Of a DNA stretch of 64,000 bases, positions 1 to 64,000 are shown piece after piece. How positions within the stretch are numbered: position 1 is the first letter of the stretch; every line of letters starts with the position of its first letter. The notes under the pieces were generated by a model. That model made no database searches, was not told the DNA's origin, and saw only the letters and a program-made list of their open reading frames with translations. The stretch is from Lingula anatina. Taxonomy: Eukaryota; Animalia; Brachiopoda. Where the stretch lies: the NCBI GenBank assembly GCA_051362555.1, contig CM120643.1, forward strand, positions 22,386,848 through 22,450,847, given 5' to 3'. Made by a program: the position numbers and the translations under genes.

Positions 1-2529
1 TGTAGGGAAGTTATGCTGTTTTTTTTTATACTTTTTTCAGCATATATGCAGCACCGATAACACAATAAGTGGAAAACAGCTTTACTTTTTGGCTTCAAAC
101 TTACAAAACTGATGAAGATTCATAATCCGCAGATCAAGTTCAAAAATCAGCATGGTCAAGCCATTTTTAGGGGAGTTATGCTATTTTTTCACTTTTTTCA
201 ACATATATGCAACACTGATAACACTATATAAGAAAAACAGATAGGCCAATTGTCATTATACTTACAGGAGTGGTCAATCTTACTAAAATGCAGGTTGAGT
301 TGGAAAATCAGCATAATCTGGCCATTATTTTAGAAGTTATGCTGTTTTTTCACATTTCCTCAGATTCAATTTTTTAAGCATGTTAACAGTCTCATTATTT
401 AACTAATAAGATACGTAAAAGTGTTTGTTTGATATTTCCTGCATCTTTACAACATTGTTAGTTGATTATGTAAAAATGATGGTAAACTTGATATCATGTA
501 TTGTGTAATAAAGTGTCAAAAATGGAAATAAACTCATATCATATCATATTGCAGTTTGTTAGATTCAATCATCAACTATGTTCAGAATCTCAGAATGGAG
601 GAAATTGGACATTTAACACTGTTCTATTGATATTTTTCCCATCTCATCAATTTTCTTAGTTGGTCATATAAAAATGGAAGTATACTGTTTATTTTGTTTT
701 GTTTAAAAAGTGTTAAAATGGAAATAAACCCATTTCAGAACAGTGCTGTCTTTTTTACAGTTTGGCATTTTTAAGATGTGACTTTGAAGTTCCATGAGCC
801 TGCAGATCTTTGCTAGTCACATTTTCTGAATATCCATGATACTAATATTTTATGATTAAAAATTGATGGTCATTATGCTGTAAAACATTATGTAATATTG
901 CATCAAAATTTGAAGAAACCCCTATTTTGGGCACTGCTCCCATGATGACCATTTAAGGAAAGTCATGTCACTTACTGTTTTCAAACTTACAGGAAAGAAA
1001 CATGGGACTAAAATACAGCTTCAGTAGGCAATGCAGTCTGTTTGGTAAATTTTTCTGGTAGTAAAGCAGTTTTTTTTGTAAAAATTTAATTTTTCACATA
1101 TTGGCATTTTCAATGTATGACTTTGAAGTTCCATGATCCTGAAGACTTTTGCTTGTCACATTTTCTGAATATGCGTTATACTAATATTTTATAATTAAAA
1201 ATTGATGGTCATTATGCTGTTAAACATTATGTAATGTTGCATCAAAATTTGAAGAAACCCCTGTTTTGGGCACTGCTCCCATGATGACCATTTAAGGAAA
1301 ATCGTGTCAATTACTGTTCTCAAACTTACAGGAAAGAAACATGGGTCTAAAATACAGCTTCAGTAGGCAATGCAGTCTGTTTGGTAAATTTTTCTGGCAA
1401 TTAAACAGTTTTTTGTGAAAATGTAATTTTTCACATATTGGCATTTCCAAGGTGTGACTTGGAACCTCCACGGGCTTGAAGACCCATGCTAGTCACATTT
1501 TCTGAAAATTCATGACACTTATATTTTATTATTAAAAATCGATGGTCATTATGCCGTTAAGCATTATGTAATGTTGCATCAAAATAGAAGAAAACACAAT
1601 TTTGGGTGCTGCTGCCTTGATGACCATTATGGGAAAACTGTGTTACTTATGACTGTCAAACTTTCAAAAAAGAAACACAGGACTAAAATGCAGCCTGAGT
1701 TGGAAAAGCAGTCTAATTGGCTTCTTTTTCTGGAAGCTATACATTTTAGTGTAATATTCATTATCTTTTTGGCATATTCATTGTGGGACTCAGAGCTCCC
1801 ATGAACATGAAGCCGAATGGTAATCATATTTTCTACATGTCCATCCTATTTATAGTCAATAAACAAAAATTGGTGATAATTATTCTCTAATTTATTATGT
1901 AATGTTACATCAAAATTGACAACAATCTTTTTGCACTGCTACTGCAAACATTATGAAAAGAAAACTGTGCTACTTATTATCATTTTTAACTTACAAGTAC
2001 GATTTTTAGGATTGGCCTTCAGCTCATATGAGAAAACCAGCTCTATTGGATTATCATTTTTATTGAATTTATGCATTTTTTGTGAAATTTTCATTTTTCT
2101 CATTCTGGCACTTTCTAAGTATAAACTTGAACTCCGATGGGCCTGAAGCCTTATGCTTTTAATTTCGTCTGTGTTACCTGTTGTGCATAAGTTGATGTTG
2201 ACTGTGCAGTTAAACATAATGTATTATTGCATCAGGATTGGTAGTCTCCTATTTTGGGCATTATGGTTTTGTGCTTTTCTTAAAGTGTGACTTATGGGCC
2301 TAAAGACCTTTGAGTGGGTCAGTCTGTAAATTACCCTTGGGTATCACTAGATTAATTTCAGAGTTATAAAGTCATTTGCCTTAATAGGTCATTAAATGAG
2401 ATTACATAAAGCACACTTGTTGATATTTCCCTGTAAACTCCCAAAGGTAAAGCTCTCTGCTAGATTAATAATAAGGAAGCAGTGATAATTATGCAGGTAA
2501 ATTTTGTTTAATATTGCAAATAAGTTTTA

Positions 2530-2533
<4 letters not shown>

Positions 2534-2573
<40 letters not shown>
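2534..2573. repeat. (TA)n microsatellite
   Basis: Uninterrupted AT dinucleotide run. Confidence 0.95.
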
Positions 2574-2575
<2 letters not shown>

Positions 2576-2620
2576 AACTGGAAGATTAAAAGTTTGAATA
2601 GCATCTTCATTGGAATTATA

Positions 2621-2857
2621 TTTACCTCAAGCTCTGCCAAGGAGGTCATATTTTCACCCCCGTTTGTCTGTCATCCACATAACACAAAAAGTTATGGACT
2701 GATTTTGCAGAAATTTTCAGGAACTGTCGGAAGTGGGCCAAAGAGGACAATGATTAATTTTTGGTGGTGGTCTGGAACAATAATCAATCAATTATCAATA
2801 ATAATCAACAATTGCTGCCTTGGCAGAGGTCTGCACTCTCAAAGTGCTTTTCTAGCT
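2621..2857 (+). mobile_element. Short Helentron/HINE-type element, family B, nested in family A copy
   Basis: 5' ttacctc..ctctgccaaggaggt, then a gtttgtctgtc microsatellite remnant. 3' subterminal inverted copy ccttggcagagg, stem-loop gcact-ctcaa-agtgc, and terminal ttctag. Confidence 0.7.
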
Positions 2858-3084
2858 TTGTTGTTTTCCTTTATAATTTTTTCTCAAACACTTGCATTTG
2901 TGACTTTTAACTCTCATCTGCCTGGGGCTCTGCACATTTTCTGTATTTCCACATAAGCAGTTGTATTGTTTTTTATGTCTTTAAACATTATGTAATATTA
3001 TTTTATGCACTGTCATCATTTTTCAAATATTGAGAGTTTCATAATGTGAATTTGAACTCTCATGGTCCTGAAACTGTAATTTTA

Positions 3085-3248
3085 TTGAAGGGGTGGACCA
3101 TCTTCTGGGTCTTCCTGAAGACAGTCAGGTTATTAAGTTTATATTGACTGGTATCTATTTTTTTCTGTTGGAAGACCATCAAAATGGAGGATGGATCAAC
3201 ATAGATACTTTGTAATACTGTCAGAAAATATCTCTGGGTCCGCTCCTG
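3085..3248 (+). mobile_element. Degenerate MITE, CAGGGGCGGATCCAG-terminus type (same family as 16226-16396)
   Basis: Shares tcttctgg.tcttcc.gaagac, aaaatggaggatggatcaacat and tatctctgg.tccgc.cctg with the copy at 16226. Confidence 0.6.
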
Positions 3249-3976
3249 TTATTGACCATGTTACCTGTTGTGCAAGATTAAAATTCAGTGTTGACTGACA
3301 GTGCTATTATAAGCATTATTTATTATTGCATCAAAATTGACAAAATGACCTTTTTTGCATCTTTATTTTCTGTTTTTTGTCTGTACATTTGACAGCTTTG
3401 CTGCCTTGTTATGTTTTAGTTTTACCCTTGTCATATCTGCATGATTGCTTACATTATGCAGTAGGCTGTAAAATCAGAAAATATGTTTCGAGTAACACAA
3501 GGAGTAAATTTGCATGAATTTCATGAGTTTCAGTTTATACATTGCCAAAAAATGTTGCACATAATGTGTTCAAGATAAACAAGAATTTGACTAATAAGAA
3601 AATTTACTGTATATGTCAAATTCAGTTGGTATTTGGCTTTGGTAGTTACGTAATAGTACGCGTTGAACTTGGCCTAAACTGATTACCAACATATTGTTTG
3701 TTATACTTGAAAAATAAAAGTGTGCGATCCTTTGTCAGCACAGTTTTGGGAATCTTATAATTTGATGGCAAAATATGATTTTGAAATAAGTAGTTAAAAT
3801 TTTTTTATGATTATACCTATAAAGTTTGTTCTTATTAAGAATAAAGTGAGGTTTTCATCAAGTTGCTTTCGTCATGTTAATGAAATAGAGGTGTCAGTTC
3901 GGCATGCAAATCTTTGTATTTCATTCTTTTGATTATTAGTTGAATATATTTCTTAATAACTACCTTGATTTTACAG

Positions 3977-5294
3977 AGTTGCCAAAATTTTGAAAGAAAA
4001 AGAAGCCACACAGAAACGTGAGAGTGAGGAGACAGCTGCTTTGGAGAAAATGGTACAGCAAGTGGAGGCCAATCTTGAAACTACAACAGTAAGAAAGTGA
4101 TATGTTTGTGAGATTTATAAAACAAAAGGATAAAGTAGATGTATCTTCATTTAAAATAAGCAGATATATTTAATCAGTATTACTTTTAACAGTTGATAAT
4201 CAGAGTTTAAATTAAATTTGCTAACTTAAAATATGAACGAAGGTCATAAAATAGGCTTGGGATTTCATGGTTTGGTCAGTGATAACCAAATATTATGGTT
4301 GATTATTAATGACGCAATTTGTGTTGTTAATAATAATAATATTACTCATTGGCACTTGATTTTCTCTGAATCTCCTTTTACAGCAAAGAGCTGTGCGGGC
4401 AGAGAGTAAAGTGGCCAGTTTAAAGCAAGACGTTAAAAATTTACAGGTAAAATCAAAAATGTCTCATTTTAACTTGAATACTGTAGGAAATAAAACGTGC
4501 CTCACAATATGTCAGTGGTTTTAACACTTCTGCACAATAATACTAGGATCTTAAAAGATGAATTTTTTTCTGAAGAGAATAAATGACTTTTTACGTATGA
4601 AGCTGAGAGATGCTGGAAAAAAGCTATTTCACCAAAATTTTATTTTACAAAAACCTCTGTTATTCAGGGTCAGATCTCATCGTTAACAGCAGAGAACACA
4701 GCTCTGCGGTCAGGGGACAATTTACATGGTGCAATGAGAGAAAAAGCAAGATATGCCTCAGAACAAATTAAAGCTGCTGCTACCAATGCTGAACTTTCAC
4801 TTAAGTAAGTGCTTTTTAGGAGTTTTAAATTTATTGAAGTGCAGGTAAATGTGAAGAAGACAATGTTTTTTTATCAAAAAAGTTTTTTTTTTTTTACTTG
4901 GATAGAAATTTGACATGATCATTGTTAAAATTGTGTGATGTAGAATAGCCGAAATAAAAATAAACAGAACTTTATGCCCATAAATTTTGAATAGAAAACT
5001 ATGCCAAATTATGGTGTTGGTAATTGTTGGAAATCATCTCAGGAACAAAGGCATAGCATCTCAATATAGAATATCAACATTTCAAACTTAAAATTTGTAC
5101 GTTATTGTATTAGGAGTGTTGCTAATATGTGTGTATGATGATATTGACCTACTCATCCTTTCAGGCACCTTTTGGGTGGTGTAGATTCTATGAAACTGGT
5201 CGCCAACATGTTGGCACATATCGACATGGTAACAGAACAGCCACCTACAGGCGACTCTGCTCAGGGACATCATAATCCAGGCACTGGCGAATAG
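3977..5294 (+). CDS. ENTR1: Endosome-associated trafficking regulator 1 (ENTR1/SDCCAG3), last four coding exons; 5' part outside window
   Basis: Exons 3977-4088, 4384-4446, 4668-4804, 5165-5294 (GT-AG, phases consistent) translate to VAKILKEKEATQKRESEETAALEKMVQQVEANLETTT-QRAVRAESKVASLKQDVKNLQ-GQISSLTAENTALRSG...AATNAELSLK-HLLGGVDSMKLVANMLAHID...*. This matches the ENTR1 C-terminal coiled coil (LESMVQQVEQNL..KRAVKAE..LKQE) as I recall it. AATAAA at 6135-6140. Confidence 0.85.
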
Positions 5295-6160
5295 TGCTGA
5301 ACACAGTGCAGTGTCTTAACAGTATAGATGACAGATTGAGGAGGTGTTTACTCTCAGAAGTTTCTTTTTTATTAGGGAACTGGAAAAGAAATATACTGGG
5401 GGAGGGGCTGAGAAGGCAATAATCTGTTTTTATGGATGATGCTGTTTTGTTTATGAAATCAAAATTATTCCCAGGCAGACTTTCAATATTTCAATTTTAT
5501 GGTTTAAGTTTGTCACACTGCTGTAATGTGATATTACAATCTTGGTATGTTTTTTTTTTTCTTTTTTAAGCAGGGCTAATATGATTTATGATTTAGAAAT
5601 AACTACAGTCTGAATGTGGAGGCAAATGTAGAATGATACTCTTGGTGCTGATGACAAGTTGATTTTGAGATTTTTTTCTGTTTTGTCCTTCAGGTTTTCC
5701 TTAAATTTAACACTGAATTGATTACAAAGTGACTTGACAGATACCCGACTCATTACCCTCATCTTGTTGTTTAAAAGTACACACAGTTTAAACCTCAGTT
5801 TGCACACAATTGGAGGTATCAATTTGACAAATTTATTCATACTGTACAACTGAGATATTGGGCAATGCACAACTGTGAAATCAAGCCATTTACCTTGAAT
5901 AGCTTGAACTTTTTGCATCACAATTTTTACCGTTTTGGTCTTTCCTACTTTCTTGTAAAGTTTGTCAAGTGTGGACATTGCATGCAAAGTTGGCTTAATT
6001 TTCCCTTTAAAAATGTTTGTATGATTCAAAAGTATTGAAAACTTGTCAGCTCTCATGTTTTTATGCTTCCATTAAGTCATAAGTAACAAGATTATTTATA
6101 TTTTAAGAATTGTCACACTTAAATAAGAATGCTGAATAAAGATATTATTTACAGAAATGA

Positions 6161-8331
6161 TTTTTTATGTACAGACACAGATGTGTCTGTACATATTGCC
6201 ATCACCTGCGTCTGTCGTCGCCGTCGCCGTCGCCGATGCCGATGCCGGCGCCGTGCACTTTCCTTGTAAACACGATAAGTGGAGGGCAGTTTTACTTTTT
6301 GGCTTTATATGTACAGAGCTGATGAATATTCATAAAACGCAGGTCAAGTTCGAAAACCAGCATGATCGGGCCATTATTGTAGAAGTTATGCTGTTTTTTC
6401 ACTTTTCAGCATATATGCAACCCTGTAAACACATTTTAAGGAAAACCGTTAGGCCTGTTGTCATGAAACTCACAGGAGTAATCAATCTTACTAAAACGCA
6501 GGTCAAGTTCGAAAATCGGCATGATCGGGCCACTATTTTAGTAGTTATGCTGTTTTTTCATTTTTCAGCATATATACAACACTGTAAACACAATATAAGA
6601 AAAACAGATAGGCCAATTGTCATTTAACTCACAAGAGTGGTCAATCTTACTAAAACGCAGGTTGAGTTCGAAAATCAGCATAATCGGGCCATTATTTTAG
6701 AAGTTATGCTGTTTTTTCAAATTTCCTCAGATTCAACTGTTAGGCATGTTAACAGTCTCATTAATGAACTAATAAGATACGTAAAAGTGTTTGTTTGACA
6801 TTTCCTGCATCTTTACAACATTGTTAGTTGATTATGTAAAAATGATGGTAAACTTGTTATCGTGTATTGTGTAATAAAGTTTCCAAAATGGAAATAAACT
6901 CATATCATTGCAGTTTGTCAGATTCAATCATTCACTATGTTCAGAATCTCAGAATGGAGGAAATTGGACATTTAACACTTTTGTATTTATATTTTTCCCA
7001 TCTCATCAATTTTCTTAGTTGATCGTATAAAAATGGCAGTAACCTGTTAATTTTGTTTTATGTTAAAAAAAGTGTTAAAAATGGGGAAAAAAAAACATTT
7101 CAGAACAGTGCTGTCTTGTTTACATTCTGGCATTTTCAAGTTGTAACTTTGAAGTTCCATGGGCCTGAAGACCTTTGCTAGTCACATTTTCTGAATATCC
7201 ATGATACTAATATTTTATTATTAAAAATTGATGGTCATTATGCTGTTAAACATTATGTAATATTGCATCAAAATTTGAAAAAAAACCATTTTGGGCACTG
7301 CTCCCATGATGACCATTTAAGAAAAACCATGTCACTTACTGTTCTCAAACAGTACAGTAAATATGTACAGATGTGTCTGTACATATTGCCATCACCTGCG
7401 TCTGTCGTCGCCGTCGTCGCCGGTGCCGACACCGTGCACTTTCATTGTAAACATGATAAGTGGAAGGCAGTTTTACTTTTTGGCTGTATATTTACAGAGC
7501 TGATGAATATTCATAAAACGCAGGTCAAGTTAAAAAATCAGCATGATCGGGCCATTATTGTAGAAGTTATGCTGTTTTTTCACTTTTCAGCATATATCCA
7601 ACACTGTAAACACATTTTAAGGAAAACCGTTAGGCCTGTTGTCATGAAAATCACAGGAGTAATTGATCTTACTATAACACAGGTCAAGTTCGAAAATCGG
7701 CATGTTCCACGGGCTTGAAGACCCATGCTAGTCACATTTTCTGAAAATCCATGATACGTGTATTTTATTATTAAAAATTAACGGTCATTTTGCTGTTAAC
7801 CATTATGTTATATTGCATCAGAATAGAAGAAAACACAATTTTGGGTGCTGCTGCCAAGATGACCATTATGGGAAAACCATGTTACTTATGATTGTCAAAC
7901 TTTCAAAAAGAAATACAGGACTAAAATGCAGAGTAATTGATCTTACTAAAACGCAGGTCAAGTTCAAAAATCGGCATGATCGGGCCACTATTTTAGTAGT
8001 TATGCTTTTTTTTTTTCACTTTTCAGCATATATGCAACACTGTAAACACAATATAAGAAAAACATATAGGCCAATTGTCATTAAACTCACAGGAGTGGTC
8101 ATTCCTGCTAAATCGCAGGTTGAGTTCAAAAATCAGCATAATCGGGCCATTATTTTAAAGAAATGCCGTTTTTATGTACAGACACAGATGTATTTTACCT
8201 GTTGAGCATAATTAAAATTTGATGTTGAATTTGCAGTTTAACAAAATGTACTTTTGCATCAGAATTGACAGTAGCCTTTTTTGTTATTTCCTGCTTTTTG
8301 TCTGTACATTTGACAGCTTTGCTGCCTTGTT
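6161..8331 (+). mobile_element. Helentron/HINE family A, copy 2 (rearranged, three head segments)
   Basis: 5' T-tract, 14-bp hairpin tatgtacagacaca-ga-tgtgtctgtacata, (gtcgcc)n microsatellite, and 159-bp units (cagg at 6340, 6499, 6658). 3' end gtctgtacat + gacagc-ttt-gctgcc + ttgtt. No TSD; T-rich target. Confidence 0.85.
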
Positions 8332-10829
8332 ACATTATACCATTTTAGTTTCAAGTACAGTCACTTGGATATCCATCTATGAGAATGAATACACAAAATT
8401 TTCAAAAAGAAGCAATCAAACAAAGCAGATCACCTTCCAAATGGACAGATCTATATGTCAAATCTGACAGAAGCAGTAAAATTAAAACGTTACTTCAGTT
8501 GCACACCTGGAAAATGTCAATTTGTGAAAAAATATTGATTCACGAAAAAAAATTCCAGAAAAAAATCCAATAATGTTTGTTTTCATTACTTAAAGAAAAA
8601 ATCCATTTCAGTTACGTTTTTGAACTTGAACAGTATTAAGTCCTTTTAACCATTCGTTCAAGTGTGAGAACAAATAGTAAAACCATTTTCCTTTCAGTGT
8701 GTTTGTGAGTAAAATTTCAGGAAAGAGAATGGTGAAGACCGACAACGTCTTTCCATAATGGAAATGTAATTGCAAGGTATATAGCAGATAGCACACAGGT
8801 AAACCAGTGCAGTACAGGAGATTCTGAGTAACTGTCACCCCTACCAAATAACATAGACTTTTTGGACAAAGGTTGTTTGCAGAGAACTTGCAAGTGAAAA
8901 GATACAATACTGACACAGATTTATCATTCGAACATTATTATGAATATGCACAGCACAAGATAACAGAACAATTTTAGAATTAAATAAGCAAAAATAATAA
9001 ATATTTTAAACAATAAAAAATACATAAATAAACAAACATATTGTTATATAAATACACTTACAGAGATAAAATCGGGAGCCGATCCAAGATGTTTAAAAGG
9101 ATGAGAGAAATTTGTCATTTTTTTTTACTTCTCCATCCCGCCAAATACATACCTTTAGAATCTGATATGTAATTTTTTACCAAAGATTGTAATTTAGATA
9201 AGCCGATTTAGCATTTAGAAAAGTTGATTGCTAACGTTGAGATCATATAGATTTTATTTTAGATCTTCAGAATGAGCTGTTACTCTACCAAAAGCAGGTG
9301 ATGAGCATGATGACTATGTACAGGCATACTGTGTCTGTACATAAAAACAGACAAAATAGAAACCACAAATTTACAGAACTCATTACACAGTATTTATTGC
9401 ACAATCTATTTGCAAGAATACCTCCTGTAGCACAGAAACTTAATACCCATACACTTAATAACAAGCAGCTTATCCATGAAGTCTTGACTGATGGTTACCA
9501 ATAAGTTATAGAATTCCTTTTCTAAGCAATCACTTCTAACAGCAATTGAATCAAAAGCTTGTTTACAAGAAATCATCACTTTTAAGCACTGAAGAAAGGA
9601 TGCCAGCATCAACATAACATTTTTAAAGGATAATGTGGGGAAAAATGAAAAAAAAGTGGAAGATATATCTCTGAAATTAATTAAACTATAATTCAAAATA
9701 TATCATGTTGAGAAGAAAGCCATTTGCCAAAGTCTACCTGTCAAAGTTCTGTGTATTTTAAACAGCACTATTATGAATAAGAACCCTACTACTTCCAACT
9801 TCATAATTGTAAAAGACTTTTGCCATTATTAAACCATGATAAAAAGCCTGCATAAAATACAATAACTACAATAATATATCTCATGAACTAAGCGTTTAAT
9901 GCAAATAAAATCTCAGACAAGTGCTATAACCAATTTCATATGCAGAAAACATCCTTGTGACTAAATCCAAATATTCTGTAAATTTATCATGGATTTTGTG
10001 AAAAGGTAATATGCTTATTACAAGAGAATTAACACAATAAAAGACTGCATACTCTAGCAAATTTCGCACTAATGGGTATTATATTATGAATCTCATGTTA
10101 TCAGAGAAAATATAGAACAAGAGAACATTTTCCATCATAATGAAGATGCTTATGGGACTTCAGATATGCATAGTAACACTGAAAATTATAAAAGCTATCC
10201 TGGGGCTTGGGGAGGGGTGGGGATTATACATCATCATAGTGATATCTTAATATCACTTCTAATGCTCACATACCAACATGACAAACATAAGGCTTCAAAC
10301 TGAATAAAAAATACACAGAAACTAATGAAATATAGATATGAACATGGCATAGAAATACGTAACTCATCAGAGAAAGAAAGTTTAGTATTATAGTGCACAC
10401 TAAACGATGGCTTCAAGTTATTTTCCAATATGTACAAACTGTTGATCTGTATTGTTCTAACAAGTTCTGATAAAATATAACTTTTTTCTGTATTGTTCAA
10501 ACGAGTTCTGTTAAAATAGAACCTGCTTTATCTAACAACAGCTGTAATTGAGGTTGTACGTACTGAACATAACAGATCACAGCTTTTTTTTTTTTACAAT
10601 CTATGAGACATGATTTCTCATGAGAGGTCATCCAAAAAGTACTCATTTCTTTAATCAACCTTTTTACACTCTTTTACTTTCTATTCACTTAATATGATTC
10701 AACTTGATAATCGTGACATTGACACAAATATGCTTATGGCATTGGTTGTCTTTTCTGCAATATAGCACCACTCCAGGCACTGCTGAACTCGCACACTACT
10801 GGTACTAACTTATACATAAGACTCTACGC

Positions 10830-11966
10830 TCATATTTCAAATCTCAAGAATTCTTTAATTTTCTTGGGCAAAGGAAGCCTTGTAATGTTATCAGAGCGAG
10901 TGTTCCTCAGAATGACCTCACGACAGGCATCTTGAAGAGTAGACACTGAAAAGAAAAAATATGCATTTCATTACATAATCCGGTTCATTAAACAACATTA
11001 TGTAAGATTTACAATTAAAATATGCATCTGCAGTTTTCTTTTAAAAATTTATCATTACTTTTATTCCACTAAATTCTTAGTATTACCAAAAACACAGCAT
11101 ACAAAAATTAGCTTTAAAATTCCAAATGCCTTTACTAGTACCTGAAATTGCTACCATTTTAATATCTTTTTACAAATTTAGATTTGGACATTTGCTAATC
11201 AGTATGTTTTAAATCTACAAAAGAAATTAATTTAGTGCTCATCAAGCAGGGATCATGAGCCCTGAATTTTACCTGAATATAACTGGATGATCCTGACTTG
11301 TTTTGTGGTCCCATACACATCCACCACAGCATGAACAGGGCCATCTTGATATGGTATGTCCTTTGCACAAGCACCTTGGTCTTCCCCATTGATTATAAAG
11401 TGCATATCTGCCTTATTTTCCCCTGTCAACACATACACCACACCAATACGACTACCTATGTCAGTGGGGAGAAAACTCTCGTCTGTGTCCTGTAGCGATA
11501 CCCCTTGTCTGGGCACAGGACGAAGTAAACTGTTTTTAAAGGTGCCTTTACTGGTATGAACATAGTCCCCTTCACCAAGTATTGACTTGGGTCTGTGATC
11601 GTCACTTGTTTCATCATCCAGTTCAACAGCTGAGTATACACGGTTGTGGGACTTAGTGATAGCAAATATCCATGATTTCCCTAAATTGGACAAGTCTGGC
11701 AGTGCATATTGTGGCAGTTCAAATCCGTCATTCGGATCGTGTTGTGTTAATCCTATTCTCATATGTCCACTCCACCCACGCTCATTTTTTTCTATTTCAA
11801 CCAGAAATATTTCTCCTGGTTGAAGAGGTTTTTCACTAAAACTGATTGCATGTGCAAAGCTGCTTTCCCGAAATGCAACTGAATTGTCTTCAAAAAGGCG
11901 AATATTTTGTCCATGGTAATTATGAAAGCGAGCCCCAGGCAATGCGGAAAGACACGTCGAGCTCAT
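10830..11966 (-). CDS. NEURL2: Neuralized-like protein 2 (Ozz-E3; NHR domain + SOCS box)
   Basis: Coding exons 11966-11273 ([24 protein letters not shown]...[16 protein letters not shown]...[12 protein letters not shown]...[20 protein letters not shown]) and 10945-10830 ([12 protein letters not shown]...[20 protein letters not shown] box). Acceptor at 11980-11981. A probable 5'UTR exon ends at 12713 (GTAAGT donor). Confidence 0.92.
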
Positions 11967-12819
11967 TCTCACTTGTTTCCTAAAATGTATTGTAAAGAGA
12001 CTAATTAAACAAAATACACGGGCAGCAGCACTACATATAATATACTGCCAAACCTTTACTTGTACCAATCTCTGCCTAAAAGGTATTTATATACTATAAT
12101 CAAACACAATCTTTCACTGCTAAAATTTTACAAGGAAAAAATTCTCATAAAATCAAGGTTTACGTAACAAACTTCCTCAAACACCTGTCACGGACAACCA
12201 GGGAAATTTCCAAGTCCATTTTACTACCTTTTACTTCACCAATCAATATTCCGCCCAAAATATGAGTCAAAATCACCATCTCTGTCATCAAGAAATACCA
12301 GTGTCTGAAAAACCAATTAATCATAACGTCTCACACAGAGAAGGTCTGTCAAGCACATGGTTTGCTCTTTGCCATGTTTGCACATTGCATGCAAAGGTCA
12401 AATAGTATCCATTTGTCATTTTCTTCACAACAGTTCAAGTGATAATGAGTAATACTTATGTGACATATTGAATGAATTCAGACCCTCGTCAGTGCCTCTT
12501 CTACTGCCCTCAAGTTGAAGTGGCGGTGAAGAATTAAGATAAGAAAATCTAAATCAATGAATATTCACTGCGGAGATTTGGATGGGTACCTTCAACTACG
12601 ACATTTGACAATCTTGCAAACATATTGGTACAGTGCTAGACTCAGTGACTGCGATATTCCTAAGAAATATTTCCTTTTCATGATGCATCTTGGTACAAGA
12701 AACCTCACTTACCAATCTGACTTTCATTTGCAGAACAACATCCACCAGTTGCGTTCTACACTACAACGTAACATTCCATTGTTTGCGGTGTGTTTTTTTC
12801 ATGGAGCTTTTTCATTTCC

Positions 12820-13018
12820 TAAACTTTGTGTGTTCGGATCTGTAATTGGTTAGAGGATGTGTCCTTGATTAATGAACCAATCAAAATTGCTCTAACAAAA
12901 TCTCACGGAGCCAGTCCCCAAATCGTTTGTAGTTTCGGACAAGGCAGGTGGCGGGATGTAAAGGCGAATAAAGAAGGACAGAATGGTATTTCACTGAAAT
13001 TTCATTTATTTAAACACC
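12820..13018. promoter_or_regulatory. Putative bidirectional promoter NEURL2 / SEH1L
   Basis: Short CpG-enriched interval between divergent first exons, with ATTGG (~12845), CCAATC (~12877) and GGCGGG (~12950). Confidence 0.5.
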
Positions 13019-14996
13019 ATGTTTGTCGCGCGAAGCATTCCGGCCGACCACAAAGATCTCATCCACGATGTGGCTTTTGATTTTCACGGCCGGCGAATGG
13101 CAACATGTTCAAGTGATCAAAACGTGAAGGTTTGTACAGAGAGGGCATGGATTCAGTTCTGATGGTGGTTGAGGGAGTGGGGGTGGTGGTGGTGGTGGGG
13201 GGCATATTTTATTTTCTGGGGATCATAAAATAAATGCATTTTCTACCATGCAAAAACACAAGTATAGGCCTAGTCATGGAAAGATATTATTTCGGTGGAC
13301 CCATAAAGTAAAAATTAATAGAAAGTTAACAAAAATTAAAAGTATTTTAACTAAAAGTTCATCACCCAGCCACCTTGTATTCATTTACAGTCTAAATATT
13401 TCCTTGTGTTTTGTTTCAGGTTTGGGATTTAGGAGAAGATGGACACTGGACGTGCACTGCTAACTGGAAGGTGAATTATATTCAGATAACTTGTCCACAG
13501 TTATCGCACTTTTACACATGATCATCAGTATGCTATTTCAGTGCTGCGTGGGCTAAGCTGTACCAAACTTGGGTGTCAATCACCCCATTTTCATAGATTA
13601 GATCGACCTACTTTAGATGGACCTAACTCCCTGGGGGTTCACGCTAAATAGCTGTCAGCTGGGCGGACACGAAAGTTAATTATCCCCTTACAGCTTGTAG
13701 TAGGCGGGACGGACATTTAAGTCGGATTATCTGAAAGTAATCTAGTGAGACTCCCCGCGGGGATAGATCGATCTAAAATCTATGGGAATAGAGCCAATGA
13801 ATCAGTATATAAACCATCCCAAACAACATAGAATACCACACAGGTCTACTGTAATGAAAAAAAAAAAATTAAGAAGTATTTTAACAAATTTAAGAAAATC
13901 CCCCTATACCAATATATGCCATACTGTTTTTATTCAGTATTACATTGAACATGATTAAATGCAGCTAATGCATAATAGACCTTTTTAGAGAAATAACATT
14001 TATTAAAATTTCAGCAATGAATTGTCTATTAAACACCAAAGTATAACCTTTTCAAATCATTGAAAAAATATTATCCTAAATCACATTTTTGCACTGACTA
14101 TGTTTTGTTGTAAAGTACATATTTGTTATCAAGATGCAACATTTATTTATTAATACAAAAATTATGCATTCAGCTTGATTTTCAGAAATTTCAGGTTTTG
14201 TTTTTTTTTATGTTATTAACAAAATGTAGCTTCAAAGGGTATAAATACATTTCGTTTTAGAAAATTCTATGAGTGTTTACTGCTGTATGTAATTAATTAT
14301 CATAGAAATGCTTAAAAGGCGTTACGTTTATCAATTGTGTCAGTTACATCAAACTTAAATGATTGTATTTTTTTATTTATTATTATTTTATTTAATTAAT
14401 TAATTTATTTTTTCACTTATACAAATAAGCAACAAATCATTGAAATACAAAGTGACAGCGGTATTAGCTGTTAACAATTTGACTTTGTAGACCCACAGTG
14501 GCTCTGTCTGGAAGGTCACCTGGGCCCATCCTGAGTTTGGTCAAGTGATAGCAACCTGCTCATTTGATAGGACAGCAGCAGTGTGGGAGGAGCTAGGTAT
14601 GTGATGTCATATGTTACATGGGGTATTTGAATGACAGCAATAAAGGAGGAGTATATCATGTGTCACAGTGAATGGACAGCAGTGTGGGAGGAGCTAGGTA
14701 TGTGATGTCATATGTTACATGGGGTATTTGAATGACAGCAATAAAGGAGTATATTATGTGTCACAGTGAATGGACAGCAGTGTGGGTGGAGCTTGGTATG
14801 TTAATCATCCATTGTAAAATAGTATTGGGATAGTTTTGAGTGTAAAATATGGACTTTGAGCCTCATTTTTTTTCCATATCAATGTTTAAATAATCATTAC
14901 TTGTATGAAAAATAAAAACAAAAATTGTAAAAGAGAGCCCGTTAGCCACTTCTACCTTTTACTAGTACTACTATTTTAGGCTTCTGCTTCCAGCTG

Positions 14997-15053
<57 letters not shown>

Positions 15054-18000
15054 GATTTTAAATGATTAGCAGATTCCTTACATAGAGGATAGATCATCTA
15101 ATATTGTAAATAATTGGATTGGCTTCCAAAGTCCAGCTATAAAAATTAAAAAAATTAGACAGTGCCAGAGCTCATCATGTAGTATCACAGCTGATATGCA
15201 ATATGTTAAAATTTCTATTCCTGGATTTAACCCTTTGCTCATTATATTGTAGTTGGAGAATCTACAGAACATGGGCAGAAGAACTGGGTCAAGAGGACCA
15301 GTCTGGTGGACAGCAGAACCTCCGTCACAGATGTCCAGTTTGCTCCCAAACACTTGGGGCTACAGTTGGTAAGTGGACCCAGCAGCCACTTGTGAACTGG
15401 CATAATTTACTTTTTGTGTAGGCTGAGGTTTTCTCCTCTATATAGAATGCTATGTTTTTTATTCTTTCTGAATTCCTCAATTAGTGAAAGAGAGAAAGTA
15501 GATATTTATCCAAGGATTTTTTTTCACATAAAGGATGATAATGAAGGCAGGGCCTAAAATTTCTGATTTACTTCCAGTAATTTCAGAAATAATGCATTTG
15601 CATTTAATTGGTATGAAACTAAAAAGAGTGGAGACAGACACTATCTTGCATAATTGGCAGTGGGTTGCCATATTGTTGCAGAAGATTTAAAGGATGTCTT
15701 TCCGCTGTAGACGCTTAAATAGGCCTTTCTCTGAAACTTTACCTATTTGATCCTGAACCCCAAAGCATGTCTCACACGAAACCGTTGAGAAAATAAAGGT
15801 CGAGGTATAGGTTTTTAAGATCACTTAAAGAAAAAAAAGCGCAGCATTTTTTTTTTCGTCTAAACTTCTCGCCATTACTCCCCTACGCATGGAATTCTGG
15901 GACTTGCCTCAATTTGCATATGACTGAATACTACTGTTTACTACGCTCTGGAGAAGACCCGGATGTCACTGCAAACCAAGATGGAGGGTAGTCCGAGTAC
16001 ACGTGAGTTGAAAGAGAGAAGAATAACTCTACGGGACAATGAAAAAGGAAATAAAACGGGAAATGCAGAAGCAGAGGATGTTATTTTCATTGGCAGGCCG
16101 GTGAGGTAGACGAAGCAGAAGTAGGAAATAAAACTGACAAGCGAGAAACTGACAAAATTCTGCCGGATACGGGTAGGTTATTTCGATCTCTTATCACGTC
16201 CGACTCTTTCATTGAGAACATATTCAGGAGGCGGATTTAGGGCGTCTTCTGGTTCTTCCGGAAGACGGTTAGATTTTCAAGTTTTCATTGGCGGGTATAT
16301 GTAATATTTCTGTCGAAAGGCGGTCAAAAATGGAGGATGGATCAACATTACTCGGAAGACTGTCAGAATAGACCTATATCTCTGGATCCGCCCCTGTTAT
16401 CCCTGCTGTACGCAGAAAAGTTTATTATTCTTTAGAGGAGTCAGTACAAACAAGGATTGAGCTAAATAGTCTTCTATTAAAGACTGGTTTTTGTCGGCTT
16501 ACTTAAAGTCGTTATATACTCAAGTCCAAAAAAAAAAAAAAAAAGAGAAAAAAAACAACCTTTCACTATTTACCTTATTCGAATTTAATTTAAATTAAAA
16601 GATTTAAAGCGAGCACATTAATTGCAGCATCTGATGGTAGTAAATGTTTATTCTCTGTTTATGTTTTTAAAGTTGACTTCATGGGGAATCTCTGGAGAAT
16701 GAGGATAATACACTGGTATATATATTTTTTATCCAGGTAATATGCATGTGGTAACATCTACCCCTACATCAGGTTCAAGGCCAACATAGAGCCAGAGCCA
16801 AAGTAAGTACCTGACACCCAGAATCCAAACACACAATAGCAGTTTATTTTACCATGTTCAGTACACCTTGCCATCAATATCAATCTAATGCATGTTAGTA
16901 CTTGGAACAATGCCATTTTATTATAAAGTATAACACTGCCGTGGCAGCTAGTCCTAGAATTGTGACAAGCACAGGATATCAGTACTTATTGTGGGGAACA
17001 TTATATAATAAATTGGATTTTGAAACAAATAATTTTGATAACCATGCTCTATTCAGTGCTCTTATGTCTGGCGTAGACATTACAGATAGTGGGTGCTATT
17101 AATTTCACAAAAAAATGCATTGAAGTCTTTCCAATAGTCAATGTTTTGTTTTTAGGTATACTAAGCAACAAAGCAAGCACTCAAAATCATGGATGACAGT
17201 AAGACCTCAAGCTGTTACATAAACAATTAGCACAAATAAAGGTACATTCCAGTCTTACAAACCAGGAATTTGACGTGGGAATTACAAGTACACATTTCTA
17301 AGCAGCCATGGTGCAGATGGAACCAAGAGACTCAAGGCACCGTGGTCCTTATATGTATATAAGAATTTTTTTATCAAAATGATGATTACCTCACATAAAC
17401 TTTTCTTTTATATATCCATCCAGACATACATTACTTCCTTGTATGACATTAACTTTTAAAATGATTGATTTTATGAACAGATTGTGTACAGAGTTGCATT
17501 TTACTTTTGATATGAGAAAGGGATAAATGAAAGCACCTTGTTTTTCTATGCCTTTATTTTTTATGTTCACTGAATGGTTGCACAAATTACAGTAGAATGA
17601 AAAGAATCCTTCTACTCAGTGACTTGCATATTACAGGTCTTATGAATGTTTGGTCAGTAAACTGATACTCATGGTAATAGTTATTCTGTGATTTTCTTCA
17701 ACGTGAAGTAATCCAGCAAATTCAACGGCAGTCAAAATGTAGGGGACATTACAGTGAGTGGGAGATGGGCCAGTCCCATCTCCACTGATGCTGAGTCATT
17801 GCTTGGTAAATTCTCTAGCAAAAGCATCTTTATATCCAGTGCAAGGCCAGGATTTCCATCACACTTGTCACAATGTATTCAGCACTTTCCTTGGCAACAC
17901 CATCATTTTCTTGGCAACACCATCATGTATGCTCTGATAATGAAAAAAAAATATATATTCACTTTTATATCTGTCATTTCTGTTTTGATATGTACAATAG

Positions 18001-21000
18001 CTTACTTCAAAAATAAAATATTTGAAAATGTATGAACACTAAAACAACCATAAGGACTGGATTTCACACCACCAAATTTTATCGAATAAATTTACTTTGA
18101 AAATAAGAAGGAATATGAATGGTGTTTGTGTATTGTGAGAAACTTAGAATTTATCTTTTCAATAAAGATTTAATGAGTTTTATACCTCTTCTGTGAGTTA
18201 CTGAATTCTCCTTTCATGTTCTTGAGTCAATCCTCCTGATCTCACACCTCTTCCAAGCCTTGTACTACTGGACCTAGAAGTGCTATGTATCACTGCCAAC
18301 TCTACTAAACCTTTATACAGGGCTTTTTTTCTAATGAGGCTGACATCACAAGATAGTATGCTGTAAAATAATAATAAAACTAATAATAATAATAATTGGC
18401 ACTGATTTAATTGCATGCTAGTAATAATGTTGTGAACTGTTCAAAATGGGTTTCACTTCAATTAATCATTGTCCTGCACTCAAGCGTATCAATTGTTAGC
18501 CCTAAACTATAAGTTTTTTGTATGTGTGGATTATTACATGTGAATATAGGTGAGGGTAAGGTGGTTACTACACATTACTATCAAAACTAAGGAATATGCC
18601 AGATTAACTAAAAGGCCTGTATTATTTAAAAATAACAGAAAACTCTACCTCAGGGAGCTCTTTACCCTCTAGTTCTGGACTGCTCCGACTGCTTGCCTCA
18701 TCAACAATAGGCCTACTCTCGATCTGAAAAGTATAAAAACAGATCGACTAGAAAAGCAAGATAAGATACGTGTGTGCGTAGCACAAAATTCAGGCACTCC
18801 TATTGACGATTTTGACATCTGCACGATGCTCACCACTACTGCCAGTAAGTATCAAAATCGTCTGGAACGCATTTGTAGTCCGTGCTACGCTGTGCGTGCA
18901 AATAGCGATGTCAAAATTGCGGCTCAGAAAGCATAGCAAACAACAAAAAAGTAACAGTCGTTCATAAATATCCAACCGAAAAGGGCTGGTTCAGTTGACC
19001 CGAAAAATATCACTGTCTCTAATCATGTCACCGGTATATTTCCTGATACAAGTCACTCATTCGGTGAATCGGCATTGAGAATTACGGCATCAAGCACTGT
19101 TGACATAATAGGCTACACTCCGTCGTAAATATTTCCAAGCCATTCGTTGATTTTTGGACTATTTTAACCGACGAGAAGTTAAATGAATTCTTTAAATGTT
19201 TAAGTGCACAAACCTGTTCACGAACAATAAAGGGGGAGAGTTTTAACTAACGTGCATCTGTAAACGACTTACTTCGAACTCCACCGCGCCATATTTGTTT
19301 CTCCTAGTGTACGAGAGCTATTTTAGGCAACGCACTCTGATTGGCTAAAACCTTGCGGTTGTCGTCTTCTCTTTTTTGGGGAGAGGACGTTCTCCAATAC
19401 AGACTCGAATGTGAAATAATTAATTATTTTGATTGCCGTCTACCTCAAAGGCGAATTTTGGTTTAGATCGTGACCTTCATATATAAGAAAAAGTTTGGGA
19501 TATGTTTTATTTTCCCTCATATCGGAAAGACCCCCTTTAAGTTTTTATTTATATTTTATTATTTTCATTTCCACTTGTTTTTATGGAAAGTCACTTGCTC
19601 AGTTTATGTTATGATTGTTAGAATGAGTTATTTTTAGTATGACTTATTTTATTATATACCTGAAGGCCACATGTTCAGCTGATGGTATTGTTCGGATTTA
19701 TGAAGCACCTGATGTGATGAACCTCAGTCAGTGGTCGTTACAACACGAGATATCCTGTAAACTCAGCTGTAGCTGTATATCATGGAACCCTTCCAGGTAA
19801 ATGTAGGGGCGTGCTGAAAGCATTGTAATTTTTTTTCCAAGTCCCAAAACTGATTAACTTTGGCAAAAGAAGATTTGAAATTATGATAATGATATGCTGA
19901 TTTCAGGGGTTTGGTGAAACTTTTGTTATTTGGCTGAAATGAAAAAAAGAAAAGAAAATTGGTGATCCAAGCATTATATTTGTTTCATATTTTGAACAAG
20001 TTAACATGTTTGATTAAGAGCTAAATATAATCAGAAATCAGAAAAAAACTTTTTCTGTGGAAAAGTGGAATTCTGCATTTTTTAATTCAATCCTGATAGT
20101 TCCTGAGATTGACCAAGGTTAGGTCCCACGATAAATGTTCAAAGATTTTTTTTTTAAACCTAGGTTCATGTCTGTATAATGTTTTCCAATGAATTGTATG
20201 CCTTCCATTCTCTGTACATTGATGATGTTTTTTAGGGTTCACCAGCCAATGATTGCTGTAGGAAGCGATGATGCCAATCCATCAGGGGGCGGAAAAGTAC
20301 AAATATACGAGTACAATGATAATTCAAGGTAAACACAAACACAGATATGCATGCGGGAACATACGTACACACACCTTATTAGTACATAAAGGTATCAGTG
20401 AAAAAATGACTTATTATCATTGTGATTAAAAAAGCCTTTGAATTAATTCAGTTTTACTTGTTTTTGCCTCAACAGCATGTTTCAGTTAAAAGTGTTGGAG
20501 AAGTTACAGGTGCAGTTGCACATACTTTTATTTGTTAATATAAATAAATGGGTGAAAAAAGTTGCGTACAGAAAAAGATGTTTTGGATTGGAGAGGAAAA
20601 ATACTGTGCCCAGGGATTTAGACACTGGGAGAAATTCAAAAGTAATATTTCTTATTATTTACAGGAAGTGGAGTAAAGTTGAGACAATCACTGTGGTAAC
20701 TGAGTCAGTGAAGGACATCCAGTTTGCACCCAATTTAGGCAGATCTTACCACTTATTAGGGATAGCCTCCAAAGATGTCAGGATTATTTCCCTCAAGCCA
20801 CTCAGGTAGTAAATTTCTTTTGCTTTAATGATTGGATTTTACTCTCGCAATATTTAAAAAGTCCAGTCATCAATCCAGTAATTTTACTGTCTGTATGATT
20901 TAAAGCGTATTTTCTTTAAGCTTTGATATTTTATTTCCATTCACATTATTTTAGGAGAAATCAATCTTCAACCCAAATTTCAAGTCACAGTAAATTTGAG

Positions 21001-22186
21001 TTTCAGATGTTTGAAAATTTCATTTTTTATTTCATTTTTTGTCACAATATTTCAGGAGAGACCAGTCTTCAACCCAAACTTCAGGTCACAGTAAATTTGA
21101 CTTGCGTCAGGTGGCACAGTTTGATGAACACAATGCACAGGTGAGGGCAATATGAGTGCAAAGTGTCCATTTGTGAAATCTTTAATGAGAACTATAGCTC
21201 TTTTTTGCAATTTGATAATGCAAAATTTGAAAATGGTAAAATTGCTCTTATTTTAGGTATGAGCATCTTGGCCCAGTGTCAAAGTACTAGTCTAGGTTAT
21301 TTTTAAATATCTATGAAAACAGAGAATCTGTGTAAATTAATGATTAGAATGTTGATTTAAGTCCTATATTTCTTCAATACACTGCTTGTGTTCATGTCTG
21401 TTTTCCACATCCTCTCCAGCCAAGAACTTAATATTATTTAATATTTAGAGAGTCTTCTGGATTTATCCAGATGTCTAGATATTTTAGTGTTGTACTTAAA
21501 TCCCTGGACCCTCCATATAGAGCAGTGAGCTTTCAGCGCTTGCATCTTTGACTATAGAAAGTTATATTTATATATTAGTCATATTATATTAAAGTATTTA
21601 AACATTTGTTTGCAAGGTATGGCGACTTAGCTGGAATGTGACAGGCACAGTGCTGGCATCTAGTGGTGATGATGGTTGTGTAAGATTATGGAAGGGTAAG
21701 GTTTGACTCGTGACCCAAAGCACAGTTTAATTGTCTTAAGGGTACCTGTCCATTACCTCAATTTGAACTTAAGTGATACAGTAGTTCATGTTCAGCAAGC
21801 ATTGGGATTTTGGAAAGTTTTTTTTCATTAATTGGTATTGATGCAGTTTAGTTGATAAAAGAAGGAAAAAGATCCTCAGTTGATAAATATATAGAATGTT
21901 CTGTTTTTGATATTTTAAAATCATTTTTCATCTGAAATGCACTCTCCAGTTCATTTGTGCATCATTTTGAAAAATTTCAACATTTTATCATTATGTTTCA
22001 GCAAACTATTTGGACAACTGGAAGTGTATATCAGTCCTGAAGGGTGATGGTTCTAACGTGAAACTGCAGGAATCAAGTCAAGTGCAACAGCAACAGCAGA
22101 CATTAAGTGGCGGTGCTATGAACGGAACATCAAGGTACTATAAATTAGGTCCTATAGACCATCCCAGCCAGGTGGTTTGGCACTGA
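13019..22186 (+). CDS. SEH1L: Nucleoporin SEH1 (WD40; Nup107-160 and GATOR2 subunit), 10 coding exons
   Basis: Exons 13019-13129, 13420-13470, 14491-14596, 15253-15368, 19666-19796, 20236-20328, 20665-20805, 21056-21140, 21617-21695, 22002-22186. Translation [40 protein letters not shown]...[18 protein letters not shown]...[29 protein letters not shown]...[35 protein letters not shown]. Confidence 0.97.
13582..13795 (-). mobile_element. PIF/Harbinger-like MITE (same family as 56342-56566)
   Basis: Reverse complement aligns with 56342-56566 (cccatagattttagatcgatctatccc..ggggagtctcactagatta...cagggagttaggtccatctaaa). Imperfect TIRs. Confidence 0.75.
14570..14800 (+). repeat. ~100-bp tandem repeat (2.3 copies) that duplicates the SEH1L exon 3 donor
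   Basis: ggacagcag..tgtgggaggagctagGTATGT recurs with GT at 14597, 14698 and 14796. Confidence 0.9.
15011..15051. repeat. (AT)n microsatellite after poly-A
   Basis: Direct reading of the sequence. Confidence 0.95.
16226..16396 (+). mobile_element. MITE with CAGG(G)GCGGAT...ATCCGCCCCTG termini, nested in the Kolobok-like element
   Basis: TIR caggaggcggatttag / ctggatccgcccctg. A second copy lies at 3085. Confidence 0.7.
18779..18887. mobile_element. Small TAGCAC...GTGCTA MITE (family also at ~48410-48511 and 54525-54657)
   Basis: tagcac.aaattca..gcactcctattgacgatt motif shared with 54532 and, inverted, with 48471-48511. Confidence 0.55.
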
Positions 22187-23843
22187 AATCTCTTATATAG
22201 GTGGCAGCACTGTACTGAGAGAAAAGATGACATTCTGGTGTTTGAAATAGATGGGGACTAAGTAACTAAATGTGGGTGCTTGTTAGCATATGAAAATTTC
22301 ATCAGTGCCTAGGAATTACCTTTTTTATTGATTTATTTTTTTCTTAAAACTGGTTCTTTTTGACTGAAGGAAAAATTTGTCATCATTAACTGAAAAGAAT
22401 TTTTTTTTCCTTTTTGGTTGCAAAAGTATTAATTTGACCTCTATTTTGTCTAGTTTGTTCCACATCTTCAGTATAGTTTTTTTCTTATCATTCCTAGTTG
22501 ATCAGCTGAGTGAAATATTAAGCTAACAGGAGCTTGGTGACTATTAATATCTTGCAGACTTTGCATCAAACTTTTCTCTCTTTCCTTTATACTGTATGTC
22601 TGGGATTTGGTTTATATGGTTTAGTCTTTTTTTACCCTCTGGAATCTTGCAATTGTACAGGGTATTTTTTTTTCTCCCTTCAATGTCTAAAATGGTTTGT
22701 AAGACCATTTGTGCAAAATGATATTCTGTGTCAGATATAAACTGTTATTTATGTTAATAAGAAGGCAGTAAACTTGCACACATAAATTTGTTCCTCATTT
22801 TTTAGGGTTATAAGCAAAGTAGAGTAAATTATGTAAGTTGCAAAGGCCCTGCAACTTTCTCCTACCAAAACATCAAGAATTTGTTTTCAAATACCAGGGT
22901 ATCCAGATGCTTTTCTTTCAAATATGTCAAAATTTGTTCATATGATTAAAGCCCAGATGACTAATTATGGTAAATAAAGGTTCTGTGTAATGTGAGAAGT
23001 TTGGCAATTGTTCTTGTGGAAATAGAATGAAAAGAAAATGCTGCATATGCATGGTATGAAAAATGATTTGTTGATAAGAAGGCAAACCGTCTAGATTGAT
23101 GAGTGTTGTTTACAGAACAATGGAATTGGTCAGAATGTTGATTTTTTATCTATGGAAATACAACACACTTTGTTTGTGCATGCAAAATGTATATGGAATA
23201 GGTGTATCATTTTTTTGGCTGGGTGGGCAGGGTGGGAGAGACTTCTCAAACTACACAAACCTCTGTAGAGAAAAAGGAGGCTGCAAATAAATATATCCAT
23301 CCTCCCAAAAACCCTCTTCAACCCACAATTTTTTTTCACATACTGTTTTACTGAAGGCTTGAGCTCATATTTTATTTAGATACCATAGCTCATTTTAGCT
23401 TGTTGTTCGATTGTTTTGTTTGTAAAAGGTCTGTTTATTTTCCATTAAAAACAGTATTACAAGTAAGAATCATATACCTATATAGTGATGATATGTACAA
23501 TAATAATAATAATAATACATATGTAAATTCACCCAGTTGCATTATGTATTACCATCTGTTTTCTTTGAGTGATATTCTTGTTTCTTCTCAGCTGTTTGTA
23601 CCAAAATAAAGTGTATCCCATTGGTGAGCTGGTGTATGTGGTTTTTATTTTCTTTGTAGTTTCTCACTGATATTTCCTAAGTATTGGTTTCTAACCCTTA
23701 TCTTGTTAATTCTTTATGCCTACCGTATTGTTGTATTTTAAAATCTCAGATGTAGTAGAGCTTAGGGTTTATATTTCATTCTGCATTCCATAACTTTTTA
23801 AAAGTTTGGCAAGTCCAAAATGTTGTGTAAAACTTGAGAACTG

Positions 23844-24044
23844 GCCCCGGTTTCACAATAAAAAACTGAAGTCAGTTCCAGTGGCTATCATCTTTGTTAA
23901 TAACGTTACATGGCCACATGCACACATCTTACCAGATAATGTCTTCCTGAGAAGGCACCCAGAAACAGTGTTACAAAGCTCTCATGGACACATGCACACA
24001 TCCATAGCCAGGGAACTGACTCAAGTCTTTCGTGAAACTGGGGC
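23844..24044. mobile_element. PIF/Harbinger-like MITE
   Basis: TIR gccccggtttcac / gtgaaactggggc (12/13) with a 3-bp CTG duplication on both sides. Confidence 0.75.
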
Positions 24045-27000
24045 CTGCTGGTAATTATCTATAGCCATCCTAAAAGAAAAGTTGTTCTGAATTATTCTGT
24101 TCAAAATTATGGAAAAGCAGTCCATATAATTTATGTGAAGAGCTGTCTTTTATTCAAAATTAACATTTGGTTTGTTTCAATAAAGTTGTATTTGACTTTT
24201 TTGTCTTTTTTTAAATACACCAATAAAATTAGTCTCAAACTATTGAAATATTCAGATTTTCTTGCAAGATGGAATTATTTTTCAGACTCACCATCTGTGG
24301 AGGCAGAGACTCTAGCTGTCTCCTTGGATCATTTCTTTTTCTTAACTTTTATGGCTTGGTATTCTGTTTAATTATCCCACATAATCCACCTGCTTCTAAT
24401 GGGCCACAGTCAACAACCTGACTAAACAGATATTTTGAGTGTATAATCCATGTCATCCTGTTATTAACATGGTATTAATCCATTTTCTGGGATTAATGCT
24501 TAACAAGCACTTTTTGCTTTAATGTCATTTGTACCGAGGTTGACATGTTGCCCTGAATGTCACCTGGCTCTTATATTGTGACATGCTGTGATGCTTGCAT
24601 GACATTCAAAATGACTTGGGTGAAATAACACATTAAGATTATGAGTCTTAACATAGGGGGGAAAGTGCAAAATCAATCTGAAGAAATCCAGATCTTCTTA
24701 CCTTCACTTGGCTACCTACGATCCCTCATGACAAACCTAAAAAGATCACTGTCACTGAGCATAAAACAGACAAAGCAATAAGAAGCTGATGCAAGAACTT
24801 TATTTCCGGCTATAAATTAGGTTTAACTAGTAGCCCTTTAAATTCTTTAATGAAATTCCTGTCCATTTTGGCTAAGAATGATTTTCAGATAAGTTAATTT
24901 GGGAAATGAGACCAAGATTGAGTTTGAGGTAGAATAATGGTTTTGTGAAACTTTCTTGCCATTGAATGACTTTTAAGTCCCAGACCCTCAGGAGGAGGGA
25001 CAGCAACAGTGAAGGTAAGAGGATCTTGATTTATTCATTATTCCTGAAGAAATGACAGCAATTGCTTGTGGATGTCAGTGTCCGTTATGCTGAATTTGAT
25101 GACAAAAATTTCCATTCCCCCTACGTGTAGTTTTTCTGACATGTCAAAATGATTTGACATATTGCTGCAAAAATTTTGGTGAAAAGGTTTGTCCACATTA
25201 CTGCATCGTCAGATTTTAACCCGTGTTTTTACCTGAACTATTTCAAGTCCATAATTCATTTCTTTTTCTCTCTTCCTCTTTCTCTCAAGCTCTCTGACAC
25301 ACACACACTTTTTTTTTACATTGTTTTGCAATGCTTTCACTGTGATAATGCTCTTCGCCATGCTTTAATTTTGCTGCCTCATGAATGGTTTTTTTTTCCC
25401 TAAGTTTCTTCTTAAAGCGTGTTCTGTAAGGCACAATAAGTAAAGTACATCTGCTGCATACAGTAACAATTTGAATCCAATAATTTGTTTGAACGCTTTG
25501 TCAAAAGGTAGGACAAAATAATTTGGGTCACAGCCAATTTTTTTGTGTATTTTCCTTCAAGCTTTAATTTTATGGTTTTTGCTCCTGCAGTAAGAAAGAA
25601 AGACCTGTATATTATTTCATTCATCAAATGGCCATCAAGATAATAGTTGCATAAGTAATGGATCAATTTCAGTTTTGACTAATATCAATATATTGGATTT
25701 TATTTTTCAGTCCCCCAGGGCAAGCCCCCCTGCCATTAAATATCAAACGCAACTCAGGTTGGGCATACTTCAATACCAAGAAGGACCAAGGCAAACACTA
25801 CTACTGACTTTTCCAAAACTCAAGAAATGCAAGTTCTACAAAAGCAATCAAGATGGTAAACCAGTGTCATATCAAAGTGATCTACCAAGAGCTGATTAAG
25901 GTCATGCCACCAAATTAATAGAGCAAAGGAACATTATGGAGGAGCCTAGTTTGTCTAGATTTGGTGCTGTCAACCCTGTAGTTCTAGATATGTATGTTGT
26001 TATTTACAGTATGATAACACAAAATGTTGTTAGAAATGGATGGGACTCACGTCATTCAAGGAAACAGAATGGTCATAAAGGATAAGCTGGACTTCCCAAT
26101 GCTGTCAGTGTTGAGTTGCTAACACCAAATTCAGCGACTTAATTTTTGCTTTACTTATAAAGTTTTTTTTATCAAGGAGGAAAAATTTCATCCATGAAAA
26201 GTTACTAAATTGGGCTGTAGGGTTGGCAGCTATGTTACTGTGGGTTGATACAGGAAGAAGTCGTATTCAGGAGGGTTATCAACCATCCCATATTTTAATC
26301 GGGGATGCTCTGTAAGTCTTCTTTATCCACCTACCGGCCAAAAGAAATAATAACATTTTTACAGTTACACTGTATTACACACAAGTTGGATAACATCCAT
26401 CTTTTAAGGCACTCTGAGATTTGGTAACTTAGAGACAATCTTGTCTACAATGAGTGACTTGCTTTAAGTTGTGGTAAGGTTTTAATATTTATTTTTGAAG
26501 ACGGCTGGCAACAGATCTGAAGCTCATTTTACTAGAAGTGAATATTGGTTTACAACACAAAACTGACCCATTTTCTTTTGTGGCTTGGATGGTTGATTCT
26601 GAGAGGAAGATAAGAAAAGAAAGGTACAGCTTACAGTAAATGTTTTGCAGCGGAATATATTTGAATGCTTGATACCTTCCAAGCAATGGAAGGCAGAATC
26701 TGGAGATTCGGCTTCGAAAATACTTATGTCATGGTCATACTGGATCTTTCATGCAAAGAAGCCACATAATTTGATTTTATCAGACAATTTACATAAAATA
26801 TGATATTGTTTTGTGTGATATGTTTGAGGAAATTTTAAGTTTTAATATGAACAGAGGATACTACAATGAAGAAAAAATATCATGTAGGTATGAAAATGAA
26901 GTGTAACAGTTTAAACTGTCTCTTAAAATAAAGCTATCCCAAGTCTTTCAGTTCTTAATTGTAATAAATATAATTTTAACACTGATAAAACCCGTTTTGT

Positions 27001-27763
27001 ATTTATGATAACAAATTTGTGGTTCTTTAGCTTTTTATTATCTTTTAAAGAATGAACAAAGAAATAGTAGTTATCAAACATTTATTTTTAAAAATTATGC
27101 AAGAAAGATAAAAAATGTCACCCCATATTTACTTTTAAATCTGTAATTACATTAAAGGTGGGGAGAACTCACTGTGCCAAGAATGAAATGAGACTAATCT
27201 GTCTCACACCAGGAGTGTTTCACAAAAGCACTTTAGCCTGGAAATTGCAACCTTAATTTTAAGTCTACTTTAGCCAAAGTTAAGGCAGCAGTAGTCCAAT
27301 TAGAATCATACAAATATTGTGTCCATTTCATAATGAGGAATATGTGACTAAAATAAACATTTCGGGCAAATATATCATTGAAGTTTACTAGAGTACTTTG
27401 GATATATCATGAATGGAAGTAGACTAGTTCTTTGGTCTAAAAGTTTTAACATTGAAGACCCAATGTTCAGTTATATGTCAGGTGTTAAACTAGCCCCTGG
27501 GCCTTCATACTGCTTTCTTAATCTACATCTTGCCACTTGTCACACTCTGTCACAAACCATTAAAATATCATCAACATCTGACTGCACTATAAACAGTAAT
27601 GTGGAGACTCTCCATTGTTTTCTGCTCTGTACACAGTGAGAGAAAAACAATCAATGCAGTTGTCAATGTGACAGTTGTATTGCTTTTGGTCTCCATAATT
27701 CAATCCAAAGAGTGTTACCTCTTCTAAGAGCCAAGGCATTTTGATAATATGTCTAAAATTCAT

Positions 27764-30700
27764 TCAGTCTGCTAGGGGATTGGCATGTATTGTCACAGTT
27801 TGTATTTTAATGTCATTTAATGGTCGGAATGTCTTTTCCGCTACAGGTTGTTTTTCTATTTCATCCAGGGTATCAAAACCATCTATCACTCTGCAATTAA
27901 AAAAAAAAACACTTGTTTATCAGGTGGTAATTTTGTGCATGTTACGATACTTTTAAGTCTTCAAAATCATTTAACTTTTCCAGATCTTATGTAAACAGTT
28001 GTAAAATGTCTCCAAGGCAGGAGAGAATGACTTTCAGTGGAAGTAAAAATTGTCAGTTGCCTCATACAACAGAAAACTGCAGATTACCAAAGTGACTGGC
28101 GTGTACGATCCCCCTATGTGTTCCTTACTGTGCATGTGCATTGCAATACAAATATAACAAATAAAGATAATGTAATTTAAAAAAATGAAAACTTCCTTCC
28201 AAAAATACAGTCTGACTGCAAACCATCCTAACAGGTTTCCTTATTGGCTATCTGCATTGCAATAAAAAGATGAAGAATGTTTTATAAGGACCTACCTTCC
28301 AAAGACGGCATACTTCATATCTAAATGTGGCTGTTTTCCATATGCAATGAAGAACTGCGAGGCATTTGTGTTGGGGCCATTGTTTGCCATAGACAGCGTA
28401 CCCCTAGCATTATGCTGAATGAAGAAAAAGAGGTGACTTTAAAACATCTCTTGGAAATAATTCTTGGTTCCTCACTTGTCAGTAGACCCCGGATTTTCAT
28501 AATGCACAGTATAAATTCATTTCAAAACCTTGAAAGATTAAATTGTCACATGTCAATATTTCAGCGGCTAACAAGAGAACTTCACCAGGGAATGAGGCTC
28601 TGATGAGAATGTTTTGTTAGACACTAAAATACTGGGAGACTTCAACACATTTTTTAAAAATGACCCACTTTTTTTTGACCAAGTGGGCCAAAATGGCCCA
28701 GCCAGATTTTGACCCAGGAAGATCCCTGGACTTGGAGTGTTAATATCTCTGGAGTTTTTTTGTTGTTTAAAGATTCTGTTTCTGTTAATAAAATTACCTT
28801 TAGACTCTCATGGAATTCATCCTCAAACTTTCTCCCCCAGATGCTGTCTCCCCCCTTGCCTGTTCCAGTGGGGTCCCCAGTTTGAGTCATAAATCCTTTG
28901 ATATTTCTGTGAAACACAGAGCCATTGTAGTAGTCGCTGGCACACAAGGCTAGGAAATTCTGAAATGAATAACTGATTTCATCATTATCATCATGATAAC
29001 GTGAGGTAACCTCACATAAGCACTGACAAATGTGAAGTAAAAAATCTTATTGTTCACTAATAATAAAAGTATTTACTTCATAATGTTTGTCCCAGGTAAA
29101 AATGTATCTATTTTTTTCTTACTGCATAGAAAATAAACATGTTGGAAGTTCAATAAATTTCTTTCACTACCACACGACTCAGAAGAGGAGTTGGAGTTTG
29201 TGTGCAACCAACAATCACCCACACACTTCAAAGCCACTTTTGTGAGGAAAAAAAAACTTGTACAGCAGATGAAATTCTTAAGCAAAAAAAATTTACCAGC
29301 AAGCTTTTAATTCCGAAGATATTTCATTAGTAGACTAATCTGTGGTTAAGTCAATACCTTCCTCAATTTGTGTGGTACTGAAACTAGGGATTGATCAGAG
29401 GGGCACCCCTTACCTCACAAGTCTTGGGCACCTGTTCACAGAACAACTCAACTTTCAAGTCTCCAAGGTCTGTGTGGAGAGTCACTGCCTAAAAATTAAG
29501 GGAAAAGATAAAAGCTAAATACCATTTCTATCTTAATAATATCATGTAATAAGTACATAACTGCAGTCTGAGGCAGTTTTTCCAACCATTCTAACCATTC
29601 TGCATTTTACAGCCTCCAAATATGAATGAGGTACCGGTATGAAATTTTGTATGGATAGTTTTTGGTCTTTTGATCTTCCATCCAAAAGGTGGTAAATAAA
29701 ATTGCCTATGTACCAACACCAACATAACAGTTCACTTACACAGTGGCCATTCAACTTAAACCTTTAATCTGTAGCACACTTCTGGCTATGTCACTGGCAG
29801 TTTTGAGAGCACTAATTCTTGTAGCAGCCAAGTCTACCACAGAGTGACCAGTGTTGGTCATTGTATTGGTACACTGGTCATCTTTCGGAAGACTGAACTT
29901 AAAACTGGTAACAAACTGGTCCAGTGCCTGGAACACATGGGCTGAGGAGCAGCAGAACCTTTGACTGATAATCCGATGGCTCTGTCTAACATAATCCTTG
30001 AGGTGGTTCACCATGGCCAGCTCCCATGCTCCAGCTCCTGGGAGGACCCTGGGTGTGGCCAGTGCCAGTTGAAGTGTGTCAATCACAGCTTGACACGTCC
30101 ATTTCAGTTCTTCAAGACACTCCTCCTGCCTGTTACACAGCACAATTGAGCCGACCTCACTTGCTGATCTATACATATGCAAGTATTTCTGCATTCCGAG
30201 TATCTTAATCCCCAACCCATCCAGCTTTCCACTGTACTCCTCACACCACCCTTGCAAACTACCAACAGGTGTCGCTCCAGTCAGTTCTTGTAAAGCAGAA
30301 GTGGTCTGGAGACCAAGTCTGTCCAGGACCACCACTCCATGCTGATGTAGATACTGTGCTACCCTGCTGTCTATTACTTTCTGACAGGCTACAAGTCCTA
30401 TGGATGAAGCCACCCACTGCTTGGCTAAGCCCATCAGGGCACTGATCACAACATCACTGGATCTGCAGGGTGCAACCACTGAGCGTGAACCACCCTCTGG
30501 TTCTGAAGTTGCAATGGGGTCAATTTCGGCATCTTGTCTTTCATCTCGGCCAGCAATATAAGACTCAGCATCCAGGTGAATGACATCCGATGTCATTTGA
30601 TAGTCAGCTGAGACAAACTCCTCGCTGTCTCCAACCATCGAAATTGTCACCAAGGCCAGCCTGAGGGGTTGATCGCATGGAGTCACCCTGTGAACTGTTG

Positions 30701-32098
30701 AGAGTCTGTACAGAACCCCTGGTATGTACTCACTCTGCTGCACTGGCCGGCCCTCTAGACACACATAGGAAATAGTATAGAAGGCCCTATGACTCCTCAA
30801 TGTGTCATCAGTATTAACACAGCCTAAAAATGCTTTCAAAAGCAAAGCACCCAAGTGGGTTTTATCCCTTAGCATGAGGCAGCAGCCAGGTTTAGAGTCC
30901 AGAATGCCACCAATCATCCCCAGCATGGATTCTATACTGGCCACATCTAAAGTTGTTTGGAAAGACGTTAAAAATTCCACACACAGTGTTGTGAAGTGAT
31001 TATACAAATCACCCATTACACGCGGGTGCATGTCCAGATTTCTTACACCAAGAACGAGCCTTGATGCAAGTCCTGCAGCAAACAATCCTCCGTCACTAAA
31101 TTTCTGCAAATGACTGTCCACTGCTGCTATAATAAGCTTGACTGCAGGAGAGGAGATGGAGAACACTTTCAAAAGCCTCCCACATGTTGAAGTCAATGTC
31201 ACATGACCACCTTGTGAGTTTTGGATCATTTTTAGTTTCCCATACGGACCAAAGGATGAAGTTACCAACTGATGGAAGATGGCAAGGGAATCTAATTGAC
31301 CCGATTGTTTAACTAGACTGGATTTGGACTGCTGGACTAACTTTTGGCCATACTGATCAGCTGCAGGATGCTTCTCTGCATTCTGCAAAGACAAAATAAC
31401 AAATATTCATTATCTTATCTTGCACTTTAATTGATGACAAAGAGAGCTAAGTGACATAACTCTTTTATGTTTCCTGTGTATTTGACAAATTTTTCCAGCA
31501 TAAAATTTAGACAATTTAAGAATAAAAACTTGTATATCTGCTATATATTACACCAGTAAATAATACTTTTTTTGATAGAATATATACATGCATGATAAGA
31601 CATGATAATGAACATTGTTTTTTGTCTTTCTGAAAATGCAGCATTGGTCGTTCAGATCGCACTTTAGATGGACGATTTGATCATTATGATAGCTATAATG
31701 TAGGTGAATACGGTCAGAAATAACTTACACATTTTCACAGGAAAGGAGTGCTTTACAACTATAAATAATTCTGTTTTGATAGTGATAACTCAAATTCTTA
31801 TCTTCATTGTATTTTATCCAGTGCGCATTTTCGCAGTCTTCGAAGTTATAATTGGATATAAGCAACAGATAATTTACATACCACCCCTCAGCTCTAAAGG
31901 AAGTAAACATACTATGATAATCAGATTAGTCTTCATGGCAAACTTCTCTGTGACGTGAGAAATGGAAAGAATCGGTGAATTCTTTCATTTCTATCAACAA
32001 AGATTATTATTATATTAGAAAGAAAACAACGTCATGGATCAAACTCGTCCCAGATAATATTAATGATGGCATAAATGCCCCGCTGGTATACCTACCAT
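27764..32098 (-). CDS. PPIL3: Peptidyl-prolyl cis-trans isomerase-like 3 (cyclophilin PPIL3)
   Basis: ATG-only coding exon 32098-32096 (ATG|gtagg), then exons 29488-29414, 28959-28798, 28414-28296, 27890-27764. Translation [63 protein letters not shown]...[23 protein letters not shown]...[24 protein letters not shown]...TIHANPLAD*. Confidence 0.95.
29751..31382 (-). CDS. MKKS: McKusick-Kaufman/Bardet-Biedl syndrome 6 chaperonin-like protein, single coding exon nested in PPIL3 intron 1 (same strand)
   Basis: ORF of ~543 codons with MKKS-type motifs: [85 protein letters not shown]. The ORF-track start at 31394 is a TTG inside the polypyrimidine tract; the exon starts at acceptor tttgcag|AAT (31382). 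Confidence 0.9.
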   Translation of the reverse strand, partial: NAEKHPAADQYGQKLVQQSKSSLVKQSGQLDSLAIFHQLVTSSFGPYGKLKMIQNSQGGHVTLTSTCGRLLKVFSISSPAVKLIIAAVDSHLQKFSDGGLFAAGLASRLVLGVRNLDMHPRVMGDLYNHFTTLCVEFLTSFQTTLDVASIESMLGMIGGILDSKPGCCLMLRDKTHLGALLLKAFLGCVNTDDTLRSHRAFYTISYVCLEGRPVQQSEYIPGVLYRLSTVHRVTPCDQPLRLALVTISMVGDSEEFVSADYQMTSDVIHLDAESYIAGRDERQDAEIDPIATSEPEGGSRSVVAPCRSSDVVISALMGLAKQWVASSIGLVACQKVIDSRVAQYLHQHGVVVLDRLGLQTTSALQELTGATPVGSLQGWCEEYSGKLDGLGIKILGMQKYLHMYRSASEVGSIVLCNRQEECLEELKWTCQAVIDTLQLALATPRVLPGAGAWELAMVNHLKDYVRQSHRIISQRFCCSSAHVFQALDQFVTSFKFSLPKDDQCTNTMTNTGHSVVDLAATRISALKTASDIARSVLQIKGLS

Positions 32099-32260
32099 AT
32101 TATATGATTTGCGTCCGTTTGCCGACCCAAGAATAACTGTGAGGACAGTCGGCGGTGACAGTCGCCGTCGTTACATGTGCGCGGACCCTGGGACCTCGTT
32201 TTGAGTGAACTTCCTGTTCGAGGAAGCCTAAAAGACGGAATACGGAAGCAACGGAACAGA
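32099..32260. promoter_or_regulatory. Putative PPIL3/MKKS promoter and 5'UTR
   Basis: CpG-rich patch directly upstream of the ATG exon, with several ETS-like GGAA motifs (acttcctg 32209, ggaagc 32222, cggaagc 32243). Confidence 0.5.
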
Positions 32261-34436
32261 CTAGATCAAATGAGAGTTTAAAGATACAAGTGACTTCTTC
32301 AAACTTCGAACTATAGAAAACTTATCTGGAAATAGGTCTTTTGTTACCATGAACGTGAACTCTGTAACCAACATACAACAGGTGGATGAATTTCTCGAGA
32401 AAATCTGATACAGCTGCAACCAGATTCCATCACTGAAACTGAAAGTGAAACAAGCACACCGAATTCATTCTTTTGCACAACTATCTCCAATTCGACAAAG
32501 AAAGTGAGTTCTTATGCGGATAAAGGGGACGGCCATGGAAACAAAATGTTGTATCTGAGAAAAAAATTGATTGTTCTGTCATATTTAAGCAGACAATGTA
32601 CGTGTTGCAAAAATAAACTTACAATACATGTCGCACATGTACCACCTCCTGTCAGCAATTTTACTCAAAATACATACATCTCAGTATTTAACAGTGCACA
32701 AGTAATAAGAAGTAAAAGCAAACGATTTCATAGAATCTTTGGGGCATGTGCATGGCACTTCGTTGATTTTGTATATAATTCTCAGTTCTTTAAATTTTTT
32801 TTTCACAATGTAGTACGGGCATTGTGTTATATTATGCTAAAGATGGTTTTAGTCGAGATGACAGCCGGGCGTGTGCTAATTACTTGGGTCAGTAAATTTC
32901 ATATGCCTTTAACTATCAATAGTAAAGACTTAAACAATAAAAACCTTAATTTTACCGGTTGTTCGTATAAAAAAATATTTCAAAGTAAAAATACTTCAAA
33001 AAAGGTAAAAAGCCCTGCAAATTTGAGAAATGTTATTATTAAGATCAGTTAATATTTTTATCATAATTACTAATATTAAAAAAAATAGCAATTTTCAAAA
33101 TTTTATTCATGCTACATGTGACGCAGTCATAATCAAACAGTGTACATAATTTAAAAAAATGAAAGGAAACATTAAAAGCTCAGACATAATGAGTACTAGA
33201 AGTTATAATTAGGCAGGAATAATCATCACCATCTCTTTTAATGCATTAGATGCAAGTGAGTGCAACCAAGTCTTTAGAGAGTCTCGTCGTACTTTTGGCA
33301 CCCCTGTCATTGTCATTATGGTCATTGCCACGGATGCTTTTTTGATCTTTTTTGTACCCACTGCAGACAGACAGACCCAAACACATAACCCTTCAGATAT
33401 ATGATAAAAACTTGAAAAATTAATCGCTTAAAAATTAATAATATTTTAAAATGCATTAATCTGACAAGACCATATTACATGACAAACTTTTCAAAATTAT
33501 CGAGAAGCCCATTTTTATGTTTCACAACATTTTCAAAGAGAAATAAAAATTATGTTGGTGGAGAATTGTCTTCCAAAAAGATTTTTAAGGCTGACTAAAT
33601 TTTCAAGTTTTTACTGTACCCTCACCAGTAACCAGCCTTCCAAAGAAGTTGCCGGCATTGTGTGTTGTGTGCCACTGGCTAATGCTAACAGTGTATTATA
33701 ATTTTATATACAGAGTATAATGTAATAGATATTAATGTATAGATATAGTAAAATAGATATAAATTTATATAAAAGATATAAATAGCATCTACCAATTATA
33801 AGAATGTATACCAATATGGCAAAGAGAATTAAAATTTATAAGCAAAAGTATGATAAAAAAACTAGATATAATCACAGGTATTTGGGATATTTTGGTTAGA
33901 AAGATTATTTTAATAATCTGTAAGATATGAATCACATTATACAAAGAAATCACAGCTAAAATAGTTCTGAGATCTGACCATAGACATACAGTTCATACAA
34001 GTGTTTTAAAATTTTCATCAAAATTATTCATTATTTTAGCATGTGCTATTAAACTGACAATTACATATTAAGGAAATTGGAATGTTATCTAAAATATATC
34101 ACACCCTACTTTGATGAAAAATAATTGAGTTTGATCAGATTATTGTTCTACATGTGAGAATGTATGAAAATAAAATAAACTTGTAAGTATAGTGCATTAT
34201 ACTATAACACAAAACTTCATGTAGAGGAATGAACTTGTTAAAATACTGGACCACACAGTGCCATCAATAAAAAATTATTAATTCAAGTGTCCACTTGCAG
34301 CAAAGTGATCAGCTTGTGTGAAAAGTGTGAAATTTCAGTTCCTTTTTATTTATCGATCTTGTCCCAAGTTCTCTGCCGGTACAAATGTCCACTCAATAAT
34401 ATCATGTCCAGACTGCTAAGTACAAGTGGTCACTTA

Positions 34437-34685
34437 GGCTGCATTCACATGAAAAATCTATTTTCTAAAAATCTAAAAATCTATTTGCAGTATCTTGTGA
34501 TCACGGTCTGTGCCCTGAATACCCCACGGCGTAATTACTGTCAGCGCCAAGAATTAATTACAGCTTTGGAAGTAACTGGCTCGCGCTGTTCATAATTACG
34601 CCGCAGGGTATTCAGGGCACAGACCGTGATCACAAGATACAGCAAATAGATTTTTAGAAAGTAGATTTTTCATGTGAACGGTCCC
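34437..34685. mobile_element. PIF/Harbinger-like hairpin MITE
   Basis: Arms of ~100 bp (ttcacatgaaaaatcta...gtatcttgtgatcacggtctgtgccctgaataccc / gggtattcagggcacagaccgtgatcacaagatac...tagatttttcatgtgaa), GG..CC ends, TTA on both sides. Confidence 0.85.
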
Positions 34686-36790
34686 TTAATTAACAACTAG
34701 GATATGTAAAATTTGACCTACACGTATACCTTCATCTAAATCCATTCAGTAAATATCACACTTGGGGTTCACTTGCAACGGCTGATCCAGGCGCGTCCCT
34801 CCCTCCCTTTGTTTCTGCAGTATAGTCCCTTCCCTACCTTTTCGACCAAAATAGTATATATAACCAACAGAACCCAACATAAGCAATAACTGCATGTGTT
34901 AAGATGCTTCATGGTGTATGACCACTTCACAGGATAAATGCAATGAATTCACTGAGTGACAAATCCAATTCATAAGATAGAATGCAACTTTATCTTCAAA
35001 TAAGATGTTACCTGTGGCTTCAAGGGATAATGGTGATAAAGTCTCTATTGCAAACCCAAGTATGTTTTGAAAGATAACGGTTTTTGAAAAATCATGTTTT
35101 TGTGTTGTATATATTATCCAACAAAGGTAAGCTGTACACTTTAATTATATTTTCGAACATGTGACTGAAAGGATTTTTGTATAAACGCGAGTATACTATT
35201 GGGTGTATCTCTTGAAAATACACGAGCATACATGTATGTAGGTGTGGATCCACGATTTCTGAAAGGTCATGTCAGAGTATCAGTAGGCTCTTGAATTATA
35301 AGATGAATAAATAATTTAATATTAGGGTTAAAAAAAAAAGCAGTGAAGGTACATAACTGTATGCTACAATTGCCTTGATCAAGTTTTAATTGCATCCTAA
35401 AAAGACTAATTTCCATGATTATAATTATTATAACTTATGTCCCATAAAGTAGTAATTTTAAATATCACTAAGTCGCCTGAAGGTCCTTAGTTTTTAACCA
35501 ATGAAGTCTCTTATCATGAAGTGGTAATGCTTATCCCATGAAGTGGTAACATACTACGAATAAAGTGTCTTAACACATCCTACATTTTAGAACAAAATTG
35601 TCCTTATGTATATTATTTTATAGATAAAATCCAAGATAACCAGGCCAACTTTGCTGTAAAATGTAGGATAAGCTCACACGCAAATCCATGTGTTGCTGCT
35701 AATCTAAATTAAGCAAAAACCTGAATCAGCCAGTGAATAGCCCAGAAATTATTACCAATCAGAAGAATATATAGGCAAACTTCTTGAATATTTGTGTTTT
35801 CTCTTGATTAAATATATGCAATATGATATATATTTGAAATATATACTTTTAAATTCAGTAAATTTATACACAGGGGATTTCTTTGTACCTGCTTAATCAA
35901 TGGCATGTGAAATTGCAATTCTTATTTGTTACAGTTCTGATTCCTTGCTTTCTGTTGCCATTTAACAGCCACTGGTTAAGACATAATTAAAACTACATGC
36001 ACTTGCCTGATCTGTTATATTTTCAAAGGTTAATTTGACTGACAAAATTAACCGCTTCTAAATCGAGCAGGCTGAAAATACCTGATATGTGATATGTACA
36101 TTTTATTAAAATTACCATTTTTTTCCTAAGGATTTCCATCAATGAACTTTTTTTTTTTTTGGTCAAAACTAAATTTATCATATTAATAAAATACATATTC
36201 GCCAAGTTATTACATTCTGAAAGTATCAGGTACAAAGTTTAATCCCTGGTGTTTAGTCACATGATGAATATAATCCGTGTGATATTGAGAAAAATTATAA
36301 CTGCCTGCCTTTAATTCAAGTATCCCCAGGTACAGTAAACAGACAGACTCATTTATACATGCACATGATGAACTAATTGCATGGGTGAAAGTTTTCAGGA
36401 TTATGCCAAATTTCAAGATTTTCAGTCTCCGTTTTGATTGTATTTTTCATATGGTCTATATGCTTTTAGAAATTGCTATTTACACTTCCAGTATTTTCAG
36501 TTTTAACAAATTTTACCCAGACAATTGACTTCTAAGTGTTTTACCCCCCAACACCCATTCAGCTTTGCAGGGGAATTGTATGGTCTAGAATACTTATTGT
36601 TTTAGTTTTTACTCTAAGGAGCTGCATGATTAGCATATCCACACTTGAAAATGTTCAAAATTAAGACATGATTCTTTCTCAAATTGTTTTTTTTTTTAAT
36701 GGAAAATTTAACTTGATGGGAAAATTCTGGAGAGGATACTTAATTTAAATAAACTTTTGGAAATTGTGCAGCAAGAAACTGACTTCCATC

Positions 36791-39700
36791 TTAGGCTGAA
36801 ATATCATCATCTTTACTGGGTGTTGTCGTGGACCTCTTCTCATGAGTGTCACCTCCAGATTTCCTCTGAAAGTGAGCAAAGTTTAATATTGGAAACTGGT
36901 ATTTATGCGCAGGCCTGTAGCCAGGGGGATTCAGGGGGTTCGAAAGAACCGCCCCTTTTGCTGGGAAAAGGTCCACTCTGGGTAAAATTTGATCTAGGTA
37001 CATGAAGTATATATGGGGAAAGGTCCACTTTTTCCGAAAAAGAACCCCCCTTTTGAAATTACTGGCTACGGGCCTGATGCGTCACCATTTACTCATATTT
37101 ATTCATATTGTTGCCAAAGTTTTATGGGAACATGAATAAATGGTGGCACATTTCTAGTTAACGGTTATGTTTAGATGCAAGTAGCACAAAAGTATGAGAT
37201 GCATTCGAGTTGAATTCTGGCTCATTTGAGACACATTTGGAACATCTTGGCCAGATATGAAGTATCTTGCCATTTTGGTTTTCTTTCAAATAAGGTCAGA
37301 ATGTTTTAAATGCTAGTGGAATGCTGTAAGAATTGTATTATAAAGCAGTTATAGTGCAGTACGTAAGAATGCATTTCAAATATCCAGGAATATACAAAGA
37401 ATTATCATTCCAATGTTATTCTAGCTCATTCCACCTCCAGCATGACCAGGGTATTAGTCTTGGTGATTGTTGATAGAACCATTTTAATCTTGGTGATTCG
37501 AAGGGGGGGGGGGGTATTCTCCACCCTCTAAAAAGTCTCGCACTAAATAAAAAAATTTCTGGTCAAATTCTATTTTTTTTTTTTTTAATGCTGAATTCTA
37601 TTTTTTTTTTTTTTTTTGCTGAATTCTGTTTAAGATTTGGCTTGTACAAAAAAAATTCTTCAGTCACTTATGTTACAATAAGTATAGTAATTAATATTAT
37701 TATTATTGCTTAATTTCAGTTTAAAATATTGTATACCACTGAAGTCCTATAAAAAGAAGCCTTACGGTTTCCAGAAAAAAAGGAAAAACATAAGAAAGTT
37801 GGAAAAAAGTGATAAATATTTATACATGTACATGTACCTTGGTCACATGCTCTGTGTAGTCAGGCCTGGTATGGGTTCCAGGGTCAGTGCTAAACCTTCC
37901 CCGTGGCTCTCTCAAAGGTGACCACTCTGGTCCAGAAGAGGGACAAGGTAGCCATCCTTCTCCAGAAGATGTCCAAGGCATTTCCTGTGTCTCTGAGGAA
38001 GAAGCCTGGCCACTGCTGGTTTGGTCAGAGTCACTGCCTGGAGTAAAGTTGGAAAAAAGTGATAAATATTTAGCAAGCAATCCTTAATAAAGCATGTGAA
38101 CATATTTAAATGTATGTCCTAAAGGCCATCTATAATTAAAAGGCTATAGATTTACCATGGCTGGCAGTTTGTCCCTTTTGGTTCAAAAGCTGGGCACAGT
38201 TCTCTTTCTCCAAGACACCTGATTCACCACCTGTAGCAACATCATCACACACCTCTAAATGGAGATAAATTTTAAAAATAAATGAAAGGGGCATGTTATA
38301 ATTTTGTGGTGCTTATTGTCTCGATCATTAACTATCCAAAAAGGTACAATTATATTTGTGTCCTAAAAAGACCAGATATAAAAGACCAGATTTACAGTAA
38401 CCTTATGACTCTATCATTCCAATGGGGAACTTTTTTAATAACGTAATTTTTGAATCATCAATGATTCGTTTGTGTAGCTTTGTGGGTGCTTTTACTGTAA
38501 AGAACAGTACTAGAACCTGTCAAACTAGCCAAGTTTTTAGCTTTGTAATACAACAATTTTTTTAAAAAAATAATATCTGCCTTTAAAAAATGGTATCAAA
38601 TAGATTTACAATTTTCCCCATTGAAAAGATGTAGTCATTACCGTGAGCAATAAAATGTGCAATATTTTGTACCTTTTCACTTAAGAAATGAAACTGAATA
38701 GGGTCTGTTTCATTAGCTGCAGACAACTTATTATTATTATAATATTTATTCATTTTTTGTACATAATTTTGTAATGAATTTGCATCTCTGAAACATGTAT
38801 CTTACATTTCTTTATATGTATTCAACTTATAAATTTTTGAAGCAATAATATGCACTAAGATTAGTTGGATAATTTGTCTTGCTAACCTTTCCTTGCTGTT
38901 TGTTCCTTGTTGTTAAAAAAATGGGCCCAGTTCTCTTTCTCCTTGACACCTTCTGTCACCACTGATTCCATGCCAGCAACATTATCACATTCAACTAAAA
39001 ATGAGTAAAACATGAAGGTACATGTATTTATGTCCTAAAGTCTTGGTATACAAAAAACTATATTCTAAACAATAAAATGCACAAATCCTTTTCTGCTTAA
39101 GAACCTTAAATTCAAATGGGTACATTTTATTTAGCTATAGACAACTTATTAATTTGTAACAATTATTTGTACAAAATTTAGATCATTCATTTGCATTGCT
39201 AACCTTTCCTTGCTGTTTGTTCCTCGTTGTTCAAAAACTGGGCCCAGTTCTCATTCTCCTTGACACCTTCTGCCACAACTGATTCCATGCCAGCAACATT
39301 GTCACATACAACTTAAGATAAGTCAAAAATGAAAGGTACATGTATTTATGTCCTAAAGTCTTGGTATACAAAAGACTATATTTTAAACAATAAAATGCAC
39401 AAATCCTTGTCTGCTTAAGATCCAAAAAATCAAATGGGTACATTTCATTTAGATGTAGACAATGTATTAATTTGTAACAATTATTTGTACAAAATTTGGT
39501 TGAATCATTTGCGTTGCTAACCTTGCCTGGCCGTTTGTTCCTTATTGTTCAAAAACTGAGCACAGTTCTCTTTCTCCTTGACACCTTCTGTCACCACCGA
39601 TTCCATGCCAGCAATATCATCAAATACAACTAAAAATGAGTCAAAATGAAAGGTACATGTATTTATGTCCTAAATGCTTGGTATATAAAAGAGTAGATTT

Positions 39701-42700
39701 TTAACAATTAAATGTGCAATTAAATCACATTTATCTTTATGTATTCAACTTATAAATTTTTGAAGCAATAATATGCACAAAGATTAGTTGGATAATTTGT
39801 CTTGCTAACCTTTCCTTGCTGTTTGTTCCTTGTTGTTCAAAAACTGGGCCCAGTTCTCTTTCTCCTTGACACCTTCTGCCACAACTGATTCCATGCCAGC
39901 AACATTGTCACATACAACTAAAGATAAGTCAAAAATGAAAGGTACATGTATTTATGTCCTAAAGTCTTGGTATACAAAAGACTATATTTTAAACAATAAA
40001 ATGCACAAAGCCTTGTCTGCTTAAGAACCAAAAAATCAAATGGGTACATTTCGTTTAGCTGTAGACTACTTATTAATTTTATTTTTAATTAATTTGTAAC
40101 AATTATTTGTACAAAATTTGGTTCAGACATTTGGGTTGCTAACCTTGCCTTGCCGTTTCTTCCTTGTTGTTCAAAAACTGAGCACAGTTCTCTTTCTCCT
40201 TGACACCTTCTGTCACCACTGATTCCATGCCAGCAACATTATCACATTCAACTAAAAATGAGTCAAACATGAAAGGTACATGTATATATTTATGTCCTTA
40301 ATGCTTGGTATATAAAAGAGTAGATTTTTAACAATAAAATGTGCAATTAAATCACTATTTGAGATTTTTTTCTGTTCAGCTGAAAATTTAAACTTAAATC
40401 CATTTATCTATATGTATATTCAACTTAAAAACTTTTGAAACATTTATATGCAAGAAGATTATTTGGATAATTTGTCTTGCTAACCTTTCCTTGCTGTTTG
40501 TTCATTATTGTTCAAAAACTGAGCACAGGGTTCTTTCTCCTTGACACCTTCTGTCACAACTGATTTACTGCCAGCATCATTCTCACATACAACTAAAGAT
40601 AAGTCAAAAGTTAATGAATGAAAGGGGCATGATCAAATATTGTTATGTTGAATAATGTCTCATTTTTATTTGAAAAAAAAATGCAGTCACATTCATCAAA
40701 CTTCAAAACTTGGTATTAAATACTAAGATTCACCTTTCATGAATGTTTGAAAAAATTAAAATAGAAATAAGTCAAAAAAGGCACATGAATTTGTGTCCTC
40801 CAATCTTGGGAAATTAAAGAGTAGGATTTTAACAATGGTATTTGCTAATCAGTAATTATGATATATATTTTGATCTGCTGCTGAAATGAAAATTTTCATT
40901 CTAACTTTATTCCATTAAGCTATATGTGACTCATTAATTTTTTTAAACATTTATATACACAGAATTGAGTTGGATCATTTGCTTGCTAACCTTTCCTGGC
41001 TGTTTGTTGGTTCAAAAACTGAGCACAGTTCTCTTTCTCCTTGACCCATTCTGTCTCACCTGATACACTGCCAGCAACATCACCACACGCATCTAAAGTC
41101 AAAAATATATAATGGCAATTAAGGAGATGTATAAAATATTTTGATGTTATTTTTTACATGTCTATAATTTAAGGTCTGGTACTAGTCATATTAAAAACAA
41201 AGGTATGATATGAAGAGCGCTTTTCATAAAAATTCCCTTTATCCAGTTAATCTATTCGACAACATGAAACAACTCAATTGGTTTGCTTTGGTAAGCCCTA
41301 CAGATAAATTAAAAGGACCTCATCAGAATTTACTATAAAAAGAGATTTTATTTTTTTATTCAAAGTCCATAGATGCATTATATATCTGCACAGAAGAATG
41401 TTTCACAAGATAATTCCCTTGAATATTAATTCTGGTGGATATAAAAGTTCAGTGTACACAACACAAAAGGTAGTTTTACTTGCTGAGTGGTACCTGTATT
41501 AGCTATTGCATGAACACCAACAGACTGCTCAGTCAATCCCCATAAGATTCTCACTTCAAAAGCAGAACTTTGCTCAAAAACTGATTTCTCCAAAACCTTC
41601 AACACTCTTGGTTCCTACAGTCATGCAAAAGAAATACACATTTCCATTTTAAGTTCTATACATGCATATACAATTTTATGTGAAAGATGCCATTATCTAC
41701 ATCAATGTTCAATATATAACAAGAAAATTATCTATTCATTCCTTTAAAAAAATTTATCACAAATATAAAAAAAACAGTATGTTCCTGAACAATTAATACA
41801 CATAGCTCTTTAAAAAAATTGGACCGTGTCAATCAATTACACTCACTGTCTTTAAAAGTGGACTGCCAATTCAAGATCATATTTACCAAGTTTGCACTAC
41901 ATGTTTTCCAGTTTTCTGCAGTCAAAGGAAAATCACACAATTCATTGACCCGCTCGGCAGGAAAGGGTCTAGGCAACAGCAGTTGAATAGTTAGTTTGGT
42001 GCAACGCAAAACATCCAGCACTGCTTGCCCGTCTGTTAAAGGACACATCTTGTTCAAGTTAATGAACACAGTATTCAACGTGTTTGGGTTCATCAGAATG
42101 TCACCAACTGAAAATGATTCAGTTAACTATTAATATAAGCAGTTGAAGTTGATAATAATGCCAGCTTTTGTGCAACAAATCATTTGAAATAAAAGCAAAA
42201 TCATGATTACAGAATATATACATGTATATACGTACTGGTGTGCATATATAGTGTGGACCTGCATGTGCGTTGCAAATACAGAACACTTTACATATATTTT
42301 CAAAGAGTTATATATATACACTGCAAAGTCTACAATGTATGTACATTTTATGTATACTTATACCACGAGTGGAACTTCAAACAATAGGATAATTGCACTT
42401 GTACTTCGCATACAGGTTTGCCTGCATTTTTATACGCTTCGGAGTGTTGATCCTGTTGTCTGAAGCCCCAGCCGTGGTATTAAGTCAGTTACAATTAACT
42501 ATACTCATCACCCACTGTATGTGACATACAAGAGCGTATTATATCTGGGCTGTGCCTCAATATAATTACATCCTTATATGTCACATACAGTGGATGACTC
42601 GTGTTGTAACTTTATATAGTACTATACACTGTAAAAACTGCAGTTTTATTTTTCCGAAAAAAGATGGTTGAGGCCCCGTTGTGCTTGTATAGTCATGCCA

Positions 42701-45700
42701 TGCAGTTGAACAATTCATACAGCGCATTGCCAATAATTGAGGAATATTCTAATTGGTTCAGACACTTGATTGATTTTTTTTAAATTTAATAACTTGTTTT
42801 TAAGTTAAACAAGATCTGTCTTGATTATGAAAAATTTGAATCTCCTAATAAATCCAAAAACCATATTAAATAATAGAGTGGCATTTTTCTCCATGAATTA
42901 AGACAGGTTATGTACCTTGTTGAGGAAGGTTGAGATGATAACATTGGAAAATTGATTTGATTACTTGTTAAAAGGGTCTACCATGCATTTATGCATACCT
43001 ATCAAATGCAAAAAAGAAGAGCTCTCTAGCATTAACGGTTCCAGAATTAGAGAGAGCTTTCTGTTTTGGCATCTAATTGGCCGCTGCTCCAGTGAAAATG
43101 CACCGATTGACCCCAAACTCACGGAGATGAAAGATTTCCTGAAGGGTAACACCTGCCAATAATATTATAGGTTAGGTCTATGTAGTTTTTGAATATCAGT
43201 GCAAATATATTTTTTTAAATTTTGGCCCGTTTCACCTTCAAATAAAGGTCAAAGGTCAAATCCAAGGGCATATATTTGAAATCTCCACATATGACTTTCC
43301 ATCAGCCGTCTGTAGAAATTTTTCCCAATATTCCTTCGGTATGGTAGATAATTAGGATTTAATTTTGCCAATTTTGGACAAGGGTGCATTGCAATGAGTG
43401 CCACACCTAGACCCAAGCACCAACAAAGTCCAAATTTTACCTGGATCAAGTTGAGATTATACGTGACCTAAATCCAAGAGATAGGTAGACAGGCCCTTAT
43501 AGTCTAAAAGGAGAAGCGGTAACGGTAACATGCCGGTGGAGCCAGCGGAACCAGCGGAGCTGGCAGAACGATCCGGATGGGACTAAGACCATGCATGTAC
43601 CGCCAGCGCCTACGCTGGTGGTACAATAATGATCGAAGGCCTTCTATGGCACTCACGGCTGACAGGACCAGGGCTGATCCTTTTCCTGTGAAAGGTTGCC
43701 AATTTGGTCCACATAGAGGTGATGACAGCAAAAAGCTTTTCATGACTAAAAACACTGTTGATACGCCAGTCTATGACACCCTGCCATAACAAAGCTGCAA
43801 AGAAAAATTGGCATCTTTTTTCTTCCTTTGCAAGTCTCAAAAATGAACTGAATTGAAAATGTTACATACAATTTATTTCAAACTGAGAATTATCAAATTA
43901 TCATTGCCTAAAAATGTTAACTTCCAAGTTTACTACATGTACATGCAGCTATGGACAGATCAGAACATGATTAAGAGAATAAAAGATCAATGAAAGCAAA
44001 ATTCTGATGAACAATTTTTGATAAGTATGATTACTGTTTGTAAACATACAATATCCCTAAATGGTGGTTGCATTTATCAATATAATTAATCAATGAATAT
44101 ATATATATATGCACAGTAATAGCTTGAAATTGCTGCTTAAGATACTTTTTCGCCCTTAACATCTTTTTTTTATATTTGGAGGCTGAAATTTACTTGAGAA
44201 ATATGTATCACTTACCCTCCATGCTTGGATATAAAAAGAAGATCATGCTGCAGTCTACTGTCATGAATACACAACCGAAGACAAATTCCAAACTGCCATA
44301 TATAACAAGGAATTTTGCCAACAAAATCAGCATTCTTTTGCTGCAGATCTGAAAAGATTTAGGCAAATAATTAAGATATTGTATTGTATTGTCATCGTAT
44401 TCTGTCTAAATTGTATAATGTGTAATTGAAAATTGGATTTAATTTGACTTAAATAAGTACTGTACTTTTTTAATCAATTATCTGGGATGCATGATATGGG
44501 TGTGTTCACAATGAAATTATCATATTAGGTAGTTCAAACTAACTCCACATCGACTCTCAATGAATGCAATCAGAGAAAGAGAAAAAACACACATCTTAAT
44601 TCCTGGTGTTAATTAGAATACAGAAAAGCTGGTGATTTTAGGGCAGCTGATTAGAGTATGACCTCATTCAGAATGGGGGACTATAACTAATCCTAGGGTC
44701 AAATATGCATGGCGACCCACTACAAAGCTTGCCATCTAATCTGCTAATAGACCAGACATGAGCCCAACTTAAAAAAAAAAAAACTCTAAACATTTATTGT
44801 GAAACCAAACAACTTACATAATATTTTGGGGTTTAATTGCTCTGGGGTCATGTAAAAATGTGGAATTCTGTGATTCCACAGAAAAAGCTCATGTCTGATA
44901 GACTCTGAATAGATATCCATTGGGGAAGTATTCAAGTGGGTTGGCCATATTTGACCCTTGGACTATAGTTATAGTTCCCTATTCTGAATGGGGCCTACGT
45001 TGGAAACAAGAGAAGGCATGTTCATCTGATGGTATTCAGTGAGAGTGCCTTCAGAGTTAGTTCAAAATACCTACTACAAAAGTCCCATTGTGAACACACC
45101 CTAAATGCAACAAACCTTGACTTTGTAAAGCTGCTGCCCAGGAGAAGGACCTGATATCAGTTCTGCAGGCACTTTTCCTGATATGTCATCCCCTATTAGG
45201 TTGACATATTTTTTTTGAGGACCATAATTATATGTATCAACTGGTAATTCACAATTATCAGTGCTAAATTCCTGAAAAACATGCAACAAAAACATCTTAT
45301 TGAATTTTTACTGTTTGTGCATGCACTCGATCATGCAGGCACACACAGACACACACACACACACACACACATACTGCGCCATTATACAATTTCAATCATT
45401 AAAAATAAATATTATTTATTTGGTGTTTTTATAAGCAGCTGTGGAAACTAGTGCAACTAAATACTGATCATATTCTTTTGAGATAATTTACTACTGCTTA
45501 GTTTTGGTCCTCTAAATGTAATGTGCTTCTTTAAAAACAAGACTAAAAAACAATTGACAATCATTTTAGCATTTATAATTTAAGTAAATATATAAATACG
45601 AAATTACACTTACAGTTAAATGTATTTGTTTATTTTCTTTTGCCTCAGCAAAAATATCTGCAACTCTACTGCAGCACTCTTGGAAAGATTCTTCTGTTTG

Positions 45701-45748
45701 TTTTTGTTCTGCATGCTGAAGTTTTTCTATCAGGTGGTCATGCATCAT
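36791..45748 (-). CDS. Uncharacterised ~675-aa protein: N-terminal degenerate protein-kinase-like domain, 8 exon-encoded tandem repeats, Ser/Pro-rich tail
   Basis: Hand-built model with continuous frame. Exons 45748-45614, 45271-45116, 44348-44216, 43794-43657, 42107-41887, 41614-41494; repeat exons 41092-40991, 40592-40485, 40251-40144, 39917-39810, 39629-39522, 39311-39204, 38994-38887, 38254-38156; then 38037-37838 and 36865-36791 (TAA). All introns GT-AG. Probable 5'UTR exon ends at 46982 in a CpG-rich patch. Confidence 0.7.
36910..37076. mobile_element. MITE with CAGGCC(C/T)GTAGCCAG TIRs and 5-bp TSD
   Basis: caggcctgtagccag / ctggctacgggcctg. ATGCG at 36905-36909 and 37077-37081. Confidence 0.85.
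38156..41092 (-). repeat. Tandem array of 8 exon+intron duplication units
   Basis: cagttctctttctccttgacacc and its flanking intron sequence recur at spacings of ~290-730 bp. Confidence 0.95.
42487..42610. mobile_element. Small hairpin MITE-like inverted repeat
   Basis: agttacaa...ccactgtatgtgacata / tatgtcacatacagtgg...ttgtaact. Confidence 0.6.
43170..43629 (-). mobile_element. Helentron/HINE-type fragment, family C (3' boundary uncertain)
   Basis: Minus-strand 5' end ttat-tgtaccaccagcg-tagg-cgctggcggtaca (13-bp hairpin, 1 mismatch), short GC-rich microrepeats, and a tgacctttgacc core motif. Confidence 0.5.
44498..45101. mobile_element. PIF/Harbinger-like MITE with internal inverted repeat
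   Basis: Perfect 16-bp TIR gggtgtgttcacaatg / cattgtgaacacaccc, flanked by TAT / TAA. Internal IR ~44660-44708 vs ~44945-44995. Confidence 0.75.
45340..45371. repeat. (CA)n microsatellite
   Basis: Direct reading of the sequence. Confidence 0.9.
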
Positions 45749-45889
45749 CAATTCTATACCTGCAGCATATTTTGTATTTGGTATGTAAAGCTGGAATTTG
45801 GAGGTAAACTTGATTAATATCAAAAGATTGTCAAAATCAGAGAAGAATGTTATCAGCTGTGCTACTGAGTATAATATGTTAGAAGAATA

Positions 45890-46277
45890 GGTTACATCCC
45901 TATACGTCCCGATACTCCCCCGCACTGATACATCCCCGCACCAGTTATACTCCCCTGCACCGATACTCCCCCGCACTGACACTCCCCCTCAGGATCGAAG
46001 CAAGGAAGCAATAATGTGGGGGAGTATCGGTGTAGGGGAGTAACGATGCGCCTACATCAGCAATTTTACTGGGGATGTATCGGTGTGGGGTCATATTGAT
46101 GCACATCATACACAGAAATTTACTAATTAAGGGGGGATTATTGGTGCGGGATCTATCTGTGTGGGCTTGTATCGATGCACATAATACACAGAAATTTACT
46201 AATTAAGGGGGAATTATTGGTGCGAGGCAGTATCATAGCGGGGGAGTAACGGTTTAGGGGAGTATCAACTTGACCCC
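45890..46277. mobile_element. Foldback-like non-autonomous DNA element with subterminal repeats
   Basis: Repeated gatactcccc(c)gcac on the left, inverted ggggagtatc on the right, a ~62-bp internal duplication, flanked by gaagaata / gaagaatt (candidate 8-bp TSD). Confidence 0.6.
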
Positions 46278-46293
46278 GAAGAATTAATAGAGT

Positions 46294-46466
46294 AATTTTT
46301 TTTCAATCAACAGCCAATTAAATATTTAAATTGTTTACCCCCAATATTTTGATGTCTATCTATGTTTGCCTGGATAGCCCCATTCCCTGATGAAGATACT
46401 CTGGCAGACATCAAAATATTGAAGGTAAACAATTTCAATAATTAGCTGTTGATTGAAGAAAAATTT
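46294..46466. mobile_element. Hairpin MITE
   Basis: ttcaatcaacagc.aatta...aaattgtttacc..caatattttgatgtct / agacatcaaaatattg..ggtaaacaattt...taattagctgttgattgaa. Confidence 0.75.
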
Positions 46467-47388
46467 GCTTAATTCTGATTGTCAAAATGTTTTCTATGTT
46501 TTTTAAGCATTATAATCTTATATACATTAGTGTAATCCCCAGTCCTCTGTGGCAACTGGCAGGAAATGTGCACAAAGTTTAGATATGTATTATATATATA
46601 TGATTCTACATTGGCACTGACAACGCCTGGATATCTGGGATATCAAGGAACTGAAGGAAGGGAGACCGACATATTTTGTCTACCTTCCACACCCCCTTTT
46701 GAACATTAATAATATTTAATGTACATCTGTTATTCAGATGTGATTTTGGGTATTATTAGACCGTTGTGGAACAAAGGTCAATTTCACTATCATGTGTTGA
46801 TAAACCCGATATTTTGTTATAGGAAAACCTATGCAGCTTTATGTGTAACTGTACAATGTACACCAAGGCAAAATTAAGAAAGCAAAAGTGAAACTGGAAG
46901 ATCCCATAATAAATACTCCCAGAATGCAGCTTTGTCTAATTCCGTGCTACTGTTATGAGTGAGACAAAAAAAACTACTCACCTAATATCCCAGGAAGTAT
47001 CCGGAAATAAGGGTTTTAAAGCCAAATGAGTGGAAAATGAAACCTCTCGCTCGTATGGGGGATTTTTTTTAGCTGTCACGTGTCGGTAAATGTTTTGATC
47101 CGTTGCTAACATTGACCTTTGGTGACGTGTGCACCCCACGCACGACGGTCAACTTAAATTAACCCGGAAGCTATATTAAACTACTCTAGACTACCATACT
47201 TGCTGGCCATAACGCAAAAAAATAAAAAAAAAACCCGAAAAATATCTACATCGGTAAAGTTTTTTCAAACGAATTTCATAGAACCGCCATATACATGTAG
47301 GCTACCTCCATAGAGACGATATAATAAGGCACAGGTACATGAGCTAGGTGACCATATTTTATTATATCCGTTTTAGAAATACGTGTAA

Positions 47389-48358
47389 TTTTTATGTACA
47401 GACACAGATGTGTCTGTACATATTGCCATCACCTGCGTCTGTCGTCGCCGTCGCCGTCGCCGTCGCCGATCATGTCGCCGTCGCCGTCGCCGTGCACTTT
47501 CAGCGTTAACACCATAAGTGGAAGACAGTTTTACTTTTTGGCTTTATATTTACAGAGCTGACTAATATTCATAAAATGCAGGTCAAGTTCGAAAATCAGC
47601 ATGATCGGGCCATATTTGTAGAATTTATCCTGTTTTTTCACTTTTTAGCATATATGCAACACTGTTAACACATTTCAAGAAAAACCGATAGGCCTGTTGT
47701 CATGAAACTCACAGGAGTTGTCAATCTTACTAAAATGCAGATCAAGTTCGAAAATCGGCATGATCGGGCCACTATTTTAGTAGTTATGCTGTTTTTTCAC
47801 TTTTCAGCATATGTGCAACACTGTTAACACATTTCAAGGAAAACCGATAGACCTGTTGTCATGAAACTCACAGGAGTAATCAATCTTACTAAAACGCAGG
47901 TCAAGTTCGAAAATAAGCATAATCGGGCCATTATTTTATAAGTTATGCTGTTTTTTCACATTTCCTCATATTCAATTCTTAGGCATGTTAACAGTCTCAT
48001 TATTGAACTAATAAGATACGTAAAAGTGTTTGTTTGACATTTCCTGCATCTTTACAACATTGTTAGTTGATTATGTAAAAATGATGGTAAACTTGTTATC
48101 ATGTATTGTATAATAGAGTTTCAAAAATGGAAATAAACTCATATCATTGCAGTTTGTCAGATTCATTCATTCACTATGTTCAGAAAGTCAGAATGGAGGA
48201 AATTGGACATTAAACACTGTTCTATTGATATTTTTCCCATCTCATCAATTTTCTTAGTTGATCATATATAAATGGCAGTAAATTGTTAATTTTGTTATAT
48301 GTTAAAAAATTGTTAAAAATGGAAAAAAAAAAACATTTCAGGACAGTGCTGTCTTGTT
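47389..48358 (+). mobile_element. Helentron/HINE family A, copy 3 (short form)
   Basis: Intact 5' hairpin, (gtcgcc)n and three 159-bp units. Similarity to the other copies stops at gacagtgctgtcttgtt. Confidence 0.85.
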
Positions 48359-49224
48359 TTGTATTATGGTTGGTATGGAAGTCGAGCGTTTTTTTTTTTT
48401 TTTTTTTAAGTTATTGCGTTAGCATTCCCATTGACAATTTTTGATATCTGTTCGGCGTAGGCTGCATATTAAAATCGTCGACAAGAGTGCTGACGCATAA
48501 AATTCGTGCTACCAGGTGACAGTCGAGCGTGGTGCGCCTTCTCTGCGAATAGTTTTTGGATCCGACAAAATCTCACGTACATGTCACAGATATAACTTTG
48601 CAAGAAACGTAAAACATACTAGCTACCTTTTTGGCTACCTTTTTTAACAGAGGGGCAATTTATTGATAATAAACTACCTGAATCCATTCACTAACGCCTT
48701 CAAAAACAGAATGGACAATTACTGGAAACAATTACCGCTAATGATGTATCATATTTACAGCACCATGTAAATTGCATGTATGCATAAAACCAAACTGCCA
48801 AGAACAAACACATTCAAAACATTGTAAGAAGCTTTTATTCAACAATTACAAAGATTTCAACTATCTGGATATTATTTGAATTACTACAAAAACATTCATG
48901 GTCAATGCTCTTTTGTTATTCTCCATTTATACCAGCACCAGTGATAAATATATCCATTGCAAGACTAGATAAAAGAGAAATATTGCACTCCATTAGAAAC
49001 ATTTTCAATAATTTACTTGTCTACCCCTTACACAAAAGGAATTTAAAAGGTAATGTGCACAATTTTGTCACTCAATGGTTTAAAAATTTGAAAATGTTCT
49101 GAATCAAGAACAACTGTTTACAACAAAGTATATTATTTGGCTAACAATTAGGTATCACCTTTAACCTTCTTTCATTTTCTGCACATTAAATCAATAATTT
49201 TGTGCAAGTTAACTATTAATCATT

Positions 49225-51186
49225 AACAAGGCAGCAAAGCTGTCAAATGTACAGACAAAAAGCAGGAAATAACAAAATAGGCTACTGTCAATTCTGATGC
49301 AAAAGTACATTATGTTAAACTGCAAATTCAACATCAAATTTTCATTATGCTCAACAGGTAATACCAATGTAAGTAAAATGTGAAACAAGCATAAGGCTTC
49401 AGGCCCATGGGAGTTCAAGTTCACACTTTGAAAATGTAAAACTTCCAGAAAAAGAAGTCAATTAGACTGCTTTTCCAACTCAGGCTGCATTTTAGTCCTG
49501 TATTTCTTTTTTGAAAGTTTGGCAATCATAAGTAACATGGTTTTCCCATAATGGTCATCATGGCAGCAGCACCCAAAATTGTGTTTTCTTCTATTCTGAT
49601 GCAATATTACATAATGGTTAACTGCATAATGACAATCAATTTTTAATAACAAAATATATGTATCATGGATTTTCAGAAAATGTGACTAGCCTGGGTCTTC
49701 AAGCCTGTGGAACTTCAAAGTCACACCTTGAAAATGCCAATATGTGAAAAATTAAATTTTCACAAAAAAACTGTTTAACTGGCAGATTGCATTGCCTACT
49801 GAAGCTGTATTTTAGTCCCATGTTTCTTTCCTGTAAGTTTGAGAACAGTAAGTGACATGGTTTTTCTTAAAAGGTAATCATGGGAGCAGTGCCCAAAATA
49901 GTTTTTTTTCAAATTTTGATGCAATATTACATAATGTTTAACAGCATAATGACCATCAATTTTTAATAATAAAATATTGGTATCATGGATATTCAGAAAA
50001 TGTGACTAGCAAAGGTCTTCAGGCCCATGGAACTTCAAAGTCACAACTTCAAAATGCCAAAATGTAAACAAGACAGCACTGTTCTGAAATGTTTTTTTTT
50101 TCCCCATTTATAACAATTTTTAACATAAAACAAAATTAACAGTTTACTGCCATTTTTATATGATCAACTAAGAAAATTGATGAGATGAGAAAAATATCAA
50201 TAGAGCAGTGTTAAATGTCCAATTTCTTCCATTCTGAGATTCTGAACATAGTGAATGATTGAATCTGACAAACTGCAATGATATGAGTTTATTTCCATAT
50301 TTGAAACTTTATTACACAATACACGATAACATGTTTACCATCATTTTTACAAAATCAACTAACAATGTTGTAAAGATGCAGGAAATGTCAAACAAACACT
50401 TTCACGTATCTTATTAGTTTAATAATGAGACTGTTAATATGCCTAAAAATTGAATCTGAGGAAATGTGAAAAAACAGCATACCTTCTAAAATAATGCCAC
50501 GATTATGCTGATTTACGAACTCAACCTGCATTTTAGTAAAATTGACCACTCCTGTGACTTTCATGACAATTGGCCCATCTGTTTTTCTTATTTTGTGTTT
50601 ACAGTGTTGCATATATGCTGAAAAGTGTAAAAAAAACAGCATAACTAGTAAAATAGTGGCCCGATCATGCCGATTTTTGAACTTGACCTGCGTTTTAGTA
50701 AGATTGATTACTCCTGTGAGTTTCATGACAACATGTCTATCGGTTTTCCTTGAAATGTGTTAACAGTGTCGCATATATTCTGAAAAGTGAAAAAACAGCA
50801 TAACTACTAAAATAGTGGCCCGATCATGCCAATTTTCGAACTTGACCTGCGTTTTAGTAAGACTGATTACTCCTGTGAGTTTCATGACAACAGGCCTATC
50901 GGTTTTCCTTGAAATGTGTTAACAGTGTTGCATATATGCTAAAAAGTGAAAAAACAGCATAAATTCTACAATAATGGCCCGATCATGCTGATTTTCGAAC
51001 TTGACCTGCGTTTTATGAATATTAGTCAGCTCTGTAAATATAAAGCCAAAAAGTAAAACTGTCTTCCACTTATGGTGTTAACGCTGAAAGTGCACGGCGA
51101 CGGCGACGGCGACGGCGACATGATCGGCGACGACAGACGCAGGTGATGGCAATATGTACAGACACATCTGTGTCTGTACATAAAAA
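49225..51186 (-). mobile_element. Helentron/HINE family A, copy 4 (both termini present)
   Basis: Reverse-complement 5' hairpin at ~51153-51186, (ggcgac)n, four 159-bp units, ~338-bp-type units, and 3' terminus aacaaggcagcaaagctgtcaaatgtacagac at 49225. Confidence 0.9.
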
Positions 51187-51577
51187 TACCTAATATATTC
51201 ACAGGACTATACTAGTACCCACTTCCCAATGATCATTTGACACTAGCACTGTCTCTCGTCTGATAAATAATTGCAATTGCATGCATTTCTACAGGAATGA
51301 ATCATTATTGCCTTTGCATAAAACAATTGAGCATGTATACTCTAAACAAAAATCTACCCTAGATCAAAAGATAATAACATTGGGAAAACTGTTAAAAAAT
51401 ATATAGTAGGTCATATCTATACTTAAATGATTGTCAAAACCAATATATTAAAAAATTAATATCATTAATTTTCTTTTTTCAAATTTTTGATCACAGCAAT
51501 AAAGCATTATTTATTGGCGATGCCTGCAACAAAATTTGGCAGTGAACCCTGATTCTTGAGCAAACTGAAATAAATCT

Positions 51578-54500
51578 TTATCCTTTGACTTCACTTGGCA
51601 GAGGCCTTCCCTCTACCTCAGCCAAAACATTCTCCAGCATCAACATCTCCATCTTTCTCCTCGTCTCCACTGTGGCAGAACCTGTGTGAGGCGATATGAT
51701 AATATTTGGCAGCGTGAGGAGGGGGTGGTCCCTGGGGAGAGGCTCTGGGTACGTCACGTCTAATGCAGCTGCCTTAACGGTCTTATTCTTCAGTGCGGTA
51801 TACAGAGCTTCTTGGTCAATAATCTTTCCTAAAAAAACAAAGAAAAAAAGTGACTCAAATATGCTTTCATGCAAAATCACATTTTCACTTTTTTGCTATT
51901 ACATGTTTTATTAAAATTAATTTAAAAATATGACATACAATATCTCAGCCAACCTATGTAATTCACTAAAAAGCTGACGTTAAGAAAATTCTTTTGCATC
52001 GATTTTCCAAGAATCAACCAATTTGAAAACAAAATGACACAAGCAAACAAACAAAATGGTACCCACTTTTCATAATTGCTTCCTTACTTGAGTACCCCCC
52101 CCCCCCCCCCAAAAAAAAAAAAAAAAAAAAATTATCATCTCACCTCTGGCAACATTGATGATTGTAGCACTTGGTTTCATCTGTTTGAACCTAGCCTCAG
52201 AGAACATCCCGACCGTTTCTGGGGTTTGTGGACAAGCTATGATGAGGTAGTCACACTTGGGAAGCAGTTCTTCCAGCGAGGCACAGTATGAGGCCCCTAC
52301 AGCAGACTCTTCTGCTGTACTCCTGAAAACAATTAAATGTCACTGATTATTTATCAATTTCTTGCTAGTGATATGTAGTGTTTTATTTACCTCTGCGTCA
52401 TGCGTAAAAAACGCATGAATCCTAAAATTGACGCAAAAAAATATGATATTGTGCGTCATTTGACCCTAATGTATGACAGCCACAACTAATTACTTTCAAA
52501 AGTGTTGTAATATTGCCGATTAAAAACCTACTAATAGGCCTATTTCCGATCGTTGTTGTGTTGCAAAAAAGTATGTCAACTTGCCACCGATAGTACACTA
52601 CTAGTACAATGCTGCTATAGGCACAATACGGGTTTTTTAATTCAATTTAAATATTTTATTGTGTTTTAAGATCCAAATGTAATTGGTTTAACATAAAAAA
52701 CAGTTTAGTCCGCAAACTGGTGACAGAGATTACTCTAAATGGTTAAAATATGTTACACTACGTGTATAAAATCACAGGTGTCTAGTATTGTGTTTTTATG
52801 TTTAATAGTCAAAACATAATTTTTCCAGATTGGAATATAATTTGTTATTGCCATAGTAATTATCTATTGAAATTCCTTGTCTTCATTTATCTACTTTTTT
52901 TGTGTTTGACAATCTTATTCCCTCCTATATAAATTGTTTTCCATTTATGTCCATATAATTTTTGAAAATTTTTTTACATACTAGTCAACACAAAGTTTAT
53001 CCATATCAATTTTAATTTATTGTTTATCTTGATGATTTTTTGTTCATATATCTACCTTTAGGTTAAATCATGTTAATAATCCTTTGTTTTAACGTTTTTT
53101 TTTTTAGAAAACAAAATCAAAATGCATACTTTTGTCCATATCATTTTGAAGTTGTATGACTATTAGTGTGTTTGTTGTCATATGTTGAATACACTTATAC
53201 AAAAGCTGTTTTTTTTTTTTTTTTTTTTTTTTGTATTCTTCAGTTCCTGTAGATAGAATTCTATACTTTAAGTCTGGAATACAACAATTACAAATAAATA
53301 ACCTCAATTCATATACAATCTATTTACATAATATATGGTTGTACGCATCATTACTAGTTAAAAATTACCCATTCCAAAAAGGCAGGAAAATTTTGACTCC
53401 TGAAAATAAAAAATGACTCGTAATCTGCAGTGTCAGCGAGTCATCTGACTCTCTAGTTCCAAATTGTAAATAAAACACTGAGTGATAACACAAAAAATCG
53501 GACTTTTCAATTAATTAAAGTGTAAAAAAACACTGACCAACAGATAATTATTTTGTTAAGAATAAATCTTAAATTAGTAACCAAACAAGCTTAAGGTCTG
53601 GATCTAACAGAACCTGAGGTATAGATTGCTCATTTTTAAAAAGTTAGGAGAAGACTGAGGATGTATATGCTTGTCTGCTCTTTTTTTTTACATTTTTAAA
53701 TTTATGTATTTTATATAAAAATTATTACCAGTACCTTCTTTTCCGGTTGTGGTAATAAATGTTCATCTGGAAAGCCTTTGCTCTCTGCGCAATCTTGAAT
53801 CCAATTCCTCCCATCCCAACAATACCCAGTGTGGCAAAGCAGACATCATTACCAAGCCAGTTTTGGTTCAGTTCTTGGACTGGTTCTGAACCCATGGCTA
53901 GCTTGACACCTACAAATAGTATAAAACAAGCCTGTTAATTTATAGTATAAAAAAAATCATGTTGCTCTTGATTAAAAAAGATATCTCAGTATCAAGCATA
54001 CATGTACTACGTAGTACCAGTCAAACAAAAGGCAAGCAACACAAATTTACTTCTCTGCACATTCTTAACATATATCATATGCAGACCAATAATAATTTAT
54101 ATATGTAACAAAGTCAATTAAATTAAAAAACAAACAATACCCAGTACAGTGGAGGATTTAGAGGGGGGTCAGGGGGATCCTAACCCCCCCCCCCCCCCCT
54201 TCAATTTCTGGTCCCCTTTTAAAATTATAATTTTGACTAGCTGAATCTTAGTTCTAAACCATACCAAATGGCCTCTAAAATACCAAAACTTTTCGGGGCC
54301 CTTCATCGGATCCCGAACCCACACCAAGTTGGGGGGGGGGGGGGGGGGGGGGGGGGAAGCTTCGCATCCGCAGACCTCCCCTTCAATTAAAAGCTTAATT
54401 TGGACAAAATGTGTGAGTTAGCACTCTTATTTACATCTTCTGATATGTATTTTAACTGGTACAGCCAGTACATTTCAGAAACTGCAAACAGGAGTGCTGA

Positions 54501-55242
54501 AGTATTAATCTTAAGCTTGTTAAAGTTAAACTAGCACGAAAATTCATGCATTAGCACTCCTATTGACGATTCTGATGTGTACTGTCTGTGCACAGACAGT
54601 ACATATCAGATTCATCAATAGGAGTGCTAACACATGAATTTCCGTGCTAAGTTTAACATGCATTCCCACACAGTCAGAGCTAGTGTGCATGAAAAAGTAC
54701 TTGTGCATATTTGAAATTGCACAGGGGTCTGGACCACTTAAAGCAAAAAAGCGCCACAATAATATCTGATTTTCAATTCGTATTGGAAAAAATATCTGAT
54801 TGAGATTCACATCGGGGGAGCCACAGAATTAGACACCCCCTCCCCCATTACCTGGAATAAGGTTTCTTGCAGACGCCAACATCAATGTCACAGCCATGTC
54901 GGCAACGGAATCGCAGAGAACATCTGGGGTATTGGCAACTTTAACTCCAAGCTGATTGTATTTCTTAACATCTATATGATCAACCCCTACGCCATTGTTG
55001 GCGATAATTTTCAAGTTTGGGAGCAAATCCAGCGTATTTTCCAAATACATGCGTGAACCACGGACTAAGGCACCAACGATGTTTGCTCCTAAAATTGGAT
55101 TTGCTACAAGATCTTTATGGCAAATGATGTCAAAGTGTTTTTCGACCCTTTCACAAAATTCTGGGTTAAATCCTTGCGTCGGATCGTCTTTCTGCCTGGC
55201 GTGGATCCACACAGCCGGTCGTGGTTTGTCAATTTCCGCCAT
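51578..55242 (-). CDS. D-isomer-specific 2-hydroxyacid dehydrogenase (glyoxylate/hydroxypyruvate reductase or 2-ketogluconate reductase-like)
   Basis: Exons 55242-54852, 53909-53735, 52322-52144, 51828-51578. Motifs GVGVDHID, VANTPDVL, TLGIVGMGGIG (NAD-binding), YHNR, INVARG (Arg), ALDVTYPEPLP (Glu), SPHTGSAT (His). Confidence 0.93.
54147..54385 (+). mobile_element. Degenerate CAGTGG(C/A)GGATTTAG-type MITE remnant with poly-C/poly-G tracts
   Basis: Left terminus cagtggaggatttagaggggg resembles the 16226 terminus. Right terminus not clearly found. Confidence 0.4.
54525..54657. repeat. Near-perfect loopless palindrome (TAGCAC MITE family)
   Basis: ...tagcactcctattga....tctgat.tgtactgtctgtg|cacagacagtaca.atcaga....tcaataggagtgcta... 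Confidence 0.85.
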
Positions 55243-55356
55243 TTTTTGGTGTCACGTGATCTGAGCGTTGGAAGCCATATTGAAATTCACAGCCGCGATT
55301 TGGAAGAATTTAATGACCAATAATACTTTTCATGGTTCAGAAATCAACGATCTACG
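55243..55356. promoter_or_regulatory. Putative compact bidirectional promoter and ZFAT first (non-coding) exon
   Basis: E-box GTCACGTGA at 55251-55259, GGAAGCCATATT, + strand donor ACG|GTAGGT at 55357; the reductase ATG is at 55242 on the - strand. Confidence 0.5.
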
Positions 55357-56016
55357 GTAGGTGCTAAGGTCCTGTGATTGTGTATCATTTATAATGACCG
55401 CTATTTATGGTAGAAATAGTCATTTTTAGGCAAGTTCTTATGGGCATAGCCGAGTCGCAATTATGCCTTGGCTGAAGCCTGAACTCTGCAACTTTGCGCC
55501 AAATGCTGTCTGCTAATTCGGGTGTTGTTTTTTGTATTTTGGTTTTCTAACAGTAGCTAAACTCAAATGACTGGAACAACTTAAATATTGATATTATTAA
55601 GTTAGTATCAATTGTTTGGCATCGCTCTGTGGAGCTGCTGTTAATGGCAGTAATATATAACCGTATCGGACTCAAGATGCACAATTTATTTTTATATTTG
55701 GGACCTAAGTTAATGAAAGATTCGCGAGTTTTTATCAAATTTTATGTTTTCTCCTATGTGCTGTTTTATTGATCTCTTCCCTATTTGAAAAATCCTGCTC
55801 AAACTTATGACCTATCAAACTTCATGGGTCCATTAGCTGAAACCATAGAATAGTGAATGTTAGCAGAATTTTTTCAATGAGCCCTTTGATATGTTTAGGC
55901 AAGCTACCTGCTTACTTAGCCTGTAGAAATTTAACAGTTTTCAGTTTTTTAATAACCAGTGAAACAAAACTGATTGATCCAATGGAGGGTTTGAAGAATT
56001 TGGAAATGTGGGAGGG

Positions 56017-56100
56017 GGGGATGCCTGACTCAACCAGGGATTGAACCTGGAATACTTGCTCTTCATGCTGCAGCCAGTCCTTCACCATGGCACTGAGCTA
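56017..56100 (-). mobile_element. tRNA-derived SINE head fragment
   Basis: Minus strand has A-box-like TAGCTCAGTG and B-box-like GGTTCAATCC. No clean cloverleaf. Confidence 0.4.
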
Positions 56101-56341
56101 TGATCTAGCCCAGATTTACCCCTGCCAGTCACTATACTTATTCCTTCCTCCCAAAGCCCAAAGACAGAGTCCACCGCTGCCACCATATTGTAGCATTTTT
56201 GGGAGAAAATGCCTGGCTTGAGTAGGGATCATGCTTGGGATGCTTGCTCACTGTGCGAGTGCTCTTTACGCATCTTCTGAGCCTGGGTCTATCCCGGCCA
56301 TGCAGTCACCATTGGTTGACTCTGTACTACTGAGACCCTTA

Positions 56342-56566
56342 GACCCCATTCCCATAGATTTTAGATCGATCTATCCCTGTGGGGAGTCTCACTAGATTAT
56401 TGTCAGCTTAGCCAGCTTAAGCGTCTGTCCCGCCTACTAAAAGCTGTAAGGGGGTAATTAACTATGGTGCACGCTCAGCTGACTGCAATTTAGCGTGAAC
56501 GCCCAGGGAGTTAGGTCCATCTAAATCTAAATCTCTGGATCAATCTAAATCTCTGGGAATGCACCC
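56342..56566 (+). mobile_element. PIF/Harbinger-like MITE
   Basis: TIR-like gaccccattcccatagattt / aaatctctgggaatgcaccc with TTA on both sides. A second copy lies at 13582. Confidence 0.8.
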
Positions 56567-57820
56567 TTATACATGCCGAGTCCAACATGAAATTCAATTA
56601 TCCAGATACATGCAGCTCTGAGTGTAAATTGCCAAGACCAAAGAAATGAATGATAGAATACATGTCCACTTACTAGTACATATATATATATATATATTGA
56701 ATGAGTGTCCTGCAACATTTTCTGAAAATATCAGGATTTTCAGGGTTTGGTTGGCACTGAGGGCTTCCTTTATAACTTGGGGAAAACAACTCTAGATCTG
56801 CAGTGCACTGTTGCGTTATACATAATTTTTTAACTTGTGCAGCATTTGAACTTTTAAGTGCAATGTATGTTGATTTATGCTGCAAAACTTCTGCTATTAT
56901 TTCAAAGTTACAAGGTGAAATTTATATATCAATTGATTGCTTTAATTTATTCTTGGAAAAGATGTTAAGTAAATATAAGAAAATTTAATAGTATATTACA
57001 AATGTTTTAATAAAATATCTTCATATGCTTACCTGTTTTTGAAACAGACTCTTTGTTTGCCAAAAACCTGAAATGAACTCTGCTCATAGTAAAAAATTTC
57101 TAACCTAAGCAGCTGACTGCAGTCAAATCAAAGTATTGAGTTAAATAAATTTTTGAAAAATAGTAAAGTAACTCCCTAATCTTCAACCATGTCTCTTCTT
57201 ATTCACTGCTACTTAAAGGTACATACAAACCAAGCATCGGTGGAGCGTGGATTCCCAGTAACACATGTAAACCACTTCTACTAGATTCTTATACGACTCG
57301 AATAAATTCGACATGCCAAGGGATAAACTGAATAGATCACTCCATCAGCCATAAAAGACCTTTAGACTGTTCCTTCCTTTAAATTTTTGGTCAGAAATTT
57401 AACCAACTTTCGTGACCTACTTTCCTGCCCCAATGACATACAGCTTAGAATGCCAGCAGAAAAATCCATTCAAACATCATTTTCGGGTAAAATTAAACAA
57501 TGCCTTTTGGCAATTCTCTTATTTATATTACTTGAAACTATATGCTGGCATTTAGTTGGTTTTTGTGACAAAAAATTGACTTTGTATGCATCTTTAATGA
57601 CATAATGTGGAATCCAGGAGGTGATGCACTGACATGCTATGCACTAAGCTTTTCCTACTTTTTTCTTGGGAAAAGCTCATGTCTATCCACTTTTGAATGG
57701 GTTTTTAAAAACCTAGATTAGAGTCGTGTTTGTGGAATGCAAGATCTATACAATAAATTTGTGATACTCGTAAAAGTAACTTAACTCATTTTTCATCCTT
57801 GATTGTTGGATGTTTTTCAG

Positions 57821-60800
57821 ATGCCAGATACTTTCATCTGCGGTGAATGCAGCCAGTGTTTCTTTGACATCAACCAGTTTGTGGAACACAAGAACAGTGC
57901 CTGTGATGTCTCTGTTAGCGGTGAGGGGCAGGAGGGTAAGGGTCCAGCCATATTATGTTCTAGTTAGTTGAAAGAGGAGGGCAGATTCTCATGCAATTAC
58001 AGAAGTGTTTCGAACAACTGCACTTGTGTTTCCCTTATATATAAGAGAACAAAGAAGATGCAGAAGGCATATACTAGTATATTAGGATACAGGCAAAGGG
58101 AAATAGAGGTGCCCTTTGAAGTACCAGCATAAATACCCTGGCAGAGGCAGGATTTCAAGGAGGGAGGACACAGTTTATAGGTGGGGAGGGGGAGTATTTA
58201 ATTTTTTTTTTTTTTAAGTGTTCTCTCCTCCTTTCCATGAACACAGTAGTTATCTACATAAAAAATAATTTCAATGCAGCTTGGGGCTTTTTGCCACACT
58301 TTGCTAGTATTGGGTATCTTGAATTTTTTAAAAAGAGATTGTGGATGGGTGGTTAAATCTTAATGAAATAGCATAAGTGTCAAGTGTACATTACGTACAT
58401 TTCTTCATATATAAAGCTGATCTCAGTGTATGTATATTTACTTAAAGAACACAAGCACCTGGTAGTGACCACTCTAGGAGAGGCGCAGGCAGTGGCCATT
58501 GTGGAAGATGGTGGTGGTGGTGGTGAACCTAATGGGACTGTTGTCACTGCACAAGTGACTGAGGTAGAAGCTGAGGAGGAAGTACATGGTAAGATATTGT
58601 TTACTAGAGTATAGTGGGTGTAAGAGATATAGAGAGAGAGCAACATTTCAAATTGATTAAAGTTTGGTAAGTTCTTGAATCCAGAAGCACAAAAGGTAAG
58701 CACATGTATATACCTGTGTATGTATAGCTATGCATACAGACATGCAGATGCTGGCTAGACATTTGCATGTGTGCACATGCCCACACACACTTACAGAGAA
58801 TCTCCTAATTATTAATCACATGAGCATATGCCAAACTGCATTTGACTGTGGCTGTTTTTGTTTCAGATGTCCCAATTATTCTCAATATTTCTGGTCCTGG
58901 AGGAGAGGAGCAGTCAGTTAAAGTACAAAGAGCTCCAGGTGAGGAATTTCTTCAGGTATTTTGTTGTTTTAAACATAATAGAGTCAAGGTTGGTGTGGAT
59001 CTTGTTTATCTGTAGAATGATTTTCCCTTAATTAATGAGGGGGTTGCAGCTTGACAGGAAAGGAATCACTTTGTCAACAGATAATGAAATGTATGTTTGA
59101 AGTTTTAACCTAATATGTCCTTGGTGCATCACATTTTACTCAGCAAAGATCACTTTATCTGTTGTAGCTCCAGGAACTGGCAGAAGAGGGCGTGGTAGGC
59201 CACGCAAAGGAGAGGAAAAGAATGCACCAAAAGAAAAAAAGGAAGAAGAATTGACCCCAGAGAAGAAGAAAGCAAGTGTCCCACAAATAGGTGAGTTATT
59301 TCTTACCTGATTAACACATGTACTAGCATTACCTTCCTTTTAAACAATGTTTACTCTAATAAGAAAATAAGGATTAAGCCAATCAGAGAATTTTTAATTA
59401 AGCTTGTGCTGCATCTATTGAGTGAAGAAAGCCTTTGTTAAGAGGCTTCAGACAACTGTAAAGCTTGTAAGAAAAAAAATTAGTCTTTATAAATTTCCAG
59501 ATGAATATCTTATCATCATAGTTGGCTTTGAACTGTAAAATATCATGAAATTGTTTAAGGTCCAGATGGCAGATTTCTCTGTGTTCGCTGCAACAAATCC
59601 TTCACTAGAGAGCGCCACTTCAACTCCCATGCCTGCCTGGCCACCGGCGACTATATTGACATCACCAGGAAGGAAGTCATTAACAAGCTGAGTGGAGAGG
59701 TTGGAGGGAATGAAGCAGTAGAGGAGGGCGAAGATTTGGATGAGGATGAGGATTATAAGGAGGAGGATGTGGAGGAGGAGGAGGAAGAGGAAGATGACTT
59801 AGACGATAAGGATTACACAGGGTGGGTTTTTTGATACTGCTGTTTTATACTTGTGGTTTGACATACTTCAGAAAGTCTTTTTTTTTTCTTATTTTACCTC
59901 TGAGAATGTGTGTTTGTGTTTTAAAATTTTTATTATTTTTTCACTTGTGTTCATCAATTTTATGCTGTAAAATTAGTCTTGTGTTGATGTGGACAAGTTT
60001 TAGCCGGATTAAGTGTTTAGAAACACTTGTATTTCATTTAAGATTAAGCATGATAGGAAAAACTATGTTATACTACCCTGAATAGATTGTTTTATGGTTC
60101 TAGTAACCAGCAAACAAGAAGAGGAAGGAAAAGAGCACGCAAATCTCTTGCAGACTCCCCACCAGAAGGGCACCAGCCGCCAGAAAAGCTGCCCCGAACC
60201 TTTGTCCTGCCTTTCAAATTAGCCGATGAGTCCACTGGTGCAAAACTGACCAAAAGTGGACGCCCCAAACCCGCAGTGGTTGGTGATCATGTGCCACGAG
60301 TACGGGATGATATCCCAGATGTCCCGGTGTTTGCAGATGAGAAGGAAAAGGACGAGTTTGACACCTATCTGGGTGGTATTGATCTAGGAGGCTTGGTGGA
60401 TGAAATGTTCAAGATCCATCGTATTGAGCAAGATGTCAGTGAGGAAGCTATAGGTATTTTTTTTTTTTTTTAATTTTTGCTTTATACATGTTGTTTTTCA
60501 TAGATGTTGTTTAACATGTTATTATACCATGCAGATAAATTTTATATATATATTTATGAATATTTTAATATCTGTGTGCTGTCTTGACTTTTGATTGTAG
60601 TTACTGATGTTCTGTTCATACAATTTAAATTCTGATTGATTTAAAATTAGGTGGTTGATTATCTGTTCTTATTATAATTTTCATGTGAAGGGTTTAGTGG
60701 GAAACTTATTTTTTCTTTTTTTTCAAATGTTAAATGTTACCAAGTTGAGGTAAACCTCGATCTTTATTTTATTCAGCTCCCAACCCCACTCCCAGAGGGA

Positions 60801-63725
60801 ACTTCCACAGTGAGCTCAGTATCTACTCCTGCAATGTGTGTAACAAGGTTTTCAAGACCATCTCCCACATGAGAAACCATGTCCTGATCCACACTGATAT
60901 CAAGCCTTACAAATGCCTCAAGTGTGACTTTGCTGCTAATGCTAAAGGTTAGACATTATTGCCACTTGTGCTTGACAATATTGAAATTCGGTAAAATGGG
61001 TTTAGATTTCTTTTGATTTCTTCAGTGATTCTTTGGCAAATCTTGCTTTCTCTTTCTATGCCTAGAATGAAATTCAGGCAGAAGACATGACTCAATTTTT
61101 ATATTAGTATCAGAAATGTATTTTTGTCAGTGAAATCACGTAATTTACTTTTTAAATTCCACACCCCTTTTTCCTGCTGATGAAGTTTTTGGTCCGACAA
61201 TATATATTCAGAACTTTTTTTAACCCCAAACTTATGTCTAAAACACTGATTTTGATGTTTTTTCATCCAGGTAACTTGTACACCCACATGAGAAAACACA
61301 CAGAGCAGTATTACCGGTGTCTCTACTGCGACTTCAAGACTGTCAACAAAACCCATCTGGTGGAACACGAGGGGATTCACACCAGTTTTAAAAACAGGTG
61401 TGAGCTCTGTCGTAGGAGCTACAACACCAACAAGTCTCTGCTCAACCATGTTAGGAAGTACCATAACCGTACAAAGAATGGAAAAGAATACCTTCGGCAG
61501 ATAAGTGGGCAGCACCACACTAAGGATAATGCTGTTTTGTACATGTGTCATGTATGTAATCGCAAATTTAAAAAGAAGGTAGATCGAGACCGTCATTTGT
61601 TTGTCCATGACATCAAGAACAACCCCAATGTGTATGCCTGCTTTTTGTGCGACCACACTTCCAGTCGTAGGGTTTACTTCGAGAAGCATGTCAACAAGCA
61701 TCGTGTTGTCTTCCGCTGCTTTTACTGCCTGAATATGTTTTCAAGTACCATCCGCCTGCAAGAACATGTAGTCCAAGAACACCCCGAAGAAAGTGCAACG
61801 TTCATGTGGGACGTGATATTCCCACAGTGCATCAATGTTTCCCTGTACCTACCAGATGCCGATGAACTTGAACTCCTTACACTGGGTCCTCTCATGGAAA
61901 CCCTGGATGTTGAATCTGCTGCTGAGGCTGTTTTGGGAGCTGGGACAAGTACAGATATTGCAGCTAATGCAACCACTGGGGAAGAGCTCTTGGATTCCAT
62001 AGAAAAAATTGAAGCAGAGGCAGGTGCTAAACACGAGGATGAAGCTAAAGGCAAGTTATCTGAGCAGAAGGGAAAAGACGAAGGAAATGGTTTGGAAGAT
62101 GAAGGTCAGGAAGGTGAAGGTCAAGGGGGTGAAGGTCAGGTAGCACATGGCCAAGAAACCCAGGCCCAGTCTCCTCAGAAGGAGGGCAGAATTGAAGAAG
62201 GTCAAGATGATGATGAAGCTGAGAAAACTAGTGCCCAATCTAGAAGCAGGAAGGAAGTAGAGAGTGTCCTGAAAAAGCTGAAGTATCGTGTTATGAATGT
62301 AGATGTCTTCAACAAGATTCGTCAGATGTATGGAAATGATGAGTGTGAATTTTGTGGCAAACTTTTCCACACCAAGAATGAATATGAATCTCACGTTAGG
62401 ACACACACAGGTATGTCACTTAGGTTATTTGCTTTAGGAACTATTAGTTGCTTGTCTTAAAATGTTCTATATACTGTCTATGTACTTTGATAAAAAGAAA
62501 AGAAATTATGCTTCAGCTACAAAAAAAAAAGTCAGCATTTAAACCAAGGGATTAAAAAAAGTACTACCCAGAGCTGTGAAATTCAAGAAAATTCCACTTC
62601 CACATCATCAATTTCTTGACCAAGGTGATAAATTTATTTCCCTTTGACAAATGGAATATTAATGTGTTATTTATAGGTAGCAGACTTCTGTGAATATCTG
62701 TTTTTGGTAAGCAAGTGATTAGTGTACATTATTACTATAATTATTATTAATATTATTATTATTATTATTCACAGGTGAGAAGCCATTCCAGTGCGACCAC
62801 CCTGAGTGTGAGTATAAAGCAGGTACAAAGGACAACCTGCGGCGTCACGTGGAAAAGGAACACGAGAACATGACTTATCAATGTCCGGAATGTGACTATG
62901 AGGGAGTAAATCGCACACAGCTGTGGAACCACATGCAGAAGCATAAGAGCCGGCCCTTAGAGTGCCCTGAATGTCAGGAAGTGTTTAATGGGTGGGTACA
63001 AATTGTGGAAGGGGGGGGGAGGGGCAACAAGCTGAAGTGGAAGAGCATTTTACAAAAGTACTTCAGCCCAAAAATTGGTCTAAACTTTTAGAGTTTTCGT
63101 CCATTTGGGCTCAAGGTTGATAAGAAGTAGTCCAATCAAAGGAATTATGTGCTTGTTGTAAAGCAAGAAATTGTATATTGCTCATGTTTCAGATCAATAT
63201 TATTACTAATATTTCTTGATTGGGCTTCTATGAATTTTTGGTCTAAAAATTCCAATTTTAGAGCTAAAGTGTTTTTGTGAAACTGACCTCTTCTCCTGAA
63301 GCATTTTTTTTTTTTTTTTTTTTTTTTTGAGGGAGTGTTGAATGAGTGAGCATAGAGTACATACAATGACATGCATGCTTAATGCAACTGCAACTGATTT
63401 TGGGGGGTGGGGGGAGGGGTAAGGTTTCTTGTTTTTGGGGAGCTTTTTAGTTAGGTCTTAGGAATGTCCTTGAGATCAAAGCATGTTCAGTAATATTTGT
63501 AAACCGTAGTGTTAAGATCACAAGATTAAGTGTAGATACAAAGTGTTAATATGTCTTTTTGTATGTTTGTAAAAGAAAAAAATTATAATGTTTGGTTATA
63601 TTAATTGTTTGTCATTCACAGTAAGAAACGTTTGAAGAGCCACTTGCGAATCAAGCACCCTGCCTACACTGCAGAGGATATCAGGAAAGCCTGTACCAAT
63701 GTTATGAAGAGGCACAATAAATTAG
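57821..63725 (+). CDS. ZFAT: Zinc finger and AT-hook domain protein ZFAT (C2H2), 3' incomplete
   Basis: Exons 57821-57935, 58448-58588, 58867-58938, 59168-59290, 59560-59821, 60104-60453, 60777-60947, 61271-62410, 62775-62991, 63622-63725. AT-hook GRGRPRK. Fingers with ZFAT-type sequence: CHVCNRKFKKKVDRDRHLFVH, FSSTIRLQEH, KIRQMYGNDECEFCGKLF...HVRTHT. Confidence 0.88.
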
Positions 63726-63894
63726 GTGAGGTTTGATGAGTTAGGGTACAGTTTTGAGACATAATATTGCATTCAAGTTTTCAGACATGTTGAGCTTTAA
63801 ATGTGTTTTGAAAGAAAAGAACAGCAGATTTTTAATAATTCATGTTATTTTTATGTCTTGGTGTCTCCAGGCAGCAAATCTATGCATAACTTTA

Positions 63895-63997
<103 letters not shown>

Positions 63998-64000
63998 GCA

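Follow-up and report, generated by a model that had tools for sequence, protein, structure and literature searches.

A whole MKKS/BBS6 open frame spliced in or out of PPIL3 transcripts behind an ATG-only first exon in Lingula anatina

The general arrangement in which unrelated proteins share a start is already described for other gene pairs. In C. elegans, the nested gene of unc-17/cha-1 reportedly lies in intron 1 behind a shared first exon, with a splice choice said to need inverted repeats, and it is said to differ from the case described here in that the shared exon is non-coding, both genes serve a single pathway and the nested one keeps a separate 3' end. In the accessible text on the Su(var)3-9/eIF2gamma locus of insects, an unrelated gene forms one large exon (>1450 bp) in a conserved intron of a highly expressed housekeeping gene, for which retroposition is proposed and an age of ∼400 My is given (PMC1435931). 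FlyBase's 'genes with CDS overlap' encompass 10 pairs and 1 triplet, e.g., Rpb4/Ada2a, and in human CPNE1/RBM12 and 23 other pairs use one promoter (PMC4528330; PMC2568002, both as far as the accessible text goes). The vertebrate MKKS message, according to the available part of its description, carries conserved uORFs that hold output down (PMC7530721).

At the RNA level, the MKKS/PPIL3 locus of the brachiopod Lingula anatina gives unrelated proteins the promoter, first exon and in-frame start in common, and all of MKKS occupies a single large exon within a conserved intron of its host, as in the Su(var)3-9/eIF2gamma type. Both pairs have a common promoter and start codon, with the guest as a minor splice form, but the accessible account of the insect pair gives ∼80 residues in common, against 1 here, and describes 3' alternative splicing with all-exon forms termed artefacts (PMC1435931), whereas the MKKS exon is no alternative 3' end: it rejoins PPIL3 exon 2 in six of eight RNA runs, the sole 3' route seen. 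The FlyBase sets likewise combine unrelated proteins with a common promoter, first exon and translation start, but nine of the 11 have 20-162 residues in common, the other two give no length and could include an ATG-only case, and the rows available are silent on shared 3' exons (PMC4528330). In the CPNE1/RBM12 type, a guest with one large coding exon also uses the host promoter and 5' exons, but in the text at hand the shared exons are non-coding and the guest retains its own ATG (PMC2568002). MKKS in vertebrates, so far as that source extends, and in Lingula is led by other sequence that limits its output, through uORF translation in the former and exon skipping in the latter (PMC7530721); leader exons of the vertebrate kind were not found in the window (a weak test), by which we mean the whole 64-kb stretch of DNA analysed. 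A sequence-only reading of this stretch knew of no description of the arrangement. The general type is described; for ATG-only sharing with rejoining of host exons, for MKKS/PPIL3 nesting and for any Lingula or brachiopod MKKS, no account was found in the literature open without subscription.

Table 1. Features of the MKKS/PPIL3 locus, in coordinates of the window
Feature	Position	Strand	Basis or remark
Shared first exon: 5' UTR and ATG	32096..32200	(-)	read depth; 5' end approximate
Intron 1a, 713 nt, GT..AG, phase 0	31383..32095	(-)	sequence and reads
Inverted repeat, upstream arm	31597..31640	(-)	predicted pairing with MKKS acceptor region
Inverted repeat, arm at the MKKS acceptor (downstream): pyrimidine tract, AG and 6 bases into the exon	31377..31421	(-)	predicted
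Cassette exon of 1643 nt with MKKS/BBS6 codons 2-544	29740..31382	(-)	sequence, reads, Pfam, model
Out-of-frame ATG, 4 codons	31349..31351	(-)	no listed read variant restores frame
In-frame insertion, ∼39 codons	30480..30600	(-)	low model confidence; read-covered, no joint
Intron 1b, 251 nt, GT..AG	29489..29739	(-)	sequence and reads
PPIL3 exon 2	29414..29488	(-)	reads and sequence; CDS if MKKS skipped, 3' UTR if included
PPIL3 exon 3	28798..28959	(-)	reads and sequence
PPIL3 exon 4	28296..28414	(-)	reads and sequence
PPIL3 exon 5 with stop 27766-27764 and common 3' UTR	27100..27890	(-)	3' end approximate

Spliced together, the PPIL3 coding exons (32098-32096, 29488-29414, 28959-28798, 28414-28296 and 27890-27764) encode a single cyclophilin domain of 161 aa (Pro_isomerase, E 5.5e-54), identical at 161/161 residues to RefSeq XP_013396752.1 of Lingula anatina. 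The coding part of the first exon is the ATG alone, with GTAGGT directly behind it, and read depth in runs X13/X14 is 29-35 in the bin 32060-32179 and ∼1.3 in 32180-32299. The acceptor of the MKKS exon, ...TTTGCAG, stands directly ahead of 31382, and the ATG reads straight into one open frame of 544 aa, in which the next Met comes at residue 53, C-terminal to the SSFGP motif at residue 43. Its stop (TGA, 29753-29751) is followed by 11 nt of UTR and a GTAAGT donor, and splice joints lie 11, 86, 248 and 367 nt downstream of it. A search for 12 variants of the poly(A) hexamer gave no match between this stop and the PPIL3 exon-2 acceptor, the first ones being at 29328 and 29311, both within intron 2. 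The sequence-only reading had described the ATG-only coding exon, the phase-0 entry at 31382, the internal Met behind SSFGP, the donor 11 nt past the stop (exon end 29740), the missing AATAAA/ATTAAA and three further joints downstream of the stop, and was right on each. The out-of-frame ATG is possibly a relic of MKKS's own start. PPIL3 re-initiation at an ATG just behind the MKKS stop was rejected, as that frame is out of register past the read joint and runs for 5 codons.

That the whole MKKS exon is spliced in or out of PPIL3 transcripts is confirmed at the RNA level. Across eight of nine available raw-read runs, from three studies (X12-X19; 6-26% of each run read), the skip joint from the ATG exon to PPIL3 exon 2 was read 47, 45, 61, 2, 9, 6, 0 and 3 times, thus in seven of the eight, and the joint from MKKS to PPIL3 exon 2 was read 0, 1, 1, 4, 3, 0, 1 and 2 times (12 reads, six runs). 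The in-frame joint from the ATG exon to MKKS is carried by 13 reads in two runs, 12 in X15 (8 starts) and one in X18; with joint rows requiring at least three reads in a run, X12 and X19 show 0 reads and X13, X14, X16 and X17 have no row. The junctions foreseen from the letters (32096>31382, 29740>29488 and 32096>29488) are each read, which supports the core of that proposal, in which skipping gives PPIL3 and inclusion gives MKKS from the common ATG with PPIL3 exons as 3' UTR; we infer that both MKKS joints occur on the same molecule. MKKS makes up ∼0.5-1% of locus output in one study (P5) and 15-39% in two others, its depth per gigabase ranging over 0.7-4.2 across runs and that of PPIL3 exon 3 over 3.3-154. 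Rejoin and skip reads stand at 2:153 in P5, 7:17 in P6 and 3:3 in P7 (Fisher p 1e-5, P5 vs P6).

Very probably, then, one promoter and an ATG-only exon serve two proteins. Skipping of the 1643-nt exon would yield the PPIL3 message, and its inclusion the open frame of a whole MKKS/BBS6 with PPIL3 exons behind the stop; the guest would have come as an intron-free copy and now rely on the start codon of its host. The two proteins are likely to have only the first methionine in common.

The product of the MKKS exon, which would be translated from the inclusion message, contains a Cpn60_TCP1 domain (Pfam E 1.2e-50) and is modelled with a full group II chaperonin fold (pLDDT 87.7, pTM 0.84), the best Foldseek matches of the model being group II chaperonins (TM 0.6-0.7). 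Its nearest relatives with a name are MKKS proteins of animals and no CCT subunits: eight of its 10 protein matches are named MKKS and two are without name (23-31% identity), and in a tree rooted on thermosome, built with no BBS10/BBS12 rows, it nests among animal MKKS. GDGTT is the ATP-binding motif of CCTs; at its place the Lingula protein has a degenerate SDGGL, D97 and G99 being nearly invariant in 62 sequences. Counted from the shared ATG, SSFGP lies at residue 43, where 106 homologues have a median of 38 (quartiles 35-41), and a start at Met53 would, judging from the model, cost the helix 26-42 (pLDDT ∼95 at residues 31-40) and the GP.G motif. The C-terminal Cys-rich insertion, common and not obligatory in MKKS, is absent (a 69-aa segment vs 81-261 in 61 homologues), as is its C.CG motif, found in 46 of the 61, and the ∼39-codon insertion is missing from all 61 aligned homologues. 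The literature gives the BBS6 family a role in BBSome assembly with BBS10, BBS12 and CCT, which the Lingula protein may have as well.

Two introns that MKKS has at homologous sites in other animals are absent in the Lingula exon, where these sites are contiguous (30278/30277 and 30102); 44 of 150 profile matches end at the first of them. The PPIL3 intron behind the ATG is widespread, and an acceptor-like ..Q immediately precedes residue 2 in 15 of 118 PPIL3 relatives. The lack of introns kept elsewhere, together with the wide occurrence of the PPIL3 intron, makes MKKS the likely newcomer. Chances seem evenly balanced that it arrived by retroposition; it is possible, and somewhat less probable, that an exon already poor in introns moved at the DNA level and brought its native acceptor along. 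Against such an arrival, in termite loci one MKKS intron disappeared without relocation of the gene, and a further locus, L003, has no introns. Poly(A) relics and target-site duplications vanish from old insertions; here the longest A run in intron 1b is 5 and no convincing repeat flanks the exon. PPIL3 was found in the flanks of 0 of 10 other MKKS loci, these flanks being mostly short (>5 kb upstream only in L005-L007), and no other gene of the window lies near these 10. NIF3L1 and SLX4IP, human neighbours of the genes concerned, left no Pfam sign in the 276 of 527 window frames scanned. Fusion gene models were rejected: no PPIL3 match occurs in 159 MKKS-like proteins, 7 long ones lack a cyclophilin domain, and no chaperonin domain occurs among the 120 PPIL3 matches listed.

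What sets the splice choice is a more tentative matter. The inverted repeat over the MKKS acceptor, an element of 264 nt, is predicted to form a stem (fold z -4.45; 0 of 200 shuffles as good) with a duplex energy of -38.9 kcal/mol, where the four acceptors of PPIL3 reach -18.6 to -24.0, in a region chosen after a repeat scan and with equally strong stems at 16 of 1591 window positions. No further copy exists in the 64-kb window, no such stem covers the likely acceptor at five further MKKS loci (-13.8 to -20.9), and Rfam returned a single weak miRNA match, far under its cut-off. The predicted stem may possibly hold MKKS inclusion low by default. A regulated whole-protein switch goes further and is rather unlikely: the 45-bp stem, possibly a transposon terminal-repeat relic that gave the acceptor, would hide the 3' splice site, and its opening in ciliated cells or stages would convert a PPIL3 transcript to the only BBS6 message of the animal. 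Were this true, a single splice choice behind one shared codon would alone determine ciliary chaperone supply.

The share pattern also fits, loosely, a feedback circuit in which PPIL3, a cyclophilin associated with the spliceosome, represses the MKKS exon, or in which NMD removes transcripts that include it, tying ciliary chaperone supply to the splicing state. We consider it improbable: MKKS share is indeed lowest where PPIL3 depth is highest, but other causes explain this equally well, as tissue, library and alleles vary from study to study, pooled reads do not amount to replicates, and a few ciliated cell types with MKKS beside PPIL3-rich others would yield the same pattern. In human, PPIL3 belongs to the proteins found in Bact and C complexes, but in the accessible part of that work its knockdown altered none of the common targets tested (PMC6315705). 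NMD is expected where a stop lies >55 nt ahead of the last joint (PMC3951408). The MKKS isoform has this poison-exon geometry at 86, 248 and 367 nt; its steady-state share is 0.5-39%, and it does not look like a target of efficient removal because it makes up 15-39% of locus depth in five of eight runs. We know of no work establishing junction-dependent NMD in brachiopods.

Slightly less probable still is that MKKS is a decaying or redundant copy, included through noise in splicing or as a poison event whose sole effect is to lower PPIL3, with a working MKKS elsewhere or lost. The best-supported read variants in its frame comprise 9 synonymous and 14 non-synonymous changes (pN/pS 0.47-0.63, not significantly below neutral), and relaxed selection is possible because this ratio is not clearly <1 and the insertion and the missing Cys-rich segment are confined to the lineage; the <1% share in P5 and the three joints behind the stop point the same way. 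Against decay, however, the 544 codons are open, with no stop or frameshift among the variants listed in eight runs, the modelled fold is full and confident, MKKS share is substantial in the other five runs, and MKKS depth varies far less than that of PPIL3. Protein searches returned no second Lingula MKKS among their matches, and no shorter MKKS pieces were found.

A separate MKKS promoter or poly(A) site, the alternative weighed in the sequence-only reading, is not supported, because no read backs an extra A and intron 1b is almost empty. A fifth A at 31342-31345 would put the ATG at 31351 in frame; no indel there is among the variants listed, and 13 of 13 X15 reads across it have substitutions only. 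Depth in intron 1b is 0 in the bin 29540-29659 in 4/4 runs, X15 having about two reads' worth in the intron, and intron 1a has depth 0 over 31460-32059 in four runs and over 31393-31774. It is very improbable that MKKS is nested in the ordinary way, using a promoter and/or a poly(A) site inside the introns in some tissue and forming PPIL3 joints as minor by-products, for which traces at 31775-31965 (0.35 in X15, 0.16 in X18), those in intron 1b and an X-box-like site with 1 mismatch at 31929 might speak, but no joint leaves intron 1a, no in-frame ATG precedes residue 53, the 12 rejoin reads come from six runs, and X-box-like sites of equal quality occur 17 times in the window, those near the promoter not rising over background.

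With the shared-start reading, MKKS/PPIL3 becomes a limiting case of gene sharing, with promoter, 5' UTR, start codon and 3' end all used jointly by proteins that have 1 residue in common. One exon, a stem and a stop with downstream joints make the locus a small testable model for how a relocated gene gains expression immediately, and suit it to asking if exon-junction-dependent NMD operates in spiralians. Phase-0 introns after ATG-only exons, it suggests, are places where a whole open frame can readily land, and could form the basis for a screen. Such nested guests escape annotation, no Lingula MKKS protein being among the matches of three protein searches, and therefore presence/absence tables of ciliary genes can record false loss.

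The MKKS/BBS6 frame is a real cassette exon of PPIL3, supported at the RNA level. All coordinates of the sequence-only reading proved correct on a sequence check (see the table): the ATG followed by the MKKS exon encodes 544 residues in one uninterrupted frame that stops at 29753-29751, with a GTAAGT donor 11 nt past the stop, and the ATG followed by four later exons yields a PPIL3 product of 161 residues, 161/161 identical to RefSeq XP_013396752.1 of Lingula anatina.

Features of the window, including side observations
Feature	Position	Strand	Basis or remark
Shared ATG exon	ends 32098-32096	-	GT donor directly after
MKKS exon	31382-29740, 1643 nt	-	phase 0, pyrimidine-rich acceptor, 713 nt past ATG exon
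Inverted repeat arms	31640-31597 and 31421-31377	-	predicted to pair
Start-stop ATG TAA	32176
Short repeat, PPIL3 intron 3	28645-28730		draws reads of both directions, flanks unlike; likely dispersed element
Hairpin near 3' end of MKKS frame	29825-29900		GC-richer, 24-nt arms, duplex -39 to -45; weak miRNA-family match, far under cut-off
Very strong inverted repeat	34480-34670		duplex -77 kcal/mol, MITE-like
Further inverted repeats	54200-54560, 45960-46360, 44720
Neuralized-domain gene	11256-12086	-	Pfam
WD40 gene, presumably SEH1-like	12998-20806	+	Pfam
D-2-hydroxyacid dehydrogenase	51581-55251	-	Pfam
C2H2 zinc-finger gene	59559-63088	+	Pfam

Eight of nine available raw-read runs labelled Lingula anatina (X12-X19), from three studies (P5, P6 and P7), were sampled at 6-26% of each run, with read likeness thresholds of 90% in one mapping and 85% in the other (X13, X14, X16, X17), where joints are listed from 3 reads per run upward. 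All three junctions proposed from sequence are present. The skip joint (32096>29488) has 47, 45, 61, 2, 9, 6, 0 and 3 reads in X12-X19, respectively, with 30, 20, 16 and 4 additional loose-end reads from a divergent exon-1 allele in X12-X15, and the rejoin joint (29740>29488) has 0, 1, 1, 4, 3, 0, 1 and 2. The inclusion joint (32096>31382) is carried in X15 by 12 reads with 8 starts, and 3 further as loose ends, on an allele whose second-codon substitution leaves length and frame unchanged; it has 1 read in X18 and 0 in X12 and X19, and lies below the listing threshold in the 85% mapping, where bin 31340-31459 has, for all four runs, a depth of 0.72, equal to two reads over the 43 exon bases. 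Upstream of the MKKS exon, the whole of 31460-32059 has depth 0 in 4/4 runs of that mapping, as has the downstream intronic bin 29540-29659, while the downstream intron in X15 has depth worth about two reads. No indel is listed in RNA reads at 31342-31345. With the joints read and the flanking introns near-empty, neither result named in the sequence-only reading as refuting it turned up: the reads support neither a promoter and poly(A) site belonging to MKKS itself nor a fifth A that would put its ATG in frame. That both MKKS joints lie on one molecule we infer from the empty introns, no read being long enough to link them.

At 32099-32175, exon 1 occurs as two alleles with many differences (roughly a third of the X13/X14 reads), both keeping ATG and donor. 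A few opposite-direction reads in stranded X15 (32250-32540, +) hint at a head-to-head transcript that uses the same promoter region, with no Pfam match giving its identity.

The domain search identifies the MKKS frame as a Cpn60_TCP1 protein, its named relatives in a protein search are all MKKS (23-31% identity), and structure prediction gives it the complete fold of a group II chaperonin subunit (pLDDT 87.7, pTM 0.84). In the tree it lies closest to P0168, a Logan protein without a name (support 0.955, 31% identity); a shortened C-terminal insertion occurs in P0168 (90 residues), which groups with Lingula MKKS, and in another homologue, P0145 (81). Frame, model and homologue lengths together predict that MKKS needs the shared ATG: the exon has no in-frame Met before residue 53, and a start at that residue would lose a confidently modelled helix (26-42) and the GP.G motif. 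This motif lies 43 residues from the shared ATG (median 38, quartiles 35-41, in 106 homologues), and a proline at positions 4-9, as in Lingula, is found in 23/42 homologues with similar N-terminal length. Against the cassette reading stand a 39-residue insertion present in 0/61 homologues, a missing Cys-rich segment in the same comparison, and, among the best-supported variant rows only, 9 synonymous and 14 non-synonymous read variants (pN/pS 0.47-0.63, p 0.06-0.20). A second MKKS could lie elsewhere in the genome, but three protein searches returned no other Lingula MKKS among their matches.

The inclusion ratio is not fixed, since depth and joint ratios differ among the studies, which also vary in tissue, stage, library and allele: MKKS depth relative to PPIL3 exon 3 is 0.005-0.009 in P5, 0.15-0.27 in P6 and 0.27-0.39 in P7, with rejoin:skip counts of 2:153 in P5, 7:17 in P6 and 3:3 in P7 (Fisher p 1e-5, P5 vs P6, counting reads, not replicates). 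Depth per gigabase read is 0.7-4.2 for MKKS and 3.3-154 for PPIL3. Cell-type-specific inclusion fits this pattern equally well as feedback or decay. Nonsense-mediated decay (NMD) is a candidate for clearing the inclusion isoform, as the sequence-only reading had proposed: exon joints lie 86, 248 and 367 nt past the MKKS stop, all beyond the 55 nt of the mammalian rule (PMC3951408, in excerpt), but the isoform still makes up a sizeable share in five runs. Feedback by PPIL3 on the exon choice is likewise a candidate, human PPIL3 being a Bact/C complex protein, although knocking it down left all the common targets that were assayed unchanged, according to the same excerpted source (PMC6315705).

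The inverted repeat is predicted to form a stem covering the MKKS acceptor from the pyrimidine tract through the AG to the sixth exon base. Its folding energy of -63.3 kcal/mol (z -4.45) was reached in 0/200 shuffles. In a further test, equalled by 0/500 shuffled introns, predicted mean unpaired probability is 0.12 at this acceptor vs 0.41-0.58 at the four PPIL3 acceptors. Duplexes of equal strength occur at 16/1591 window positions, 2/494 AT-rich positions and 3/166 acceptor-like sites, the MKKS acceptor included. Because the region was chosen after a repeat scan and the window holds further strong inverted repeats, the repeat may be left over from a transposon, may act as a functional brake on inclusion, or both.

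By sequence comparison, MKKS is likely the guest and PPIL3 the host, because MKKS introns are missing, the PPIL3 ATG intron is widespread and no PPIL3 lies beside other MKKS loci (0/10 loci of other animals, most with short flanks). A phase-1 intron (L001, L002, L004), at which 44/150 profile matches stop, and a phase-0 intron (L001, L005, L007) interrupt MKKS where Lingula is contiguous. Judged from 118 PPIL3 relatives, the intron after the ATG is widespread: 52 begin with M and residue 2, the motif used is missing from 37, and 8 carry an extension whose last residue is M; among the other 21, an acceptor-like stretch with a final Q precedes the residue-2 junction in 15. Arrival by retroposition would explain the lost introns, but a search for a poly(A) relic or flanking repeat around the exon found none. 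Termite loci lost one intron in place, L003 has an intron-free frame of 571 codons (122-1834; of genomic or transcript origin), and in 5/5 loci tested an acceptor-like site lies 14-43 nt ahead of MKKS's own ATG. The Lingula exon has an out-of-frame ATG 31 nt in, so a DNA-level move carrying a native acceptor is a possible alternative.

In Su(var)3-9/eIF2gamma, as in Lingula, the guest is a single large exon in a host intron and the weak splice form, but 80 residues are shared, rather than the ATG only (PMC1435931, in excerpt). FlyBase holds 10 pairs and a triplet that, like MKKS/PPIL3, have promoter, first exon and start in common, with 20-162 shared residues in 9 sets and no number in 2 (PMC4528330, section 8 and File S2). 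CPNE1/RBM12 share non-coding exons only (PMC2568002), vs the coding ATG here, and vertebrate MKKS output is held down by uORFs (PMC7530721), these sources again as excerpted. Searches of the open-access literature yielded no report of an MKKS/PPIL3 pair or of an ATG-only, host-rejoining case. Lingula MKKS has apparently been missed by annotation, and its arrangement with PPIL3 is of a known kind, the new elements being the minimal shared coding, the shared 3' end, the variable inclusion and the candidate stem.
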